Source of the DNA: an uncultured Dehalococcoidia bacterium
GTDB taxonomy: Bacteria > Chloroflexota > Dehalococcoidia > Lucifugimonadales > G958296245
Reading direction: 5' to 3'
DNA length: 64,000 bases
Assembly: GCA_958296245.1 (NCBI GenBank)
Contig: OY282458.1
Location: forward strand, 1,260,777 to 1,324,776
A program made the translations under genes and the position numbers. Numbering within the stretch: the stretch's first letter is position 1; the number at the start of each line of letters is the position of its first letter. Under the pieces are notes generated by a model, which saw only the letters and a program-made list of their open reading frames with translations, was not told the origin of the DNA and did not search any database. Positions 1 through 64,000 of this stretch are shown piece by piece.

Positions 1-228
1 GACGCGGACACGAGCCATTTGGAATGGGAGATAGACAAGCTCGTCTATGGTCTGTACGGCCTGACGGAAGAGGAGGAAACGGCCATAGAACGCAGCCTGG
101 GTCTGATACACGCCAGCGACGAGGAGGAGGACGCCGCGCTGGGCAAGTGGATCCAAGAGGGCAAGACAGGCACATACGTCAGCAAAGAAGCCGTGATGGA
201 AACGTTGCGAAACCCGTATGGAGGTTAA
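1..228 (+). CDS. 3'-terminal fragment (5' end outside window) of a DNA methyltransferase / type IIG R-M or PglX-like enzyme, with a ~45-aa extra C-terminal tail
   Basis: Frame 1 is open from nt 1 (..DADTSHLEWEIDKLVYGLYGLTEEEETAIERSLG..). The EIDxLVYxLYGLTEEE..IE motif is, from memory, the usual C-terminal signature of Eco57I/TaqI-like N6-adenine MTases. TAA at 226-228. No search run. Confidence 0.4.
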   Translation, partial: DADTSHLEWEIDKLVYGLYGLTEEEETAIERSLGLIHASDEEEDAALGKWIQEGKTGTYVSKEAVMETLRNPYGG

Positions 229-484
229 GTTCGACGCCAGCTTCAATCGCGATCTCAGGCGAATACGTGACGCAGACCTGCGCCGCAGAGTCGAGCGGGT
301 AATCGAAGAAATAGAGGGTGCGTCAGCCATCACGGAGGTAAGTGGAGTCAGAAGAATCGCGAGCCGAGGGCGTTACTACCGTATCAGGGTAGGAGACTAC
401 CGTGTGGGCATTGAGGTCGAGGGCGGCACGGTTATATTCATCAGACTCGGACACCGCCGCGAAATCTACCGTTTCTTCCGGTGA
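218..484 (+). CDS. Type II toxin-antitoxin system RelE/ParE family toxin
   Basis: 88 aa. ..GVRRIASRGRYYRIRVGDYRVGIEVEGGTVIFIRLGHRREIYR fits the RelE/StbE pattern (..yRiRvGdYRiiy.v....v.i..v.hRkdiYr). ATG 218 overlaps the upstream ORF by 11 nt. Confidence 0.8.
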   Translation: MEVKFDASFNRDLRRIRDADLRRRVERVIEEIEGASAITEVSGVRRIASRGRYYRIRVGDYRVGIEVEGGTVIFIRLGHRREIYRFFR

Positions 485-518
485 CGTCTAGCAACAGGAA
501 ACCGATATATAAGTCAAC

Positions 519-719
519 ATGGACGTGAGAATCCCTGAAGTAGGAGAAGCGCTCGTCCACCGCTTCCGGCGGCGCGAGGGTGAAATCCGGGCCGAAGTCG
601 TAAGCGTCGACCCGGAGCGCCGGGCCGTCCGCGTCCGTATGGACGGCAAGGAGTACGCCTCCCTATCCGCCGCCGCCAAAGCCGCCGCCGGAACCCCCCA
701 AAACGGCTGGATCTACTGA
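519..719 (+). CDS. Small DUF2924/DUF4357-like protein (possible DNA-binding; possibly 3'-truncated by a TGG->TGA change)
   Basis: 66 aa. The C-terminal DGKEYASLSAAAKAAAGTPQNGWIY resembles the Y.SLSaAA..i.G...NGW.fW motif of these small domains (memory-based). The stop at 717-719 aligns with TGG in the repeat copy at 6454-6558. Confidence 0.4.
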   Translation: MDVRIPEVGEALVHRFRRREGEIRAEVVSVDPERRAVRVRMDGKEYASLSAAAKAAAGTPQNGWIY

Positions 720-745
720 GGCCTCAAGAAGCAGATACCCCGGAG
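641..745 (+). repeat. Left copy (DR-L) of a ~105-bp imperfect direct repeat
   Basis: Hand alignment to 6454-6558 gives roughly 80% identity with one 1-nt indel. It includes an identical 24-nt run, ggcaaggagtacgcctccctatcc. Confidence 0.75.
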
Positions 746-834
746 CCGATAGGGCGCGTGATAGGATTGGAGCAGCACCGCCCCGCCGCAGACACAACCG
801 ATGACGGACGCAACTCAACTACGGTGAGGAAGCA

Positions 835-2391
835 GTGACTGCGCCATCCAAGATCAAGAACCTCAAGCTGAGTGTCGCCAACCTCGGCCCTATCGCCAGG
901 GCGAACATCGATCTGCGCCCGATGACTGTGTTCGTAGGACCCAGCAACACCGGCAAGTCCTACTTGGCGATCCTCATCTACGCGCTGCATAGATTTTTCG
1001 GCGGCATGATTAGTCCAAGATTAGGCCCCATATTCGGAGTCCGCTCCGTCTTTGGTATTGGGCTAATGGGAGATGAGGCGATTCCAGCCGAAGACAAAGA
1101 GGCGCTGATTAGCTGGGCAGAGGAGATGTCAAAGAGGTCAGAGCGGCTCCCAGCCCAATTGCCGGAGTCCGTTGCAAAGATGGTCCGGCGCCGACTCGAA
1201 GATATTGGCCCCTTTGCTCAATTCCTTGATGATGAAATCGCCCGCTGCTTTGGCATCGAAGAAACCAAGCGTTTGATCCGCAACGAAGTCAAGGACGGTA
1301 TGAGTGTTGTTGCGAGGCGCTCTGTCTCGGAGGAGGGGGCAGATGCTGGGTTCATTGAATACAGGTACACGAGAAGAGGAGACAAACTCGATCTGGCGGC
1401 TTCAGTCCCAAGCGCAACTCCTCTACGTATCGCGGCGCGTACCAAAGGCCGATTAACTCCGTACTCCATTCATCCTTCTGAGTTCAGGGACAACCCAAGC
1501 GAAGAGGAAAGGGCTTTCTTATTCGATGCTGTGTTGAGTGTGATTGCTGATGAGTACGGCCCAGATTTAGTTAGCCCTTTGACGCGTAGACCATACTATC
1601 TGCCCGCAGACCGCACCGGTACCATGCACGCTCACAGAACAATCGTGAGCTCCTTGATACGACACGCCCCGCGAGCAGGGCTTAGCCATGAATCTCCACT
1701 GCCCTCTCTTTCAGGAGTACTTGCCGACTTTCTCGAAGTCCTGATTGGATTGAGTGATCGAGCGCCTGCAAGATCAAGCCGCAAGGAAGACCTTGCCAAG
1801 ATGCTAGAAACCAATCTGCTGAGCGGCGCGATACTCAATAGAGAATCCGTCACCGGGTATCCTGAATTCTCATATCGGCCCGATGGGTGGGGAAAAGACC
1901 TGCCGCTCATGCATACGTCGTCGATGGTCTCAGAGCTTGCGCCGGTTGTGCTCTACCTTCGACACGTCGTTCAATCCGGCGAGGTGCTGATCATCGAGGA
2001 GCCGGAGTCTCATCTTCATCCTGCGATGCAGGTAGAGTTCATCAGACACCTGGCGGCGGCGGTGCGCGCGGGCGTCCGCGTCATGATCACGACGCACAGC
2101 GAATGGGTCTTGGACGAGCTGACCAACCTCGTTCGCCTATCGGACCTTCCGAAGTCGCGGCGAAAGGGAATCGCGGGCGCGGACTTCGCGCTCAGCCCTG
2201 AGAAGCTGGGAGTGTGGCTGTTCGAGCCAAAGAAACGCCCCAGGGGTTCTGTCGTGAAGGAGATCCCGTTCGACGAGAAATTCGGCGGTTTCCGCTCCGG
2301 GTTCGATGACGTCGCAATGGAGACCTACAATGACTACGCGGAAATATCTGACCGCATAGGGGAGACCAAGTCTGAGTACAAGTCTCGTTAG
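835..2391 (+). CDS. OLD/PtuA/GajA-type ABC ATPase (AAA_15/AAA_21-like), no fused nuclease domain
   Basis: 518 aa. Walker A GPSNTGKS (aa 35-42), Walker B/D-loop VLIIEEPESHLHP, H-loop ITTHSEW. GTG start preceded by GAGGAAG. Confidence 0.75.
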   Translation: MTAPSKIKNLKLSVANLGPIARANIDLRPMTVFVGPSNTGKSYLAILIYALHRFFGGMISPRLGPIFGVRSVFGIGLMGDEAIPAEDKEALISWAEEMSKRSERLPAQLPESVAKMVRRRLEDIGPFAQFLDDEIARCFGIEETKRLIRNEVKDGMSVVARRSVSEEGADAGFIEYRYTRRGDKLDLAASVPSATPLRIAARTKGRLTPYSIHPSEFRDNPSEEERAFLFDAVLSVIADEYGPDLVSPLTRRPYYLPADRTGTMHAHRTIVSSLIRHAPRAGLSHESPLPSLSGVLADFLEVLIGLSDRAPARSSRKEDLAKMLETNLLSGAILNRESVTGYPEFSYRPDGWGKDLPLMHTSSMVSELAPVVLYLRHVVQSGEVLIIEEPESHLHPAMQVEFIRHLAAAVRAGVRVMITTHSEWVLDELTNLVRLSDLPKSRRKGIAGADFALSPEKLGVWLFEPKKRPRGSVVKEIPFDEKFGGFRSGFDDVAMETYNDYAEISDRIGETKSEYKSR

Positions 2392-2455
2392 CAAGGTTAA
2401 ATCGGCCATTCCCGCGTCATGTCTCGTCAAGGCATGCAAGGGGAATGGTTGCTCG

Positions 2456-2851
2456 GTGGACCTGCAAGACGCGCCGCGGCCACATGTCCTGATTGACATG
2501 GACTGCCCACAGGTGCCGATCAGATCTGGAGATAAGAAATGTGACTTCGTGTTCATCAGCGACCACGGCAGCTTGGTAATCCCGCTGGAGTTGAAGAGCG
2601 GGGATCTGAGGGTCAGCGAAGTTCTAAAGCAGATACAGGCTGGCGCGCGATTCGCAGAACAATTTATCCCTCCCACGTGCAAATCGGTACGCCTCATTCC
2701 TATCGCGGTTGTTGGCGGCGGGGTCCCCCGTCCTGAACTTAAGCAATTGCGCAAAAACAGCTCCCGGGTGCGCTTCAGAGGTAAGCGGGTAAGTATCAAA
2801 ACATTGAAATCCGGACGGCCTCTCATGGAAGCTATCCGACGGGAGGATTGA
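2456..2851 (+). CDS. Small PD-(D/E)XK-like (NucS/DUF91-style core) putative nuclease
   Basis: 131 aa. KKCDFVFISDHGSLVIPLELKSGDLRVSEVLKQIQ fits D-x(n)-ExK followed by a helix with Q (compare iDil..d.dG.lvvvElKrg....v.Q). Lies 64 nt downstream of the ATPase. GTG start is uncertain. Confidence 0.5.
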   Translation: MDLQDAPRPHVLIDMDCPQVPIRSGDKKCDFVFISDHGSLVIPLELKSGDLRVSEVLKQIQAGARFAEQFIPPTCKSVRLIPIAVVGGGVPRPELKQLRKNSSRVRFRGKRVSIKTLKSGRPLMEAIRRED

Positions 2852-3149
2852 CTGAGACCGCCGCGCATGGCTCCGAAGGTTGACCCCAACCTGATTGACC
2901 CTTTACCACACCACCCTCTTAGATTCCTCACTCCGCCGGCGCTGCGTTCGGAATGACAGTTTTAGGACAGCTGGGCTGCGGGGAATGGGGAGGCTCTCAC
3001 GATTCGACTCATAGAGACTGAGCAGTTACAAGGAGACCTGGACGTTTGACAACGCCTGACGAGCTATGAGAACATGCGTACGCGGAACGACTAGAGCATA
3101 GGCCGCGTCGACGGATCGCGCGCCAGCCTACGGGACAGCTTGGTAGCTC

Positions 3150-3902
3150 ATGGCATCCTCAATCGAATGGACGGATGAGACGTGGAACCCGGTCACGGGC
3201 TGCACGCGGATTTCGCCGGGATGTGATCACTGCTACATGTTCGCCCTCTATCCCCGCCTCAGGGCTATGCGGGTCCCCGGATACGAGACGGCCCCGGACG
3301 ACGTTCGGATGCTGCGCGAGCGTTTGCTGGCCCCGTTGTCCTGGAAGAAACCGAGGCGCGTCTTCGTAAACAGCATGTCCGACGTGTTCCATCCGAGGGT
3401 GCCTTTCGAGTTCGCGCTCGATATGTTCTCGGTGATGCGGGATGCGTCGTCCCGGTACGGGCACGTTTTCCAGGTATTGACCAAGAGACCCGGGCGGGCC
3501 GTGGCCTGGTGGGAGCGGTACAAGGAGAGGTTCCCCGACGGATGGCCCGCGAACGTGTGGATGGGTACGTCGGTGGAAAGTGGGAAGTACGCTCCCAGGC
3601 TCACGGTCTTGGCCCGTTTGCCTGCGCCGATACGGTTCGTATCCGCAGAGCCGCTGTTGGAACGGATCGACTTGAAGCCCTGGCTGAAGAACGGGTCGTT
3701 GCAGTGGGTGATCGTCGGCGGCGAGAGCGGAGCGGGGGCAAGGCCGATGGATATCGATTGGGTTCGCGATCTCCGCAGCCAATCCGTCGAAGCCGGCGTC
3801 GCGTTTTTCGTCAAGCAGCTGGGCGGCGCCCGCAACAAACGAGGCGGCGGCGCCGCGACGGTGGACGGCAAGCTTTGGCGCGAGATGCCAACGGCAGAGT
3901 AG
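3150..3902 (+). CDS. DUF5131 / phage Gp37-Gp68 family protein (three-Cys motif)
   Basis: 250 aa. IEWTDETWNPVTGCTRISPGCDHCY.., ..VFVNSMSDVFH.., ..QVLTKRP.., ..FVSAEPLL.., ..WVIVGGESG..ARPM.., ..FFVKQLGG match the family consensus as I recall it. Confidence 0.85.
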   Translation: MASSIEWTDETWNPVTGCTRISPGCDHCYMFALYPRLRAMRVPGYETAPDDVRMLRERLLAPLSWKKPRRVFVNSMSDVFHPRVPFEFALDMFSVMRDASSRYGHVFQVLTKRPGRAVAWWERYKERFPDGWPANVWMGTSVESGKYAPRLTVLARLPAPIRFVSAEPLLERIDLKPWLKNGSLQWVIVGGESGAGARPMDIDWVRDLRSQSVEAGVAFFVKQLGGARNKRGGGAATVDGKLWREMPTAE

Positions 3903-3995
3903 AGGCAGGTATGAGCAACGCGCAATTCGGCGGCGACTTGTGTTCCGAGAAACCAGATTGAGGATAGCCAGAATGGCCTACGGTCGTTTTACAAC

Positions 3996-6011
3996 ATGAA
4001 GATCTCGAAACTGACGTCTGACGACCTCGACGCAGTGGACCAACTAATGCTGCCTAACACGCGTACGGTTGGCTTTCTTCCTCGAGAAGTGCTTAAAGAG
4101 TACCTTAACAAGGATTGCGTGCTGGGCGTTTCAACACAGGATGACACGCTCATTGGCTACCTTCTGTACGGTGCCTACCTTGATCGTTTCCGTGTTACCC
4201 AGCTCTGTGTATCAGAAGGCTTCAGAAACAAAGGAGTGGCCAGGAAACTTATTGAGACACTGAAGAAGTCAACCACTACTCAGAAAGTCATAGTACTCAA
4301 CTGCCGCAATGATTTTCCGGCACATTCTATGTGGCCTAAACTAGGGTTCGTATCTGTAGATGAACATCGAGGCCGATCTAAAGAAGGACACCTTCTAACT
4401 CGGTGGCTCCTTACTTTGGCCCCTGATGATCAGCTAGCGCTTTTCCGCGCTAATGTATCAGACACGGTTCTTGATGCCGTTATCGATGCCCAGATATTCT
4501 TCGACTTCTATAAGCCTGATATAGACGTAACACAGCCATCGAAAGCCCTGATCTCAGACTCCTTTGTAGATTCACTCAATCTTTGGTTTACCGACGAACT
4601 TCTCAATGAGATCGGCCGGAACCAAAGTGATGACGAACGCAGAGCTGATAGAGAGAGAACCGGACAGTTCTCCCAAGTGCAGCATAACCCTCGCACTGTT
4701 GAAGCTCTCTCGGAAACACTCAAACAGATTCTACCGAGTGGCACTGAGAGTCAGCTATCGGACATCAATCATCTGGTAAAGACTGCGGCCTCCGACGTCG
4801 ATATATTTGTTACTAGAGACCAAGGCCTATTGAAGAAAGCTGTGGAGATCGCCGACTTGGTAAACCTAGAAGTTCTATCCCCGACGGCCTTGATCCTTCG
4901 ACTAAACGAGTTATCAGAAGAGCAGCCCTATGAACCGAACCGTGTCTCCGGGCTTGGCCTCCGGTGGCAACGCCTGAGCTCTGATGAGCTCTCTACTTTT
5001 CCCTTCGACCGCTTCCTTGACAGGGGGGAGTCGTTGCGTTCGTTCAGGGGGGCGATAGACTCCTTTCTCGTGGATAGTCGTCCTCACGAGTTGGATGTCC
5101 TACGGTCTGAGGAAGATCCCGTCGCTTTGCGGGGCCTCAGATATGATCTCGAACGAGGACTTACCATATCTCTATGCAGGGTGGCGAAAAAAACTTCTAG
5201 CGACTCAGCGTTGTTCGGTAGATTTCTGATTGCGGATGCGATATGCAAGGCTATGTACAAGAATCTGAACATGGTGAAAATCGAGGCGGCTTCTCTTACA
5301 ACAGGTCTCGTCAAAGGTCTTTGGGAGATGGGATTTACAAGATGCGGAGACTATTTCATAAGATTCTCATTTGCGCGCTATCTTGATCGAAAAGATGTAT
5401 TATCGGAAATTGCAGAACTGGCCCCGGAAGCCGTCGACAACTATCAGAGTATGACGCCTTTAAAACTCGAACGTTCTTGCTCGCCACTGCTTTCTCCGGT
5501 GGATCAAGGTTATTTTTTGATGCCAATTCGCCCAGGATACGCCCTCAATCTATTTGACATGCAACAGTCATCGCATGACCTATTCGGAGGAACACCAGGA
5601 TTACTGCTGCGCTGGAGCAACGTCTATTATCGAAAGGCGACTTATTATAAGATGCTAGAGGCGCCTGGGCGGATACTGTGGTACTTAAGTGGAGACCGAA
5701 AGGAGGTCGCGTACATATCCCATCTTGATAAAGTGGTAATCGACACTCCGAAGGATCTTTTCCGGCGATTCAGGAAATATGGAACGTTCGAATGGGAAGA
5801 CCTCTACAAGATGTGTAGAGGAGATATAAGCAAGAAACTCATGGCCTTGCAATTCTCTCATACCTTCCCTCTGCGGCGACCGATTCCGCTAGCCGAGGTC
5901 TGGAAAGCGTTCGATGAGGATGGGGTCGGGCGATCCGTACAGTCTCCAAGAAGTATACCATGTAGCACATATCGGAAGCTGTTCCAACTGGGGTACCCGG
6001 AGCAGTCATGA
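3996..6011 (+). CDS. Multidomain protein: N-terminal GNAT acetyltransferase, PIN-like nuclease, uncertain middle domain (degenerate GNAT?), C-terminal ASCH/PUA-like domain
   Basis: 671 aa. GNAT motif A at VSEGFRNKGVARKLIE. PIN acidic residues at AVIDAQIFFDF, TDELLNEI, SDINHLVKTAA and IFVTRDQGL. The C-terminus (YFLMPIRPGYALNLF..ILWYLSGDRKEVAYISHLDKVV..) resembles ASCH. Visibly A/T-richer than its flanks. Confidence 0.6.
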   Translation: MKISKLTSDDLDAVDQLMLPNTRTVGFLPREVLKEYLNKDCVLGVSTQDDTLIGYLLYGAYLDRFRVTQLCVSEGFRNKGVARKLIETLKKSTTTQKVIVLNCRNDFPAHSMWPKLGFVSVDEHRGRSKEGHLLTRWLLTLAPDDQLALFRANVSDTVLDAVIDAQIFFDFYKPDIDVTQPSKALISDSFVDSLNLWFTDELLNEIGRNQSDDERRADRERTGQFSQVQHNPRTVEALSETLKQILPSGTESQLSDINHLVKTAASDVDIFVTRDQGLLKKAVEIADLVNLEVLSPTALILRLNELSEEQPYEPNRVSGLGLRWQRLSSDELSTFPFDRFLDRGESLRSFRGAIDSFLVDSRPHELDVLRSEEDPVALRGLRYDLERGLTISLCRVAKKTSSDSALFGRFLIADAICKAMYKNLNMVKIEAASLTTGLVKGLWEMGFTRCGDYFIRFSFARYLDRKDVLSEIAELAPEAVDNYQSMTPLKLERSCSPLLSPVDQGYFLMPIRPGYALNLFDMQQSSHDLFGGTPGLLLRWSNVYYRKATYYKMLEAPGRILWYLSGDRKEVAYISHLDKVVIDTPKDLFRRFRKYGTFEWEDLYKMCRGDISKKLMALQFSHTFPLRRPIPLAEVWKAFDEDGVGRSVQSPRSIPCSTYRKLFQLGYPEQS

Positions 6012-6637
6012 ACGCCTCATCTACGCCGTTGCTTTTTTCCTTGAAACCCCACTATGCCAAGTTGGTATTCGGCGGGCTAAAGAAAGTCGAGCTGAGACGA
6101 CGTATCCTGACAGGGATCGAAGGGATCGACGTGTTCGTCTACGCTACCAGTCCGGTACGGAAGTTACAAGGCGGATTCCGGGTTGGGAAGGTATGGACTG
6201 GAACACCTGAGAAGATTTGGGGCGTTGTGTCCAAGAGTGCGTGTGTAGAGAAACCGGACTTTGACGCCTACTACGCTGGACGGGACGTCGCTTGCGCTTT
6301 GGAGATCACGGAGACCTGGGAATACTCGAATCCCATGGGACTCAGCGCGTTGAGGGACACGTTTCAAAATTTCGTGGTCCCACAATCCTGGCGATATGTG
6401 AAACCTCAAGAGCGTCAATCCTTCCTACGGATGGAGCGTGCCGGAGGAGTGAAGGATGGCAAGGAGTACGCCTCCCTATCCTCCGCCGCTCAAGCCGCCA
6501 TAGGCCCCCACAAGAACGGTGGATCTACTGGGCCCTCAAGAAGCACTAAAGATAGCCGGACACCTTATCGACAAGTGGTAACGCGCACGACCGACCCTGA
6601 GCCCCCGCACGGTATAATTGAGGCTTTACGCTGCTAA
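6008..6637 (+). CDS. ASCH domain protein; its 3' end reads into repeat DR-R and is probably frameshifted (alternative end 6549)
   Basis: LLFSLKPHYAKLVFGGLKKVELRRR..DVFVYATSPVRKLQGGFRVGKV..PEKIW..ALEITETWEY fits the ASCH pattern. ATGA start/stop overlap with the 671-aa gene. After aa ~148 the ORF is repeat-derived. Confidence 0.65.
   Translation: MNASSTPLLFSLKPHYAKLVFGGLKKVELRRRILTGIEGIDVFVYATSPVRKLQGGFRVGKVWTGTPEKIWGVVSKSACVEKPDFDAYYAGRDVACALEITETWEYSNPMGLSALRDTFQNFVVPQSWRYVKPQERQSFLRMERAGGVKDGKEYASLSSAAQAAIGPHKNGGSTGPSRSTKDSRTPYRQVVTRTTDPEPPHGIIEALRC
6454..6558 (+). repeat. Right copy (DR-R) of the ~105-bp direct repeat; remnant of the 3' half of a 519-719-like gene
   Basis: Encodes DGKEYASLSSAAQAAIGPHKNG. 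After a 1-nt deletion relative to DR-L (ggctgg -> ggtgg) it continues WIYWALKKH* (stop 6547-6549) in the next frame. Confidence 0.75.
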
Positions 6638-6698
6638 CCAACAACCGCAAGCACTTTGAGCGTTGTGCATGGGCTGACCATGCTATCGGTGTGATTCC

Positions 6699-9600
6699 TT
6701 GAACATCCTCCACGCCACGACCGATCCGCCGCTGCTGGCGCGCCTGAAGGAGATGCTGGGCAGTTCCTCGCGCGCCGACGTAGCCGTCGGCTACTTCTTC
6801 ATCAGCGGCTTCGAGGCCGTGGCCGACGACCTAGCGCGGCTGGACAAGGTGCGCGTCCTCGTCGGGCGCACCGATAGGCACGTCCTGGAGGAGGTCGCTT
6901 TGGGCCTTCAGCAGACGCAGGCGCTCCGCGCGCGCATCGACGCCGATGCGTTGGTACAGCGCAGCGAGCGAAGTCAGATCGCGCAACAGGCCGTCGCCCG
7001 CATCGCGGAGGGCGTATCCGTCCTACCTCAGGAGCGCGGGACCGAGTCCGCCGTGTCGAGGCTGCGGGACATGGTGGCCGTCAAGCGGGTCGAAGTGCGG
7101 GCATACCTGCGCAGTCCGCTGCACGCCAAGGCGTACCTGTGCTGGTACGACAACCACGCCGAACCCGGCGCCGCCGTCGTCGGCTCATCCAACCTCACGC
7201 TCGCCGGCTTCACCGGCAACACCGAGCTCAACGTGCGCGTCACCGGCGACGCGGAGATGTCGGCACTGCGCGACTGGTTTGACGCCCTGTGGGAAGACTC
7301 GGAGGACATCAGCGGCGCGCTGGTGACGGAGTTGGGGCGGTCGTGGGCGCTGGCGAAGACCCCGCCGTACCACGTCTATCTGAAGGCCCTCTACGAGCTC
7401 TACTACGCCGAGCTTGGCGGCGGCCCGTTGCCGGTCTCACCCCGCGACGAGGAGTTAGCCAACTTCCAGCTTGACGCCGTGAGCCTAGGCCTGTCCATGA
7501 TCGAGGCCCACGGCGGCTGCTATATCGGCGACGTGGTGGGTCTGGGCAAGACCTTCGTCGGCGCGGAGTTGCTGCGCCAGCTTCGAGTCAGCTATCCGAA
7601 CGACGGCCCGCCGCTCATCCTCTGCCCCGCCGGGCTGAAACCGATGTGGCAGGTCTTCAACGAGCGATTCGGCCTCGGGGCCGAGGTCGTGTCCCACAGC
7701 ATGATCACGGCCCCCCCGGAGGCCGAGTTCGACGAAGAGATGGGGCGTTACGTGGACGTCGACCCGTCCGGACACGGCATCGTGCTGGAGCGCGCTTACC
7801 CCAACCGAGGGCCGGTGCTTGTGGACGAAGCCCACAACTTCCGCAACGCGAACCGGCGGTCGAAGGGCCTGAGCGACTACCTGGAATCGGGCGATCATAA
7901 GGTGGTGCTGCTGAGCGCGACCCCCCAGAACCTGGGGCCGATGGACGTCTACCGCCAACTCAGGCTGTTCTTGGACGACACCGACCACGGCCTGAGCATA
8001 GAGCCCCTCAGCCTGGAGGCCTACTTCCGCAATGCCCAGAGGTGGCTGGAGTACCGCGCAGAGTACGAGAACTACGAGGCCGAGTTACGAATGCGGCGGG
8101 CCGGCGGCTCCATCGGGGCGTCCCCGGTGGAGCCCAACAAGCCGAACGTGCCCAAGGCGGAGATAGGCCAGGTGCTTTCCTCGGTCTTCATACGACGGAG
8201 GCGAAAGGACATACAGGACCTCTACGGCGACACGGCGATGGTCGACGGCAAGCCGGTGCGCTTCCCCGACCCGGTGCTGGACAACGAGGGGTACAGGCTC
8301 GACAAGGTGTACGCAAAGGCAGGCTCTCTCCAGGATCTGCAATGTCTGCTGCGCAAGCACAAGGCGGCGAGGTATCGTGCTACGGAGTACGTCAAGCCCG
8401 AGGTCAGGGAGAACCCCGAATACCGCGACCTGTTCCGGGCAAGGGACAGGATCGCCAGGCTGATGGGCGTGCTGCTCTTCAAGCGGTTGGAGTCGAGCAT
8501 CGAAGCGTTCCGCTCGACGCTGCACTCCCTGATGACCAGTAACCGCAACTTTCGGGAGGCGCTCGCGTCCGGCTATGTCCCCATCGGCAGCACGGCGACC
8601 CGCCTACTGTCCGGCCAGTCCTTCGACGTGGATGACCTCCTCGAGGTCCTGAGACAGGAGGAGGAGCGCCGCCGGCAGCTGGGCAGCGGGCGCGACAAGC
8701 TGGTACATGACTCCGGCGACTTCGAGGCCGACCGGTGGAAGGAAGACCTCGATGCGGACTTCGACCTGCTGAATGACGTCGTGCGTAGAGTCGAGGACAT
8801 CGGGCCGGGAGACGACGACAAGCTCCGGGCGCTGAGGGGTTTCCTGGACCGGCCCGAAGTTCGGGCGGGCAAGGTGCTGATCTTCTCCGAGGCCGAAAAG
8901 ACCGTCGAGTACCTGTACCGCGAGCTGAACCCCGGAGGCCGCGACCCGGAGATAACGCGGCTGACCGGGAGCACGAGCCACGATGCGGAGAACATCGTAA
9001 AGCGGTTTTCTCCAACGTGGAACTTGGCGCAGGGCGAGACGCTCCCCGGCCCTGAGGTCAGGGTGCTGTTGGCAACCGACGTCGTATCCGAGGGTCAGAA
9101 CCTACAGGATTGCGCTCGGGTGCTGAACTACGACCTGCACTGGAACCCGGTCCGGCTGATCCAGAGGTTTGGCCGCGTCGACCGCATCGGCGCCGAGCAT
9201 GAGGTGATCAACCTTCACAACATGTGGCCGGACGTGGAGGTCGACGCGGAGCTTTCGCTAACGGAACGGTTGCACGGGCGCATCCAATCGTTCCATGACC
9301 TGATAGGGCTGGATAGCAAGCTGCTGTCCGATGCCGAGAGGCTGAACGCCAACGCGATGTACCGCATCTACGAGGGCAAGAAGCTGCCTGAGATCGACGA
9401 CGGCCTGGACGAGGTGGCCGCGAATCAGCGGGCCATCACCCTGCTTCAGCGCATCCAGGAGGGCGACCCCGATCTGTGGCGTACGATCACGAGCTTGCCG
9501 GACGGGATACGGTCGGCCCTCCGGGTGCGGACCACGCAGGTTGAGGGTCCCAACGAGAGCTACGCGCAGAACGTACTGCCTATTGAAGGCGCGCAGGCGC

Positions 9601-10193
9601 CGCTCATGTCGCCGCAGACGTTCGCATCCATACCCTCGCCGTTCGACGACCCCAGGCAGGGTGAGACGCTGGTCCTGCTCAGCGCGGGAGGCGTCAGGAG
9701 CTGCTACGCCGTCGACGACAGCCTGCAGCCGCGCCCGATCAGCCCAGCCCAGTTCATAGCGGCGGCCGAATGCGGCCCCGAAACGCCGGCCGAGCAGCTG
9801 CCCGCAGACACGAACGAGCGTGTCATGGCGGCGTTCGAGGCCTTCAGAACGGACTTCCAGCGGCGGTTGGGCAGGGCCAGAAGGCCGCGCGATACCCGGG
9901 CGCGCCGGTACGTGTCACGCCATCTCGGCATAGCCATGCGCGAGGCCGGGCAGGACGGCGCGGCAATGCGCCGTATCGAGGTCCTCAGGCGGATATTCCT
10001 CGGGGACGTGTCGCCGCAGGTCGAGAGCGCCCTGGGTGAAATCAGGAATCTGAGGCTGGGAAGCCCAGTGTTGCTGACCCGGCTTGAGGCCCTGCGCGAG
10101 CGGTACCGCCTCAACCCCCGCGACGACTCCAAACGGTCACAGCCTCAGGAGCCGCAGATAATCCGCATTGTCTGCTCCGACGGCCTTGTGTGA
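6699..10193 (+). CDS. PLD (HKD) nuclease - SNF2-family helicase fusion protein
   Basis: 1164 aa. HKD-like LHAKAYLCWYD..VVGSSNLT at the N-terminus. SNF2 motifs VLVDEAHNFRN, LLSATPQN, LLATDVVSEGQNLQD, QRFGRVDRIG. Start is TTG 6699 or ATG ~6753. Confidence 0.85.
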   Translation: MNILHATTDPPLLARLKEMLGSSSRADVAVGYFFISGFEAVADDLARLDKVRVLVGRTDRHVLEEVALGLQQTQALRARIDADALVQRSERSQIAQQAVARIAEGVSVLPQERGTESAVSRLRDMVAVKRVEVRAYLRSPLHAKAYLCWYDNHAEPGAAVVGSSNLTLAGFTGNTELNVRVTGDAEMSALRDWFDALWEDSEDISGALVTELGRSWALAKTPPYHVYLKALYELYYAELGGGPLPVSPRDEELANFQLDAVSLGLSMIEAHGGCYIGDVVGLGKTFVGAELLRQLRVSYPNDGPPLILCPAGLKPMWQVFNERFGLGAEVVSHSMITAPPEAEFDEEMGRYVDVDPSGHGIVLERAYPNRGPVLVDEAHNFRNANRRSKGLSDYLESGDHKVVLLSATPQNLGPMDVYRQLRLFLDDTDHGLSIEPLSLEAYFRNAQRWLEYRAEYENYEAELRMRRAGGSIGASPVEPNKPNVPKAEIGQVLSSVFIRRRRKDIQDLYGDTAMVDGKPVRFPDPVLDNEGYRLDKVYAKAGSLQDLQCLLRKHKAARYRATEYVKPEVRENPEYRDLFRARDRIARLMGVLLFKRLESSIEAFRSTLHSLMTSNRNFREALASGYVPIGSTATRLLSGQSFDVDDLLEVLRQEEERRRQLGSGRDKLVHDSGDFEADRWKEDLDADFDLLNDVVRRVEDIGPGDDDKLRALRGFLDRPEVRAGKVLIFSEAEKTVEYLYRELNPGGRDPEITRLTGSTSHDAENIVKRFSPTWNLAQGETLPGPEVRVLLATDVVSEGQNLQDCARVLNYDLHWNPVRLIQRFGRVDRIGAEHEVINLHNMWPDVEVDAELSLTERLHGRIQSFHDLIGLDSKLLSDAERLNANAMYRIYEGKKLPEIDDGLDEVAANQRAITLLQRIQEGDPDLWRTITSLPDGIRSALRVRTTQVEGPNESYAQNVLPIEGAQAPLMSPQTFASIPSPFDDPRQGETLVLLSAGGVRSCYAVDDSLQPRPISPAQFIAAAECGPETPAEQLPADTNERVMAAFEAFRTDFQRRLGRARRPRDTRARRYVSRHLGIAMREAGQDGAAMRRIEVLRRIFLGDVSPQVESALGEIRNLRLGSPVLLTRLEALRERYRLNPRDDSKRSQPQEPQIIRIVCSDGLV

Positions 10194-10365
10194 GGTTTGG
10201 GACAGGGGAGTTGCCGGACCATCATAACCCGCTTCACCGCGCTCTCTAACGGGGTCTTTCTTCTCATTAGGCGGCGGACGTGAGGGAATCACCTGCATCT
10301 CTCACCAAGACCGAGCCGTCGCCGTGCGAGCCCAGGCGCTGTATTAAACGCCGTGAGAACGGTCG

Positions 10366-11568
10366 ATGAGTAGTCCGTTCGGCTTTTGGACGAGGGCGCC
10401 GCAGTCGCGCCGTGTGCTCCTCTTCGCCTCGGCGACCCACGTGTGGAGCGACTTGTTCTTCGCCCTGTACGCGCCTCTGCTGCCGCTCATCAAGGACGAT
10501 CTAGACCTCACCTTCACGCAGGCGGCTATGCTCAAGTCGCTGTACGTTGCGGCCTCTGCGGTCCTCCAAGTCCCGATGGGCTTCATGGCCGATAGAGTCG
10601 GCGAATTTTGGCTCCTCGTGGGCGGGAACGTCTGGGTAGCTCTGGGGCTGGTCGCCATGGCCCTTGCGCCGAGCTTCGGGGCGCTGCTGGCGTTCACCCT
10701 GCTGGGCGGACTCGGCGGCGGCACGCAACACCCGCTGGCGTCGGGCATGGTTTCCCGGGCCTACGATTCCAAGGCGCGCGCAACCGCCGTTGGAATCGTC
10801 AACTTCGCGGGTGACCTCGGCAAGATGGCAGCGCCGGCGACCGCTTTGATCGTGGCCGTCACCTACGACTGGCGCGGGGCGATGCTCATCACCGGAATTG
10901 CGGCGACAGCTTTCTTCCTGACGTCGGTCCTCATCCGGCGCAGTGTGGAGATCGGCACGCCTGGACCGGTTGGATCGGAGCAGCCAGGCGAGGGCGGTTT
11001 CCGAGGCGCAAGCACGGGGTTCAAGATCCTAAGCGTCGTCGGATTCATCGACTCTGCGATTCGCGCCGCCGCTTTGACATTCGTACCTTTCATTCTCGCG
11101 TACCGGGGGGTGGGGGAGTCAGAGGTATTCGTCATGCTCATCCTGTTGCTGGCTGGCGGAGCGTTCGGCAAGTACGCGTGCGGCTGGTTCAGCGAGCGCC
11201 ACGGACTCATTAGCATCGTATGGGTGACCAAGGCGTCGGCCGCTCTGCTGCTAGCCGCGACGGTCTTTGCGCCCATGGCCGCCATAGCGCCGTTGATGGT
11301 GCTGCTCGGCGTCGGGCTGAACGGGACGTCGTCGTCTCTCTACGCCACGGTCGCTATCTTCGCGTCGCAGGCGAGGCGCTCCCGCATGTACGGTTTCTTC
11401 TATACAACCAACGAGATAGGCGGCTTCATCGCGCCTCTCGCGTTTGGCCGTCTCGCGGACGCATTCAGCATAGGCGCCGCTATGGTCCTCATGGGGCTGT
11501 CCACCCTGTTCGTCCTACCCGTCAGCCTAGCACTCCGCCCACACCTCCGGGCGTCGCCGGCAAATTGA
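10366..11568 (+). CDS. MFS transporter
   Basis: 400 aa with ~12 hydrophobic segments and an MFS loop signature, MGFMADRVG. Confidence 0.8.
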   Translation: MSSPFGFWTRAPQSRRVLLFASATHVWSDLFFALYAPLLPLIKDDLDLTFTQAAMLKSLYVAASAVLQVPMGFMADRVGEFWLLVGGNVWVALGLVAMALAPSFGALLAFTLLGGLGGGTQHPLASGMVSRAYDSKARATAVGIVNFAGDLGKMAAPATALIVAVTYDWRGAMLITGIAATAFFLTSVLIRRSVEIGTPGPVGSEQPGEGGFRGASTGFKILSVVGFIDSAIRAAALTFVPFILAYRGVGESEVFVMLILLLAGGAFGKYACGWFSERHGLISIVWVTKASAALLLAATVFAPMAAIAPLMVLLGVGLNGTSSSLYATVAIFASQARRSRMYGFFYTTNEIGGFIAPLAFGRLADAFSIGAAMVLMGLSTLFVLPVSLALRPHLRASPAN

Positions 11569-11735
11569 ATTGGTAGTTGGGTGAGCGGCGAGACCGGACC
11601 GGATCTGGAATAGCGCGAGCCGCGAGGCCCTGCTGCCGGTTATTGCCGGGCGACAGGGGGCCGCTGCCGTCTGAGAGGCGGGTAGGGAACCGCAGCCGCT
11701 CCCCGCGTTATCTTGAAGCTCTCGCCCCGTTGCCG

Positions 11736-12686
11736 CTACGCGGGGACTCCGGCCGGCTCCGGCACCGGCCAGCCCGCGCCCCTCAGCGCGGCCCTGATCA
11801 GGTCGAGCTCACCCTCCGTGAGCGGCAGCGATGGAGGCCGTTGCGAACCCACGGGCCGACCCATGACCGCCATCACCCCCTTCTTCATGCGGGCCTGCCC
11901 CCCCGAGCGCGTGGCTAACTCCGCGTAGAGCTCGTCCAGCGGGGCGGTTAGCCTCTCCCACATCTGCCGGGCCTCCTCGTACTGCCCCGATTCCAGAAGC
12001 TCCAGGATGCGCAGCTCGTACGCAGGGTAGGCCGTCGCCTGGTGGTCCAAGAAGCCGTGGCCGCCGTTCTGGTAGCACCTCACCGGCTGGTTGGTGTTGT
12101 CCAGAATGTTGAAGTCCGCCGTCAACTCCGCCATCGACTCATAGGGAACGTCAGCGGGGGAGTTCCACTTGATGGCCATGATCTGCTCGAAGCCCGCCAT
12201 CTTCTTGAAGGTGTCCACCTCGATGCGGCAATGAGGCATCCAGTGGGAATGGTAGATCATCACCCCTATGTCGATCGCGTCGGACAGGGCCTCGAAGTAC
12301 CTCAGCATGTCGTCCTGTGTCGGATCGTTGTACATCGGGGGCGACACCTGGAGGCCGAGGGCGCCAAGGTCCTGCGCCTTCTTTGCGTCCTCTATCGTCC
12401 GAATGGTGTCCTTGTCGTGGATACCGGCGATGACCGGCACCCTGCCGGCGGCGGCCTGCGCGACCGTGCTCACGAGAGGGCCGAACTCCGCCTCCCTGAG
12501 TTGGGGCACCTCTCCCATGACCGACGCTATCTTGATGCACGCCTTCCCGTTCACCAACCCGCTCTCTACCCACCACTGAGTCAACTCGTACATCTTCCCC
12601 AAGTCCAGCTCGTAGCTGTCGTCCATGGGCGTCGTCGTAGCGACGATGACCCCTCGCAGCAGTTCCCGAAGCTCGTCCCTATTCAT
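11736..12686 (-). CDS. Dihydrodipicolinate synthase family (class I aldolase) protein
   Basis: 316 aa with DapA-like layout (..GVIVATTTPM.., ..VPVIAGI.., ..AIKWNS.. candidate Schiff-base Lys). Confidence 0.75.
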   Translation of the reverse strand: MNRDELRELLRGVIVATTTPMDDSYELDLGKMYELTQWWVESGLVNGKACIKIASVMGEVPQLREAEFGPLVSTVAQAAAGRVPVIAGIHDKDTIRTIEDAKKAQDLGALGLQVSPPMYNDPTQDDMLRYFEALSDAIDIGVMIYHSHWMPHCRIEVDTFKKMAGFEQIMAIKWNSPADVPYESMAELTADFNILDNTNQPVRCYQNGGHGFLDHQATAYPAYELRILELLESGQYEEARQMWERLTAPLDELYAELATRSGGQARMKKGVMAVMGRPVGSQRPPSLPLTEGELDLIRAALRGAGWPVPEPAGVPA

Positions 12687-12735
12687 AGCGTGCCCTCCTT
12701 GAATTCATGGATCGGGGGTTCGCGGCTCGCGCAGC

Positions 12736-13557
12736 CTACAAACCGGACGGTATGCCGAACGGCTTGTCGACGCGGTGTCCCGGCATAGGCCAGCCTTGGC
12801 CCCCTATGGTCCCGTACTTGTCGTGCTCGCCGCGCATCCACAACAGCATCTCCGCCGCGTCGTAGCAGTCCCTGAACTGCTGCCGGTAGGTGGGAGCCGG
12901 CGACCCATAGTCCGCGGCCACCAGATCGAACGACGGCTCTATTACCCAATCCCGCCTCGGCTTCGCGGTGCGGAAGTAGTTGTACTTCAGGTTATGCCGC
13001 ACTCCGGCCCCCGTGGACTCCGAGCGCCGGTGCCAGATGGCGTAGTTGGTGATCAGGATGGAACCCGCCGGGGCCGCGGCACAAACAGACCCCCGTATCC
13101 GCCCCAAGTGCCGCATGTAGTCCCGATGTGAATATAGGAAGTGGGAGCCGGGGAGCAACTCCGTCGGGCCGAGTTCGCGCGGGGAGTCCTGGGGCAGATA
13201 GAAGACCTGCAGGTAGTTCAGCTCAGGGCCGTAGACCGACCCGCCGTCGGTGTGCCACTCCTGCGCGGGCATAGGGCAGTCGGTGCGGTGGCTGCTCATC
13301 AGTATGGGTAAGCCGAAGTCCTTCCCAAGCAGCGACCTGACCGCCCCGGCCGCAGCCGGATTCAGTATGACCCCGTCGACGAACCAACCCTCATGCAGTA
13401 TCTCCGACGGCTCGATGCCAGGATGCGCCTCCACGTACTCAATGGATCGGCTGTTGACCTCTTCGGAGATGACCCCCGGCAGCAGCAAGAAGCCCTGCTT
13501 GCAGAACTCCAGCACCTGGCTGTCGTTCAAGGTAGGCTCGCAATCGTGAGTCTTCAT
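12736..13557 (-). CDS. Phytanoyl-CoA dioxygenase (PhyH) family protein
   Basis: 273 aa with 2-His-1-carboxylate-like EWHTDGG and distal IWHRRSEST. Confidence 0.75.
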   Translation of the reverse strand: MKTHDCEPTLNDSQVLEFCKQGFLLLPGVISEEVNSRSIEYVEAHPGIEPSEILHEGWFVDGVILNPAAAGAVRSLLGKDFGLPILMSSHRTDCPMPAQEWHTDGGSVYGPELNYLQVFYLPQDSPRELGPTELLPGSHFLYSHRDYMRHLGRIRGSVCAAAPAGSILITNYAIWHRRSESTGAGVRHNLKYNYFRTAKPRRDWVIEPSFDLVAADYGSPAPTYRQQFRDCYDAAEMLLWMRGEHDKYGTIGGQGWPMPGHRVDKPFGIPSGL

Positions 13558-13567
13558 GATCCACCCC

Positions 13568-13915
13568 CTACCTTTCTAGGATGAAGTCGCATCCCAGGCC
13601 GTAAGACCGCTTGTCGTCGAGCATCAACGCGAGCTCCGGGAACTTGATCACCCTCCAGCCGTCCCTCACCGCGTCCAGCACCGTCTCATAGGGCCAGTCC
13701 GAGGGGTCCTCCGGCCCGTCCCGCATCTCGCCGTTCTCGACGATCCTCATACCGAGCAGCGCCGAACTGAGCGAGTTCGTTTCGGCCTGGAGGTACAGGA
13801 GGTCCTGCGGCTTGCCCGCGAGCTCCGGGATGCGCCGCAATGCATCCTCCGTGAGGACGCCCCGGCGAAGATCTCCGATGCACTGCTCGACCTGCCGCCT
13901 CGCTTGCTGATTCAT
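13568..13915 (-). CDS. Hypothetical protein
   Basis: 115-aa ORF filling the gap between two same-strand genes. Normal composition; no motif recognised. Confidence 0.4.
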   Translation of the reverse strand: MNQQARRQVEQCIGDLRRGVLTEDALRRIPELAGKPQDLLYLQAETNSLSSALLGMRIVENGEMRDGPEDPSDWPYETVLDAVRDGWRVIKFPELALMLDDKRSYGLGCDFILER

Positions 13916-13942
13916 GGTGGCCCCCCGATAATGCCGCCCGGC

Positions 13943-15004
13943 CTACAGCGGCAACGGCACCTTCATGCCTGTCTGAGCGCTGCGCGTGACCGCCTCGGTG
14001 AACTCCATGTACCGCACCCCGTCCTCGAAGGTCGTGTGCTTTACATGCTCAACGCCTCGGATGGCGTTGATGAACTCCTCCTCGACACGCCACTTGCCGA
14101 CCTTCTCCGGGGGGATCGGGAGCTTCTGAAGCCCCGAATCGCCGCGCCTGCCGCCGTACAGCGTACAGTTGCCGTTGCCCGCCTTTGGACTCATGCCTAT
14201 GTCAACCCGCAGATTGCCCTCGGAGCCGAAGAGCATCGCCCTCGCCTCCGGCATTAGCCCGACGAGTTCCGTGAACCTCAGGTGCGCCGCCGGCCCCGAC
14301 GCCATCTCACACAGAACGTCCACGTGGTCCGGAATGGTGGTCACCCTCTGCCGCCCCTCGGCATCCACGCGCCTGGGCACGAAGACCCTCGTCTGGGCCG
14401 TGACCGACGTGGGAGGCCCGAGCCAGCGCATGAAGCACTCGAAGACGGCGCCCATCAACATGATGTTGTAGCCGCTCATGTCCCTGTCGTTCCGCCAAGT
14501 GTAGGGCGCCTCACGGTTCATGAACCCCCCGTGGACCGCAAGATCCGCCACTACCACCTCCCCGAGGTAGCCATCGGTGATCATGTCTATGATCGTCCGG
14601 TCCACCTGGAACGTGAAGTCGGCGGGCACGACTTGGGCCACCAGATCAGGATTCTCCAAGGACGCCTCGAGCATCTCGTGCGCCTCCGAGGCGTTCATTG
14701 CCATCCGCGCCTCCGTCAGCACGTGCTTGCCCGCGTCGAGGGCGTCCAGCACAAGGGTGCGGTGCATGTACGGCCACGTCCCGATGCAGATGGCGTCCAC
14801 GTCGGGGTCGTCGATAATATCCGCCCACGTGTCGGCCACGGTGGGTATCCCGAACCGGTCTGCGACTCGCTGGCCCGACTCGCGGCTCCGGTTCGCCACG
14901 GCGGCCACCTCTACGCCGTCGATGGCCTGGAAGCCGGGAATGTGCATCAGCGTCGTATTGGTTCCCGCGCCAATGACGCCGATTCGGATCGTCTCCTCAC
15001 TCAT
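13943..15004 (-). CDS. Gfo/Idh/MocA family oxidoreductase
   Basis: 353 aa with N-terminal Rossmann IRIGVIGAGTNTTLMHIPGF. Confidence 0.85.
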   Translation of the reverse strand: MSEETIRIGVIGAGTNTTLMHIPGFQAIDGVEVAAVANRSRESGQRVADRFGIPTVADTWADIIDDPDVDAICIGTWPYMHRTLVLDALDAGKHVLTEARMAMNASEAHEMLEASLENPDLVAQVVPADFTFQVDRTIIDMITDGYLGEVVVADLAVHGGFMNREAPYTWRNDRDMSGYNIMLMGAVFECFMRWLGPPTSVTAQTRVFVPRRVDAEGRQRVTTIPDHVDVLCEMASGPAAHLRFTELVGLMPEARAMLFGSEGNLRVDIGMSPKAGNGNCTLYGGRRGDSGLQKLPIPPEKVGKWRVEEEFINAIRGVEHVKHTTFEDGVRYMEFTEAVTRSAQTGMKVPLPL

Positions 15005-15267
15005 GTGGGCCCGCTCCTAGGGTTATGGATAGGTCTGTGTAACGGCTCAGATTATATGCCAGCCGGTGATGGGAGTCCATACGCCCGCTGCCGCGGCGCT
15101 CAGCCGACCCCTCTCGTAACCGGGTGGCGGAGCCGTGCATTTGCCGGCCGCGCCTGATGCTATAATCAAGACGTGACCCCTTCCTGCAATGAGGGGATTC
15201 AAGCAGGGTAGGGAAGGACCCTTTCGCAGCCTGCCCAGAATGCGTCCGCGCTTGGAGGGACCCTGAG

Positions 15268-16428
15268 TTGAAGATCACCGACCTAAAGATATGGGTCACG
15301 ATGCCCGAAGGGGCCCGCTCGTACGTCTTCCTGCAACTCGACACCGACGAGGGGATAAGCGGCGTGGGCGAGGCCACCAGCTCGGGCGGAGGCGGCAGTA
15401 TAGTCGTCGGCAACATGGCCCGGCTGCTCAGGGATTCTACCGTCGCCCAGGACTTCCGCGATTCCCTGATAGGCGAAAACCCTGACCATATCGACAGCAT
15501 ATGGCACAAGCTGTACCGTAGGTTCACCGGCGGAGGCGGACGCGGCGGGTTCGTTACGACCCTGCTCAGCGGCATCGACATCGCTCTGTGGGACATCAAG
15601 GGCAAGGTGATGGGCAGGCCCGTCTACGAACTGTTCGGCGGGCCGGTCTGGGACCGGGCGCCCTTATACACCCACGTCAACGCCGGCGACCCGCTGAAGG
15701 CCGCACAGGAGGCCAGGGACCGCGTTGCCGAGGGCTACTCCGCTCTCAAGACCGACCCGTTCATGCACGAGATGCACCGTCACCACCGCCGCTACCTGAA
15801 CGGCGCGATCTCCCAGGACGGCGCGGCCCTTGGCATAGATACGGTAGCCGCCGTACGCGAGGCCGTAGGCCCCAGCGTGGAAGTGCTGATCGACGCCCAC
15901 GGAAACTTCAACGTGCCTACCGCCATCGACCTAGCCAAACGCCTGGAGCCTTACAACATTACTTGGTTCGAGGAGCCGGTGCAGCCGGACAGCCTGGACG
16001 CGCTGAGGCACGTCAAGGAGAACGTCGGAGTTCCCATATGCGTGGGCGAGCGCCTCTATACCCGCTGGGACTTCGCCCCTGTGCTCGCCGCGCGGCTGGC
16101 CGAGTACGTCATGCCCGACGTGGTCTGGACCGGCGGCATCAGCGAACTGCGTAAGATTGCCAACCTCGCGGAGGTCTACTACGTGCCGGTGAGCCCGCAC
16201 GACGCATCGGGCCCGGTGAATATCCTGGCAGGCGCGCACACGATGATGACCGTTCCCAATTTCTACCGCGTGGAGATCGCCACCGGGGTGCTCGACCTCT
16301 ATTCCCGCATGGTCTCGCCCCCCCTCGACGTCAGAGACGGTTACCTCTACCTATCGGACAGGCCGGGCCTTGGCGTCGAGCTGAATACCGCCTATCTCGA
16401 CGCCAACGTCGACCCGGATTGGGCGTGA
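15268..16428 (+). CDS. Enolase superfamily (mandelate racemase/muconate lactonizing, D-galactonate dehydratase-like) enzyme
   Basis: 386 aa. MKITDLKIWV.., ..ALWDIKGK..G.PVYELFGG.., ..ITWFEEP.., ..GERLYT... TTG start. Confidence 0.85.
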   Translation: MKITDLKIWVTMPEGARSYVFLQLDTDEGISGVGEATSSGGGGSIVVGNMARLLRDSTVAQDFRDSLIGENPDHIDSIWHKLYRRFTGGGGRGGFVTTLLSGIDIALWDIKGKVMGRPVYELFGGPVWDRAPLYTHVNAGDPLKAAQEARDRVAEGYSALKTDPFMHEMHRHHRRYLNGAISQDGAALGIDTVAAVREAVGPSVEVLIDAHGNFNVPTAIDLAKRLEPYNITWFEEPVQPDSLDALRHVKENVGVPICVGERLYTRWDFAPVLAARLAEYVMPDVVWTGGISELRKIANLAEVYYVPVSPHDASGPVNILAGAHTMMTVPNFYRVEIATGVLDLYSRMVSPPLDVRDGYLYLSDRPGLGVELNTAYLDANVDPDWA

Positions 16429-16775
16429 GCTGCGGAATGCATGAGATGGGCAGTACCGCCAAGGTCAAGTCTCTGGAGATCTCCGACGACGGCGTCGTAA
16501 CCGTGGAGTGGGGGGACGGGCACCGCAGCCAGTACGACCCGAAGTATCTGCGGCTCAACTGCGCCTGCGCCGAGTGCATCGAGGAATGGAGCCGGCGGCA
16601 ACTCCTGGACCCGGCTACGGTGCCGGCCGACATCCGCGCCGAGGATTATCTGATGGTGGGCAGGTACGCGGTACAGTTCCTCTGGACCGACGGCCACTAC
16701 ACCGGCATATACCCCTTCAAGATGCTCCGCAGCCTATGTAGGTGCCGCCCGTGCCAGGACGCGAAAGGGAAATGA
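16419..16775 (+). CDS. DUF971 (gamma-butyrobetaine hydroxylase-like N-terminal) domain protein
   Basis: ..VEWGDGHRSQYDPKYLRLNCACAEC.. and ..FLWTDGHYTGIYPFKMLRSLC.. The true start may be an internal Met. Confidence 0.7.
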   Translation: MGVSCGMHEMGSTAKVKSLEISDDGVVTVEWGDGHRSQYDPKYLRLNCACAECIEEWSRRQLLDPATVPADIRAEDYLMVGRYAVQFLWTDGHYTGIYPFKMLRSLCRCRPCQDAKGK

Positions 16776-16798
16776 CCGCCGCCCGGCAACCTGGCCCT

Positions 16799-17167
16799 TC
16801 AGGTCTCCACGACCTTGCCGGTGTCGAGGCGCGCCGCGTGGGTCGTCAGAGTCTTGGCGTCGTTCTTCCGTGCCACTTCGTGGCACGCGCGGACGCCTGC
16901 AGGCCCTAGGCGCAACACCGTCCCAAGGGCGACGTATGCGATGTCAACCGCCTCGAGAACGGCGTTCTCCATCTCGCCCCGGTTGACCGCCCGGGCGTGT
17001 TCCCCCGTCTCCTCTGCCAGCAGCGCCAAGCGCCCCCTCAGAGCGCCGAACACGGCGTCCGGATTCGAAGCGTCCACGCACCCTATCCCGAACCTGTCGT
17101 GAAACGAATATACGCTCTCGCTGATGGCGGTGATCCCCTCGATGAAGCTCTCGCGGTCGCCTGTCAT
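16799..17167 (-). CDS. MazG-like nucleotide pyrophosphohydrolase domain protein
   Basis: 122 aa. LALLAEETGEHARAV..ENAVLEAVDIAYVALG fits the EExxE...E..D MazG helix pattern. Confidence 0.55.
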   Translation of the reverse strand: MTGDRESFIEGITAISESVYSFHDRFGIGCVDASNPDAVFGALRGRLALLAEETGEHARAVNRGEMENAVLEAVDIAYVALGTVLRLGPAGVRACHEVARKNDAKTLTTHAARLDTGKVVET

Positions 17168-17206
17168 TTCGCCTCCTGGTGTACTTTTCCCGTCCGTGCC
17201 CAGCCC

Positions 17207-18172
17207 TCACTTTACCGCCCGAGGCGGCGGAGCCGGGCCCTCCGCGTGCAACAGCATTCCTCTTTCGACGTTGCTCCTCAGCCGTCCGTACTCGGAACTG
17301 AGTTCGGCTCCCAGAATCAGAATGAAGCTGCTGACGTACGCCCAGAGCAGAAGCGCTACCACCGGAGACAAGGAGCCGTAAACGTTCTCGAAGTTGGAGA
17401 AGCGGTTTACGTATATCAGGAACAGGTTCTTCAACACCTCTAACAATACCGCCCCCACGACGGCCCCGGGCCATATGTACCGCCAGTGCGTCTTCGTGTT
17501 GGGCAGGAACTTGTACACCACCAATAAGATCATCAGCGTCAGCACGAAGGACACTGCCTGGAGGAAGACCCTCCCAGAGGCCCCGGACGCCATGCTTGAC
17601 ATTGCCGTTTGGGTCTCCTCGGTAAGACCTGCTATACGTAGCAGGGCGGATGCCCCCACCGACATTACGAACACCACCCCAACCCCGAACGCCATCAATA
17701 TCTGCCTGGGCTTCCCAACATAGACCGGCCGGTCCTTATGCACGTCCCACGCGCGGTTCACGGCGCGGGAGATGGCGCCGAATACGGCGCTGGCTGACCA
17801 GAGCAACCCGATTATCGAGAAGATGCCAATGGCCCCGCGAAGCCTGAACGCCAGGTCTACGTTCTGGGTGATGAGATCCCTTGAACCCGGCAGATACTGC
17901 GCGATGAACCCCATCAACTCCGTCCGCACTTCCTGCGACCCCACGAAGAAGCTCAATATCGAGGTGAGCCCCAGCATCAGCGGGAAGATCGAGAACAGGG
18001 CGTAGTACGCAACCCCTGCCGCCATGTGCGTGGCGTCGTCAGCCGATAGCTCTTGGATGGTGCGGACGGTGAGCCTCACCAGGAAGTACCGGCCCAGACG
18101 GTCCCGCACCGGTTCCAGGCGCTCCAAGGGGCCGTGCGCGTAAGCGCGGGCCCGGCGTAGGCCGGCGCCCAA
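17207..18172 (-). CDS. YihY/BrkB (ribonuclease BN-like) family membrane protein
   Basis: 321 aa. ..DDATHMAAGVAYYALFSIFP.. and ..YGSLSPVVALLLWAYVSSFILILGAEL.. are typical of the family. Confidence 0.8.
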   Translation of the reverse strand: MGAGLRRARAYAHGPLERLEPVRDRLGRYFLVRLTVRTIQELSADDATHMAAGVAYYALFSIFPLMLGLTSILSFFVGSQEVRTELMGFIAQYLPGSRDLITQNVDLAFRLRGAIGIFSIIGLLWSASAVFGAISRAVNRAWDVHKDRPVYVGKPRQILMAFGVGVVFVMSVGASALLRIAGLTEETQTAMSSMASGASGRVFLQAVSFVLTLMILLVVYKFLPNTKTHWRYIWPGAVVGAVLLEVLKNLFLIYVNRFSNFENVYGSLSPVVALLLWAYVSSFILILGAELSSEYGRLRSNVERGMLLHAEGPAPPPRAVK

Positions 18173-18305
18173 GAACGCCAGCCTGGATCGAGACGGTGGA
18201 GGGCCCTGTGCGTCTACGGGACGAGCTCCGGGTTGGAGTAGCGGCCCTTCGAGCCTAGCACACGCCCGCCCCGGGGCGCCACCACTCGACCCAGCCGGGA
18301 AGCCC

Positions 18306-19496
18306 TTACCTGCGCCTGACGGCTTCCTCCCATGCGGCCCTGAACCCGTCCAACGACCTCTCCAGGGTGCGGTCGTCTACGGAGTAGGCGACGCGGAAGT
18401 ACCCCGGCGTCCCGAAGCCCCGTCCGGGGACCACCAAGACCCTGTGCCTTCGCAACGCGTCCACGAATGCCGCGTCGTCCTCTATGGGAGCCTTTGGGAA
18501 CATGTAGAACGCCCCCTGCGGACGCACCACCGAGTAGCCTATCTCCGTCAGGCCGTTGTAGAGGAAGTCTCGTTGCGACTGGTAGTGCGCCGCGTCTACG
18601 GTCTCCGTCTGAAGGCGGCTGACCAGATGCTGCATCAGCGCCGGTGCGTTCACGAACCCGAGAGTCCGGTTGCAGAAGGTCAGGCCGTTCATCAACTCGG
18701 CCTGATCGGGGCAGCCCGGGTTGATGGCAACGTAGCCGATGCGCTCGCCCGCCAGCGACAGGTCCTTTGAATGCGAGGTTGCAACGATGCTGTTGGGGTG
18801 ATGATGAAACACGTGCGGGTACTCGGCGCCGTCGAACAGTATCTTCCTGTACGGCTCGTCGCTGACGAGGAATATCTCCGTGCCGTACTCTTCTTGCTTC
18901 AGCCGTATCACCTCGGCAAGCTCGCCCACCGCCTCAGCGTCATAGACGGCCCCGGTGGGGTTGTTGGGGGAGTTTATGAGCACCACGCGGGACGCAGGCC
19001 CGATTGCCGCCTCCAGCCCCTCGGCGTCGGGGTAGAAGCGTTCGTCAGTGGCGACTACCTTGCAGACGCCGCCGTGGTTGTCGGCATAATATACATACTC
19101 GACGAAGTACGGCGCGAAGATGATGACCTCGTCGCCGGGGTCGAGTAGGGTCTTGAGGATCACGTTCAACGCCCCGCCCGCCCCGCAGGTCATCAGTACG
19201 TGGTCCGACGTAAAGGGGAGACCCGTCTCCTCGGCGAGCGGGGCCGCGACCGCGGCGCGAGTCTCGACGTAGCCTGCGTTCGGCATGTACCGGTGCGCAC
19301 CCGACGCGGGATTCTCCGCAACCTTCTTGAGCTCCTCGAAGAACCTGCGAGGCGGCTCTACCACGGGGTTGCCCAACGACAGGTCGGAGACGTTCTCCTC
19401 CCCGTACTGCTGCTTGAGGGCGATACCCTCCTCGAACATCCTGCGAATCCAGGAGCCCTGCTGCATGAAGCCTTTGATCTTCTTCGAAACGGCCAT
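18306..19496 (-). CDS. Pyridoxal-phosphate-dependent aminotransferase (class I/II, aspartate aminotransferase-like)
   Basis: 396 aa. ..NSPNNPTGAVY.. and ..SHSKDLSLAGERIGY.. (PLP lysine). Confidence 0.85.
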   Translation of the reverse strand: MAVSKKIKGFMQQGSWIRRMFEEGIALKQQYGEENVSDLSLGNPVVEPPRRFFEELKKVAENPASGAHRYMPNAGYVETRAAVAAPLAEETGLPFTSDHVLMTCGAGGALNVILKTLLDPGDEVIIFAPYFVEYVYYADNHGGVCKVVATDERFYPDAEGLEAAIGPASRVVLINSPNNPTGAVYDAEAVGELAEVIRLKQEEYGTEIFLVSDEPYRKILFDGAEYPHVFHHHPNSIVATSHSKDLSLAGERIGYVAINPGCPDQAELMNGLTFCNRTLGFVNAPALMQHLVSRLQTETVDAAHYQSQRDFLYNGLTEIGYSVVRPQGAFYMFPKAPIEDDAAFVDALRRHRVLVVPGRGFGTPGYFRVAYSVDDRTLERSLDGFRAAWEEAVRRR

Positions 19497-19540
19497 GGCG
19501 CCGACTCTAACGGGCCTGCCGGGCCTGTGTCAATCGCGGT

Positions 19541-19651
19541 TTCTCCCCTCAGGCAGGGGGGTCTGGGGGATGTGCCCCCAGTTACCAAGGGGCGGGTGGG
19601 TGGGAATCAAAAGACGTCTGCTTTACCGGGGCTGCGCCAGTCGAAAAGGAC
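19541..19651 (+). repeat. Copy A of a ~100-110-nt structured intergenic repeat (possible ncRNA/regulatory element)
   Basis: Aligns by hand to 44413-44514 at roughly 85-90% identity plus a 9-nt indel. Both copies can form two GC-rich hairpins (cccct..agggg, ggggg..ccccc). Confidence 0.6.
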
Positions 19652-19708
19652 CTCACGAAGTCTGAGCAATTATAGGTAGCGGAGGGGTGGTCTTCACCTC
19701 GAACCACT

Positions 19709-19717
19709 TGGTATACT
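19709..19717 (+). promoter_or_regulatory. Candidate extended -10 promoter (TGgTATACT) for the DUF1501-NHL-Gfo cluster
   Basis: tggtatact lies 84 nt upstream of ATG 19801. There is no good -35. Confidence 0.3.
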
Positions 19718-19800
19718 GTCCCGAACCTTAGGCCGAGTACCAAACGGGTTCTTAGGGTCAGCACGGCAAGAGCGTTAGAGCCGAAAGGAGTCTGCGTAAA

Positions 19801-20940
19801 ATGGCTACCAACACGAAGGCCCCGGTCCTAGTAGTCCTACAGTTGACCGGCGGTAACGACTACCTCAACACCGTCGTCCCATACACGGACCCCAACTACT
19901 TCGACAATAGGCCCACGCTGCACTTCACCGAAGATAAGGTGCTGAAGATCGACGACGAGATCGGACTCAATCCCCACCTGGCGCCCATGAAGGCGTTGTA
20001 CGATAGGGGGGACGTGGCGATCCTACACGGCGTCGGCTACGAGAACTCCACAAGATCCCACTTCCGCTCCATGGACATCTGGCACACCGCTGAGCCTGAA
20101 GTAATCGCCACCGAGGGCTGGCTCGGCAGGGTTACCCGCGAACTGGATCCCGGAGCCGAAAACCCCGTGACCACCGTCAATATCGGTCAGGGGCTCCCGA
20201 GGGCGCTCCTTGCGGACGGCGTCTCCGCTGCCTCCGTCTCAAGCCTATCCTCCTACGGCATGCTCACCGCCGTCGAGCAGAAACAGAAGCGCAGCCAAAT
20301 GCTGCAACGGTTCGCCAACATGTACGCCCCAGCCCTCGGCGCCGGCCCGGTTATGGACTATCTCGGTCAGACTGGCTTGGACGCCCTCAAGGGAGCTGAC
20401 ATGCTCAAGGTCGCTCCGCAGCGGTACGCGTCCAACGTGGAGTATGCCGACACCCCCATCGCCAATAAGCTGCGAGAGGCGGCTATGGTGCATACCGCCG
20501 ACCTCGGCGCCCGCGTCTTCTATACCGAGCACGGCGGCTTCGACACCCATGCCAGCCAGGCGACGACCCATCCCGTTCTCTGGAACGACGTTACCACCGC
20601 GGTCGCCGACTTCTGGGACGACCTCCGCGAGCACGACGCTGACGACAACGTCATCATGCTCATCTTCTCCGAGTTCGGACGCCGCGTCCGTGAGAACGGC
20701 ACGGGAACCGACCACGGCGCAGCCGGGGCGGCATTCGTCATCGGGCCCGGAGTCAAGGGTGGAATGTACGCGGAGTACCCCGAGACGAGGGCCGAGGCCC
20801 TGCGTGACGGAGACCTCGCCCCCTCCATGGACTTCCGGAGCGCCTACACCACGATCTTGGAGGACTGGTTCGGCTTGGACGCACCGCCCATTGTCAACGG
20901 ACATTTCGAGAAGCCGAAGTTCATAGCCAATGGAGGATAG
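19801..20940 (+). CDS. DUF1501 domain protein (sulfatase/alkaline-phosphatase-like fold)
   Basis: 379 aa. ..LQLTGGNDYLNTVVPY.., ..RSHFRSMDIWHTA.., ..GFDTHA.., ..FSEFGRR..NG.GTDHG... Confidence 0.85.
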   Translation: MATNTKAPVLVVLQLTGGNDYLNTVVPYTDPNYFDNRPTLHFTEDKVLKIDDEIGLNPHLAPMKALYDRGDVAILHGVGYENSTRSHFRSMDIWHTAEPEVIATEGWLGRVTRELDPGAENPVTTVNIGQGLPRALLADGVSAASVSSLSSYGMLTAVEQKQKRSQMLQRFANMYAPALGAGPVMDYLGQTGLDALKGADMLKVAPQRYASNVEYADTPIANKLREAAMVHTADLGARVFYTEHGGFDTHASQATTHPVLWNDVTTAVADFWDDLREHDADDNVIMLIFSEFGRRVRENGTGTDHGAAGAAFVIGPGVKGGMYAEYPETRAEALRDGDLAPSMDFRSAYTTILEDWFGLDAPPIVNGHFEKPKFIANGG

Positions 20941-20951
20941 GACCAGATCAA

Positions 20952-22022
20952 ATGCGAACGACGACAGCCGCCGGCAGGACTTGGCACTTCAGCCACGCGC
21001 TCGGCCGGGCAACGGCCGAACATAACGGCAAAACGGGCGGTACAGAGACCCCCGTCAGCATCACCCTAGCCCCAGACGACATAATTTTCATCCTGAGCCG
21101 GGGCTTCGGATACCCGCTGCCCGGGTACGGGAGAGACATCGGGTGCCGTATAGGCAAGACCACCCTCGACGAAAACCACCTCGGCGATTTCTCTAGAGGC
21201 GGCTTCACCTGGCCCGTTAGCATCGCCCGCGCAGCCGACGGCAACCTCTACGTCTCGGACGAGTACGAAAACGTCATCAAGGGATTCGGCCCCGACGGCA
21301 TACTGCCTCCCTTCGAATACGACCCCGAAGGAGAGCACTTCCGCATCTGGGGAGAGAAGGGCTCGGGCGAAGGCCAACTGGACGGTCCCAGCGGCTTGGA
21401 GTTCGACGACGACGACAACCTGTACGTCGTGGACAGCCGCAACGACCGCGTCCAGAAGTTCACCAAGGACGGCAAGTACCTGTCAGGATGGGGTGAAAGC
21501 GGCAGCGGCGAAGGCCAATTCAACCGCCCGTGGGGCATCACCGTAGACGCCGAAGGCAGCGTCTACGTCGCCGACTGGGGCAACGACCGCGTCCAGAAGT
21601 TCACCGCAGGCGGGGACTATCTGATGACCTTCGGCACGCCGCCGGAGCAGGGCGGAGGCCTGCGCAGGCCCGCAGACGTCGCCGTGGACAGCGACGGAGA
21701 TGTCTACGTCGCCGACTGGGGCGAATACCGCGTGCAGATCTATGAGCCGGACGGCCAGCACGTCTGCGCCCTGCACGGCGACATACAAAGCCCCTTGGAC
21801 TCCAAAGCCGGCGACTACGTGACCCATAGAGACCCGGAGACCGTCAAGGCATACGCCCGCGTTGACGACCTATCGCCGCTGGGGAAATTCGGCCGGCCGG
21901 TCGCCATAGAAGTCGACCACGAGGACCGCGTCATCATCGCCGAGAGCAAGCACAGGCTTCAGGTTTACGCCAAAGACCACGAGTACGCCGAACCGAAGCT
22001 CAGCCTCCGGCTCGTCCAGTAG
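20952..22022 (+). CDS. NHL-repeat beta-propeller protein
   Basis: Repeated units such as G.GEGQF.RPWGI.VD..G.VYVADW.NDRVQKF.. Confidence 0.8.
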   Translation: MRTTTAAGRTWHFSHALGRATAEHNGKTGGTETPVSITLAPDDIIFILSRGFGYPLPGYGRDIGCRIGKTTLDENHLGDFSRGGFTWPVSIARAADGNLYVSDEYENVIKGFGPDGILPPFEYDPEGEHFRIWGEKGSGEGQLDGPSGLEFDDDDNLYVVDSRNDRVQKFTKDGKYLSGWGESGSGEGQFNRPWGITVDAEGSVYVADWGNDRVQKFTAGGDYLMTFGTPPEQGGGLRRPADVAVDSDGDVYVADWGEYRVQIYEPDGQHVCALHGDIQSPLDSKAGDYVTHRDPETVKAYARVDDLSPLGKFGRPVAIEVDHEDRVIIAESKHRLQVYAKDHEYAEPKLSLRLVQ

Positions 22023-22103
22023 CGGCTTGGTCCATAGCTCCACTGGCGAGGAAGCCGGAGAGCGTTCCCGGCAGCCTGGCAGGCTGCCGTACAGGAGAAT
22101 GAA

Positions 22104-23249
22104 ATGACCGGGTACAGAGCGGCGGTTATCGGGTTGGGCCGGATGGGCAGCACCTTCGACGATGAGATCCAACGCGGCGGCTCTCTATTCCTGCCGTACT
22201 GCCACGCTCCTGCCTACGAAGCCTCCCCGCACACTGAATTGGTGGCCGGCGCCGACCCGCACGCCGAGCAGCGCGCCATCTTCGGTGAGCGCTGGGGCCT
22301 CTCCTCCGACCACCTGTACGCCGACCACAAGGAGATGCTGGAGAAAGAGGACATCGACGTAGTCAGCGTCACTACCACCGCCAAATTCCGAGCCCGAATA
22401 GTCCAGGACGCCGCATTGGCCGGCGTGAAGGCCATCTGGGCGGAAAAGCCCATCTCGTTCAGCCTCGAAGAGGCGGACGCCATGGTATCGACCTGTGCGG
22501 AGGCCGGCGCGGCGTTGGCGGTAAACTGCGCTCGCCGCTGGAACCCGTTCTACCATGAAGCCAGGCAGATGGTTGAGGGCGGCGAGCTTGGCGCCATCCT
22601 TCAGGTCACTGTATACGCGCAGTCCGGCATCTCGCACAACGGCAGTCACGCCATCGACATCATCCGCTACATGGCCGGCGACGGTAAGGTCGACTGGGTG
22701 TTCGCCGAGATGGAGTCCGACGAGGCCGCCGCGCGTGATGAAGACCTATCGGGAAACGGCTACCTCGCCTTTGCCAACGGGGCCCGGGGCTACTACAGGT
22801 CCACGGCGTCAGGGGCCGCCGGATGGGAGGTCGACGTGATCGGCGAAAGGGCCCGCGTCAGGGTACTGGACAGCGTGGGGCAGTGTCATCTCCTGAGGTT
22901 GGAGACTCCTTCGGAGAAAGCACCCTCAGGCACCCGCACGCTGTCGAGCCGGGCAAGGTCCCCGCTGCCCGCAGAGTACCCGTTCCCCTGGCCGGTCAGG
23001 ATGCAGGGCATGGGCCTAACCATAGTCGATGACCTGATCAATGCCATCGAGACCGGCCAACCCCCTCGCTGCTCAGGAGAAGACGGGCGCGATGCCCTCG
23101 AAGTGGCGGTCGCCATGCGCGAGTCACACCGCCGAGGCGGTGTTAGGGTCGACCTGCCGATTCAGGACCGCTCCCTGCAGATACGCTCCCTGGAAGCTAT
23201 CCGCGGCGACCTGCCCGCCCGCATCCGCCGGCAGATGGAGCAGGGCTGA
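22104..23249 (+). CDS. Gfo/Idh/MocA family oxidoreductase
   Basis: 381 aa. YRAAVIGLGRMGSTFDDE.. Paralog of 56998-58146. Confidence 0.85.
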   Translation: MTGYRAAVIGLGRMGSTFDDEIQRGGSLFLPYCHAPAYEASPHTELVAGADPHAEQRAIFGERWGLSSDHLYADHKEMLEKEDIDVVSVTTTAKFRARIVQDAALAGVKAIWAEKPISFSLEEADAMVSTCAEAGAALAVNCARRWNPFYHEARQMVEGGELGAILQVTVYAQSGISHNGSHAIDIIRYMAGDGKVDWVFAEMESDEAAARDEDLSGNGYLAFANGARGYYRSTASGAAGWEVDVIGERARVRVLDSVGQCHLLRLETPSEKAPSGTRTLSSRARSPLPAEYPFPWPVRMQGMGLTIVDDLINAIETGQPPRCSGEDGRDALEVAVAMRESHRRGGVRVDLPIQDRSLQIRSLEAIRGDLPARIRRQMEQG

Positions 23250-23297
23250 TCCCCCTGCCGCCCTCCTAAAGGGGCGTCTATAGCTCGCAGGCCAAGG

Positions 23298-23699
23298 TCA
23301 GATCTCTCTGGCCCAGGGAGTCTCCGCGAACCCGCAGAGCGCCCCACTCGGCGACATGAAGCGGCTCGTAGTCTGCCCCCAATCCTCCGTCCTAGGTCCC
23401 TGTAGCACCTCCCACCCTCTGCTCTCCAGGGCGTCGGAGGCCGCCTGCACCTTGTCGACCTCGAACTCGACCGTGAAGCCCAGCGGGATCTTGGACGCGG
23501 CCCCCTTGTCTCCCAGCGTTGCCTCCGCCGCCGCCTCACGGCTCCAGATGCCGAAGTGCACCGCCCCCGCAACCGCTGCCGTTGCATAGTCGGAGCCCTC
23601 GGTCCATTCCACCTGCAGGCCGAGGACGTCCCGGTAGAACGCCACCGCTGCCCCCACGTCGTCGACAATCTCTCCGATGCTGGCCACGTGTCTTATCAT
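23298..23699 (-). CDS. VOC (glyoxalase/bleomycin resistance/dioxygenase) family protein
   Basis: 133 aa with a typical VOC N-terminus, ..IGEIVDDVGAAVAFYRDVLGL... Confidence 0.7.
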   Translation of the reverse strand: MIRHVASIGEIVDDVGAAVAFYRDVLGLQVEWTEGSDYATAAVAGAVHFGIWSREAAAEATLGDKGAASKIPLGFTVEFEVDKVQAASDALESRGWEVLQGPRTEDWGQTTSRFMSPSGALCGFAETPWAREI

Positions 23700-23844
23700 G
23701 ACTGCTCCTTTCCCTCCTCATCTTACTGTAGGGAGACCACCACTCTGGGTGGTGACTGGGACTCACTAAGGCGCAAACGCTCGCTGTCAGGATGCGGAAG
23801 CACCCATTCACCCCATCGTTGAGAATAGCTCCTGCCTAACCTCT

Positions 23845-25158
23845 CTACTGTAGGGCGACTACCCTTCTCTGTGTGGTGACGAGCAGCGCGAAGACGGCCA
23901 GAGTCACGGTTGCGAGCATCGCGATGACGATGCGGGCGCTGAGCAGGTCGATCATGAGTCCCGCGGGCATGAGGACCAGCGGCGTCAGGCCCGCGTTCAG
24001 CGACATGAAGCTGATCACCCGTCCGCGAAATCGGTCGTCGACGTGCTCGATGAGGAGGGCCTGCTTCATGGCCATCGGGCCCGCGCTTCCCAGCCCTTTT
24101 AGCCCCAGAATGGCGATCCCTGCGACGTAGATCGGTATCAGCGCCACCAGCATCATGCAGAGGCCCGCGGCCAGGATGCCGAAGGCCAGGATCAGGCCGC
24201 GCCTCCAGCGTCCCAGGGATGCCACCACGAGGCCGCCGATCAATGCCCCCAGGCCCATCGCGCTCACCAGCAGCCCGTAGGACTCCGACTCCAGCTTGTA
24301 CACGTCCACGACCATCACCGGAAGCAGGTAGCTGAACGGGGACGTGAGCATGGATGTCACCGTCCCGACCGCAAGCAGGACCAGCAGCAGCCGGTTGCCG
24401 AGCACGTACGCCATGCCCGCCCTGATATCGTTGAAGACCTTCTCGCCCAGGCTGCGGTTAGGGTTGGGCCTGTCGCCGATGAAGTACGTCAGACAGACGG
24501 CGACGGCTCCCATCGCGGCGGTGATGTAGAAGACGCCGTCCGGGCCGATGTACGCGTACAGGAATCCGGCCGCTGCCGGCGCTGCCAACGACGTGGCGCT
24601 CATTCCGGCGGAGTTGAGCGCAATGGCGTTGCTAAGCTTCTCCTTGCCCACCAGCTCGGGGAGCAGCGCCTGACGCGCCGGCCAGGCGAACGACCATGAG
24701 ACGCCCTGCATCATCGAGGTGATTAGCAATGTCTGCCAGGAGACCAAGCCCGTCGTGATGGAGACGGCGATCAGCAGTGATACGGTCGTGGAGATGATCG
24801 GATAGAGGAAGATCAGCCGTTTGCGGTTGAATCGGTCAGCGACGGCGCCGCCAAATGGGGCCGTGGCCAGCAACGGCATGGATATCCCCGCCGCCACGAC
24901 GCCGAGCAGAGCAGCCTTGCCGGTGAGCTCGTAGACGAGCCAGCCCCGCGCGATTATCTCCATCTCCGAGCCGCCGATCATCAGCATGATGCTGATCCAC
25001 AGCAGCAGGTAGTCGCGGTGGCTGAGGGAAGCAAAGGTGCTGACGGGGGTCAGCCTGCGCGCCGACGGCCTTGATGCGGCGGAGGCCCCGTGCTGACGCG
25101 AGGGAGGCCCGTCATCGGAAGCGCGGTCGCCCGACGCGGCCTCTGCGTCTGGATTCAT
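23845..25158 (-). CDS. MFS transporter
   Basis: 437 aa, multiple TM segments, loop signature GGAVADRFNRKRL. Confidence 0.8.
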   Translation of the reverse strand: MNPDAEAASGDRASDDGPPSRQHGASAASRPSARRLTPVSTFASLSHRDYLLLWISIMLMIGGSEMEIIARGWLVYELTGKAALLGVVAAGISMPLLATAPFGGAVADRFNRKRLIFLYPIISTTVSLLIAVSITTGLVSWQTLLITSMMQGVSWSFAWPARQALLPELVGKEKLSNAIALNSAGMSATSLAAPAAAGFLYAYIGPDGVFYITAAMGAVAVCLTYFIGDRPNPNRSLGEKVFNDIRAGMAYVLGNRLLLVLLAVGTVTSMLTSPFSYLLPVMVVDVYKLESESYGLLVSAMGLGALIGGLVVASLGRWRRGLILAFGILAAGLCMMLVALIPIYVAGIAILGLKGLGSAGPMAMKQALLIEHVDDRFRGRVISFMSLNAGLTPLVLMPAGLMIDLLSARIVIAMLATVTLAVFALLVTTQRRVVALQ

Positions 25159-25335
25159 CGCAGCAGTCTATCCCTCTGCGCACCTTCCGCGCAAACCTAG
25201 GGAACTCTACGCAACCCCACCGCCGGCCACTCCCATTCTCGCAGGACGCCTACCGGCCAGGTACTCCCAAACACGCGCTGCCGCCCATCCCCTGATCCGG
25301 AAAATCCTGATTCAGACAACCTTCGCCAGTGGCGG

Positions 25336-27129
25336 CTAACGGTCTTGTATTCGGAGAACCCGCCCTGCGTTGACTCCGGCAGGGCGCCCCTCGTCGATAG
25401 CCATGCGTCCGTTCACCAACACGTACCGCATCCCTTCGCTGTATCGGTGGGGATTCTGCGCAGTCGACCGGGGCGCGAGGCTGGCGGCATCGAACACGGC
25501 GACGTCCGCCCAAAAGCCCTCCTCGATCAGCCCCCGGTCTCTCCAGCCCAGGATCTCGGCGGGCAGCCCCGTGGAGGACCTGATCGCGTGCGGTAGAGAG
25601 ACCACCCCTTGGTCGAGGGCGTACCGGCGCAGCTTCGTGGTGAAGCTGGCGTACGTACGGACGTGCTGTGTGACGCCCATGGGGTCGACGCCGGCTCCGA
25701 AGTAGGGATAATCGCCGTCGCTCCCCGTGGCGACGTAGTCCCTGCGCATGATCAGCTCTACGTCTTCCTGCGAGAGGATGTCCGCCATCGCCCGGGCCCC
25801 TTCCAGGCCAAGCCGGATCGCGGCGTCCTCCGTCGTTAGGCCCAGCCCTACCGCTGCGTCGGCCAGCGTCCTGCCCTCCAGTTCCGGGCGCGCCGACTCC
25901 ACTATTGCGACCCGTCCGCCGCCGCCGTATTGCTCCAGGTTTTCCGCCACGATGGATCTGATACGCGCTCCGTCAGCGGGGTCGCCCAGCCGTTCGATGA
26001 AGCGGGCCCTCTCTTCCGGGTTGCCTGGCCCTCTGTGGACCCCGTACCACGAAGCCAGTTCCATCAGTCCGCTCCCCTGGGACGGCAGCGCGCTGCTCAG
26101 CGCCCCGGCGGCCATCTCCCGCAGGAGACCGGGCCGGGCCTCCAAGAAGCGGCGCCGGTCGGGTTCCAGGGACGGCAGGGCCGCCATCTCCGCGTACAGC
26201 CCCAGCATATCCGCGTCCGGAACGGCTCTGAGAGCCGCTGCCAGCATCGCGGCGCGCTCCTCGGCGGCGGTCTCCGCCGGCAGCCGCGCCCGCTCAGGGA
26301 TCAGGGACACCTCGGCGTCCGCGAACGGGTACTGGTCGGCGTACACTCTGACACCCCGGCCCCTCGCTTCTTCGATCATCTCGAGCGCGCGGCCAACCTT
26401 GCCCCAGTTGCGCCGGTAGACCGCCTTGAGATGGGTCAGGACGCCGACGGCCCCCGACTGCTCCGCGATCCCGATGGCCTCGGCGACGGCTTCAAGCAGA
26501 CCGTCGCCCTCGCTCCGCACGTGGGTGTGATACATGCCGCCGCGGCGCGCCGCCTCTGAGGCCAGCCCGATCAGCTCCCCCGTGTCCGCATGGCGTCCGG
26601 GGGGGTACTCCAAGCCCGACGACAGCCCCCATGCGCCGCATTCCATCGCCTCGCGCACGTGGCGCTTCATGGCCTCCAGATCGCCGGCCGTTGGCCGCCG
26701 CGCCGACGTACCCATGACCAGACGGCGCACCTGGCCCGCGCCCACCATGAGAACGGCGTTCGTGCCTATGCCTTGGCGCTCCAGCCTCGCGGCATGGACG
26801 TCCATCGTCTCGTGCAACGGCCATGAGCCGTAGCCGTCGGCGCCGCCGACCACCGTCGTGACGCCCTGAGTCAGGTACGGCAGGCTCGGGGCCAACTCGG
26901 GGATGTACAAGCCCCGCTCCGAGTGCGTGTGCACGTCGACGAAACCGGGCGTAACGTAGAGGCCGTCAGCCGGGATGATACGGGGCGCGCTCCAAGCGTC
27001 CAGGCTGCCGACGGCTGCGATCCTGCCGTCTCTGATTGCCACGTCCGCGGCAAACGCCTCCGAGCCGCCGCCGTCGATGACACGGCCGCCCAGTATCAGG
27101 ACGTCGGCCCGCCCCGGACCGTGGGCCAT
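25336..27129 (-). CDS. D-aminoacylase / N-acyl-D-amino-acid deacylase family amidohydrolase
   Basis: [13 protein letters not shown].., [11 protein letters not shown] (HxH metal site). Start moved to ATG 27129 (GGGGGAG upstream) rather than 27156. Confidence 0.8.
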
Positions 27130-27348
27130 CTCGCTCCCCCTACAGCCGTCTTCCATCCCCTGACGTGGTCTTCGCAGGCCGCGGGCGCTCCCGGCGCAAA
27201 AGGGGCCCGGGCTGTAAGCAGCACTCGTCCGCCGCAGCGAAAGGCGCTTACAGGTGTTCGGCCCGGGCCCGTGTCTTTTGCTTCCGCCCGGACGGCAACA
27301 GAGCCGCCGTCCAGCGTACCCGCCCCAGATGTTACCATATGGCCCGTC

Positions 27349-28428
27349 ATGTCAAACACCTTCGGCCACCTGTTCCGGGTGACTACGTGGGGCGAGTCGC
27401 ATGGCGACGCTGTGGGCGTCGTCGTGGACGGCTGCCCGCCCAGGATCAGGATCGATTTGGACGACGTCCAGAGAGAGTTGGACCGCCGACGTCCGGGGCA
27501 GAGCGAGATCACCACGCAGCGCAGGGAGTCCGACCGCGCCGAGATCCTGTCGGGCGTGTTCGACGGCCTGACGCTCGGCACCCCGATACTGATCGGCGTA
27601 TGGAACGAGGACCAGCGTAGTAAGGACTACGAGCACATGCGCGCCAAGTTCCGCCCGTCCCACGCCGACTACACCTACCAGGCCAAGTACGGCATCAGGA
27701 ACTGGAAGGGCGGCGGCAGGGCCAGCGCCAGGGAGACCGTGGGGAGGGTGGCGGCGGGCGCCATCGCCCGGAAGGTCCTCGCCCAAGAGCACGGCGTGGA
27801 GATAGTGGGCTACGTCAAGCAGGTGTGGACGCTGGCGGCAGACGTAGACCCCGACACGGTGACCGCTGCCGAGGTCGAGTCGAACATCGTCCGATGCCCC
27901 GACCCGGACGCGGCGCCGCGCATGATAGACAGGATCAAGGAGGCGCGCAAAGACGGCGACTCCCTCGGCGGGGTGGTCGAGGCGGTGGCGCGCAACGTGC
28001 CCCCCGGTCTCGGAGAGCCGGTCTTCGATAAGCTGGAGGCCGAACTGGGGCGCGGCGTGCTCTCGCTGCCGGCGTGCAAGGGATTCGAGATCGGCTCGGG
28101 GTTCGGCGGCGTGACGATGACCGGATCGCAGCACAACGACCCGTTCTACAACGACCAAGGCCGCATCCGCACCCGAACCAACCGCTCCGGCGGCGTCCAG
28201 GGCGGCATCTCCAACGGCGAGAACATCATCATCCGCGCCGCCTTCAAGCCCACGGCGACCATACTCAGGCCCCAGGAGACGGTGGACGTCGAGGGCAACC
28301 CCACGACCCTGGAGGGCAGGGGCCGCCACGACCCGTGCGTCCTCCCCCGCGCCGTCCCCATGGTCGAGGCCATGATGGCCTTGGTGCTCATGGACCACAC
28401 CCTGCGCCAGCGAACGCAAGCGGGGTGA
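27349..28428 (+). CDS. aroC: Chorismate synthase
   Basis: [31 protein letters not shown].., ..RPGQS..T.R.E.D...ILSG.., ..[11 protein letters not shown].. The ORF's upstream 142 codons overlap the opposite-strand amidohydrolase and are rejected. Confidence 0.9.
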
Positions 28429-28689
28429 CACGGGCTCTGGCAACTGGCGGGCGAACCGAGCTAAACACGCTGGAGATGGGAGGCGTTGCCAAGTGATAGA
28501 TGACATCCTAATGAAAAAACAAGTCGCTATTTATGATCCCCCGAAGGTTGGCGAAACGCCTCAGAAACGCAAGGCATGGTGGCGGCCTTTCTGAGTGGGG
28601 GGATGGTGAGGCGCGCACGATTACCGCCGTCCAATACCGGGAAGGCTCACCCGCCTTGATAGTCGACCTGACAAGAGGAGGATTAGGCC

Positions 28690-30651
28690 GTGATCAAGAC
28701 CATCCTGCTCACGATTATAACCATACTTACCGGCACAGCCTGTGCTGTGTTTAGCCCCACGCCGACCAGCACGCCCAGACCCACCCCCACCAGCACGCCC
28801 ACCTCCGCGCCGGACAGGTATGCTCTGGTCGCGTTCTACCTCGCCACGGGCGGCGGGAGCTGGTTCATCGACATGAACTGGTTCCCCAACAAGCCCCTAG
28901 ACGAGTGGATGGGTGTCATCACTGACGACAGCGGTCGCGTCGCCGGATTGGTCCTCCGGAGTAACCGGTTGAGTGGTGAGATACCGTTGGAGCAGCTGGG
29001 CAACCTTACCAACCTGACAATATTGATCCTCTCGGAGAACCAGTTAAGCGGGGAGATACCGCCGGAGTTGGGCAGCCTCACCAATCTGACAGGTCTGGGG
29101 CTCTCGGGGAACCAGTTAAGCGGTGCGATACCGCCGGAGTTGGGCAGCCTCACCAATCTGACAATATTGTCCCTCTGGGAGAACCAGTTAAGCGGTGAGA
29201 TACCGTCGGAGTTGGGCAGCCTCACCAACCTGGAACGGCTCGACCTCGATAAGAACCAGTTGACTGGTAAGATACCGCCGGAGTTGGGCAGCCTCACCAA
29301 TCTGGAACGACTCTACCTCTCGGAGAACCAGTTGAGTGGTGCGATACCGACGGAGTTGGGCAGCCTCACCAATCTGACAATATTGTCCCTCTGGGAGAAC
29401 CAGTTGAGCGGGGAGATACCGTCGGGGTTGGGCAGTCTCACCAACCTGGAACGACTCTACCTCGATAAGAACCAGTTGAGCGGGGAGATACTGCCGGAGT
29501 TGGGCAGTCTCACCAACCTGGAACGACTCTACCTCGATAAGAACCAGTTGAGCGGGGAGATACTGCCGGAGTTGGGCAGCCTCTCCAACCTGGAAAGGCT
29601 CCGCCTCTCGGAGAACCGGTTGAGCGGGGAGATACCGCCGGAGTTGGGCAGCCTCATCAACTTGGAACGGCTCGACCTCTCGGAGAACCAGTTGAGCGGG
29701 GAGATACCGCCGGAGTTGGGCAGCCTGACCAATCTGGAACGACTCGACCTCTCGGAGAACGAGTTGATCGGTGCGATACCGCCGGAACTGGGCAGCCTGA
29801 CCAATCTGGAACGGCTTGACCTCTCGGAGAACGAGTTGATCGGTGAGATACCGTCGGAGTTGGGCAGGCTCCTCAATCTGGCGGAGCTGAAACTCTCTGG
29901 GAATCGGCTTACGGGGTGCATACCTGTGGGTTTGAAGTATATGCCTACCAGTGATCTTCCCAAGCTTGGCCTGGAGTTCTGCCAAGCGCCCACGCCGACG
30001 CCGGACAGGGATGTGCTGGCCGTGTTCTACGATGCCACGGGCGGCCCGAACTGGGTGGACAATACGAACTGGTTGAGCGACGCGCCCCTTTTCAAGTGGC
30101 GCGGCGTCACCACTGACGACAGCGGCCGCGTCACCAAATTGTCCCTCTCGGAGAACTGGTTGAGGGGGGAGATACCGCCGGAGTTGGGCAGCCTCTCCAA
30201 TCTGACAGCATTGTTCCTCTCGGAAAACCAGTTAAGCGGGGAGATACCGCCGGAACTGGGCAACCTCTCCAATCTGACAACATTGTTCCTCTCGGAGAAC
30301 TGGTTGAGTGGGGAGATACCGTCGGAGTTGGGCAGCCTCTCCAATCTGACAGTATTGTTCCTCTCGGAGAATCAGTTAAGCGGGGAGATACCGTCGGAAC
30401 TGGGCAGCCTCTCCAATCTGGAATGGCTGGAGCTCTGGGGGAACTGGTTGAGTGGTGCGATACCGCCGGAGCTGGGCAGCCTCCGCAATCTGGCGGAGCT
30501 GAAACTCTCTGGGAATCGGCTTACGGGGTGCATACCTGTGGGTTTGAGAGACGTGGATGCCAATGACTTTCCCGAGATGGGCTTGCCGTTCTGCCAAACG
30601 TCCAACACCCCCGCTAGCACGCCCATACCCACGCCGGCGCCTACCCGATAG
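28690..30651 (+). CDS. Secreted/lipoprotein-like leucine-rich repeat protein, plant-specific-type 24-aa LRRs (14 + 6 repeats)
   Basis: Signal-like MIKTILLTIITILTGTAC, a Pro/Thr linker, two modules each with an LRRNT-like cap (..ALVAFY.ATGG..W....NW....PL..W.GV..D..GRV..L.L), then repeats L.NL..L.L..N.LSGEIP.ELGS. Confidence 0.85.
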   Translation: MIKTILLTIITILTGTACAVFSPTPTSTPRPTPTSTPTSAPDRYALVAFYLATGGGSWFIDMNWFPNKPLDEWMGVITDDSGRVAGLVLRSNRLSGEIPLEQLGNLTNLTILILSENQLSGEIPPELGSLTNLTGLGLSGNQLSGAIPPELGSLTNLTILSLWENQLSGEIPSELGSLTNLERLDLDKNQLTGKIPPELGSLTNLERLYLSENQLSGAIPTELGSLTNLTILSLWENQLSGEIPSGLGSLTNLERLYLDKNQLSGEILPELGSLTNLERLYLDKNQLSGEILPELGSLSNLERLRLSENRLSGEIPPELGSLINLERLDLSENQLSGEIPPELGSLTNLERLDLSENELIGAIPPELGSLTNLERLDLSENELIGEIPSELGRLLNLAELKLSGNRLTGCIPVGLKYMPTSDLPKLGLEFCQAPTPTPDRDVLAVFYDATGGPNWVDNTNWLSDAPLFKWRGVTTDDSGRVTKLSLSENWLRGEIPPELGSLSNLTALFLSENQLSGEIPPELGNLSNLTTLFLSENWLSGEIPSELGSLSNLTVLFLSENQLSGEIPSELGSLSNLEWLELWGNWLSGAIPPELGSLRNLAELKLSGNRLTGCIPVGLRDVDANDFPEMGLPFCQTSNTPASTPIPTPAPTR

Positions 30652-30666
30652 ACCCGGACACCCGCG

Positions 30667-30792
30667 TCACGCCAACGACTCTTTCCCATACGACTCGTCC
30701 AGCAGGTCGGTTATGTAGCGCACCTGGACGGGCTTACCGGAGCGGCGGGCGCCTAGCTGAAGTTGGATGAGGCAGCCGGGGTTTGCCGTCGC
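30667..30792 (-). pseudogene. Duplicated 3'-terminal fragment (last 41 codons + stop) of glcF
   Basis: Near-identical to 32468-32593 (I saw one synonymous difference). No upstream coding continuation. Confidence 0.75.
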
Positions 30793-30922
30793 TTGCGCCC
30801 ACTTTGTTTAGAGTGTCCCTGAAATGGATTTGTGAAGGCTCTCCGAGGGACAGGGCCGCCGTCCAATACCGGGAAGGCTCACCCGCCTTGATAGTCGACC
30901 TGACAACGGGGAGGATTAGGCC

Positions 30923-32452
30923 GTGATCAAGACCATCCTGCTCACGATCATAACCATACTTACGGGCACAGCCTGTGCTGTGTTTAGCCCCACGCCGACC
31001 AGCACGCCCAGACCCACCCCCACCAGCACGCCCACCTCCGCGCCGGACAGGTATGCTCTGGTCGCGTTCTACCTCGCCACGGGTGGCGGGAGCTGGTTCA
31101 TCGACATGAACTGGTTCCCCAACAAGCCCCTGGACGAGTGGATGGGTGTCATCACTGACGACAGCGGTCGCGTCGCCGGATTGGTCCTCCGGAGTAACCG
31201 GTTGAGTGGTGAGATACCGTTGGAGCAGCTGGGCAACCTTACCAACCTGACAGGGCTGAACCTCTACGATAACAGGTTGAGTGGTGCGATACCGCCGGAG
31301 TTGGGCAGCCTCACCAATCTGACAATATTGGTCCTCTCGGAGAACCAGTTAAGCGGTGAGATACCGTCGGAGTTGGGCAGCCTCACCAACCTGGAACGGC
31401 TCGACCTCGATAAGAACCAGTTGACTGGTAAGATACCGCCGGAGTTGGGCAGCCTCACCAATCTGGAACGGCTCGACCTCTCGGGGAACGAGTTGATCGG
31501 TGAGGCGCCGTCGGAGTTGGGCAGCCTGACCAATCTGAGATTCCTAGCTCTCTCGGAGAACCAGTTGAGCGGGGAGATACCGCCGGAGTTGGGCAGCCTG
31601 ACCAATCTGGAACGGCTCGACCTCAATGGGAACCAGTTGAGTGGTGCGATACCGCCGGAACTGGGCAGCCTGACCAATCTGGAACGGCTCGACCTCTCGG
31701 GGAACCGGTTGAGTGGTGAGATACCGCCGGAGCTGGACAGGCTCCGCAATCTGGCGGAGCTGAAACTCTCTGGGAATCGGCTTACGGGGTGCATACCTGT
31801 GGGTTTGAGGTATATGCCTATCAGTGATCTTCCCAAGCTTGGCCTGGAGTTCTGCCAAACGCCCACGCCGACGCCGGACAGGGATGTGCTGGCCGTGTTC
31901 TACGATGCCACGGGCGGCCCGAACTGGGTGGACAACACGAACTGGTTGAGCGACGCGCCCCTTTTCAAGTGGCGCGGCGTCACCACTGACGACAGCGGCC
32001 GCGTCACCAAATTGTTCCTCTCGGAAAACCAGTTAAGCGGGGAGATACCGCCGGAGTTGGGCAGCCTCTCCAATCTGACAGCATTGTTCCTCTCGGAAAA
32101 CCAGTTAAGCGGGGAGATACCGCCGGAGTTGGGCAGCCTCTCCAATCTGACAACATTGTTCCTCTCGGAAAACCAGTTAAGCGGGGAGATACCGTCGGAG
32201 TTGGGCAGCCTCTCCAATCTGACAGTATTGTTCCTCTCGGAGAATCAGTTAAGCGGGGAGATACCGTCGGAACTGGGCAGCCTCTCCAATCTGGAATGGC
32301 TGAAACTCTCTGGGAATTGGCTTACGGGGTGCATACCTGTGGGTTTGAGAGACGTGGATGCCAATGACTTTCCCGAGATGGGCTTGCCGTTCTGCCAAAC
32401 GTCCAACACCCCCGCCAGCACGCCCATACCCACGCCGGCGCCTACCCGCTAG
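30923..32452 (+). CDS. Secreted/lipoprotein-like LRR protein, tandem paralog of 28690-30651 (9 + 5 repeats)
   Basis: N-terminal ~115 aa and C-terminal ~60 aa are essentially identical to the upstream paralog. 144 aa shorter, equal to six 24-aa repeats. Confidence 0.85.
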   Translation: MIKTILLTIITILTGTACAVFSPTPTSTPRPTPTSTPTSAPDRYALVAFYLATGGGSWFIDMNWFPNKPLDEWMGVITDDSGRVAGLVLRSNRLSGEIPLEQLGNLTNLTGLNLYDNRLSGAIPPELGSLTNLTILVLSENQLSGEIPSELGSLTNLERLDLDKNQLTGKIPPELGSLTNLERLDLSGNELIGEAPSELGSLTNLRFLALSENQLSGEIPPELGSLTNLERLDLNGNQLSGAIPPELGSLTNLERLDLSGNRLSGEIPPELDRLRNLAELKLSGNRLTGCIPVGLRYMPISDLPKLGLEFCQTPTPTPDRDVLAVFYDATGGPNWVDNTNWLSDAPLFKWRGVTTDDSGRVTKLFLSENQLSGEIPPELGSLSNLTALFLSENQLSGEIPPELGSLSNLTTLFLSENQLSGEIPSELGSLSNLTVLFLSENQLSGEIPSELGSLSNLEWLKLSGNWLTGCIPVGLRDVDANDFPEMGLPFCQTSNTPASTPIPTPAPTR

Positions 32453-32467
32453 ACCCGGACACCCGCG

Positions 32468-33769
32468 TCACGCCAATGACTCTTTCCCATACGACTCGTC
32501 CAGCAGGTCGGTTATGTAGCGCACCTGGACGGGCTTACCGGAGCGGCGGGCGCCTAGCTGAAGTTGGATGAGGCAGCCGGGGTTTGCCGTCGCGACCGTG
32601 CCGGCGTCCGTCTCTTCAACGGCGCTCATCTTCGAGTCGAGCAGGCGGAGCGAGAAGGCGCGTTGGGTAATGGCGTAAGCGCCCCCGGCGCCGCAGCAGC
32701 GGGACGCCCCGTCCATCTCCACCAGCTCCAGGCCCGGGATGGAGCGCAGAAGCTGACGCGGCGCCTCGGTAATCCGCTGCGCGTTGACCAGGTGACAAGA
32801 GTCCTGGTACGTGACCCTGCGGTCCAGGCGGCCCGTTGGGGGGACGAAGGGCAGCTCAGCCAAGAACTCGTGCACGTCCTTGACCACGTGCGCGAACCCC
32901 GCGGACCGCGCGCCGTATTCCTCGTCTCCCTGGAGCAACTCGTCGTACTCCTTCATCCGCGCGCCGCAACCCGCCGACGCCGTGACGACGGCATCGACGC
33001 CCGCCGCCTCGAAGACGTCGACGTTCCGGCGGGCCATCTTGCGCGCCGTGTCCAAGTCGCCGACGTGCGAGTGAATGGCGCCGCAGCAGACCTGCTCCTT
33101 GGGCACGACGACCTCGCAGCCGTTGCGGGACAGTACGCGCGCTACCGCTCTCATCTCGGGGCCGTTGACCAACGGCATTACGCACCCGGACAGCAGGGCC
33201 ACCCTGGCCCGGCGCTCTCCGCGTGCGGGGATCACCTGGCCCCCGGCCCTGAAGGGCGCTCCCGACACGGCCGGCGCCGACTCCTCCAAGTCCGCCAGCC
33301 TGCGCGAGAGAACCCTGAGCGCCCGCGTTCCGCGAACGGCCCTCTGGATGCCCAGGCGCTGGTAGAGCCGCAGGCCGCCCGTCAGAAGGCCCAATCTGCC
33401 CTGGTGGGGTAGGACGCCTTTCAGGATGGCCGAGGCGGCTACCCTGGGCAGCAGGCTCGGTTTCCTGTGGCGCTCGACCTCTGCCGTCACGGTTTCGATC
33501 AGCCTTCCGTACGGAACGCCCGACGGGCACGCCGTCTCACATGCCCGGCACTGGATGCACAAGTCCCAGTGCCGGGAGACCGTGGGGCTCGGCCCGATAC
33601 GCCCCTCGTTGACGGCCTTCATCAGCGCGATTCTGCCGCGCGGAGACTCGGTCTCCAACCCCGTCTCCAAGTACGTGGGGCACGCCTGCAGGCAGAAGCC
33701 GCAGTGGACGCACTTGTAGAGGTCCTCCTCGAAGTCGGGGCCAAAGGACGGCGGCGCGGACACCATCAT
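32468..33769 (-). CDS. glcF: Glycolate oxidase iron-sulfur subunit / (Fe-S)-binding CCG-domain protein
   Basis: CVHCGFCLQACP and CIQCRACETACP ferredoxin motifs, plus two CCG motifs (VCCGAIH, RCCGAGG). Start set at ATG 33769, giving an ATGA overlap with the glcE stop. Confidence 0.85.
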   Translation of the reverse strand: MMVSAPPSFGPDFEEDLYKCVHCGFCLQACPTYLETGLETESPRGRIALMKAVNEGRIGPSPTVSRHWDLCIQCRACETACPSGVPYGRLIETVTAEVERHRKPSLLPRVAASAILKGVLPHQGRLGLLTGGLRLYQRLGIQRAVRGTRALRVLSRRLADLEESAPAVSGAPFRAGGQVIPARGERRARVALLSGCVMPLVNGPEMRAVARVLSRNGCEVVVPKEQVCCGAIHSHVGDLDTARKMARRNVDVFEAAGVDAVVTASAGCGARMKEYDELLQGDEEYGARSAGFAHVVKDVHEFLAELPFVPPTGRLDRRVTYQDSCHLVNAQRITEAPRQLLRSIPGLELVEMDGASRCCGAGGAYAITQRAFSLRLLDSKMSAVEETDAGTVATANPGCLIQLQLGARRSGKPVQVRYITDLLDESYGKESLA

Positions 33770-35112
33770 ATGCCCCCTACGTAGCGGCCCGGACTGAGAA
33801 CGCGCCTCGGGTCGTACTGGTCCTTCAATGAGCGCATGACCGCTATCTGGTCTCCCACGTCGTCCCATACGTCCAGCCCCGCTTTGGCCGATGCCGGGCA
33901 CTGCTCCACTACCATCTTGCCGCCCGCTGCGCGGATGGCGCGGCGGGCCGATCGGATGAACGCGCGCGCGGCCTCGTCTACGGGCTGCGCCCCGTCAGAG
34001 CGCCAGTGCGCCTGCACTATACCGTGCGCCGGATGGCCGACGAGCGCCGTACGCCCCCCCGGAGCGGTCCCCTGACGCTGAAGGGCCGCCCAGAGGCTGC
34101 CGACCGAGGCGGGTGTGACCGAGGCCCGTACGCCCACCGTCGGTCTCGTTGCCGTGTCCCAACCGAAGTCGGCGGCTTGGCGCCAAAGTGAAGCCGCGCC
34201 GGCGCCGTCCGCCTGGCGGATTCGCCGACACCCATGCCGTTTCGAAGCTGCCTGGGCCTCGCTGACCATCCTCTCCACAGCCCTCGGCCTGCCTCCAAAC
34301 CTGACGGCCAGGTGGCAGGCCCCGGATTCGAGGTCCTTGAAGTCTGCGGCTGCCGAGGCGTCGATCACCGTGAGAGCAAGGGGGGCCGTGCCGCCTCCGA
34401 AGATGTCCAGGGCGGCATCGATAGCGTCCGACGCGCTGCCGTAGCTGGCTGTAACCGTCGTCTCGTGAGCGGGTAGGGGGGTCAGCTTGAGGGAGACCTC
34501 GACGATAACGCCCAACGTGCCAAGGCCCCCGACGTGCAACCGCGCCACGTCGTAGCCGGAGACGTTCTTGACGACCTGCCCCCCGCTCTTTGTGACCGCG
34601 CCGTCGGCCTGTACCACCTTCATCCCTATCACGACGTCGCGGACGCTGCCGTACTGCCACTTGAGGGGGCCGCTGCTGCCCACCGCCAGGGCGCCGCCTA
34701 CGGTGGCGGACTCCGGCAACGGAGGATCTACCGCGAGGAACTGGCCGTGATCGGCCAGTGTGCGCTGAAGGGCGGCCGCGGTTACGCCCGCCTGGACGGT
34801 CGCCGTGAGGTCTCCGGGGTTGTGAGCGATGATCTGATCGAGCCCCGTCAGGTCGAGCGCAACGTCGTACCGTCGGGGCAGGTTGCCTATGGACGTGCGC
34901 GTCCCGCCGCCCCAGGGCGTCACCGCGGCCCCCGCCCGGTGGGCCGCCGCCGTGACGGCGCTTACGGCGTCCACGGCAGCCGGACGCACTGCCACCTTGG
35001 GCGTAACGCCGTCAATGCCATAGGCGTCTGCGCCGCTGCACGCCGCCGGCCCCCCGGCTGCGCCGTTGACGGCGTCCACGAGTTCCGCTGCGTCCGCGCC
35101 CCAGGCTGCCAA
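33766..35112 (-). CDS. glcE: Glycolate oxidase FAD-binding subunit GlcE-like
   Basis: 448 aa with an FAD-binding PCMH-type layout, positioned between glcD and glcF. Confidence 0.75.
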   Translation of the reverse strand: MAAWGADAAELVDAVNGAAGGPAACSGADAYGIDGVTPKVAVRPAAVDAVSAVTAAAHRAGAAVTPWGGGTRTSIGNLPRRYDVALDLTGLDQIIAHNPGDLTATVQAGVTAAALQRTLADHGQFLAVDPPLPESATVGGALAVGSSGPLKWQYGSVRDVVIGMKVVQADGAVTKSGGQVVKNVSGYDVARLHVGGLGTLGVIVEVSLKLTPLPAHETTVTASYGSASDAIDAALDIFGGGTAPLALTVIDASAAADFKDLESGACHLAVRFGGRPRAVERMVSEAQAASKRHGCRRIRQADGAGAASLWRQAADFGWDTATRPTVGVRASVTPASVGSLWAALQRQGTAPGGRTALVGHPAHGIVQAHWRSDGAQPVDEAARAFIRSARRAIRAAGGKMVVEQCPASAKAGLDVWDDVGDQIAVMRSLKDQYDPRRVLSPGRYVGGI

Positions 35113-35122
35113 GCCGGGCCGC

Positions 35123-36568
35123 CTAGATGAACGCCCCGGCGCCTGTCCGGGCCACGGCGCCGGCGTGAGGTATCGGGGCGCGGGTCTTCCCCGTGGGGAA
35201 TATCTTGCCGGGATTGAACCGGCCGCGGCTTCCGAAGGCCGGGGCCAGCTTTGCCATGGCCGCCATGTCCTCGTCGTTGAACATCAGAGGCATGTATTCC
35301 TGCTTTTCCAAGCCGATCCCGTGCTCTCCCGAAAGCACCCCGCCGGCCTCCACGCACAACTCGAGGATCTCCGCGCCGGCTTCCATGGTGCGCCGAAGCT
35401 GGTCAGGGTCGCGCTCGTCGAAGAGCACTGAGGGATGTAAATTTCCGTCCCCGGCGTGGAGTAGGTTGGCAATGGGGAGCCCGTACTTGTCGCCTATCTC
35501 CGTGATACGGGCCAAGACCTCCATCAACCTCGTCCTGGGAATGGTGCCGTCCACCAGATAGTAGTTCGGCGCGAGGCGGCCAAGGGCGCCTAGAACGCCC
35601 TTCCTCCCCGCCCACAGGCGGGCGCGCTCCTCTTCGTCGACGGCGGCGCGTATCTCCATCGGGTCGTAGCTGCGGCATACGCGCTCGATCTCCGATGCCT
35701 CCTCTTCCACGGCTTCACTCAGGCCGTCCACCTCCACCAGCAGCACGGCGCCGGCGCCCTTGGGGTATCCTGCGTTGACTGCCGGCTCGACGGCCTCTAT
35801 GCAGAAGTGGTCCATCATCTCGATGGCGGCGGGAACGATGCCGGCCGCGATTATCCCCGAGACGGCGGAGCTTGCCTGGTCCATCTCCTTGAACACCGCG
35901 AGAAGGGTCTTGACGGCCTCCGGCTGCTTGAGCAGCCGAACGACTATCTTCGTAGCGATGGCGAGCGTACCCTCCGACCCGATCACGATGCCCCGGAGGT
36001 CGTAGCCCGGCGTCTCCCGCGTCCGTCCGCCGAGCCACGCGATCGAGCCGTCCGCCAGCACGACCTCCATCCCCAGAACGTGATTCGTAGTAACGCCGTA
36101 GGCTAGGCAGTGCGGCCCTCCCGAGTTCTCTGCCACGTTGCCCCCGATTGTGCAGGCCCTCTGGCTGGACGGGTCCGGGGCGAAGTAGAGCCCGTACTCG
36201 GCTGCCGCCGTGGAGATATCCAGGTTCACCACGCCCGGCTCAACCACCGCCAGGTGGTCTGCCGGGTCGATCTCCAGGATGCGCTTCATCCTGGTGAGGG
36301 CGACCACCAGCCCCCCCTGCTCGGCAACGGCGCCCCCGCTTAGCCCGGTGCCCGCTCCGCGCGCCACGATGGGGACCCCTGCGCGGGAGGCGGCTGACAC
36401 CACCTCCGAGACCTCCGCCGTGCTGCCTGGAAGCACCACGGCGGAGGGCATGGCCTTGTCCACCGAGCCGTCGTACTCGAAGACTATCAAGTCCTCCGGC
36501 AGGTGGATCACGTAGTCGTTGCCGACTATCGCTCTAAGCTCGTTGACCAGCGGATCGACGTCGGGCAC
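35123..36568 (-). CDS. glcD: FAD-linked oxidase, glycolate oxidase subunit GlcD
   Basis: 481 aa. ..VVLPGSTAEVSEVV..A....VPIVARGAGTGLSGGAV.. and C-terminal ..GGVLSGEHGIGLEK... Confidence 0.9.
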   Translation of the reverse strand: MPDVDPLVNELRAIVGNDYVIHLPEDLIVFEYDGSVDKAMPSAVVLPGSTAEVSEVVSAASRAGVPIVARGAGTGLSGGAVAEQGGLVVALTRMKRILEIDPADHLAVVEPGVVNLDISTAAAEYGLYFAPDPSSQRACTIGGNVAENSGGPHCLAYGVTTNHVLGMEVVLADGSIAWLGGRTRETPGYDLRGIVIGSEGTLAIATKIVVRLLKQPEAVKTLLAVFKEMDQASSAVSGIIAAGIVPAAIEMMDHFCIEAVEPAVNAGYPKGAGAVLLVEVDGLSEAVEEEASEIERVCRSYDPMEIRAAVDEEERARLWAGRKGVLGALGRLAPNYYLVDGTIPRTRLMEVLARITEIGDKYGLPIANLLHAGDGNLHPSVLFDERDPDQLRRTMEAGAEILELCVEAGGVLSGEHGIGLEKQEYMPLMFNDEDMAAMAKLAPAFGSRGRFNPGKIFPTGKTRAPIPHAGAVARTGAGAFI

Positions 36569-36774
36569 AAGCGGCTCCCAAGCACATCTTATTGAATCGT
36601 CGGACCGCGTTCAACCAACCCGACCAAGCGCGTCCATAACGGAGTGGGCGCAGAGTGTCCACGCTCCCATGCCCAGAGGGGGCGGCTGGCGCCGCTTGGC
36701 TCGTTGTCGCCCGGGTGCGGGCGGGCTATACTTATCGCCAATACTGGGCCGATTGGGCGCTGAGGGGTGTGTTG

Positions 36775-37692
36775 ATGCGTGTCATGGTGACCGGCGGGGC
36801 CGGCTTCGTTGGCTCCCACGTCGTCGACGGCCTGCTGGCCGGAGGCCACGAAGTACTCGTCGTTGACGACCTTTCGACGGGCTGCCCGTCCAATCTGCCC
36901 CCGGACGTCGAACTGGAGGAGATGGACGTCGCCAGCGCCGAATTGGTCGACGTGGCGTCGGCATGGCGCCCCGCGGCCGTGTCCCACGCGGCGGCGCAGC
37001 CATCCGTCCCGGTGTCCATGTCTGACCCCGCGCTCGACGCCCACACCAACGTCATGGGCGGGCTGAACGTGCTCAAAGCCGCCGTGGAAGCCGGGGCCTC
37101 CCAGTTGGTCTACGTCAACACCGGCGGAGCGCTTTACGGCGAGCCCGACTATCTGCCCTGCGACGAAGGCCACCCGCTCAGGCCGGTCAGCGCCTACGGC
37201 TTGAGCAAGCTGACGATGGAGCGGTACTTCAACCTCTTGCTTCCAAGGTCGATGACCCTCAAGGTCCTTCGCCTAGCCAACGTCTACGGCCCCCGTCAGT
37301 CTTCGGAGGGCGAATCGGGGGTCATCTCGATATTCGCCCGCCGGATGCTGCGCGGAGAGCCGGTGACCATCGACGGCGACGGCCTACAGACGCGCGACTT
37401 CGTGTACGTTGAGGACGTAGCTGCCGCGCACGGACTCGCCATCGACGCGACGGGAGCAGTGACCGCCAACATTGGCTCCGGGCGCGGCGCCTCCATTAGC
37501 GAACTATTCAACGTAATCTCGAAGCTAACCGGCTATGACCGGCCTCCTCGGCACGGGTCGCCGCGAGTGGGGGACGTCAGGCATATCGTGTTGGACGTCT
37601 CCGGGGCGCGCGAACGTCTCGGGTGGACGCCCGCGACCAGCCTCGCGGACGGCCTCCGTAAGACCGTCGCGGCCCTGAGCCGTGAACAGTAG
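36775..37692 (+). CDS. NAD-dependent epimerase/dehydratase (UDP-glucose 4-epimerase-like)
   Basis: MRVMVTGGAGFVGSH.. Rossmann motif and catalytic YGLSK. Start moved from 36655 to ATG 36775. Confidence 0.8.
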   Translation: MRVMVTGGAGFVGSHVVDGLLAGGHEVLVVDDLSTGCPSNLPPDVELEEMDVASAELVDVASAWRPAAVSHAAAQPSVPVSMSDPALDAHTNVMGGLNVLKAAVEAGASQLVYVNTGGALYGEPDYLPCDEGHPLRPVSAYGLSKLTMERYFNLLLPRSMTLKVLRLANVYGPRQSSEGESGVISIFARRMLRGEPVTIDGDGLQTRDFVYVEDVAAAHGLAIDATGAVTANIGSGRGASISELFNVISKLTGYDRPPRHGSPRVGDVRHIVLDVSGARERLGWTPATSLADGLRKTVAALSREQ

Positions 37693-37961
37693 CAGGGCTG
37701 CGGAAGACGGGGAGTGCAGGGGCGCAGCCCCTTTGCCGGGAGTCGGAGAGCCCGCCCTGAGCCTGCGGAAAGGGGTGTCCCTCAGATACAACGCACCTCC
37801 TTTCCCGTTCAGGAAGGACCCCTCGGCATGACCGTTCGGAGAGGCCCTCACGGTTCAACTCATGGGGACTGAACGGTTACGTCCATGTTGCGCCCCTTCA
37901 TGGGAGTTACGTAGAATCAGGGTTTATAGACACCCACCGCAGCTCTCCGGCTAGATCCTTA

Positions 37962-40229
37962 ATGGCTTCGTTCCCCGCTGTATCCAACTTGCAGGTCGAC
38001 GTTGTTCTGGTCAGGACCATCAAGGTCGTGCTGGCGCTCGTGGCGCTCACGCCGCTAATAGTCATGACCAGACTGCTGCCCGACGTCGATTGGTTGCTGC
38101 CCAGCGCCTTCTTCCCTTTCGTCGTCGGCAAGGCCCTATATCTCCGGTTACTGACGCAGGTAGCGTTCGGCCTGTGGCTGCTCTTGTTCCTCAGGGACCC
38201 GTCTTACAAGGCTCGGTGGTCAGCCGTCCTGATAGCGTTTGCCGTTTACGTGTCCGTCACCCTTATTTCGTCACTGCTCGGCGTGTCGCCGCAGCTTTCC
38301 ACGTGGTCCAACTACGAGCGGATGCAGGGGTTTGTCGGCTTGGTGCACTGGTTGGCCTTCGTATGGGTGCTGGTTTCCGTTTACAGGACCCAGTCCGATT
38401 GGCGCGCCTTGTTGAACGTTGGTCTGGCTGCCGGCATTGTGATTGCCGTGCTCGGAGTGGCGCAAAGCTCCGGCATCCGGATCTTCTCCTTCTTGCAGGA
38501 CGTGGACAGGCTCGACATCACGCTGGGCAATGCCACGTACGTCGGCAGCTATATGTCCGTGGGTGCGCTCGTAGCCGTGGCTTTCCTTGTCCATTCCTTC
38601 CTGAGGGGTGAAGACGAGGCCCCGGAGCAATCGGAACGGGCGAGTCGAGAGCGGCCCAGGACGAGGCGCCGGAGAAGGCGGGGGGGGGGCCGGCAGGCCC
38701 GCCAGTCCCCTCAGATGTTCAGCCCGTCCATCTGGCTTGCAGCCTGGCTGGCCGCCTTGGGGCTGTCCCTTCTGCTGGTGTTGGTCACCAGGTCAGCGGT
38801 CGCCTACGCCCTGTTTCTCGCCGTGCTGGCGGCCTTTGGAGGAAGCTACTACTTGTCCAAGGCGCAGCGGGAGTCTTGGTGGAGGGCATTTTGGATCATC
38901 TCAGCGGGTCTTTTCCTCGGTGCCGTGTTCCTGAGTGCGACCAGGGGCGCGGTCGTCGGACTGGCTGGCGCTGTGATCGTGTTCGGGGTCGCGTACGCCC
39001 TACTGGGTAAGCTGAAGTGGGTGCGTCTGTGGGTGGCTGGGTTCATAGGCGTCGTGCTGCTTCTGAGCCTGCTGATGTTTGCGGCGCGTAACACCCCTCC
39101 GGTCGAGGCGATGAAGTCTTCCAGCCCCATGCTGAGCCGCGTATTGGAGTTTAGCCCAAGCGACCTGAGCGTCAGGGGGAGGGTCGCGGCGGCTCGGACT
39201 GGGCTCCGAGCCTTCGCGGATAAACCCATCTTTGGGTGGGGCCCCGGGAACTATTCGGTGGCCTATGACCGGTACGTGACCGCGGAGGCATCGATCACTG
39301 TGGACGAGTCCTTCGATCAGGCGCACAACAAACCGATCGAGGAGCTCGTCACCGGAGGCGTAGTGGGTTTTACGGCATATATGGCGGTCTGGGCGTGCAT
39401 CTTTGTGGCAGTGCTGCGCCGGGCGAGGCGGCAGACGCCAAGAGCGCAGATCTATACGATGCTGATCGGAGCTGCCCTTACCGGCTACTTCATACAGAAC
39501 TTGTTCTTGTTCGATACGCCGGGCACTGTGGTCTGGTTCATGCTGATGCTCGGATATGCAGCGTATCTCGAGACCGAGAGATCCCCCCTGAGCGTCGGCG
39601 TCTCAGGCGGGCAAGCCCCAAAGGTCCACGTGTCTGAGACGCTGGCGCTCAGGGGGGCGGCGGTTGCGGTTGCGCTGGCCGTTGCTTTGTCCGCCTACTT
39701 CCTCGTAGCACGCCCGTTGGTGAGCGCTGTTCTCGTGGTCGAGGCTCTTGACACCCGGAGGCCGTTAACGTGGGAGCAGCGCATAGACACCTTCCAACGG
39801 GGTTTCGCCGCCTTCCCTCCCAATGCGAATCAACCGCGTGTCGCAATGTTCAAGATGGTCGCGGCGGAATTCGCCACCCTCACGCCGTGGGACGCCGACC
39901 GGACCCTGTATGTCGTCGATGGAGTCTTGGAGGAAGCCACCCGCGGCCACCCTGAGGGGTGGCGCCTCCTAGTGGGTGCTGCTGAAGTTTACCAGCAGGC
40001 CGCGGCCCGCTCCCCTGAGTACTTGGCTGTGGCCAGGGATCTCATCGATAGGGCGGGTTCCCTCGCGCCGGGGCGCAAGGAGGTGGTGCGCGCCGAAGCA
40101 ATCCAGTACCTTGACGAGGGCGACCTAGAAGGGGCCGGAGCCGTATTGGACGGATATGTTGCCCAGTATGCGGACGCCGAGGGGTACTTCAAAGACATCA
40201 GGCGGGCCATCGAATCGCGGTCTGAGTGA
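37962..40229 (+). CDS. O-antigen ligase (Wzy_C)-like polytopic membrane protein with soluble C-terminal helical domain
   Basis: 755 aa, more than 10 TM segments. ..QAHNKPIEELVTGGVVGFTAYMAVW.. resembles the Wzy_C H-N..e...e.G..G motif. Confidence 0.55.
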   Translation: MASFPAVSNLQVDVVLVRTIKVVLALVALTPLIVMTRLLPDVDWLLPSAFFPFVVGKALYLRLLTQVAFGLWLLLFLRDPSYKARWSAVLIAFAVYVSVTLISSLLGVSPQLSTWSNYERMQGFVGLVHWLAFVWVLVSVYRTQSDWRALLNVGLAAGIVIAVLGVAQSSGIRIFSFLQDVDRLDITLGNATYVGSYMSVGALVAVAFLVHSFLRGEDEAPEQSERASRERPRTRRRRRRGGGRQARQSPQMFSPSIWLAAWLAALGLSLLLVLVTRSAVAYALFLAVLAAFGGSYYLSKAQRESWWRAFWIISAGLFLGAVFLSATRGAVVGLAGAVIVFGVAYALLGKLKWVRLWVAGFIGVVLLLSLLMFAARNTPPVEAMKSSSPMLSRVLEFSPSDLSVRGRVAAARTGLRAFADKPIFGWGPGNYSVAYDRYVTAEASITVDESFDQAHNKPIEELVTGGVVGFTAYMAVWACIFVAVLRRARRQTPRAQIYTMLIGAALTGYFIQNLFLFDTPGTVVWFMLMLGYAAYLETERSPLSVGVSGGQAPKVHVSETLALRGAAVAVALAVALSAYFLVARPLVSAVLVVEALDTRRPLTWEQRIDTFQRGFAAFPPNANQPRVAMFKMVAAEFATLTPWDADRTLYVVDGVLEEATRGHPEGWRLLVGAAEVYQQAAARSPEYLAVARDLIDRAGSLAPGRKEVVRAEAIQYLDEGDLEGAGAVLDGYVAQYADAEGYFKDIRRAIESRSE
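38680..38689 (+). repeat. G10 homopolymer tract inside the O-antigen-ligase-like CDS
   Basis: ..aaggc gggggggggg ccgg.., the longest homopolymer I found in the window. Encodes part of RRRRRRGGGRQ. Confidence 0.9.
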
Positions 40230-40286
40230 GTCCCCCTGCCGTGGGGCGGGATAGCTTCTTGAACGGGGCGGCGTTGGAGGTATCGC

Positions 40287-41768
40287 GTGACTCTGTACCC
40301 TGTGATAATGGCCGGCGGCTCAGGGACACGGCTCTGGCCGTTGTCTCGCGAGCACCACCCCAAGCAGTTCTTCCCCGTCGTGGGCGACAAGACCATGCTT
40401 CAGCAGACCGTGGGCCGCCTCGACGGAATCAGGTCCGCCGAGCATCCCATCCTCGTCTGCAACGAGGCCCACCGGTTTCTGGTAGCGGACCAGCTTCGAG
40501 CAGTGGGCGTGAACCCTCTTGGCATCATCATCGAGCCGGAGGGCCGCAACACTGCGCCCGCCCTTACGCTCGCAGCTCTCCAGCTTCTCGAGATGGGAGA
40601 CGGCCGCGACTGCGACCCGGTAATGCTGGCGATGCCGGGGGACCACGTGATGCGCGACGTCGGCGCCTTCCACGAGGCCGTGGAGGCCGGCGAGGCGCTG
40701 GCCGCCGACGGGTGGATGGTGACCTTCGGCGTCGTTCCGGACGCGCCGGAGACCGGCTACGGCTACATCAAGAAGGGTGATGCGCTGAGCGATGCGGCAG
40801 CAGACACCCCCGCCGCGGTCCCGTGCCGCATTTCCGAGTTCGTAGAGAAGCCGAGTTGGGAGACCGCGCGGGCCTACGTGGACAGCGGTATATATCTGTG
40901 GAACAGCGGCATATTCATGATGCGGGTCTCGACCTGGCTCTCGTCACTGGAACGATTCAGGCCGGATATTGCAAAGGCATGTAGGCGCGCGCACTCTAAC
41001 GGGCGCGTCGACGGCGCCTTCTACAGGCCCGGAGCGCCGGACTTTCTTGGATGCCCCAGCGAATCCATCGACTACGCGGTGATGGAGAAGGCCGCCGGCC
41101 TACCACCGAAGGGTCGGCATGGCTTGGCGGACAGCGCCGTGGTGCCGTTGGACGCCGGCTGGTCGGACATCGGCACGTGGTCTGCCCTTTGGAAACATGG
41201 GGAGCCGGACTGTGCGGGCAACGTAATACGCGGCGACGTGTGCGCACAGTCCACCGAAGACGCCGTTGTCGTGTCACAGCATCGTCTTGTGGCAGCAGTC
41301 GGGGTCAAGGACATGGTGGTCGTGGAGACGGCCGACGCCGTGCTGGTGGCCCACAAAGACAGCGTACAGGACGTCAAAGAGGTGGTGCGGCGCCTGAAGT
41401 CAAACGAAAGGCCGGAGGCGGAATCCCATAGGAAGGTGTACCGGCCGTGGGGAAACTACGAGGTGGTGGACTCCGGACCCGGCTTCCAGGTCAAGCGGCT
41501 GACGGTTAACGCCGGGGCTGCCCTCTCTCTTCAGATGCATCACCATCGAGCGGAGCACTGGGTCGTGGTCGGCGGTACTGCGAAGGTCACCAGGGGTAGC
41601 GAGGTATTCTCGCTCTCGGAGAACCAGTCGACGTATGTTCCCATGGGCACCAAGCACAGGTTGGAGAACCCGGCCCAAACGCCCTTGGAAATCATAGAGG
41701 TACAGACCGGCGGCTATCTCGGTGAGGACGACATAGTGCGGTTCCAAGACGATTATGATAGACACTAG
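40287..41768 (+). CDS. manC: Mannose-1-phosphate guanylyltransferase / mannose-6-phosphate isomerase
   Basis: VIMAGGSGTRLWPLSR.., ..GYGYI.., C-terminal cupin ..HHRAEHWVVVGGTAKV... GTG start. Confidence 0.9.
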   Translation: MTLYPVIMAGGSGTRLWPLSREHHPKQFFPVVGDKTMLQQTVGRLDGIRSAEHPILVCNEAHRFLVADQLRAVGVNPLGIIIEPEGRNTAPALTLAALQLLEMGDGRDCDPVMLAMPGDHVMRDVGAFHEAVEAGEALAADGWMVTFGVVPDAPETGYGYIKKGDALSDAAADTPAAVPCRISEFVEKPSWETARAYVDSGIYLWNSGIFMMRVSTWLSSLERFRPDIAKACRRAHSNGRVDGAFYRPGAPDFLGCPSESIDYAVMEKAAGLPPKGRHGLADSAVVPLDAGWSDIGTWSALWKHGEPDCAGNVIRGDVCAQSTEDAVVVSQHRLVAAVGVKDMVVVETADAVLVAHKDSVQDVKEVVRRLKSNERPEAESHRKVYRPWGNYEVVDSGPGFQVKRLTVNAGAALSLQMHHHRAEHWVVVGGTAKVTRGSEVFSLSENQSTYVPMGTKHRLENPAQTPLEIIEVQTGGYLGEDDIVRFQDDYDRH

Positions 41769-41850
41769 CGCCGTGAGGTCCGCCGGCGCAGTGAGGGATG
41801 ATGTCTGAATCAGGATTGGGCGGGGGACGGTTGGGCGGGGAGGGTGGAGG

Positions 41851-42933
41851 TCAGATGCTGAATAGTATGTTCAGGACGTCGCCGTCCTGGACCGGGTACG
41901 TCTTCCCTTCCTGGCTGAGCTCGCCCCGCCGGCGCGCGTTGGCAGGCCCGCCGCAGGCGGCCAGCGCTTCGGCGCCGATTACCTCCGCTCTGATGAAACC
42001 CTTCGCGAAGTCGGTATGCACTCGCCCTGCGGCCTCGACGGCGGTTGTACCGTCAGGAACGGTCCAGGCCCTGACCTCGTTGGCGTTGCAGGTGAAGAAG
42101 GTGATCAGGCCGGCGGCCGCCTGCGATAGCTCTATCATCCTGTTCAGGCCGGACTCCCCGAGTCCCATGCCCTCCCGCATCTCGCACTCGGAGGCGGGGT
42201 CCATGCCGGCCAGTTCCATCTCGATTTCCCCGCAAAGGGCTGTAGTGTGGATTCCAGCATAGGCTAGGCCGTCTTGCAAAGACGCCGCCAGATCGTCGGC
42301 GCGGTCGAGCTGCTCCTCGCCGACGTTGACGGCTACGGCCATAGGCTTGGCCGTGAGGAGTTGAAAGCCCTCCAGGGAGCGCCGGTCGTCCCCGGTCAGT
42401 TCCTGGCCCCGCAGGGCGGTCTCTGCTTCTAGGCCGTCCTTGACCCGCGTGAGCAGATCCCGTTCCTTGACCAGATTGCCGCGCTCGGCGGCTTTCGCGC
42501 CCTTCAACCCATCCTGAATCCGTCCGAGACGCCGCTCGATGATCCCGACGTCGGATACGACGAGCTCCAGCAGCATGGTTTCGGCGTCGCCCAGCGGATC
42601 GACGCGGTCGTCTGCTGCGGGGTCGGTGAAGCCGCGCACCACTAGGAGCAGGACGTCGGCGGACTGCATCAGGTTGAGATACTCGCCCGACACGCCCCGC
42701 GTCCTGCCCAAGCCTTCGGGCGGCGACGGCAGGTCGGCATAGCGCACCTCGGCGGGCACGACCCGTTTAGGCCGGTAGACGTCGGCCAGCACGTCGAGTC
42801 TGGGGTCGGATACCTTTGCCACCCCGAGGTTAACTTTAGCCGAGTAGGCGGCGACGTCCGCCCGGCCTCGTGTGACGGCGTTGAATACCGTCGTCTTGCC
42901 GCTCCGCGGTAGGCCGGCTATGACAACGTCCAT
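41851..42933 (-). CDS. ychF: Redox-regulated ATPase YchF (Obg-family GTPase/ATPase)
   Basis: 360 aa, P-loop GLPRSGKTTVFNAVT, C-terminal TGS-like ..AWTVPDGTTAVEAAGRVHTDFAKGFIRAEV... Confidence 0.8.
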   Translation of the reverse strand: MDVVIAGLPRSGKTTVFNAVTRGRADVAAYSAKVNLGVAKVSDPRLDVLADVYRPKRVVPAEVRYADLPSPPEGLGRTRGVSGEYLNLMQSADVLLLVVRGFTDPAADDRVDPLGDAETMLLELVVSDVGIIERRLGRIQDGLKGAKAAERGNLVKERDLLTRVKDGLEAETALRGQELTGDDRRSLEGFQLLTAKPMAVAVNVGEEQLDRADDLAASLQDGLAYAGIHTTALCGEIEMELAGMDPASECEMREGMGLGESGLNRMIELSQAAAGLITFFTCNANEVRAWTVPDGTTAVEAAGRVHTDFAKGFIRAEVIGAEALAACGGPANARRRGELSQEGKTYPVQDGDVLNILFSI

Positions 42934-42954
42934 CGGCCTCCGAGGAGAGCGGGG

Positions 42955-43392
42955 CTACCTGCTCGGTTGGTCGTCGTCTTCGTCGTACCGGAACGATCCC
43001 TCGATGACGTCTCTCTTGGGCGAGGCGCCCCGGTCCTGCGGGGAGGCCGGCTTCCTTCCCGTTGCGTGCTCTATTACCACGTCCTTGGGGCATGAGGCCA
43101 GGAACAGGGCGAGGGCCGCGAGAGCCACGATGAGGTCGTCGAATCGGCCGGCGAACGGCAGGAAGTCGGAGACGAGATCGAACGGGGATATGACGTAGAG
43201 GATGGCCGCAGGTATGATCAGCTTGGCGCCGACCGGGACCCTCCGGTCCATCATCAATCTGAAGATGAGGCGGAGGCCGCCCGTCAGTCCGAGCAGACGG
43301 ATCAGTCCGATCAACGGCGTCGCTCTCCTTACCCGTGGTGGGATATTATACCTCTTGCCGGCAGCCTTCTGCTGACGGCTTGGAGGAAGCAT
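42955..43392 (-). CDS. DUF1232 (YkvA-like) membrane protein
   Basis: ..YVISPFDLVSDFLPFAGRFDDLIVALAAL.. is the family core. Confidence 0.7.
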   Translation of the reverse strand: MLPPSRQQKAAGKRYNIPPRVRRATPLIGLIRLLGLTGGLRLIFRLMMDRRVPVGAKLIIPAAILYVISPFDLVSDFLPFAGRFDDLIVALAALALFLASCPKDVVIEHATGRKPASPQDRGASPKRDVIEGSFRYDEDDDQPSR

Positions 43393-43449
43393 CTGATACG
43401 ACTGTACTACGGCGACGATTCGTTCTCAATAGATGAGCAGGTCGCGGCA

Positions 43450-44397
43450 ATGACCAAACAGGTGTCGCCTCCCGACCTTCGCGACGTCAACGTGACCACC
43501 TTCGACGGCAGGGAGGTGAAGTTCGCCGAGCTTTGCGCCACGTGCAGCACGGCGCCCTTCCTTTCGGAGATGCGTTTGGTCGTGGTGCGGGGTCTCCTGT
43601 CGCGGTTCGAGCGTCGGCCCGGGTCAGGCCAGCAGGGCCGCGAAGGCGCGGGCGAATGGGAAGGACTGGGCGACTATCTCCCCACCGTTCCCGACACCAC
43701 CCACGTCGTGTTCACGGACGGCCGCCTCGGCGCCCGGAACCCGCTGCTGAGGGTGATCAAGCAGCACGCCGAGGTGCAGACTTTCCCTTTGCCTCGCGGC
43801 CGCGGGCTGTCGGAGTGGGTCCGGGAAAGGGCCAAGGGCCGCGGCGTCGAGATCGAGCCCAGGGCGGCCCAGTCGCTGACCGACGCGGTTGGCCCTCAGC
43901 TGCGCGTCTTGGACTCGGAGATTCGGAAGCTGGCGGCTTACGGACGCGGCGGCGCGATCAGCCACGCCGACGTGCAGGCGCTGGTGTCCAACACCCGCGA
44001 GGCCAGCATCTTCATGGCCGTGGACGCGGTCATAGAGGGCCGGCCGGGGGTGGCCCTGCGGCACGTGGCGAAGCTGATGCAGGCGGGCAGCTCCGCCGGG
44101 TACATACTGGCGATGCTGGCCAGGCAAGTGAGGCTGTTGATGCTGGCCAAAGACCTCAGGATGCAGGGTGTCCCGCATGAAGAGATGGGCCCGAGATTGG
44201 GGGTGAGCGGCTTCCCCTTGCGGAAGACCCTAGAACAGGCAGGCACGGCAGACCTCGATCGCTTGAAGGCCATGCACTGGAAGTTGGTTGAGACGGACTT
44301 GCGGACCAAATCGACCGCGGGGCATGATGAGCTGGCAGTGGACTTGCTCATAGCCGAGGCGGCGGCCACCGCCAACACCCGCGCACGGCGGCGTTAG
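43450..44397 (+). CDS. holA: DNA polymerase III delta subunit (annotated from the first ATG; true N-terminus probably ~19 codons upstream at a non-canonical start)
   Basis: ..FLSEMRLVVVRG.., ..EIRKLAAY.., ..IFMAVDAV.. In-frame upstream codons read LIRLYYGDDSFSIDEQVAA, the usual HolA N-terminus. Confidence 0.75.
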   Translation: MTKQVSPPDLRDVNVTTFDGREVKFAELCATCSTAPFLSEMRLVVVRGLLSRFERRPGSGQQGREGAGEWEGLGDYLPTVPDTTHVVFTDGRLGARNPLLRVIKQHAEVQTFPLPRGRGLSEWVRERAKGRGVEIEPRAAQSLTDAVGPQLRVLDSEIRKLAAYGRGGAISHADVQALVSNTREASIFMAVDAVIEGRPGVALRHVAKLMQAGSSAGYILAMLARQVRLLMLAKDLRMQGVPHEEMGPRLGVSGFPLRKTLEQAGTADLDRLKAMHWKLVETDLRTKSTAGHDELAVDLLIAEAAATANTRARRR

Positions 44398-44412
44398 CTC
44401 TACACGCGAGGC

Positions 44413-44514
44413 TTCTCCCCTGTGGCAGGGGGTCCGGGGCTGTGCCCCCAGTTACCAAGGGGCGGGCGGGTATCAAGACGTCTGCTTTATCGGCGCTGCG
44501 CCAGTCGAAAAGGA
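44413..44514 (+). repeat. Copy B of the structured intergenic repeat
   Basis: See 19541-19651. Lies between the holA stop and the 5S promoter. Confidence 0.6.
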
Positions 44515-44536
44515 CAGTTACGCCGGCGCCGTGCCG

Positions 44537-44565
44537 TTGACGATGCGGCGATAACCCCTTATGAT
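44537..44565 (+). promoter_or_regulatory. Candidate sigma70-type promoter of the 5S rRNA gene
   Basis: TTGACG - 17 nt - TATGAT. The -10 ends 17 nt before the mature 5S 5' end. Confidence 0.45.
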
Positions 44566-44582
44566 TCTAGGCAAGGTCAGGT

Positions 44583-44703
44583 CCCCTGGTGATTCTAGCG
44601 AGGTGGAACCACCCGTTCCCATCCCGAACACGGTAGTGAAACGCTTCAGCGCCGACGATACTGCACTTGCAAGGGTGTGGGAAAATAGGCCATCGCCAGG
44701 GGG
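44583..44703 (+). rRNA. rrf: 5S ribosomal RNA
   Basis: ..CCCGUUCCCAUCCCGAACACGGUAGUGAAACGCUUCAGCGCCGACGAUACU.. is the universal bacterial 5S core. Terminal helix CCCCUGGUGA / UCGCCAGGGG. Ends are +/- 2 nt. Confidence 0.9.
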
Positions 44704-44780
44704 CTTGATTCCTTCTCCCGCTCACCCCACAGCGGCCCTGTAAAAGCCCGGTATTTATGCGGCGGCCTTCCGGGCCTCGC

Positions 44781-44810
44781 TTGACCGCCGCATTTTCGTC
44801 ATGCTACCAT
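44781..44810 (+). promoter_or_regulatory. Candidate promoter for the iscA-like gene
   Basis: TTGACC - 18 nt - TACCAT, followed by a perfect 8-bp hairpin at 44819-44840 and AGGAGG before GTG 44880. Confidence 0.25.
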
Positions 44811-44879
44811 CCCTAGAACCTGAGGTGAACGGACCTCAGGATATACTAGGGAGTTCTGACACTCTCAGGAGGCAACCCG

Positions 44880-45290
44880 GTGACCACAACCAAGCTTATT
44901 GAAGTGACCCCTCTCGCTGCTTCCAAGCTGAATGAGGTACTGAAGGACCAGGGCGACGAGGGATCGATGCTCAGGATTATGGTCACGCCCGGCGGCCACG
45001 GCGGCTTTCAGTACATGCTCGGCGTCGAAAAGGAGCCGGCCGAGGACGACGTGGTGATCCAAGCCCAGGACGTCCGCGTCGTGGTGGACCCGGACAGCGT
45101 AGCACTGGTCGAAGGGTCCGAGATCGACTACATAGAGGGCCTGATGCGAAGCGGGTTCGTCATCAGCAATCCCAACGCGGCCGGCGGTTGCGGCGGCGGC
45201 GGTGGTTGCGGTTGCGGCGGCGGCGGTGGTGGTTGCGGTTGCGGCGGCGGTGGCGGTGGTGGTTGCGGCTGTGGCGGCGGCGGCCACTGA
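44880..45290 (+). CDS. HesB/IscA-family Fe-S cluster insertion protein with atypical Gly/Cys-repeat C-terminus
   Basis: ..LRIMVTPGGHGGFQYMLGVE.., ..VDPDSVALVEGSEIDY.., ..GFVISNPNA.. then GGCGGGGGCGCGGGGGGCGCGGGGGGGCGCGGGGH. Confidence 0.8.
   Translation: MTTTKLIEVTPLAASKLNEVLKDQGDEGSMLRIMVTPGGHGGFQYMLGVEKEPAEDDVVIQAQDVRVVVDPDSVALVEGSEIDYIEGLMRSGFVISNPNAAGGCGGGGGCGCGGGGGGCGCGGGGGGGCGCGGGGH
45182..45287 (+). repeat. GGY/TGC codon tandem repeat encoding (Gn-CGC)n
   Basis: ggttgcggttgcggcggcggcggtggt-type units repeated about 3 times. Confidence 0.85.
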
Positions 45291-45405
45291 GGCGAGGCTA
45301 AGCCGGAAACGGTGTAACGAACAGGCGGGGCGCGCTCGCCCTGCTTCTCTTAACGCCCGCCGACACACTCCTGTCTGAGACCTGTCAGGCCTTGGAGTCC
45401 CTGGG

Positions 45406-46116
45406 ATGATTCTGACTGCCCTAGATCAGATCATCTCCTCCCCGTTGGATGGCGCCGTCACCCTTGGCGTCTTCTCATTCGCCCTGCTACTTGGGCTTAC
45501 CTTCCACGAGTTCAGCCACGCCGTCGCGGCCACCCTGCTTGGAGACCCCACCCCCAGGCACAACGGCAGGCTATCGCTGAATCCTCTGGCGCATCTGGAG
45601 GTCGTCGGGACCGCGATGATCTTCCTGGCAGGGTTTGGTTGGGCGAAGCCTGTGCCAATCGATCCCGGGCGCCTCAAGGCCGGCGCCCGGACGGGCATGG
45701 CTCTCGTTGCGGGCGCCGGCCCACTGGCCAACATAATGCTGGCCGTACTAGCCGCCGCACCGATCAACGCCGGAATCGCGGCCAAACAGGCGGTGGGCTT
45801 CACGCTCTTTCGGGGACAGATGGACGACCTCGGGGGCTACGTGGTGGGATCGGTCGTGTTCTGGAACCTGCTGCTGGCCTCATTCAACCTGCTCCCCATC
45901 GCTCCCCTCGACGGCTTCAAGGCCGCCCTTGGCATCCTCCCCGGACGGGCAGCCGCACTGTTCGCGCGTCTGGAAAATTTCGGCCCGGGAATACTGCTGC
46001 TCCTCGTTGCGTCGACCCTGATGTTGCCGGGAACCCCCGTGCTGGTGTTGATCATACGTCCGATCCTGAACACACTGGGCGCGCTCGTGCTGGGTGGGTC
46101 TTCTATATGGGGGTGA
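45406..46116 (+). CDS. Site-2 protease (M50) family zinc metalloprotease
   Basis: HEFSH zinc motif (TFHEFSHAVAA) and NLLPIAPLDG second motif. Polytopic. Confidence 0.8.
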   Translation: MILTALDQIISSPLDGAVTLGVFSFALLLGLTFHEFSHAVAATLLGDPTPRHNGRLSLNPLAHLEVVGTAMIFLAGFGWAKPVPIDPGRLKAGARTGMALVAGAGPLANIMLAVLAAAPINAGIAAKQAVGFTLFRGQMDDLGGYVVGSVVFWNLLLASFNLLPIAPLDGFKAALGILPGRAAALFARLENFGPGILLLLVASTLMLPGTPVLVLIIRPILNTLGALVLGGSSIWG

Positions 46117-46187
46117 TTGACCACGTACGGGAGTATCCGTACAATCGCCCTCAACGGTCATGAGTTCTACGGACTACCGGAGCCAAT

Positions 46188-46970
46188 ATGAGGAATGCCG
46201 ATCAGATGGACATAAGCCAAGCGCTGGAAGACCTCGCGGCGACCGAGAATGCCCTGCCTGAACAGCACAAGGCAGAGCTGGACGAGAAGGGGTATACGGT
46301 ACTGCCCGGCGTCATGGATGGGCCGTGGCTCGCGGCGCTGCGGGAGCAGTTCGAAAGCCTATGCGAGGCGGAGGGTATCGCCGCAGGGATCGAAGTCCAT
46401 CAGGAAGCGGGCACGCGGCGTCTCGCGGACCTGGTGAACAAGAGCCCGGTCTTCGACGGCGTCTACACCCACCCGACGGTGCTCGCCGCAGTCCACCACG
46501 TTATCGGGCGCGCTTTCAAGCTGTCGTCGCTGAACGCACGGGATGCCCTACCCGGCGAAGGCCACCAGGAGCTGCATACGGACTGGCCTTCGGACTACGA
46601 CGGGCGCTTCCACGTATGTAATTCGATCTGGCTGCTTGACGATTTCACTGAGGAGAACGGCTGCACGCGTCTCGTCCCGGGCACGCATCGAGGCAAACAC
46701 CCGGGCAACGTCCTCGAAGACCCAACGGCGCCCCACCCGGAGGAGGAGCACCTGGTCGCGCCTGCCGGTACCGTCGCCGTGTTCAACAGCCATATTTGGC
46801 ATGGGGGCACCCGGAACCGGAGCAAAGGCGGCAAGCGGCGCGCGCTGCATTGCTACTTCGCTGCGCGGGAGCACCCGCAGCAGCTTGATCAGGGCGAGTA
46901 CCTGCGCTACGAGACGTGGAAGCGTATGTCCAGGGCCGTGCGTTACATCCTAGACGTCGACGTGGACTAG
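46188..46970 (+). CDS. Phytanoyl-CoA dioxygenase (PhyH) family protein
   Basis: ..ELHTDWPSD.. and ..IWHGGTRNRS... Confidence 0.75.
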   Translation: MRNADQMDISQALEDLAATENALPEQHKAELDEKGYTVLPGVMDGPWLAALREQFESLCEAEGIAAGIEVHQEAGTRRLADLVNKSPVFDGVYTHPTVLAAVHHVIGRAFKLSSLNARDALPGEGHQELHTDWPSDYDGRFHVCNSIWLLDDFTEENGCTRLVPGTHRGKHPGNVLEDPTAPHPEEEHLVAPAGTVAVFNSHIWHGGTRNRSKGGKRRALHCYFAAREHPQQLDQGEYLRYETWKRMSRAVRYILDVDVD

Positions 46971-46989
46971 GGCAGCGCGCAATCTCGCC

Positions 46990-47019
46990 TTGACGCTCCG
47001 CCGCGGCCCTAACTACAAT
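46990..47019 (+). promoter_or_regulatory. Candidate promoter of tRNA-Lys
   Basis: TTGACG - 18 nt - TACAAT. The -10 ends 36 nt before the tRNA 5' end. Confidence 0.45.
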
Positions 47020-47055
47020 GAGACTCGCCAGCCCCCCGCGCCGTTCGGTACTCTT

Positions 47056-47131
<76 letters not shown>

Positions 47132-47174
47132 AACCGGACGCAGCCCACCTGACCGCCTTTGTTCAGACGATTCC

Positions 47175-47822
47175 TCATCGACTGAGAAACTCCATCAGGG
47201 CGTTGGCGATAACCACGTGTCCGGTGTGATTCGGGTGGACCGGCTCGGGGCAGAACGTACTGGGCGGCCGATACCTGAGATGTTCCTGAAAGACATCGTG
47301 TAGATTGAGGAACAAAGTATCGTATTCGGCGCTCATCTCTTCTACGACGTCGACGTACTGGGGAATCATGCGGAGTACTGCGCCTTCGACCTCGTCGTCC
47401 AAGTTGGCCGAGATGTAGAACGGAGTTACAAGGAGGATTGGAATTTCTCCGAGGGCCTGACGCGTAGAGGTCAATATCTCGTCGAAGTTCCTCCTGTACC
47501 GATCGGGCGGTACACCGTCGGGGTCACGTCGAAGGAAGCTGTGCAGGTCGTTTATTCCAATCTTGATCGAGAGACGGTCCGGCCTGTGGTTGATCACGTG
47601 GGCCAGCCAACGTTCCCTCAAGTGGGTGGTCCGATTGCCCCCGATACCCATGTTGAGCCACTCGATGTTTCGCTCCGGGTACCTTGCAGTAGCAAGCTCC
47701 GCGAATATGCTCACGTACCCGTCGCCGAGGGGAATGGCGCGGTCACGCCGTCCACAGTCGGTGATGCTGTCGCCGATGAGCAGCATCTTCTCGCCGTCCT
47801 GAATCCAGAAGTCGCCCATCAT
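47175..47822 (-). CDS. SGNH/GDSL hydrolase family protein
   Basis: Block I LLIGDSITDCGR. Blocks III/V are plausible (..GINDL.., ..HPNHTGH..). Confidence 0.75.
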   Translation of the reverse strand: MMGDFWIQDGEKMLLIGDSITDCGRRDRAIPLGDGYVSIFAELATARYPERNIEWLNMGIGGNRTTHLRERWLAHVINHRPDRLSIKIGINDLHSFLRRDPDGVPPDRYRRNFDEILTSTRQALGEIPILLVTPFYISANLDDEVEGAVLRMIPQYVDVVEEMSAEYDTLFLNLHDVFQEHLRYRPPSTFCPEPVHPNHTGHVVIANALMEFLSR

Positions 47823-47870
47823 TTCCCCTTGATCCCTGCGGCGTAGCCGCGCTATCCGCCGGCCCCGTAC

Positions 47871-47890
47871 TCCTCTCGACTGGCGCAGCC
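47871..47890 (-). repeat. Isolated inverted copy of the 20-nt 3' core (GCTGCGCCAGTCGARARGGA) of the intergenic repeat
   Basis: The reverse complement ggctgcgccagtcgagagga matches 19631-19650 and 44494-44513 with 2 mismatches. Confidence 0.6.
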
Positions 47891-47918
47891 CGTCAGGTAT
47901 GGGCAGCGCCCGGATAGG

Positions 47919-49445
47919 CTACCTGCTCTCCAGGTACAGCGGGGCGAGCATGTTGTCCACCGGGACGTAGTCGTCGGTCAGGACCACGCCCGGGTCCTCC
48001 TTCAGCCACAGTGCGAAGTCGGCGCCCGGCATCAGCTCGGTAGTGGACGCCCTGCCGGCCCGATTAGCTGCGCTGTTCAGGTCGTAGGCGGTGAAGGGCT
48101 GGTTGGCCCCGGCGATGACGTAGGTGTGCCGGCTGGGACTGTCCCAATTCGAGTCGCCGCGTATGACGTAGACGTAATCGAACGTCTCCTTGAGGGTCGA
48201 CGCAAACGAGCGGAGGAACCGGCCGTCCTGACGCTCGTCCACGACGTTTGCCACGTAGATCCCGTCCTCCTTCAGCAGCGCCGCGACATCTTCGTTGAAC
48301 TCCTTCGTCGTGAGGTGGTACGGCACGGACAGGTCGTTGAAGGCGTCGCCCACGACGAGGTCGTACTTGTCGTGAGGGAGCCGGGGTATCTTCATCCGCG
48401 CGTCCTCGTTGTAGCTGATGATGCCGGTGTCCGGTCGTAGGCCGAACTGTTCGAGGGCGACCTCCGTCACCGCCGGGTCTATCTCGATCACCTCGAGCGT
48501 GCTTTCCGGGTAAGTATGCTCGAGGTACCGCGGCATCGTGTAGCCGCCCCCGCCGATGAACAGCACCCTCATCCCGGGCTCCGTCTCCGCTATGTAGTCG
48601 GCCATGTCGGCAAACACCTTCTCGTAGGTGTACACCAGGTGCGCCGGATCGCTCAGGTCGGTGAAGCTGTGCCTGAGCGCGTCCAGGGTCAGGATGCGAA
48701 TCTCCCGACCGTCGCGCACCTCGTCCTTCACCTTGATGCAGAAGTAGGCGCTCTCCTCCAGGCAAGGGGACCCCAACGCGCTCCTGGCAAACCCGATTCC
48801 CACGAGGCCAGCGACTACCGCCAGCAGAGCTACGCCCACCGGGGCTATGTTGCGCGTCCCGGGGCGCCAGAGGTTGCCAAGGGCGAGGGCGAGGAGGACG
48901 AGCACAAGCGACACGACGACGAGTATCGTCCGCGTGCCCCACCACTGGATGAGCACGAATCCGGTCAGAAAGGTGCCCAGGATGCTGCCCGCGGTGGACA
49001 GAGCGTATATCCTGCCCACCACGTTGCCGGTCTTCTGGAGGTCTTTCAGCTCCAGCTTGATCACCACCGGCGTGACCATCCCCAGGATGATGCTCGGCGC
49101 GATGAAGAGCGACGTCACGATCAGGACGATGCGGGGGAGTATGGGGACGCTGTCGAACAGGTCGGCGACCGCCGCGAATATGGGCAGGATCGCGAGGCTC
49201 GATATGCCCCCGGCCAGCAGTATCAGGCCCAACGTGGTCGGGTGCGGCCTCCAGTCGGCGATCCGCCCCCCCAGGTAGTTGCCCAGGCTGATGCCCGCTA
49301 GTACGATGCCTATGATGCTCGTCCAAGTATAGAGCGATACCCCGATCACCGGCGCCAGGATCCTGCCGGCGACGATCTCGATGACCAGGATGCACGCGCT
49401 GGCCGTGAATACTACGACGTAAGGCTTGAGCGACGCGATTGACAT
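47919..49445 (-). CDS. Fused membrane domain / spermidine synthase-like (polyamine aminopropyltransferase fold) protein
   Basis: 508 aa. N-terminal ~200 aa polytopic. C-terminal ..VLFIGGGGYTMPRY..IEIDP.V......F.. ..DLVVGDAFND... Confidence 0.75.
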   Translation of the reverse strand: MSIASLKPYVVVFTASACILVIEIVAGRILAPVIGVSLYTWTSIIGIVLAGISLGNYLGGRIADWRPHPTTLGLILLAGGISSLAILPIFAAVADLFDSVPILPRIVLIVTSLFIAPSIILGMVTPVVIKLELKDLQKTGNVVGRIYALSTAGSILGTFLTGFVLIQWWGTRTILVVVSLVLVLLALALGNLWRPGTRNIAPVGVALLAVVAGLVGIGFARSALGSPCLEESAYFCIKVKDEVRDGREIRILTLDALRHSFTDLSDPAHLVYTYEKVFADMADYIAETEPGMRVLFIGGGGYTMPRYLEHTYPESTLEVIEIDPAVTEVALEQFGLRPDTGIISYNEDARMKIPRLPHDKYDLVVGDAFNDLSVPYHLTTKEFNEDVAALLKEDGIYVANVVDERQDGRFLRSFASTLKETFDYVYVIRGDSNWDSPSRHTYVIAGANQPFTAYDLNSAANRAGRASTTELMPGADFALWLKEDPGVVLTDDYVPVDNMLAPLYLESR

Positions 49446-49782
49446 TTAAGCTGTCTCCCTCCCTGCCGTCCTTCCCGTGAAGGCGGGGATCCGTCCCAAT
49501 GGCTCGGGCCAGGCATCCTGCCTTCCGCCTCGGCCCGGCAGCCGCGCCGCCCATGCGGGCGCGGCTCGCAGAGCAATGATAGCCTAAAGTGCCGGGTAGT
49601 AATATACTCATCCAAGAATCCATCACCGCCATCGGTACGGGAATCGGTATGAGGCGCCGCGCCGCAAGGCGGTGTGCAACCCTCCCCCCTGCCGCAGGAC
49701 GCCGCCGCCATTTCACCCCCGGCGTGCTGGCCGCCTGCATGAGCGATAACACGTCCAAGCGCAGCCCAAGGAGGACCCCGCT

Positions 49783-50949
49783 ATGAAAGTCACCCGGATA
49801 AAGACGTTCCACGTCGCCGGAGAGAACGAGCGCAGCTACTTCATCGTCAAGGTGGAGACCGACGCCGGGGTCCACGGATTGGGCGAGTCCGGCGCGCTCT
49901 TCTGGGGGCCGGCCATCGAGAAGGCGGTCGAGCACCTCTCGGAGCTGGTCGTCGGCCAAGACCCGTTCAGCACCGAGAGGCTGTGGCAGCACATGTTCAG
50001 AGGCGGCTTCTTCCCCGCCGGACTGGTCTATAGCTGCGCCATAAGCGCCATCGACGTCGCGCTCTGGGACATCAAGGGCAAGGCGCTGGGTATGCCGGTG
50101 TACAAGCTGCTGGGAGGGCCGGTCCGCGATAAGGTCGTCTGCTACCCGCACACGCAGGGCGAGGACCTCGGCGAGTTGGTCGAGAACAGCCTCAAAGCCG
50201 TGGACGAGGGGTGGAAGTTCGTGCGGTGGGGCCAGCCCGAGACCTCGCCGAGGTGGGAGGAAAAGGAGGAGGGCCGCCTTGAGCCGGTCCACTCCATGGA
50301 CGCCGCCGAGGAGCAGATGGCCCGCGTGCGGGAGGCCGTGGGCCCGGACATACAGATATGCTTCGACGTGCATACCAGGCTCGACACCGCCCACGCAGTC
50401 TCCCTATGCGGCCGGCTGGAGAGGTACAGACCCTTCTTCATCGAGGACCCGCTGCGCTCCGAGAACCCGGCGAGCTACCGGACGCTCGCGCGGCACGTCA
50501 GGTTGCCCATAGCGGCCGGCGAGCAGTGGTCGAGCAAATGGCACTTCAGGGAGGTCATAGAGGAGGAACTGATCAGCTACGCTAGGATAGACGTCTGCAA
50601 CGTCGGCGGCCTGACCGAGGCGCTCAAGGTCGCCCACTGGTGCGAGACCCACTACATAGACATCGCTCCCCACAACCCACTCGGCCCCGTGAGCGCCGCC
50701 GCGTGCGTCGCCCTCTGCATGGCCACGACCAACGTCGGCGTGCAGGAGATGCCGCGCAGGCCGGGAACTACGGACACCGCCGTCTTCCCGCAGCAGATCG
50801 GATGGATGGACGGCTACGCCTTCGCGCCGGACGCGCCCGGCCTCGGCGTCGAGATGGACGAGGCAGCCGCAGAGGCGGCGCGCACCGCAAAGCCGGGCGG
50901 CTGGCCGCCGCTGCTGCGCCGCAACGACGGGGCGTTTACGAACTGGTAG
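49783..50949 (+). CDS. Enolase superfamily (mandelate racemase/D-galactonate dehydratase-like) enzyme
   Basis: MKVTRIKTFHV.., ..ALWDIKGKALGMPVYKLLGG.., ..FFIEDP.., ..AGEQW... Confidence 0.85.
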   Translation: MKVTRIKTFHVAGENERSYFIVKVETDAGVHGLGESGALFWGPAIEKAVEHLSELVVGQDPFSTERLWQHMFRGGFFPAGLVYSCAISAIDVALWDIKGKALGMPVYKLLGGPVRDKVVCYPHTQGEDLGELVENSLKAVDEGWKFVRWGQPETSPRWEEKEEGRLEPVHSMDAAEEQMARVREAVGPDIQICFDVHTRLDTAHAVSLCGRLERYRPFFIEDPLRSENPASYRTLARHVRLPIAAGEQWSSKWHFREVIEEELISYARIDVCNVGGLTEALKVAHWCETHYIDIAPHNPLGPVSAAACVALCMATTNVGVQEMPRRPGTTDTAVFPQQIGWMDGYAFAPDAPGLGVEMDEAAAEAARTAKPGGWPPLLRRNDGAFTNW

Positions 50950-51012
50950 ACGGGAAAGAATGCAGGTGCTAAGGTTGGCGCGTTCATTGAAACTCGGCTA
51001 GGAGATGCTTTC

Positions 51013-51933
51013 ATGACCGACATGAGAGCCTACGAGGACAATCTCATTCCACCTAGATCGGACGGTCTGACCGGCAGCATCACTTGGCGGTCAGAGGATG
51101 GCGAGTCCTATGTGTACTACGGGGACAGCCTGGAGTTCATGGCCGCCATGCCCGAGGGTAGCGTTGATTGTGTGTGGACGGACCCGCCGTACTTCCTGTC
51201 CAACGACGGCATCACATGCGTTGCGGGCCGGATGGTGCAGGTCAACAAGGGAGAGTGGGATAGAAGCCAAGGCCTCGAGAACGATCATGCGTTCAATCGC
51301 GAGTGGCTGTCTCAATGCTACCGCGTCCTCAAGCCCGCGGGTACGATCTGGGTCACAGGCACACTCCACGTCTATCTCAGCGTGGGCATGGCGATGCTCC
51401 AGACAGGCTACCGCATCCTCAACGATATAATTTGGCAGAAGCCGAACCCCCCGCCCAATCTCGGCTGTCGGTGCTTCACCCATTCGACGGAGACCGTTCT
51501 ATGGGCGACAAAGGCTCGGAAGGGTAGCAAGCACCGCTATACCTTCCACTATGAACGGATGCGTGAGGAAAACGGTGGGAAGCAGATGAAGAACGTCTGG
51601 CAGTTCCCACCAGCAGGGCGGGCTGAGAAGAGATACGGCAAACACCCTACCCAGAAGCCCGTTGCCTTGATCGAGCGCTGCCTTCGGGCTAGCACGAACC
51701 AGAGGGACTTGATATTAGACCCATTCGCGGGATCGGGCTCGACCGGAGTCGCCGCACTCGGAATGGGGCGCAAATTCATCGGCTGCGAGCGACAACAGGA
51801 GTACGTACAGCTCACAACCAGACGTATGGAAGCTGTTACTGGGTATACTCCAGAGCCCGTATATGTGAATGGCTCTAGCCAACTTCCACAACCCAGGCTC
51901 TTGGAGTCCAAGGCCAAGCTGTCAGGGGGATAG
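51013..51933 (+). CDS. Beta-class DNA methyltransferase (N6-adenine or N4-cytosine)
   Basis: Motif IV VWTDPPYFLSNDG is N-terminal and motif I ILDPFAGSGSTGVAA is C-terminal, which is the beta-class order. Confidence 0.85.
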   Translation: MTDMRAYEDNLIPPRSDGLTGSITWRSEDGESYVYYGDSLEFMAAMPEGSVDCVWTDPPYFLSNDGITCVAGRMVQVNKGEWDRSQGLENDHAFNREWLSQCYRVLKPAGTIWVTGTLHVYLSVGMAMLQTGYRILNDIIWQKPNPPPNLGCRCFTHSTETVLWATKARKGSKHRYTFHYERMREENGGKQMKNVWQFPPAGRAEKRYGKHPTQKPVALIERCLRASTNQRDLILDPFAGSGSTGVAALGMGRKFIGCERQQEYVQLTTRRMEAVTGYTPEPVYVNGSSQLPQPRLLESKAKLSGG

Positions 51934-51935
51934 AG

Positions 51936-52547
51936 ATGGAGAGACCCGAAGCCATACGCCGCATACGTGAACTGAAGGGGGAGAATCTCCGCGCTCTGGC
52001 TGACGAGCACGGGATAACCGTCTTCAAGAAAGGCAAGTTGAACAAGGGTTGGGCGGGACAGACTATGGAGCGGTGTCTGGGTCTACCTCTGAGCTCGTCT
52101 CGTAATCCTAACGCCGGCTCCTGGGAGTTGAAGGTTGTTCCTCTGAGGTATCGTAGGGATGGCAAGCTTGTCCCTAAGGAGACAATGTGGATTACGTCGA
52201 TCACCCCTCGGGATGTGGCAGGCTGCCCATTCAAACGCAGCCATCTCCTGGGAAAACTGGCGAAGATGCTTATCGTGGGCAGAGTATTCGAAAGCAAGGA
52301 AGAAACGCACTCAGTTATCTATGGCGCGGCCTCCTTCGACCTTGACGATGCTGACATGTACCAGTTGGTGAAGGCTGACTACGACTTGGTTAGAAAGGCT
52401 ATCCGAACAACCGGATTCGAATCGCTGACTGGCAGAATGGGAGTGTTGATCCAGCCTCGGACCAAAGGGGTAGGGCACGGCAGTACTACAAGAGCGTTCT
52501 ATGCAAGGAAGGCATTTATATCACACGTGTTTGGACTGCGTCTGTGA
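51936..52547 (+). CDS. MutH/Sau3AI (MvaI/BcnI-related) family type II restriction endonuclease
   Basis: ..NKGWAGQTMERCLG..(13)..WELKVVPL..G...KETMWITSI.., ..GVLIQPRTKG....RAFYARKAF.. parallels E. coli MutH ..DKGWIGVLLEIWLG..GVELKTIPV..ETTFVCV....YLQIRPKA...RGFYLKKNF (recalled). Starts 2 nt after the MTase stop. Confidence 0.75.
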   Translation: MERPEAIRRIRELKGENLRALADEHGITVFKKGKLNKGWAGQTMERCLGLPLSSSRNPNAGSWELKVVPLRYRRDGKLVPKETMWITSITPRDVAGCPFKRSHLLGKLAKMLIVGRVFESKEETHSVIYGAASFDLDDADMYQLVKADYDLVRKAIRTTGFESLTGRMGVLIQPRTKGVGHGSTTRAFYARKAFISHVFGLRL

Positions 52548-52576
52548 CTGCTCCGTTTGCTTTGTCACTCCAGAAT

Positions 52577-52759
52577 CTATTCCTCTAGCATATCCGCTAT
52601 GAACTGGATTGCTTCTGAGTCTTCCTTGTGTTCCCTCAAGAGCTCTACCACCTGATTTCCTTGATACACTCCGGGCTTAACGCGTTCGTAAATCGGTTCA
52701 GGACTCTCGCCATGCTCCGCAGGATCGGGTATAGATAGTTCCAGCCAACGGTCTTCCAT
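52577..52759 (-). CDS. Small acidic hypothetical protein
   Basis: 60 aa. GGAGG lies 9 nt upstream of the ATG. A/T-richer region, convergent with the nuclease gene. Confidence 0.4.
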   Translation of the reverse strand: MEDRWLELSIPDPAEHGESPEPIYERVKPGVYQGNQVVELLREHKEDSEAIQFIADMLEE

Positions 52760-52838
52760 TTGTAGTTTCCTCCATCTCTTCGGGAGACCATAGCACTCGC
52801 GTTCTTACACGTCAAGTAGACATACAGGAGCAAGCGCC

Positions 52839-53579
52839 ATGGCCACGACACCCACAGCCCTGACCCCGAGCGGGCCTCCTCAGGCCGAAGAGGTCTTCTA
52901 CCCCGAAACGGACGGTATGCCATTGGCAGACGGATTTGAGCAGGGGCCGCATTTTAGAGACGCCTTTTCTACACTGAGCGTGCGCCTGGGCGGCCCGACG
53001 ACCGCGGTCAGCGGTAACTCCTTCGTCTACTACGTCGAGGGCGACCCCGGGAAACGGGTAGCCCCCGACTGCTACGTTGCCTTTGGGGTCGACGTGGAGT
53101 CCATCAGACGGTTCAACAACTACAGGGTGTGGGAGGTGGGCAAGGCCCCCGACTTCATACTGGAGATAGGGTCGCCTTCGACCGCGTCCAACGACATAGG
53201 CCCCAAGCGCGGCCTGTACGCGAGTCTGGGCGTCAAGGAGTACTGGCGTTTCGATCCCACGGGCGGCGACCACTACGGCGAGCCGCTGGTGGGCGAGTAT
53301 CTGGTGGATGGCGAATACCGCCGGTTCGAGGTGAGCAGCGAGCCGGACGGCGGGGCGCGGGGTCGCAGCCCGCTGTTGGGCTTGGACCTGTGCTGGCAGG
53401 AAGGCCGTCTGCGCTTCTACGTTCCGGCGGCGGGCCGCTGGCTGGAGAACCATGCCGAGGCCGCTGCGCGCGCCAATGCTGAGCGCGCCGCCCGCGAGAC
53501 CGCCGAAGCCCGCGCTGAGACCGCCGAAGCCCGCCTGGCCGAGATGAGAGCCGAGCTGCGGCGGCTGCGCGGCGAATAG
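52839..53579 (+). CDS. Uma2 (DUF820) family PD-(D/E)XK endonuclease with C-terminal coiled-coil
   Basis: ..YPETDGMPLADG.., ..PDCYVAFG.., ..APDFILEIGSPST.., ..K...YA.LGVKEYWRFDP.. The tail is ..AERAARETAEARAETAEARLAEMRAELRRLRGE. Confidence 0.8.
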   Translation: MATTPTALTPSGPPQAEEVFYPETDGMPLADGFEQGPHFRDAFSTLSVRLGGPTTAVSGNSFVYYVEGDPGKRVAPDCYVAFGVDVESIRRFNNYRVWEVGKAPDFILEIGSPSTASNDIGPKRGLYASLGVKEYWRFDPTGGDHYGEPLVGEYLVDGEYRRFEVSSEPDGGARGRSPLLGLDLCWQEGRLRFYVPAAGRWLENHAEAAARANAERAARETAEARAETAEARLAEMRAELRRLRGE

Positions 53580-53672
53580 GCCGGCCCCTCCGTCCCCTTG
53601 GGCCTGTCGAAGGCCATGCCTTCTTAGGCGTCCATGATCGGGCGCCATGATACAATCCGGCGCGCACAGGCC

Positions 53673-54881
53673 ATGAAGATTACCAACGTCGAGACGTTCA
53701 TAGTGGACGCCGGCTTCCGGCCTTGGACGTTCGTCAAGGTGGAGACGGACGAGGGGGTCACCGGGTACGGGGAGTGCAGCGACGGCAGGTCGCCCCTCGG
53801 CATAGCGGGGACCGTCGAGGACCTGGCGCCCGTGCTCGTCGGGCGGGACCCCAGGGCGTTCGAGATGCGCTTCTGGGACATGCTGCGCCGGGTGCGCCAG
53901 AGCCCCGGTGGCATAGCCGCGAAGGCCATCGCGGGCGTCGACTGCGCCCTCATCGATATCAAGGCCAAGGCCCTGGGCATATCGGTCGTCGAGCTGTTCG
54001 GGGGGCCCACCAGGGACAGGACCAGGCTATATTGGTCGCACTGCGGCACCACCCGCGCCCGGTGGCCCAAGCTGCTGGGTACGCCGCCGCTGCGCACCAT
54101 GGAGGACGTCGCCGACCTGGGGCGCGAGGTCGTCAGGCGGGGCTATACGGCGCTGAAGACGAACATCTTGCTGCCGGGAGAGCCGGCGGACGTCTTCTTC
54201 GGCGGCTTCGGCGGCGGGCCGGGCACCACCGACCAGTACGTGACGACGCCGTTGCTGCGCCACGTCGAGGCGCTGGTCGGCACGTTCCGCGACGCCGTAG
54301 GCCCCGACGTGGACATCAACCTCGACCTGAACTTCAACTTCAAGCCGGAGAGCGCGATGCGGATCGCCAAGGTACTCGAGCAGTTCGACTTGCTGTGGCT
54401 AGAGGTCGACATGTACGACCCCGACGCGGTCCTCCAGATCAAGCAGTCGACCAGCACCAAGATATGCACCGGCGAGAACCTCTTCTACATGCGCGAGTAC
54501 ATCCCGTACTTCCAGAGGCGCGCGGCCGACGTATTCATGATCGACGTGCCGTGGAACGGCTTCAGTCAGTCGAAGAAGGTCGGCGACCTGGCCGAGGTCT
54601 ACCAGCTAAACGTCGCGCCCCACAATTATTACAGCCACTTGGCCGACTTCATGAGCGCCAGCCTGTGCGCCGTCCTGCCCAACGTCCGCATCATGGAGAC
54701 GGACGTCGACGACGTGCCGTGGAAGGGCGACCTCGTAACGGTCCGGCCGGAGGTCGTCGACGGCCACGTCATGACTCCCACCGGGCCCGGCTGGGGCGCG
54801 GACCTCAACGAGGAGGTTGCCCGAGAGCACGCCTGGAAGCCCGGCGCGTACTGGGAGGGCGGGGGAGAACGCCCCCGGTAG
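53673..54881 (+). CDS. Enolase superfamily (mandelate racemase-like) enzyme
   Basis: MKITNVETFIVD.. parallels the starts of the two paralogs. ..LIDIKAKALG.SVVELFGG.., ..LWLEVD.., ..TGENL.. Start moved from 53634. Confidence 0.85.
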   Translation: MKITNVETFIVDAGFRPWTFVKVETDEGVTGYGECSDGRSPLGIAGTVEDLAPVLVGRDPRAFEMRFWDMLRRVRQSPGGIAAKAIAGVDCALIDIKAKALGISVVELFGGPTRDRTRLYWSHCGTTRARWPKLLGTPPLRTMEDVADLGREVVRRGYTALKTNILLPGEPADVFFGGFGGGPGTTDQYVTTPLLRHVEALVGTFRDAVGPDVDINLDLNFNFKPESAMRIAKVLEQFDLLWLEVDMYDPDAVLQIKQSTSTKICTGENLFYMREYIPYFQRRAADVFMIDVPWNGFSQSKKVGDLAEVYQLNVAPHNYYSHLADFMSASLCAVLPNVRIMETDVDDVPWKGDLVTVRPEVVDGHVMTPTGPGWGADLNEEVAREHAWKPGAYWEGGGERPR

Positions 54882-54988
54882 GGCGCGGCGCACTGGTCCT
54901 ACGGGAGCGCGCCTGAGCGCGGGGTCAGGGCCGCAGTGGCGTAACAACCCCTCAGCCGACGCGGCCCACGGCCGGTCTTGGGGGCCGG

Positions 54989-55438
54989 CTAGAGGCTGCT
55001 GAGCAGGGCGGAGACCAGCTTGCTGACCCTATGTCCCTCCGCTCTGCCTCGTACTTGCGGCATCACCTGGCCCATGACCCGGCCCATGTCGCCGGGGCCG
55101 GAGGCTCCCATCTCCGCTATGACCCTCTTGGCGATTTCGGCGGCCTCGTCGTCGGAGAGCTGCCGGGGTAGGTAGTCCATGATGACGGCCAGTTGGCCCT
55201 CTTCCTTTTCGACCAAGTCCGGGCGGTTCCCCTGCCTGAAGGCGTCGATGCTGTCGCGCCTCTGCTTGGCCTGCCTTCCGAGGACGGCTATAACGCCGTC
55301 GTCGTCCAGGTCCGCGCCGTCTTCGATCTCCTGATTGTGTATCTCCGAGCGCAGGTATCGGAGTACGGTCGTGCGTGCCGTATCGCGGCTGCGCATGGAG
55401 CTTTTCAAGTCCTCCATCATCCTATCTTTGATCGACAT
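54989..55438 (-). CDS. GatB/YqeY domain protein
   Basis: 149 aa. MSIKDRMMEDLKSSMRSRD..R..VLRYLRSEI.N.EI.. is typical of YqeY. Confidence 0.8.
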   Translation of the reverse strand: MSIKDRMMEDLKSSMRSRDTARTTVLRYLRSEIHNQEIEDGADLDDDGVIAVLGRQAKQRRDSIDAFRQGNRPDLVEKEEGQLAVIMDYLPRQLSDDEAAEIAKRVIAEMGASGPGDMGRVMGQVMPQVRGRAEGHRVSKLVSALLSSL

Positions 55439-55468
55439 GTTCGCGCTCCGTTAGGGGGGTCGTACCGG

Positions 55469-56956
55469 TCAGCCGGGCGTGATTGCACTGTATGCGGACA
55501 GCTTGTCCAGGGCGTCGTCTATGGCCGCGAGGGTGCGGTCTCGACCGAGGACTTCCATCGTCTCGAAGAGGGGGGGCGCCACCTTTAGGCCGGTGGCGGC
55601 GACCCTGAGGACGCCCAGAAGCTGGCCGGCCTTGAGGCCGAGCTTGCCGGCCAGCGGCCTTAGCGCGCCCTCTATGGACGCGGCGTCGTGTGACGGGAGC
55701 GCGCCGAGAACGGCCCGCGCCTGTTTCAGCGCGTCCAGGGCGCCGGCCTCGTCCATGCGTTTTTGCACCAGAACGGACGGGTCGTAGTCGACCTTCTTGA
55801 AGAGGAACTGTACGAGGGGCGCGGCGTCGCGCAGGGTCTTGAGCCGCTCTCGGACCAGCGGCGCGATGCGCGTCATGAGATCGAGGTCGCGGGGCGGGGG
55901 GAACTCCGCCGGCGGGTAGCGCCGCCAGAAGTCCAACAGCGCTTCCGCGAGGTCCCGGTGGGTCAGACGCCGTATGTAGTGGCCGTTGAGCCAGACCAGC
56001 TTGTCCGAGTCGAAGACCGCCGGGGAGCGGGACACGCGCTCCAGCGAGAAGGCTTTGATGAGCTCGTCGGCGGAGAACTCCTCCGTCCGGTCGTCCAGAG
56101 ACCATCCCAGCAGAGCCAGGAAGTTGGTCATGGCCTGCGGCAAGTACCCCATCTCCCGGTATTCGGTGACGGTCGCCGCCCCGTGCCGCTTGCTCAGCTT
56201 GGACCGGTCCGGAGCCAGGATGATGGGTAGGTGGGCGAAGACGGGCGGCGTCCACCCGAACGCCTCGTAGAGCCGTAGGTGCCTCGGCGCGCTTGGGAGC
56301 CACTCCTCGGCCCTGAGCACGTGGCTTATCTCCATATCGTGGTCATCGACCACGTTGGCGAGGTGGTAGGTTGGGAATCCGTCGGACTTGAGGAGAACGA
56401 AGTCGTCGATCAGTTCGTTCTCGAAGGACACGCATCCTCTCACGACGTCCTTCAAGGAGGTGGTCCCATCCTTCGGCATTGCGAATCTGACCACGCTGGG
56501 CGCGCCGTCTTGCCTTGCTCTTCTCTCCTCGGCGGTCAGGGCGCGGCAACGGCGGTCGTATCCGACGTGTTGCTTTCCCCGCGCCTGCTCGGCGCGCATC
56601 TGCTGCAGGCGCTCGGGGGTGCAGTAGCACGGGTACGCCTTCCCGGCGTCCATCAGATTCCCTGCGGCTGCGTGGTATCGGTCGAGCCGCTGAGACTGGT
56701 AGTAGGGGGCATGTCTGCCGCCCACGTCAGGCCCCTCGTCCCAGTCGATCCCAAGCCATCGGAGGGCTTCCAGGGTCTCGTCAACCGCCCCGTGGACCAG
56801 TCTGGCTTGGTCGGTGTCCTCGATGCGCACCATGAAGGCGCCGCCGGCGCCTCTGGCTAACAGCCAGTTGAATAGCGCCGTGCGGATATTGCCCAGGTGG
56901 GGGCCGCCCGTGGGGCTGGGAGCGAACCTCACCCTCACGTTCGCGGGGCGGGTCAT
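55469..56956 (-). CDS. gltX: Glutamate--tRNA ligase
   Basis: VRVRFAPSPTGGPHLGNIRTALFNW (HIGH-type), KLSKRHG (KMSKS). Start set at ATG 56956 with GGAGGTG upstream. The ORF's extra 120 upstream codons are rejected. Confidence 0.9.
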   Translation of the reverse strand: MTRPANVRVRFAPSPTGGPHLGNIRTALFNWLLARGAGGAFMVRIEDTDQARLVHGAVDETLEALRWLGIDWDEGPDVGGRHAPYYQSQRLDRYHAAAGNLMDAGKAYPCYCTPERLQQMRAEQARGKQHVGYDRRCRALTAEERRARQDGAPSVVRFAMPKDGTTSLKDVVRGCVSFENELIDDFVLLKSDGFPTYHLANVVDDHDMEISHVLRAEEWLPSAPRHLRLYEAFGWTPPVFAHLPIILAPDRSKLSKRHGAATVTEYREMGYLPQAMTNFLALLGWSLDDRTEEFSADELIKAFSLERVSRSPAVFDSDKLVWLNGHYIRRLTHRDLAEALLDFWRRYPPAEFPPPRDLDLMTRIAPLVRERLKTLRDAAPLVQFLFKKVDYDPSVLVQKRMDEAGALDALKQARAVLGALPSHDAASIEGALRPLAGKLGLKAGQLLGVLRVAATGLKVAPPLFETMEVLGRDRTLAAIDDALDKLSAYSAITPG

Positions 56957-56997
56957 GGATTCACCTCCGAGCGGCATTCTAGCACGGGAAGGCCGGG

Positions 56998-58146
56998 CTA
57001 GCCGCCCGGAATCAGCAGGGAGCGGTCGCTGACCGGGAGGGGGACGCGGGCCCCTCCCTGGAGGTGGGAGTGGGCTATGCCGAACTGGGCCTCTACGGTC
57101 TGCATCGTGACGTCGACGTTGCCCCTGGTGCGCTGGCCGGTCTCGATCTCCCTGATGATGTCTCGGATCGTGTTGACGGTGTGACTCTCGCCGGTGGGCC
57201 GGAAGGTCTGCAAGTCGACGACGCTGCCGTACATCCCGGCGCGCCGGACGAAGTTGGTCTCGCCGTTGTCCCACGAAGCCGCGAAACCCTCGGTGCCGTG
57301 GACCTCGATGTTCCACCCGGAGCGGGCGGGGACGTAGACGCCCTCGGCGCCGTTCTCGTAGCCGACGCGGTAGAAGTCTACGAGCGGGTCCGCTATCTCG
57401 TGGCCCTCCGGCGGTACGAACCCGTGCCTGTCGGGGTCGTACTCAGGGCTGGGAAGCGGCAGGCGCTGGGACAGACCCGGCCCGAACCTGGGCCCCATTC
57501 GCGGCATGGAGGCGTCCAGAGGGTCGCCCCTCTCGACCAGCCTGCCCTCGACCCATACCGGCTTGGGGTCGCCCAGCATCATGGAGACGGTATCCAGCGT
57601 GTGGGGGTGGTGCTTGATCAGGTCGGTGAAGGTGAATACGACGGCGTGCGTGGGTCTGCCTATGTCGCCCCTGGCGATGGCCTCGGCCACCTGGACGTAG
57701 CCGCTGTGCTGGCGGCGGGACGCCCCCCAGTTGAAGGCGGCGCCGTTGCTGTTGCAGGCCGCTTGTATCCGGTCCGCCTCGGCGAGCGACGAGCAGAGCC
57801 CCTTCTCCGCGTAGATGCCTTTGACGCCGTGCTCTGCGGCGAAGATTATGGGGTCTGCACGCGCAAACGTTGGTGTGGTCACGCTGACGATGTCGGGCTT
57901 CTCCGTCTCGATCATCTCTTCGTAGTCGAGGTAGGCGTTGCGGAAGTCGAAACGGTCGCAGAAGACCTTCATCCGCTCAGGGCTGCGGTTTGCCACTGCG
58001 ACCACCTCGGTCTCCTCGATCGCCGAGTAGGAGGCGAAGTGGGAGTAGGGCTTCGAGTACCGGTTGGTGTACGGCTGCTCGTCCTCCATCAGTCCGGCCA
58101 TGCGCCCCGTCCCGATGATTGCCGCCTTGTATTTGGGGTTCGCCAT
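56998..58146 (-). CDS. Gfo/Idh/MocA family oxidoreductase
   Basis: 382 aa. YKAAIIGTGRMAGLMEDE... Confidence 0.85.
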   Translation of the reverse strand: MANPKYKAAIIGTGRMAGLMEDEQPYTNRYSKPYSHFASYSAIEETEVVAVANRSPERMKVFCDRFDFRNAYLDYEEMIETEKPDIVSVTTPTFARADPIIFAAEHGVKGIYAEKGLCSSLAEADRIQAACNSNGAAFNWGASRRQHSGYVQVAEAIARGDIGRPTHAVVFTFTDLIKHHPHTLDTVSMMLGDPKPVWVEGRLVERGDPLDASMPRMGPRFGPGLSQRLPLPSPEYDPDRHGFVPPEGHEIADPLVDFYRVGYENGAEGVYVPARSGWNIEVHGTEGFAASWDNGETNFVRRAGMYGSVVDLQTFRPTGESHTVNTIRDIIREIETGQRTRGNVDVTMQTVEAQFGIAHSHLQGGARVPLPVSDRSLLIPGG

Positions 58147-58400
58147 ACTCGCCTCCCTGCGGTGTTTTCGGGGAAGACTGTATCAGCAGGCTTGCATCCG
58201 CCGCAACGGACCGGCGATGAGAGAGGGGAACCGGTTAGCATGACAACACCTTAACCAGGTGTTGCACTTCGTTTGTGAGTCTGGGGAATCCACTCCTTGG
58301 CCCTGCGTATACGGCGGCGTCACGGCGACTTGGCATAACCCGGCTCGGGAATCCGGATTACGCTTCGCGGCAAATACGGCGTAGGTACGGCGGATAGGGC

Positions 58401-58429
58401 TTGAACGGCTTGCGTCCATGATGTAGATT
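58401..58429 (+). promoter_or_regulatory. Candidate promoter for the DUF1501-DUF1800-NHL operon
   Basis: TTGAAC - 17 nt - TAGATT, with the -10 ending 58 nt upstream of ATG 58488. Confidence 0.3.
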
Positions 58430-58487
58430 ATCCTGCAAACTTAGTCGGTGCAAAAAGCGCAATGGAATCGAGGCGCAGGAGGGTACA

Positions 58488-59621
58488 ATGACCTCGAACG
58501 GGCACAACCGGTCGCTGGTGGTTATCCAGCTTTCGGGCGGAAACGACTATCTGAACACCCTCGTTCCGTACAACGAAGGGCTGTACTACGACTACCGGCC
58601 CGCCGTGAGCATCGAGCCTGAGCAGGTGCTAAAGCTGGACGACCAGTACGGGTTCAGGCCCGGCATGGAGCCGGTCAAGCGCCTGTGGGACGAGGGCAAG
58701 GTTGCGATAGTGAACGGCATCGGCTACCCGAACCCGAACCGCTCCCACTTCCGCTCCATGGACATATGGCATACCGCTCTTCCCGAGGACATCGGCAACG
58801 AGGGTTGGCTCGGCAGAGCCATCCGCGAGCTCGACCCCAAGGGCGACAACGTGCTGACGGGCGTGAACTTCGGACGCGGGCTGCCCCGCGCGCTGGGGTG
58901 CAGGGGAGTGCCGGTGGCCTCGGTGGGTAACCTCGAGACCTACGGCCTCTTCCCGGACATGGAGGACGAGTCGCTGCGCAAGTTCGCGCTGGAGACGTTC
59001 GCCAAGATGTACGGCGGGGCCCGCGGCGGCGACGCCGTAATGGACTTCCTCGGACAGACGGGCACGGACGCGTTGAAGGGCGCCGACATCCTCCGCACCG
59101 CGCCGGCCGTCTACTCGTCCGGCGTCGAGTACGCGGCTGACCCGATGGGCCAGAGCCTCAAGAGCGTGGCCCAAGTCTTGTTCGCCGACCTCGGCACCCG
59201 CATCTTCTACACGCAGCACGGCAGCTTCGACACCCACTCGGGCGAGCTGAAGACCCATGCCCAGCTGTGGGACGAGGTTGCGGGCGGCATCGGGGACTTC
59301 ATGGACGATCTCAAGGAGCACGGGCGGGAGGATGACGTAGCCATCCTGGTCTTCTCCGAATTCGGGCGCAGAATCAAGGACAACGGCTCCGGCACCGACC
59401 ACGGCTCCGGCGGGATTGCGTTCGTAATCGGCGGGTCCGTCGATGGCGGCATGTACGGCGAGTACCCCTCGATGAAGGAGGAGGACCAGCTGGACGGCGA
59501 CCTCCACTTCAACAATGACTTCCGGTCCACATACTCGACCATCCTGGAGGACTGGATGGGTTTGGAAGCCGCACCGATAGTCAACGGCCGGTTCGAGTCC
59601 TTCGACCTCATCAAGAACTGA
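58488..59621 (+). CDS. DUF1501 domain protein
   Basis: 377 aa, about 60% identical by eye to 19801-20940 (..IQLSGGNDYLNTLVPY.., ..RSHFRSMDIWHTA.., ..GTDHG..). Confidence 0.85.
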   Translation: MTSNGHNRSLVVIQLSGGNDYLNTLVPYNEGLYYDYRPAVSIEPEQVLKLDDQYGFRPGMEPVKRLWDEGKVAIVNGIGYPNPNRSHFRSMDIWHTALPEDIGNEGWLGRAIRELDPKGDNVLTGVNFGRGLPRALGCRGVPVASVGNLETYGLFPDMEDESLRKFALETFAKMYGGARGGDAVMDFLGQTGTDALKGADILRTAPAVYSSGVEYAADPMGQSLKSVAQVLFADLGTRIFYTQHGSFDTHSGELKTHAQLWDEVAGGIGDFMDDLKEHGREDDVAILVFSEFGRRIKDNGSGTDHGSGGIAFVIGGSVDGGMYGEYPSMKEEDQLDGDLHFNNDFRSTYSTILEDWMGLEAAPIVNGRFESFDLIKN

Positions 59622-59680
59622 TACCGAATTGCCGCGAGGGGGGCAGGTTGGACCCGCCCCTACGCGACGGGGAGGCACAA

Positions 59681-61096
59681 ATGAGCAGTCGCGACATGGA
59701 GATGATGGCGCACCTGATGCGCCGGGCCGGCTTCGGGGCCACCAGGCCCGAGCTGGAAGAGCACGTTGCCAGAGGCTACGAGGCGACCGTAGAGAAGCTC
59801 CTCAACCCCGGAGACCCCCACAATCTGCCCGACGACGTGCTCCGGCGCTACCACGTGGACATGGGCGAGTCCCGGTTCCTGGACACGGCCGGCGCCTACT
59901 GGATATACCGAATGGTCACGACGGAGAACCCCCTGGAGGAGAAGATCGCCCTCTTCTGGCACGGACTGTTCGCCACCGGCTACGCCAAGCTGAACCAAGC
60001 GCGCTCGCTCCTCAACCAGATCGAGATGTTCCGGCGCGTCGGCCTCGGCAGCTTCCGCGACCTGCTGGTGGAGCTGTCCAAGGACCCGGCGATGCTCGTC
60101 TGGCTGGACAACAACGACAACCACAACGGGGCCATAAACGAGAACTACGGGCGCGAGCTGCTGGAGCTCTTCTCTATGGGCATCGGCAACTACACCGAGC
60201 AGGACATCAAGGAGGCTTCGCGGGCCTTCACCGGCTGGACGCTGGGCAACGCCGAGTACATGGTGACCAGGTCCATGAAGGATTCGATATGGCCCTACGG
60301 CAGGATCTCGTGGCACTTCGACTTCCGGGAGTGGGACCACGACGACGGCGAGAAGACCTTCCTCGGCGAGACGGGCGCTTGGGACGGGGATGACATCGTT
60401 GAGATCATCTGCAAGCAGTCGTCGGCAGCGGAGTTCGTTTGCAGGCGCATCTTCCAGTTCTTCGCCGCCGACGAGATAGACGGGGAAGGAGAGGAAGTCG
60501 TCGCCGATATGATGCGCAGCTACTTCGAGTCCGACTACGAGATCAGGTCCGTCCTCCGTACGTTGTTCAACTCCGACTACTTCAGGTCGGAGCGCTCCAT
60601 GTACAAGAGGGTGAAGGCCCCGGTCGAGGTGGTCGTGGGCGCCGTACGGATAGCTGGGAGCTACCGGGAGCCCACCCTGGAAGCGCCGCAGCTTGCCAGC
60701 CAGGCGCTGTTCATGGGCCAAGGGCTGCTCATGCCGCCCACGGTCGAGGGATGGCACGAGGGCGACGAGTGGATCGACAGCGGCGCGCTGGTGGAGCGCG
60801 TCAATTTCGCCGCTCAGGAGTTGAGAAACGTGGAGCTGCCCGGCGTGCAGGACATAATATACAGGCTCGCGCACATGAACGGGGGCACGCTCACGCCCGC
60901 CGAGCTTGTGAACGGCTGCCTCGACCTGATGGGGCCGATCCGGGTCTCCGACGAGACGAGGGAAGCGCTGACCGGGTACGTTGCCAGGAGCGGCGATGTT
61001 CCGCTGCGGGACGACGATTCCGCGGAGGAGTCGGCGAACCGGGTCGGCGAGGTCCTCGGCCTCATAACGGCGACGCGCGAGTATCAGCTCGCATAA
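59681..61096 (+). CDS. DUF1800 domain protein
   Basis: MSSRDMEMMAHLMRRAGFGATRPELE.., ..LFWHGLFAT.., ..ENYGRELLELFSMG.. ATG 59681 with GGGGAGG upstream is preferred over TTG 59648. Confidence 0.8.
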   Translation: MSSRDMEMMAHLMRRAGFGATRPELEEHVARGYEATVEKLLNPGDPHNLPDDVLRRYHVDMGESRFLDTAGAYWIYRMVTTENPLEEKIALFWHGLFATGYAKLNQARSLLNQIEMFRRVGLGSFRDLLVELSKDPAMLVWLDNNDNHNGAINENYGRELLELFSMGIGNYTEQDIKEASRAFTGWTLGNAEYMVTRSMKDSIWPYGRISWHFDFREWDHDDGEKTFLGETGAWDGDDIVEIICKQSSAAEFVCRRIFQFFAADEIDGEGEEVVADMMRSYFESDYEIRSVLRTLFNSDYFRSERSMYKRVKAPVEVVVGAVRIAGSYREPTLEAPQLASQALFMGQGLLMPPTVEGWHEGDEWIDSGALVERVNFAAQELRNVELPGVQDIIYRLAHMNGGTLTPAELVNGCLDLMGPIRVSDETREALTGYVARSGDVPLRDDDSAEESANRVGEVLGLITATREYQLA

Positions 61097-61119
61097 GCCC
61101 GTACAGGAGTACCACGGCA

Positions 61120-62139
61120 GTGACTACACAGGCCGCCGCGCCGCCGCTGACCCTGAAGTACGCCAAGACGATCGGCATCGTCAACAACGGCCTCAACGGG
61201 CGCGGCTTCGCCTACCCCTGCGACCTCGCCGTCAGCGGGGATGGGCGCATCTTCGTGATGAACCGGTGGGACAAGGCCCCGCGCGTCGGTATCTGCAACC
61301 TCGACGAGGACTACGTCGGGGAGTTCGGCGGGGGATACGGCAAGGACGCGGGGCAGTTCACGCTGCCGGTCTCCATCGCGTTCGACAGCGAGGAGCGGCT
61401 CTACGTCACCGATGAGTATCTGGACCGGGTCTCCATATTCAGCACGGACGGCGAGTTGCTCGAGACGTGGGGCGCGGCGGGCTCCGGCGACGGCGAGCTC
61501 AACGGCCCCGCCGGCATAGCCTTCGACCCCGACGACAATCTCTACCTTGTCGACCAACGCAACCACCGCGTTCAGAGGTTCTCACGCGCAGGCGAGTTCC
61601 TCGGCAAGTGGGGGAGCCACGGGGACGGTCCGGGTGAGTTCAACATGCCTTGGGGCGCCGCGCTGGACTCTGGCGGTAACGTCTACGTAGCGGACTGGCG
61701 CAACGACCGAGTCCAGAAGTTCACGCCGGACGGCTGCTACCTCGCCAGCTTCGGCGATCCCGGCAGCGGCGAGGGCCAGCTGCACAGGCCGGCAGGCGTG
61801 GCGGTGGACGGCAACGGGAACGTCTACGTTGCCGACTGGGGCAACGAGCGCGTCCAAGTCTTCGCGCCGGACGGCAGCTTGGCGGCGCTTCTGCGAGGAG
61901 AGGCCACGCTGTCCAAGTGGGCCTCGGAGTTCCTGGCGGCGAACCCGGACGAGAAGGTGGTGCGCGACAAGTCCAACCTGATCCCGGACCTGCCGCTCCA
62001 TCTCAGCTCCCCATACCAGGTATCCTCGCAGACCGAGCCGTACTTCTGGGGCCCCGTTTCCGTAAAGCTGGACGGCCAAGGCCGCCTCTACGTCACCGAG
62101 ACGAACCGCCACCGCTTCCAAGTCTACGACGTAGCGTAG
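61120..62139 (+). CDS. NHL-repeat beta-propeller protein
   Basis: Repeats G.G.GE...P.G.A.D..GN.YVADW.N.RVQ.F. GTG 61120 with CAGGAG upstream. The long ORF 60439-62139 is out of frame with DUF1800 upstream of that. Confidence 0.8.
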   Translation: MTTQAAAPPLTLKYAKTIGIVNNGLNGRGFAYPCDLAVSGDGRIFVMNRWDKAPRVGICNLDEDYVGEFGGGYGKDAGQFTLPVSIAFDSEERLYVTDEYLDRVSIFSTDGELLETWGAAGSGDGELNGPAGIAFDPDDNLYLVDQRNHRVQRFSRAGEFLGKWGSHGDGPGEFNMPWGAALDSGGNVYVADWRNDRVQKFTPDGCYLASFGDPGSGEGQLHRPAGVAVDGNGNVYVADWGNERVQVFAPDGSLAALLRGEATLSKWASEFLAANPDEKVVRDKSNLIPDLPLHLSSPYQVSSQTEPYFWGPVSVKLDGQGRLYVTETNRHRFQVYDVA

Positions 62140-62145
62140 GCTCCG

Positions 62146-63291
62146 TTGCACATAGGTGCGTTCTACGAGTTCTTCTCCGGCGCCGGGATGGCGCGCGCCG
62201 GACTTGGCGAGCACTGGCAGTGTCTCTTTGCGAATGACTGGGACAGTAAGAAGGTGGCGACCTACTTCTCGAATTGGGGTGACATGCCACTTTGCGAAGA
62301 TGTCCGCAAAGTGGCTGCCGATGATTTGCCCGGTCGCGCCGATCTGGCGTGGGCCTCTTTCCCCTGCCAGGACTTGTCTCTTGCCGGCGGAGGCGCTGGC
62401 TTGAAGGGAGAACGCTCCGGTACTTTCTGGTCGTTCTGGAGGATCATGACAGGGCTGAACGATCAGGGAAGAGGGCCGACACTAATAGTGCTTGAGAACG
62501 TCTGCGGGGCTTTGACCTCTCACGGAGGCAGAGACTTCGCTACTATCTGCGGGGCGCTCCAAGAAGCAGGCTATCGATTTGGAGCGCTGATTGTAGATGC
62601 AGTGCTATTTGTTCCGCATTCGCGGCCGAGACTCTTCATTGTTGCCATTAAGGAAGCCGTAGATATACCTAACTCGCTGGTAGGTGACGAACCGCGCGGA
62701 GAGTTCCATACCCGCACGCTAAGAGCAGTCTATTCAAGGTTACCATTCTCTGTTCAAGAGAGTTGGATATGGTGGACTTTGGACGCTCCGGCAGCAAGAG
62801 ATGCTTGCTTAGCAGACATCGTTGAAGAATACCCCTCCAGCGTGCCCTGGCATACCCCGGAGGAAACGCGTAAGCTGCTAAGCATGATGAGCGACATTAA
62901 CCTAGAGAAAGTGTGTAGAGCCAAGAGAGAAGGACGCCGAATAGTAGGCACAGCCTACAAGCGTACGCGCCGTGACAATTCGGGTCGAAAAGTTCAGCGG
63001 GCTGAAGTTCGTTTCGATGGTGTCGCCGGTTGCTTACGAACTCCAGCAGGCGGATCGAGTCGGCAGCTCCTCGTAGTTGTAGATGGCCAGCAGGTACGGT
63101 CGCGCTTAGTTTCTAGTCGGGAGAGCGCCCGTCTTATGGGTCTGCCGGACAACTACAACTTGCCGGACAATTACAACGAGGCATACCATCTTACCGGCGA
63201 CGGAGTTGCGGTGCCAGTTGTACGATTCTTGACGTGCGAAATTTTTGAGCCTCTGCTTATGCGGACCGCCAAGACAAAGGTGGCTGTATGA
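62146..63291 (+). CDS. dcm: DNA (cytosine-5)-methyltransferase
   Basis: Motif I FFSGAGMA, IV SFPCQDLSLAG, VI LENVCGAL, VIII ..LIVDA..F.PHSRPRLFIV.., IX RESARLMGLPDNY, X GDGVAVPVV. TTG start. Confidence 0.9.
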   Translation: MHIGAFYEFFSGAGMARAGLGEHWQCLFANDWDSKKVATYFSNWGDMPLCEDVRKVAADDLPGRADLAWASFPCQDLSLAGGGAGLKGERSGTFWSFWRIMTGLNDQGRGPTLIVLENVCGALTSHGGRDFATICGALQEAGYRFGALIVDAVLFVPHSRPRLFIVAIKEAVDIPNSLVGDEPRGEFHTRTLRAVYSRLPFSVQESWIWWTLDAPAARDACLADIVEEYPSSVPWHTPEETRKLLSMMSDINLEKVCRAKREGRRIVGTAYKRTRRDNSGRKVQRAEVRFDGVAGCLRTPAGGSSRQLLVVVDGQQVRSRLVSSRESARLMGLPDNYNLPDNYNEAYHLTGDGVAVPVVRFLTCEIFEPLLMRTAKTKVAV

Positions 63292-64000
63292 GCGTTATCC
63301 CTTGCCGGAAGAACATTAAACTCCGAGAAAAAATCGAGGAATTTGCCGAGATACTGAAGTCCGAGTCACACAAACTCGGTAGTCACGGCCTGGATGAACA
63401 GGATTTCTACAATAGCGGCTTGTTCAGAGGCACCATTGAGCGTATCCGCGGTCAGTTCTCCGCGACTATGCGCGAGAAGCGCGAATTCGCTCATTCCATC
63501 CTCAACTACATGCAGGATCAAGGCTTCATTGGTGAGTGGAAGTCTGCGGGCGAATCCAATAGGCATGACTACACCGTGCAGTTGGAAACCGGTCGACAAG
63601 CCGTGATTGAATTAAAGGGATGTCTCGACGGGAACAATACGAACATCTTTGAGCGTCCACCTCATGCTAATGAGTTTATCATTTGGAGCATATGCACCAA
63701 TCCCGGAGCCGACCCTAGGCACAACGCGTGGTCTGGCATCCACACCAGACTGAGCGCAGAGATCATTTCGCGCCAACAGCGAGTAGACGGCATCGTCATC
63801 TGGGACATGGTCTGCGGAACCATGGGCCGGCCGTGTCCCAAGTTGGACGATAACTCAGATAGGCTAACTGAGGTAGAGCCATTCTCGTTGCCGCCACCCT
63901 GTCTATATCTGTTGCCTGCGACCATTCCGAGCCCAAGGAATAATCCTCGTCCGCCGCCACAATCCCTTGAAGACGTTCGGATCATGCAAGCCTTCAGCGA
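63288..64000 (+). CDS. Putative type II restriction endonuclease (PD-(D/E)XK-like), 3' end outside window
   Basis: Not in the ORF track because it is open-ended. My translation MSVIPCRKNIKLREKIEEF...NRHDYTVQLETGRQAVIELKGC... has no stop to nt 64000. ATGA overlap with the dcm stop. Candidate D-x16-ELK motif. Confidence 0.5.
   Translation, partial: MSVIPCRKNIKLREKIEEFAEILKSESHKLGSHGLDEQDFYNSGLFRGTIERIRGQFSATMREKREFAHSILNYMQDQGFIGEWKSAGESNRHDYTVQLETGRQAVIELKGCLDGNNTNIFERPPHANEFIIWSICTNPGADPRHNAWSGIHTRLSAEIISRQQRVDGIVIWDMVCGTMGRPCPKLDDNSDRLTEVEPFSLPPPCLYLLPATIPSPRNNPRPPPQSLEDVRIMQAFS

Follow-up and report, generated by a model that had tools for sequence, protein, structure and literature searches.

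Stacked candidate defence modules and a repeated small-gene end in a variable slot between methyltransferase and PLD-SNF2 genes of an uncultured Dehalococcoidia bacterium

The window analysed here (the whole 64,000-nt stretch of DNA, to which all coordinates refer) carries, as judged from protein family matches, a two-gene restriction-like frame with a cargo slot between its halves: an MmeI-like methyltransferase (MTase) gene on the left and a PLD-SNF2 helicase gene on the right. The slot holds three stacked and unrelated candidate defence modules, namely an AAA ATPase with a partner protein, a DUF5131 gene, and a GNAT gene with an ASCH gene. The end of a small gene is present on both sides of this cargo. 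We interpret the right copy as a scar left by recombination, a decaying remnant and not a functional site. It is probable (roughly 0.6) that related loci swapped the cargo by recombination for which their conserved flanks served as anchors, one of the joints being illegitimate. The features discussed are:

1-228, + strand: MmeI-like (Type IIG family) methyltransferase gene, 3' end, bounding the slot on the left (LVYGLYGLTEEE motif)
218-484, + strand: ParE-family toxin gene (Pfam PF05016 1.3e-10, profile positions 1-89 of 89)
519-752, + strand: small DUF2924/DUF4357-like gene, TGA-interrupted (sub-threshold Pfam matches, homologues)
641-733, + strand: left repeat copy, covering the final 31 small-gene codons (repeat search, MAFFT, blastn)
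835-2391, + strand: module 1 gene A, AAA_15/AAA_21 ATPase, PD-T4-4_A / PDC-M47A-like (Pfam 3e-19; PADLOC PD-T4-4_A 6.5e-36)
2456-2851, + strand: module 1 gene B, 131-aa partner protein (weak PADLOC PDC-M47B match, 0.004)
3068-3934, + strand: module 2, DUF5131 gene (3150-3902) plus upstream region (Pfam PF07505 1.6e-79)
3996-6011, + strand: module 3 gene A, N-terminal GNAT acetyltransferase with a PDC-M11A-like C-terminal region (Pfam Acetyltransf_10/7/1; PADLOC PDC-M11A 2.9e-15)
6008-6453, + strand: module 3 gene B, ASCH-domain PDC-M11B gene (PADLOC PDC-M11B 1.3e-30, whole profile)
6454-6545, + strand: right repeat copy, a 5'-truncated, frameshifted small-gene pseudogene fragment (84% identity to 641-733)
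6699-10193, + strand: PLD(HKD)-SNF2 helicase gene, right flank of the slot (Pfam PLDc_2, Helicase_C)

The frame genes and the variable slot

The MTase 3' end is colinear with the MTase ends of L010, L075, L076 and others (L numbers denote related loci). Full-length relatives of the MTase matched PADLOC REase_MTase_IIG (2e-145) and Pfam MmeI_Mtase, Eco57I and TaqI_C, and positions 138-228 encode a C-terminal extension which co-occurs with ParE in relatives. The PLD-SNF2 protein, whose relatives in 74 loci share 53-88% amino acid identity, matched PADLOC C3a139 'HKD+Snf2' (2.5e-56) and, more weakly, DrmD. Both genes occur as a pair in at least 74 genome loci, in addition to metagenome loci. This unstudied pairing is widespread in Dehalococcoidia and is a candidate host system.

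The gap between the two genes was seen in 80+ related Dehalococcoidia loci, its contents varying by locus. Measured in 42 related loci, the distance from MTase end to PLD-SNF2 start runs from 16 nt to 9.4 kb, in agreement with the suggestion of the initial annotation that defence cargo is swapped here at a recombination hot spot. The genes are only 16-124 nt apart in L074, L064 and L034. The empty site which the same annotation proposed looking for was found in two loci: L076 reads MTase-ParE-small gene-PLD-SNF2, with ParE and the small gene alone in the slot, and in L068 the small gene immediately precedes PLD-SNF2. Positions 1-734 of the window are colinear with L075, L076 and L102 at 71-76% nucleotide identity, and the homology ceases at the end of the small gene. 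The left edge of the slot in this lineage is the ParE toxin gene plus the small DUF2924/DUF4357-like gene.

Homologues of the small gene (n = 65) encode 77-81 aa. In the window the called ORF (519-719) is cut short by a premature TGA at 717-719, the intact end lying at 750-752. That TGA acts as a stop in this organism is shown by the ParE gene, which ends in TGA. The interrupted codon is that of W67, a residue invariant across 54 small-gene sequences and encoded by TGG in relatives L011, L021, L068, L073 and L100-L102. The repaired window protein scored below the Pfam gathering threshold for DUF2924 (27.8 bits; cut-off 31.2), DUF4357 (22.6; cut-off 38.4) and RAMA (16.9; cut-off 35.2) alike, and many of its homologues have precomputed PF11149/PF14267 matches. 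By these matches the small gene appears related to DUF2924, DUF4357 and RAMA, yet sits at the edge of those models.

The cargo modules

A single 5.7-kb cassette of five genes, lacking integrase and transposase, had originally been described between the repeats. Its bracketing repeats and gene content held up, with Pfam and PADLOC finding no recombinase, integrase or transposase in the ORFs of 734-6453, but the cargo is a stack of three modules and not one unit. The suspicion of more than one acquisition was well founded, as the AAA, DUF5131 and GNAT/ASCH modules are each found alone in different relatives. Five candidate defence genes are flagged by the analysis, and four of the five cargo proteins match PADLOC PDC families (M47A/B, M41B/M30B, M11A and M11B).

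Module 1 (686/758-2832) is common to L010 and L033 at 76-79% nucleotide identity. The 131-aa partner adjoins the ATPase in both loci, and does so again in a second L010 copy. Module 2 has a host-like G+C content and is 87% identical at the nucleotide level to L100 4597-5464 and L101 9144-10011, two loci in which the DUF5131 module follows the small gene and module 1 is absent. The DUF5131 protein matched PADLOC PDC-M41B (8.8e-81) and also PDC-M30B. In module 3 the GNAT gene is A/T-rich and shares its 3' end with L010. G+C is 46-50% over approximately 3950-6000, 54% to 6450, 59% at 6451-6750, 63% at 6601-6900 and 67-69% at 6751-7350. The rise is gradual, in contrast to the original placing of the end of the A/T-rich stretch at the right repeat.

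The repeat pair and the truncated ASCH gene

Repeat search, MAFFT and blastn all gave the same imperfect direct repeat, 641-733 versus 6454-6545, with 83.9% identity over 93 nt and a single 1-nt gap. The presence of the repeat, its identity (put at ~80%) and its one gap had thus been read correctly from the outset, whilst its length had been overestimated at ~105 bp. The blastn comparison, a check proposed in the initial annotation, gave the repeat E = 1e-22 within the 64-kb window, the second-ranked self-match having E = 0.003. The 24-nt run reported as identical in both copies (GGCAAGGAGTACGCCTCCCTATCC) is present; it is conserved coding sequence, and L078 also has it. Translation of both copies gave the shared peptide DGKEYASLS(A/S)AA...NGWIYW(G/A)LKK(Q/H), as first noted. 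Further details were likewise confirmed: the N-terminal half stands ahead of the left copy only, the left-copy TGA at 717-719 is TGG in the right copy, and the right copy lacks 1 base after 6519 (AACGGCTGG becoming AACGG-TGG), beyond which the +1 frame restores WIYWALKKH* and ends at 6549 (ORF 6292-6549). This deletion lies outside any homopolymer. Similarity does not extend ~25 nt past the stop, as had been claimed; it continues for 14 nt beyond the premature TGA and ends where the intact small gene of relatives loses conservation, their homology to the window ending at 733-742 in every case. No terminal inverted repeats were found at 734/6453.

The right copy lacks the N-terminal half of the small gene, carries a frameshift, has nine private states (two in the left copy) and is altered at invariant G68 and near-invariant Q61 and Q72, indicating that it is a pseudogene. 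On its own the repeat is a scar and has no function. Most of the differences between the copies, which are 85% identical in this comparison, are private to the right one. With these private changes discounted, the copies differ at 6 of 93 sites, as compared with at least 13 between the left copy and any sampled relative, and no sampled relative comes as close to the right copy as the left copy does. Exchange with a close relative and intragenomic duplication fit this result equally well. No other locus with the small gene (~15 loci) has a second copy, and none of 102 loci carries both copies with no cargo between them, the arrangement named initially as counting against the insertion reading.

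The ASCH gene is cut at approximately codon 150, where small-gene sequence takes over from codon 42 onwards. About 22 native tail codons are gone, and the ORF continues into the repeat without a change of frame, terminating at 6637. Homologues of 150-172 aa have tails of the form ...MER-DxxE-KD-ITLE..., where the window has MER-AGGV-KD followed directly by GKEY. The joint shows an apparent 4-nt microhomology, GGAY, as read from a protein alignment of native ASCH tails and not from donor DNA. The right junction (6439-6460) was seen in the window alone.

Origin of the arrangement and related systems

If cargo was exchanged through the flanks, DNA of a related locus with other cargo would have recombined into the slot, its putative uptake being by natural transformation or another route. 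One crossover would have been homologous, within the conserved left flank of MTase, ParE and small gene, and the other joint illegitimate, connecting the donor ASCH gene to the middle of the recipient small gene. An event of this kind would count as homology-facilitated illegitimate recombination. It would bring a full-length small gene in on the left, stranding the recipient's 3' remnant on the right, just before PLD-SNF2. The right copy would then be the last 31 codons of a second small-gene allele, joined at GGAY and decaying since. L010 keeps the cassette order at 75-79% nucleotide identity, the same level as its flanks, and reproduces window positions 686-2709 and 5893-6438, indicating that the left junction is biological and old. 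As the cassette has diverged to the same degree as the flanks, we infer that the event itself is old.

Mirror-image scars were found in at least 12 relatives, where the 5' end of the PLD-SNF2 gene recurs as a partial copy left of the cargo. These fragments are on the same strand as the intact gene and 650-1900 nt upstream of it, with cargo between, and their breakpoints vary (+26, +30, +53, +75-78, +190 and +239). They probably result from a right-flank-anchored version of the same process. The locus type bears a readable footprint: truncated and decaying flank-gene ends border the cargo, now on one side of the slot and now on the other, and their breakpoints vary. This pattern points to flank-anchored recombination with one illegitimate joint.

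Campbell-type integration, in which a cargo circle with a small-gene 3' handle enters by a single homologous crossover and duplicates the handle on both sides, is a possible though unlikely origin. It predicts the topology exactly (full-length left copy, 5'-truncated right copy, then the native downstream gene), the PLD-SNF2 5' fragments fit circles carrying a PLD-SNF2 handle, and the repeat copies are mutually closest after removal of the private right-copy changes. However, the ~15 loci with the gene include no second handle, 93 nt is a short RecA substrate, the three modules that make up the cassette have had separate histories, and there is no sign of how circles form or transfer.

A purely intragenomic rearrangement is doubtful. 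It would involve no foreign allele, only a local duplication by unequal crossing-over or template switching, after which cargo built up between the copies or partial deletions occurred. The closeness of the two copies described above speaks for it, but several steps would be needed to set the fragment exactly at the truncated ASCH gene. Nor does it account for the flank-gene fragments which recur at the opposite cargo border in many relatives, and cargo modules clearly move between loci.

Could the right copy instead be a functional DUF4357-like DNA-binding tail on the ASCH protein, the 1-nt deletion being a long-read error? Up to the deletion the fragment shares its reading frame with the ASCH gene, Pfam descriptions place DUF4357/RAMA-type motifs as C-terminal tails elsewhere, and related contigs (3-4x nanopore assemblies) show spurious frameshifts in this very gene. 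Such a fusion is nevertheless highly improbable. None of the best 120 of 454 ASCH homologues (150-229 aa) has a DUF2924 or DUF4357 annotation or a fitting length, and the 16 native tails read directly contain nothing like the repeat, being ...DRLEKDITLEP... or otherwise unrelated. In addition, an AlphaFold model shows that the beta-strand half of the domain is missing from the fragment, the changes at G68, Q61 and Q72 affect conserved residues, and the deletion is not homopolymeric.

Islands of tyrosine integrases enter the 3' ends of tRNA or protein genes and are flanked by attL/attR direct repeats. The window resembles them in that imperfect repeats of a gene 3' end, one full-length and one a 3' fragment, bracket foreign DNA. 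Site-specific integration or transposition, with an att site in the small gene and the 24-nt run as crossover core or target duplication, would account for this topology of entry and gene regeneration, and the run does exist. It is scarcely credible here: 734-6453 has no recombinase, the run is ordinary coding sequence shared with L078 and no core extends beyond conserved coding, the small-gene remnant in L010 begins at 686 and not 641, PLD-SNF2 breakpoints vary, and 93 nt at 84% identity is unlike a transposon target-site duplication. In a transposon or att sense, the insertion with target duplication offered initially is not supported, there being no second copy elsewhere either. Both specific candidates were rejected, an integrase island for want of a recombinase and of a shared core recurring at the same position, and a transposon given the 93-nt, 84% repeat, the missing terminal inverted repeats and the missing transposase. 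A false cassette from a chimeric join at one repeat is equally hard to credit even though the source, a 2.69-Mb contig, is apparently a metagenome-assembled genome, since the repeat is too short and divergent to fool a long-read assembler, the left junction and cassette order recur in the independent genome L010, and the flanks on both sides are the usual partners of this locus type.

The locus clearly illustrates a theme that is already known. The 'guilt by embedding' study from which the PADLOC PDC families derive (Payne, Hughes, Fineran & Jackson 2024, bioRxiv 10.1101/2024.01.29.577857) describes BREX, DISARM and Type I RM hosts; it does not discuss the route of cargo entry, and the word 'recombination' is absent from it. 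As there, cargo lies between restriction-like genes and differs among related hosts, the frame genes being adjacent in some loci (L074, L064, L034) and separated by up to 9.4 kb of cargo in others, and the embedded genes are candidate defence families by PADLOC match. Here the host is instead an MmeI-like MTase and HKD-SNF2 pair, and flank-gene fragments supply a mechanistic footprint.

In polymorphic toxin loci, displacement arrays of orphan immunity genes or C-terminal modules, known from T6SS effector-immunity clusters, Rhs and CDI (Kirchberger et al. 2017, PMC5361080, citing Jackson et al. 2009 and Poole et al. 2011), were proposed to arise by homology-facilitated illegitimate recombination. 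They share with our locus a conserved anchor gene beside a variable region, and incoming modules which push older sequence aside and leave truncated, decaying pieces with part of the anchor gene in them. In contrast, defence modules take the place of toxin tips or immunity genes as cargo here, and what has been stranded is no exchangeable toxin domain but a small accessory gene's end or, in relatives, the helicase gene's start. There is no sign of fragment reuse.

Defence hotspots between conserved flanks, with no identifiable mobilisation, are known from E. coli (Hochhauser et al. 2023, PMC10121019), and core defence hotspots of P. aeruginosa are cited in the same paper. These too have variable defence content and empty and occupied states, many without mobile-element genes. 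Here, however, the flanks are not housekeeping core genes but the two halves of a candidate defence system. The slot is small, at 0-9 kb, and the host is an uncultured Dehalococcoidia. Our results bear on how defence genes reach hot spots without mobile-element machinery, in embedded slots and core-genome hotspots alike, and the flank-fragment footprint could be sought systematically in other loci with embedded cargo.

A more speculative extension, which we consider unlikely, is that frame-gene ends can serve again and again as homology handles, namely the terminal ~90 nt of the small gene and the initial ~30-240 nt of PLD-SNF2. Modules would then carry a handle between Dehalococcoidia genomes and be taken into the slot through RecA-dependent recombination. 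The restriction-like locus would in effect house a cassette exchange system that resembles an integron but needs no integrase. The +75-78 breakpoint, which recurs beside AF2212-like/PIN toxin-antitoxin modules in several relatives, would in that case mark a mobile 'handle plus cargo' unit and not shared ancestry.

The direct repeat and its decayed right copy

The locus comprises a two-gene frame, an MmeI-like methyltransferase (MTase) gene and a PLD-SNF2 helicase gene, with a slot between them (PDC families are PADLOC candidate defence families):

1-228: 3' end of the MTase gene, with the LVYGLYGLTEEE motif read in the sequence
218-484: ParE toxin gene (Pfam)
519-752: small gene; sub-threshold DUF2924, DUF4357 and RAMA matches (Pfam); 65 homologues of 77-81 aa
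835-2391: AAA_15/21 ATPase gene, PD-T4-4_A/PDC-M47A (Pfam, PADLOC)
2456-2851: gene for a small partner of the ATPase (PADLOC and comparison with relatives)
3150-3902: DUF5131 gene, PDC-M41B/M30B (Pfam, PADLOC)
3996-6011: GNAT and PDC-M11A gene (Pfam, PADLOC)
from 6008: ASCH-domain PDC-M11B gene (Pfam, PADLOC)
6699-10193: PLD(HKD)-SNF2 helicase gene (Pfam; PADLOC 'HKD+Snf2' 2.5e-56)

Three independent methods (repeat finder, MAFFT and blastn) returned the same single direct repeat, 641-733 against 6454-6545, confirming the initial annotation of a repeat flanking the cassette (734-6453). The copies are 83.9% identical over 93 nt with one 1-nt gap, and within the 64-kb window the blastn match has E=1e-22, the segment's next best match reaching E=0.003. 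Its description required amendment. The repeat measures 93 nt rather than about 105 nt, it ends where conservation of the intact gene ends rather than 25 nt beyond the true stop, and G+C rises gradually at the right copy, where a sharp end to an A/T-rich stretch had been described.

The left copy forms the 3' end of ORF 519-719, whose translation through the TGA gives MDVRIPEVGEALVHRFRRREGEIRAEVVSVDPERRAVRVRMDGKEYASLSAAAKAAAGTPQNGWIY*GLKKQIPRSR*. TGA is a genuine stop in this genome, since the neighbouring ParE gene terminates in TGA with full-length Pfam coverage. In the right copy the N-terminal half is absent and one base is missing after 6519, past which WIYWALKKH* follows in the +1 frame (ORF 6292-6549).

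The right copy is a decaying pseudogene remnant of the small gene. It is nearest to the left copy, at 85% identity compared with 66-79% to relatives, and carries private states at 9 of the 15 differences, the left copy having two, one of them the TGA. Eight of the 11 differing codons alter the amino acid. An alignment of 54 small-protein homologues shows no variation at W67 and G68 and very little at Q61 and Q72; at such family-conserved positions the right copy has G68A, Q61K and Q72H. We also considered the right copy as a native ASCH tail, a reading contradicted by homologue lengths, annotations and native tails. No DUF2924 or DUF4357 annotation was found in the best 120 of 454 ASCH homologues (150-229 aa), and 16 native tails read directly were of the form ...MER-DRLE-KD-ITLEPKRTW... 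or otherwise unrelated. Aligned with native tails, the window protein follows them as far as MER-AGGV-KD, where it changes to GKEY, indicating an ASCH gene lacking about 22 codons, with the joint at AAG GAT/GGC (slash marking the joint). The small gene reads ATG GAC GGC at this position, so that GGAY is common to both.

Two other candidates were rejected. An ASCH truncation point common to the window and the related locus L010 (nucleotide homology ends at 6438/7551) fails because six further native codons are retained in the window (AGGVKD aligned with DxxEKD), so the breaks differ. The 24-nt identical run was rejected as an att core because it is part of the conserved coding sequence and also occurs in L078.

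A variable slot with modular cargo

A genome scan with the helicase recovered 74 loci at 53-88% amino acid identity, nearly all from Dehalococcoidia or other Chloroflexota MAGs; further loci were added via homologues of the small protein (all related loci carry handles from L001 to L102). Most have the MTase upstream of the helicase. Full-length MTase relatives are around 1030-1070 aa with Pfam MmeI_Mtase/Eco57I/TaqI_C domains and a PADLOC Type IIG REase_MTase match at 2e-145. In the 42 loci with both ends placed, the two genes are separated by 16 nt to 9.4 kb (median 1.9 kb) and so frame a variable slot. The earlier suggestion of a recombination hot spot for defence cargo is thus borne out, and the empty site that the initial annotation proposed seeking was found twice. 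L076 has the order MTase-ParE-small gene-PLD-SNF2 with only about 20-70 nt between small gene and helicase, the latter 86% identical to that of the window, and L068 has the small gene immediately before the helicase.

When present, the small gene always occupies the left edge of the slot (L011, L021, L068, L073, L075-L081, L100-L102), and homology between the window and these loci ends in every case at 733-742, the end of the gene. No second copy was found in the other loci carrying it, nor did a metagenome scan with the small-protein alignment show one; it returned only 18 distant relatives, at 39-55% identity and for the most part on short contigs.

Sequence comparison resolves the cassette into three modules rather than one unit. 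The AAA module (686/758-2832; G+C about 55%) also occurs in L010 and L033 at 76-79% nucleotide identity. The DUF5131 module (3068-3934; about 63%) follows the small gene in L100 and L101 at 87% identity, without the AAA module. The GNAT/ASCH module (about 49%) recurs in L010, partly deleted (window 5893-6438). This recurrence in different relatives agrees with the earlier proposal of more than one acquisition. L010 keeps the window's order (small-gene 3' remnant from 686, AAA module, ASCH gene) and diverges from the window across the cassette about as much as in the flanks. It follows that the left junction is biological, and that this arrangement is old. A promoter and terminator scan of 1-7000 gave no signal at the junctions above shuffled expectation. 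An 18-nt inverted repeat (2637-2654/3112-3129, 94% complementary) straddles the boundary of modules 1 and 2, its arms lying in the gene for the 131-aa partner and in the region upstream of DUF5131; it may be chance. Elsewhere in the window, G+C is 55% at the right end (62001-64000) and about 60% at 28001-32000, compared with about 64% otherwise, and a tRNA-Lys lies at 47056-47131.

Mirror scars and the origin of the repeat

Self-comparison of the relatives revealed partial copies of the PLD-SNF2 gene, on the same strand and made up of its first 25-240 nt. Cargo separates them from the intact gene, which lies 650-1900 nt downstream.

Partial copies of the PLD-SNF2 5' end and the cargo they bracket
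L010, fragment 8075-8104: 376-aa and 197-aa genes, minus strand
L033, fragment 8086-8139: 391-aa ORF, a transposase-like candidate
L060, fragment 8113-8142: PD-T4-10_B/PDC-M63B-like gene
L012, 190-nt fragment: between two toxin-antitoxin modules
L016, L019, L023, L024, L026, L027, L065 and L069, various fragments: AF2212-like/PIN-type toxin-antitoxin cargo, read directly in L024, L027 and L016 and inferred in the others from a spacing of about 700 nt

L023, L026 and L065 represent one shared event; upstream of the gene, the remaining fragment loci show no colinearity. Breakpoints vary (+26, +30, +53, +75-78, +190 and +239). The window is the only left-flank example of a gene-end fragment among the loci compared, and neither PLD-SNF2 5' nor left-flank fragments were found inside 734-6453. 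Even so, the pattern as such, with an imperfect repeat of a flank-gene end on either side of the cargo, is general for this locus family. It is this family-wide pattern, rather than the window repeat alone, that gives the finding its significance.

The repeat in the window serves no function: it is a scar, left by an event that is probably old. Pfam and PADLOC found no recombinase domains in the genes of 734-6453, in line with the initial annotation of a cassette devoid of integrase and transposase. Insertion with target duplication, one of its proposals, is not supported, nor is site-specific insertion, given this absence and the varied breakpoints of the mirror scars. The same two facts argue for recombination between related loci that differ in cargo, as do three others: one copy is always complete and the other truncated on its cargo-facing side, the copies are 81-97% rather than 100% identical, and modules move between loci. 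In such an exchange, homology in the conserved flank would anchor one end and an illegitimate joint would close the other, sometimes within the flank-gene copy carried by the recipient. We infer that this homology-facilitated illegitimate recombination (HFIR), with the donor and recipient history it implies, produced the scars. The same product would result if a circle with a gene-end handle had integrated in Campbell fashion, a course we regard as unlikely. A purely local duplication is also unlikely.

Experiments have demonstrated HFIR in Acinetobacter, Pseudomonas stutzeri and Streptococcus pneumoniae, according to Kirchberger et al. 2017, PMC5361080 (citing de Vries & Wackernagel 2002, Meier & Wackernagel 2003 and Prudhomme et al. 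2002), and it has been put forward as the explanation of T6SS effector-immunity arrays and of Rhs displacement (Kirchberger et al. 2017, PMC5361080). Polymorphic toxin loci are a classic setting for displacement scars (Kirchberger et al. 2017, PMC5361080), defence hot spots without identifiable mobilisation are recognised (Hochhauser et al. 2023, PMC10121019), and the presence of defence genes inside defence systems is established and gave rise to the PDC families matched here, in work that does not address the mechanism of embedding (Payne et al. 2024, bioRxiv 10.1101/2024.01.29.577857). The window locus belongs to these kinds; particular to it are the frame of MmeI-like MTase and HKD-SNF2 helicase, the phylum and the legible footprints.

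Features of the small gene and the flank genes

The AlphaFold model of the small protein (pLDDT 70) has four strands followed by two helices, and Foldseek against the PDB returned only weak Tudor/SH3-like matches (E>0.3). One Trp codon of the gene, otherwise invariant, has become a stop in two lineages by different mutations: TGA in the window (717-719) and TAG in L077-L081 (e.g. L078 10199-10201), seen in five samples. Cargo lies downstream of the small gene in both. Either chance struck one of two readily mutated TGG codons twice, or loss of the 11 C-terminal residues is tolerated or selected. In L011 (7491-8651) and L073 (6708-7046) a predicted membrane protein gene lies 3' of the small gene, its ORF beginning within the last codons of the latter in the +1 frame (MGVLGPQEAGG... 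over NGWVYWGLKKQ); the same alternative frame appears in the frameshifted database proteins P0060 and P0062.

Several apparent variants were artefacts. Database proteins P0064 and P0065 (47-50 aa, starting MDGKEY) were rejected as 5'-truncated copies with the same breakpoint because the DNA, in 3x nanopore contigs, keeps a frameshifted N-terminal half. In L075, L076 and L100 (3-4x nanopore contigs) frequent frameshifts break the MTase, small and PLD-SNF2 genes into several called genes, which is how P0064 and P0065 arose. An inverted small-gene pair 9 kb apart in L091 (Ga0118677_10016793, 1-9962) proved to be an assembly artefact, the contig being a perfect palindrome with 100% identical arms and mirrored gene order.

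The window MTase has a C-terminal extension of about 30 aa (...DEEEDAALGKWIQEGKTGTYVSKEAVMETLRNPYGG*), encoded by 138-228 and overlapping the start of the ParE gene (218-484). The extension tracks ParE: both occur in the window, L001, L015, L029, L052, L070, L075, L076 and L010, and the extension is missing in the ParE-less L033, L011, L073 and L078. No separate antitoxin ORF lies beside ParE. The extension looks like a putative ParD-type antitoxin fused to the MTase, which would make the cell addicted to the MTase gene.

In L003, L014, L025, L050, L051 and L058 an inverted partial copy of the MTase C-terminal target-recognition region lies directly 3' of the gene at 79-93% identity (e.g. L025 7331-7944 against 8841-8255), an arrangement typical of specificity switching by inversion. 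The PLD-SNF2 gene is split near residue 610 by an IS110-family transposase gene in L077, L079 and L080, three assemblies from a single lineage, and is intact in L078.

What the first reader, a model, noticed from the sequence alone, without database searches (positions are those of the whole stretch)
28624..32593. Tandem segmental duplication of a secreted plant-type LRR protein gene; the copies differ by exactly six 72-bp repeats
Seen:
- Unit 1 (28624-30792, 2169 bp) and unit 2 (30857-32593, 1737 bp) are near-identical at both ends. The shared ends cover ~66 bp upstream, the signal peptide, the Pro/Thr linker, the first cap and the C-terminus.
- The length difference is 432 bp, equal to 6 x 72 bp, i.e. 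six 24-aa LRRs. I count 14+6 repeats against 9+5.
- The repeat consensus L.NL..L.L..N.LSGEIP.ELGS, together with the caps ..FY.ATGG..W....NW....PL..W.GV..D..GRV..L, matches the plant-specific LRR class and its LRRNT_2-like cap.

Known: the 24-residue LxxLxxLxLxxNxLSGxIPxxLGx repeat is characteristic of plant receptor-kinase ectodomains and PGIPs and is uncommon in bacteria. Inference: this is a recently duplicated surface or secreted binding protein whose repeat number is changing by unequal recombination, possibly a variable adhesin or receptor. Collapsed or expanded repeats from assembly are a caveat.
Basis: partly seen in the sequence, partly recalled or inferred. Interest (0 to 1): 0.55.

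Follow-up and report, generated by a model that had tools for sequence, protein, structure and literature searches.

The report
Duplicated bacterial plant-type LRR lipoprotein genes

Summary
There are two + strand genes, 28690-30651 (653 aa) and 30923-32452 (509 aa). They lie in duplicated segments 28624-30792 and 30856-32593 with sharp boundaries. Non-array parts are 94-99% identical. The copies carry 14+6 and 9+5 LRRs of 24 residues, a net difference of 6 x 72 bp that comes from several in-register events.

Each protein has a lipobox-type leader (Cys18), a Pro/Thr tether and two modules. A module is a Cys-free Trp-rich N-cap, plant-specific-class LRRs and a two-Cys C-cap. The repeats fit the PS consensus at every conserved position. 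An AlphaFold model (pLDDT 90.9) and PDB sequence and fold searches hit plant receptor-kinase ectodomains first.

Pfam LRRNT_2 does not match the caps. The type is not rare in bacteria: more than 7,700 homologous clusters were found, and the cap alone finds 10,125 cluster representatives.

The host is a Dehalococcoidia MAG. The pair fills a variable aroC-glcF slot that holds other cargo in the nearest relatives. The duplication copied the last 126 nt of glcF.

The likely role is a lipid-anchored surface binding protein diversifying by duplication and repeat gain and loss. The ligand is unknown. Read-level validation was not possible.

The parts
28624..30792 (+). Duplicated segment, copy 1 (2169 bp)
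   Evidence: blastn and segment alignments show sharp homology boundaries
28676..28681 (+). Shine-Dalgarno AGGAGG, 8 nt before the GTG start of gene 1
   Evidence: read directly from the sequence
28690..30651 (+). LRR lipoprotein gene 1, 653 aa, 14+6 LRRs
   Evidence: ORF list; repeat register; Pfam LRR_1/4/8/14
28690..28743 (+). Leader with lipobox-type motif (MIKTILLTIITILTGTA|C, Cys18)
   Evidence: matches the PROSITE-style lipobox regular expression; low pLDDT for residues 1-28 of the copy-2 model
28744..28812 (+). Pro/Thr-rich tether (aa 19-41)
   Evidence: translation; 12/24-bp tandem repeat found by TRF
28813..29982 (+). Gene 1 module 1: Trp-rich N-cap, 14 PS-LRRs, 2-Cys C-cap (aa 42-431)
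30004..30594 (+). Gene 1 module 2: N-cap, 6 PS-LRRs, C-cap (aa 439-635)
30667..30792 (-). Dead copy of the last 126 nt of glcF (stop plus 41 codons), carried along by the duplication
   Evidence: the 141-nt stretch 30652-30792 that contains this fragment is 140/141 identical to 32453-32593, and 32468-32593 is the 3' end of the intact glcF ORF
30793..30855 (.). Unique 63-bp junction filler between the two copies
   Evidence: no other match in the window or in 83 related loci
30856..32593 (+). Duplicated segment, copy 2 (1738 bp)
30910..30914 (+). Shine-Dalgarno GGAGG, 8 nt before the GTG start of gene 2
   Evidence: read directly from the sequence
30923..32452 (+). LRR lipoprotein gene 2, 509 aa, 9+5 LRRs
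   Evidence: AlphaFold model with pLDDT 90.9
31046..31855 (+). Gene 2 module 1 (aa 42-311): N-cap, 9 PS-LRRs, C-cap
31877..32395 (+). Gene 2 module 2 (aa 319-491): N-cap, 5 PS-LRRs, C-cap
27349..28428 (+). aroC (chorismate synthase), conserved left flank of the variable slot
   Evidence: Pfam Chorismate_synt, E = 7e-142; synteny in L001 and L002
32468..33769 (-). glcF-like glycolate oxidase Fe-S subunit, conserved right flank; its 3' end lies inside copy 2
   Evidence: ORF; 86% identical orthologues in Dehalococcoidia MAGs

Best explanation
Shown: the region holds two tandem paralogues of one accessory gene in a Dehalococcoidia (Chloroflexota) chromosome.

Shown: each product starts with a Sec-type leader ending in a lipobox-like motif (Cys18). 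A disordered Pro/Thr tether follows, then two LRR solenoid modules. Each module has a Cys-free Trp-rich N-cap, 5-14 plant-specific-class 24-residue LRRs and a C-cap with two cysteines. The protein ends in a Pro/Thr tail.

Inferred mechanism: the protein is lipid-anchored to the outer face of the membrane and held away from it by the tether. It binds a macromolecular ligand, most likely a protein, through the concave beta-sheet faces of the two solenoids. Nearly all repeat-to-repeat variation lies at positions 2, 3, 5, 7, 8 and 10 of LxxLxLxxNxL, which fits this.

Evolution, shown from sequence: an ancestral single gene next to glcF was duplicated as a ~2.2-kb segment that included the last 126 nt of glcF. 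The two copies are joined by 63 bp of filler. Afterwards the arrays changed by several in-register 72-bp or 216-bp gains and losses. Examples are the block A03-A05 duplicated as A06-A08, the copy A08 to A09, and the B05 indel. The result is two receptors of different length and surface.

The ligand and the biological role are not known. Candidates are adhesion, substrate or partner capture, and host interaction as a 'eukaryote-like protein' if the bacterium is a sponge symbiont.
For: Gene structure and duplication.

Leader and module counts: lipobox pattern with Cys18, two N-caps, two C-caps and 20 or 14 LRR cores.

PS-class consensus and concave-face variability: compared with LxxLxLxxNxL(t/s)GxIPxxLGxLxx in PMC2946307.

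Structure:
- PDB phmmer top hits are MIK2, GSO1, FLS2 and ERL2 (E = 1e-162 to 1e-128). The best bacterial LRR, Leptospira LIC11098, scores 2e-61.
- The AlphaFold model has pLDDT 90.9 and pTM 0.81, strand-strand-helix units and a disordered stretch at residues 1-28.
- All of the top 50 Foldseek PDB hits are plant LRR-RK ectodomains.

Family: homologues share the cap-LRR-cap module. P0016 and P0050 have canonical lipoboxes, and bacterial genes lie next to P0001, P0040 and P0090.

Host and accessory status:
- glcF is 86% identical to Dehalococcoidia MAGs.
- The aroC-glcF slot holds different cargo in L001 and L002.
- No LRR gene occupies that slot in any of 80 related loci.
- GC is 59% in the LRR genes against 68% in the flanks.

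Literature: LRR genes were reported as eukaryote-like proteins in sponge-associated SAR202 and Caldilineae (PMC6306507).
Against: - No experimental or expression evidence exists, and the ligand is unknown.
- Position -3 of the lipobox is Gly rather than Leu, so cleavage by signal peptidase I (a soluble secreted protein) is possible. SignalP and LipoP were not available.
- No close orthologue exists in the databases. The best full-length identity is 56-59%. The N-terminal 88 aa find nothing. Repeat-number polymorphism and conservation of the pair therefore could not be checked.
- Host association of this MAG is not established.
- Assembly correctness of a 4-kb repeat-rich region could not be verified with reads.
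Confidence: 0.72

Rival explanations
1. Assembly artefact. Either a single gene was falsely duplicated, or two strain alleles were stitched in tandem, or repeat arrays were collapsed or expanded by the assembler.
For: The region is 4 kb of 72-bp repeats that are 78-96% identical. The source is a metagenome-type genome. No identical protein is on record elsewhere.
Against: - The copies differ at scattered sites throughout, with segment identities of 94-99%.
- They are joined by a unique 63-bp filler plus a truncated glcF fragment. An overlap-based misjoin would not create either.
- Both ORFs are intact and in frame, and each has its own SD and GTG start.
- All length differences are whole 72-bp units.
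Confidence: 0.08
2. Recent horizontal acquisition from a plant or alga. Under this reading the genes are captured fragments of a eukaryotic LRR receptor ectodomain.
For: The best solved-structure matches are plant LRR-RKs. GC is 9 points below the flanks. HGT of PS-LRRs between plants and bacteria has been proposed (Miyashita et al. 2013, cited in PMC5122149).
Against: - Identity to plant ectodomains is only about 24-37%.
- The N-cap lacks the plant Cys pair and does not match LRRNT_2.
- The leader is a bacterial lipoprotein type.
- Thousands of bacterial proteins share the same cap-LRR-cap module at 40-60% identity, in bacterial gene contexts.
Any transfer would therefore be ancient and at the level of the family, not of this locus.
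Confidence: 0.04
3. Injected or secreted effector, or toxin-immunity protein. Candidates are an XopAC/AvrAC-like or internalin-like virulence factor, or an Imm-LRR immunity protein of a polymorphic toxin system.
For: NCBIfam gives partial LRR-only matches to XopAC, XopAE, InlA and LIC_11051. In other bacteria the same module is fused to RHS/DUF6443 toxins. LRR immunity proteins are known (PMC3482391).
Against: - All NCBIfam scores are far below the curated cut-offs, for example 160 against 450 for XopAC and 137 against 1600 for InlA.
- No Fic, LPXTG, toxin, RHS or secretion-system gene is present in the proteins or next to them.
- Immunity proteins are cytoplasmic, whereas these carry an export leader.
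- The neighbours are housekeeping genes: aroC and glcDEF.
Confidence: 0.06
4. Decaying accessory DNA. Under this reading the duplicated genes are neutral, unexpressed cargo in a hotspot, and the repeat changes are mutational noise without functional meaning.
For: The slot is variable among relatives. No orthologues were found. No sigma-70-type promoter or terminator was detected in the region.
Against: - Both 1.5-2 kb ORFs are intact despite repeat instability, and all indels preserve the frame and the register.
- Strong SD sequences are kept in both copies.
- In aa 1-112, synonymous codon differences outnumber non-synonymous ones 5 to 1.
- Hydrophobic core positions are invariant across 28 repeats.
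Confidence: 0.1

Closest known systems
Plant-specific (PS) class LRR ectodomains of plant receptor kinases and PGIPs (e.g. MIK2, GSO1, FLS2, ERL1/2, BRI1)
   Same: 24-residue repeat with LxxLxLxxNxLSGxIPxxLGxLxN. Predicted strand-strand-helix unit. Best sequence and fold matches in the PDB. The W-x-G-V...V-x-L-x-L end of the N-cap aligns.
   Different: No transmembrane helix or kinase. The N-cap has no Cys pair and does not match Pfam LRRNT_2. The C-cap is NxLxGC[IV]Px2Lx(n)C rather than the plant Cx6C. The leader is a bacterial lipoprotein type. Two short capped modules stand in place of one long solenoid. Identity is about 24-37%.
Bacterial PS-type LRR proteins (Miyashita, Kuroki, Kretsinger and Matsushima 2013, Nat Sci 5:580, cited in PMC5122149) and the large unnamed 'leucine-rich repeat domain-containing protein' family with Trp-rich caps
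   Same: The same cap-LRR-cap module at 40-60% identity. Multi-module architecture with 1-20 modules. Frequent lipoboxes and Pro/Thr linkers.
   Different: This pair is a small two-module version without extra domains, whereas relatives carry FN3, Big_2, RHS, BACON or T9SS domains. Cap 1 is divergent: no 5-mer-sharing relative was found. I could not read the 2013 paper itself.
Eukaryote-like repeat proteins (LRR, ANK, TPR) of sponge-associated Chloroflexi (PMC6306507)
   Same: An LRR gene in a marine-type Dehalococcoidia-class genome. Some glcF relatives are sponge-derived MAGs, judging by isolate names. An NHL-repeat protein is also in the window.
   Different: Host association of this genome is not shown. 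That paper does not define LRR class, caps or lipoprotein anchoring, and no function has been tested for LRR-type ELPs.
Leptospira LRR lipoproteins (LIC11098, LIC12759, LIC10831) and Listeria internalins
   Same: Bacterial surface or secreted LRR proteins. The Leptospira members are the best bacterial PDB hits.
   Different: The repeats differ, being mostly 22-23 residues of typical or SDS22-like class. Scores are far lower, 2e-61 against 1e-162. Internalin models are far below cut-off. No LPXTG or inter-repeat Ig domain is present.

Membership tests
Plant-specific (PS) LRR class | Repeat length of 23-25 residues | tested here: met
   All 34 units are 24 aa (72 nt), except LRR1 of module 1, which carries one extra residue
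Plant-specific (PS) LRR class | Consensus LxxLxLxxNxL(t/s)GxIPxxLGxLxx (PMC2946307, PMC4030839) | tested here: met
   The consensus of 28 internal repeats is L[TE]xLxLSENQLSGEIPPELGSLTN. L4, L6, N9, L11, G13, L19, L22 and N24 are invariant. L1, I15, P16 and G20 are kept in 26-27 of 28 repeats
Plant-specific (PS) LRR class | beta-beta-3(10) structural unit; closest structures are PS-LRR proteins | tested here: met
   The AlphaFold model shows a strand-strand-helix pattern in each repeat (predicted only). The top 50 Foldseek hits and the top 40 phmmer hits in the PDB are plant LRR-RKs
Pfam LRRNT_2 (PF08263) N-terminal cap | Significant match to the Pfam profile | tested here: not met
   No hit in either full protein at E <= 0.01, nor in the isolated caps at E <= 10
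Pfam LRRNT_2 (PF08263) N-terminal cap | Conserved Cys pair flanking W-x-G-V (C-x-W-x-G-V-x-C) | tested here: not met
   The caps read DEWMGVITD and FKWRGVTTD and contain no Cys. Only the WxGV...V.L.L portion aligns to GSO1, FLS2 and RGFR1
Plant LRR receptor kinase / receptor-like protein | C-terminal transmembrane helix, with or without a kinase domain | tested here: not met
   The proteins end in an 18-aa Pro/Thr-rich tail after module 2. No kinase or other Pfam domain was found
Bacterial lipoprotein (Lgt/LspA substrate) | Lipobox: no charged residue in the h-region, [LIVMFWSTAG]2-[LIVMFYSTAGCQ]-[AGS]-C, Cys within residues 15-35, K/R near the N-terminus | tested here: met
   The regular expression matches both proteins with Cys18. 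Position -3 is Gly, which is non-canonical. The pattern was recalled from PROSITE PS51257, and no dedicated predictor was run
Bacterial lipoprotein (Lgt/LspA substrate) | Actual lipidation and cleavage | not testable with these tools
   Needs SignalP/LipoP and, decisively, globomycin sensitivity or mass spectrometry
XopAC/AvrAC, XopAE and XopL type III effectors | Score above the NCBIfam cut-off; effector domain (Fic or E3 ligase); T3SS host | tested here: not met
   Scores are 159.8 against 450, 141.3 against 600 and 73.3 against 500. Matches are LRR-only and no extra domain is present
Class 1 internalins | Score above the NCBIfam cut-off; 22-aa LRR plus Ig-like inter-repeat region | tested here: not met
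   InlA scores 137 against 1600 and InlH 73 against 1050. The repeat is 24 aa
Bacterial cap-PS-LRR-cap module family (unnamed) | Trp-rich N-cap [ALxxLYxATxGxxWxxxxNWxxxxPxxxWxGV], PS-LRRs, C-cap NxLxGC[IV]PxxL...C | tested here: met
   Both caps are present twice in each protein. Both caps appear in the consensus of the 42-sequence alignment. The cap alone retrieves 10,125 cluster representatives
Sponge-symbiont eukaryote-like proteins (ELPs) | Encoded by a host-associated symbiont and enriched relative to free-living relatives | not testable with these tools
   The source of the window is unknown. Relatives include both seawater and sponge MAGs, judging by isolate names

The most novel reading that the evidence does not exclude
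The pair could be a rapidly diversifying, lineage-specific surface receptor system of a host-associated (for example sponge-symbiotic) Dehalococcoidia. Duplication plus repeat shuffling would tune recognition of a eukaryotic host or partner molecule. In that case the huge, uncharacterised bacterial cap-PS-LRR-cap module family, rather than plants, might be the evolutionary reservoir of the 'plant-specific' LRR ectodomain.
Probability: 0.1. Interest if true: 0.55.

Novelty: new member of a known kind. Interest (0 to 1): 0.22.

Why it matters
By itself the finding matters little. Tandem duplication and unequal recombination are the standard way LRR genes evolve, and PS-type LRRs in bacteria have been described before.

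It has modest value in three respects:
- It gives a cleanly resolved example of the duplication. A neighbouring-gene fragment acts as a marker, and the events can be traced unit by unit.
- It shows that the 'plant-specific' LRR class, with a distinctive Cys-free cap, forms a very large and essentially unstudied bacterial surface-protein family. That bears on the debate over the origin of plant LRR ectodomains.
- It points to candidate surface or host-interaction proteins in uncultivated Dehalococcoidia.

Tried and rejected
- Exact-sequence look-ups of both proteins, including an M-start version, found nothing.
- A scan of JGI metagenomes with the N-terminal 88 aa found no relative. A word-indexed protein search with the same 88 aa also found none. 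Repeat-number polymorphism in populations therefore could not be examined.
- A cluster-member look-up of ten NCBI-sourced homologues returned no names or accessions, so no taxonomy came from that route.
- I suspected that unit D05 of copy 2 is a B05/B06 recombinant. Rejected: of 40 informative sites, 39 are B06-type and one is B05-type. The B05 difference is a clean one-unit indel.
- The 63-bp junction filler has no significant match in the window or in 83 loci, so its origin is unexplained.
- The sigma-70 promoter and terminator scan was uninformative, at or below shuffle expectation.
- The minus-strand ORFs overlapping the arrays were treated as frame artefacts of a GC-rich repeat.
- The Imm-LRR, effector and internalin readings were rejected (see the rival explanations).


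Full report
**1. Checking the observation**

The window has two + strand ORFs, 28690-30651 (653 aa) and 30923-32452 (509 aa). Both start at a GTG that lies 8 nt after an AGGAGG or GGAGG motif.

Written in register, copy 1 has 14 + 6 units of 24 residues and copy 2 has 9 + 5. A motif count gives 20 and 14 LRR cores, with two N-caps and two C-caps in each protein. Tandem Repeats Finder reports 72-bp arrays at 78-96% matches and a 216-bp higher-order period.

blastn of unit against unit gives E = 0. Identity by segment:

| Segment | Identity |
|---|---|
| 66/67 nt upstream | 97% |
| codons 1-88 | 98.5% |
| LRR1 | 94% |
| end of module 1 to cap 2 | 95.8% |
| last LRR plus tail | 94% |
| 141 nt after the stop | 140/141 |

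Homology ends abruptly at 28624/30856 and at 30792/32593. The length difference is 432 nt, or 6 x 72.

**2.

- The 141 nt shared after the stop codons consist of 15 nt of spacer plus the last 126 nt of the convergent glcF gene. This glcF stretch is intact at 32468-32593. Copy 1 thus carries a dead glcF fragment at 30667-30792.
- The copies are separated by 63 bp (30793-30855) that match nothing else in the window or in 83 related loci.
- The six-repeat difference is a net figure. A unit-by-unit DNA identity matrix and a collinear unit alignment give these matches: A01=C01 (94%), A04=C03 (96%), A05=C04 (99%), A11=C06 (96%), A14=C09 (97%), B01-B04=D01-D04 (92-100%) and B06=D05 (99%). A02, A06-A10 and B05 have no partner in copy 2, and C05 has none in copy 1.
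- Within copy 1, A03-A05 resemble A06-A08 at 89-93%, and A08 resembles A09 at 94%. These are a three-unit block duplication and a single-unit duplication.
- All changes are whole units in register. My idea that D05 is a B05/B06 chimera was rejected: 39 of 40 informative sites are B06-type.

**3. What the proteins are**

Pfam finds only LRR families: LRR_1, LRR_4, LRR_8 and LRR_14.

The consensus of 28 internal repeats is L[TE]xLxLSENQLSGEIPPELGSLTN. L4, L6, N9, L11, G13, L19, L22 and N24 are invariant, and L1, I15, P16 and G20 are nearly so. Variation is concentrated at positions 2, 3, 5, 7, 8 and 10, the solvent-exposed side of the concave beta-strand. This matches the published plant-specific (PS) consensus LxxLxLxxNxL(t/s)GxIPxxLGxLxx of 23-25 residues (PMC2946307, PMC4030839).

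A phmmer search of the PDB is led by plant receptor-kinase ectodomains. MIK2 scores 1.8e-162, followed by GSO1, FLS2, ERL2 and PEPR1. The best bacterial LRR structure, Leptospira LIC11098, scores 2e-61.

An AlphaFold model of copy 2, built on a 42-sequence alignment, has mean pLDDT 90.9 and pTM 0.81. Residues 1-28 are disordered, and each repeat shows a strand-strand-helix pattern. All of its top 50 Foldseek hits in the PDB are plant LRR-RK ectodomains, with E = 1e-27 to 1e-21. TM-scores are low, 0.26-0.47. I attribute this, as inference, to the two-module geometry.

**4. Caps and leader**

The N-caps are DRxxLVAFYxATGGxxWxxxxNWxxxxPLxxWxGVxTDDSGRVxxLxL. They contain no cysteine. They do not match Pfam LRRNT_2, either in the full proteins or as isolated caps at E <= 10. 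Only the final W-x-G-V...V-x-L-x-L part aligns with the end of the plant caps of GSO1, FLS2 and RGFR1. 'LRRNT_2-like' is thus only loosely true.

Each module ends in NxLTGCIPVGLRx(n)LGLxFC, which has two cysteines.

The leader MIKTILLTIITILTGTAC fits a PROSITE-style lipobox pattern with Cys18 (the pattern was recalled from memory). Position -3 is Gly, so signal peptidase I cleavage is not excluded. Homologues P0016 (LMAC) and P0050 (LLAC) have canonical lipoboxes. Nineteen of the 120 best homologues match the pattern.

**5. Genomic context**

The flanking genes are housekeeping: an MFS transporter, an amidohydrolase and chorismate synthase on the left. On the right are glcF, two FAD-linked oxidase subunits, an epimerase and a Wzy_C (O-antigen ligase) domain protein.

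glcF is 86% identical to two Dehalococcoidia MAGs (L001, L002), and all 80 loci kept are Chloroflexota. L001 and L002 keep the order amidohydrolase-aroC-[gap]-glcF. In L001 the gap holds small toxin-antitoxin-like genes. In L002 it holds an AAA ATPase with a partner gene. Neither gap holds an LRR gene.

A tblastn of copy 2 against all 80 loci finds LRR-like sequence only in L011 and L012, about 9 kb from glcF. The window contains only these two LRR genes. The LRR genes have 59% GC against 68% in aroC and glcF. The pair is therefore accessory cargo in a variable slot.

**6. How common the family is**

A full-length search scored only the 8,000 candidates sharing most words with the query, and 7,765 of these clusters (90% identity) reach E <= 1e-20. 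Many sit on contigs of 1-5.6 Mb. The best identity is only 56-59%.

The hits inspected share the same cap-LRR-cap module. Three inspected hits have bacterial neighbours such as ABC transporter, two-component system and glycine-cleavage genes.

The 53-residue cap 2 alone retrieves 10,125 representatives of 50%-identity clusters at E <= 0.001, and 2,871 at E <= 1e-10. Single proteins carry up to 20 caps.

In annotated plasmid records the module occurs in Hymenobacter, Chondrinema, Flammeovirga, Fulvitalea and Bacteroides. There it is fused to DUF6443/RHS, MBG, T9SS-sorting or BACON domains.

PS-LRRs in bacteria have been discussed before: Miyashita et al. 2013, cited in PMC5122149. I could not read that paper. 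LRR genes were also noted as eukaryote-like proteins in sponge-associated SAR202 and Caldilineae (PMC6306507).

**7. Mechanism**

Shown: the gene structure, the duplication history, the repeat class, the predicted fold and the accessory location.

Inferred: the proteins are exported, probably lipid-anchored at Cys18, and held off the membrane by the Pro/Thr tether. They bind a macromolecular ligand through the concave faces of two short solenoids. Duplication and unit gain or loss change the length and surface of the binding arcs.

Two observations argue for maintained function. In codons 1-112, synonymous codon differences outnumber non-synonymous ones 5 to 1. All indels preserve the reading frame.

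The ligand and the role are unknown.

**8. Rival explanations**

- Assembly artefact: unlikely, because of the unique junction, the glcF fragment, the scattered differences and the intact frames. It cannot be tested without reads.
- Recent capture from a plant: contradicted by the bacterial leader, the Cys-free caps and the much closer bacterial relatives.
- Effector, internalin or immunity-protein readings: these fail the curated NCBIfam cut-offs by wide margins, and the proteins lack the defining extra domains or context.
- Neutral decaying cargo: possible, but disfavoured by the intact ORFs.

**9. Verdict**

This is a real and well-described feature with a largely correct interpretation. 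It is a new member of a known and very large kind. Interest is low to moderate.

Noticed in passing
window 835-10193 (+): A lower-GC stretch (49% GC at 4001-6000) looks like a defence or mobile island. It holds an AAA_15/AAA_21 ATPase (835-2391), a DUF5131 protein (3150-3902), a 671-aa ORF with an N-terminal GNAT domain (3996-6011) and a 1164-aa PLDc_2 + Helicase_C protein (6699-10193).
   Followed up: partly
window 51013-52547 (+) and 62146-63291 (+): An N6/N4 DNA methylase is followed directly by a MutH/Sau3AI-like endonuclease, which is probably a type II restriction-modification pair. A separate C-5 cytosine methyltransferase lies at 62146-63291.
   Followed up: partly
window 60439-62139 (+): A 566-aa NHL-repeat beta-propeller protein, which is another 'eukaryote-like' repeat protein in the same window.
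   Followed up: no
window 48064-50394 (-): A 776-aa ORF with unusually low GC3 (0.52, against about 0.8 for its neighbours) and no Pfam match.
   Followed up: no
L001 11300-13700; L002 11300-15700: The aroC-glcF gap is a cargo hotspot in the nearest relatives. L001 has small DUF4160- or HicAB-like ORFs and a NUDIX-like ORF, as I read the translations. L002 has a 378-aa AAA ATPase with an overlapping 227-aa partner gene, a defence-system-like pair.
   Followed up: partly
window 30793-30855: The 63-bp filler at the duplication junction has no detectable source in the window or in the related loci. Its origin is unexplained.
   Followed up: yes
P0123 (2901 aa), P0124, P0150 and others: Giant proteins carry up to 20 copies of the same Trp-rich cap, so they are chains of many short capped PS-LRR modules. 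This architecture appears uncharacterised.
   Followed up: partly
window 28836-32433 (-), several ORFs: Long antisense ORFs of 100-265 aa run through the LRR arrays. They are repetitive and are best explained as frame artefacts of the GC-rich repeat, not as genes.
   Followed up: no
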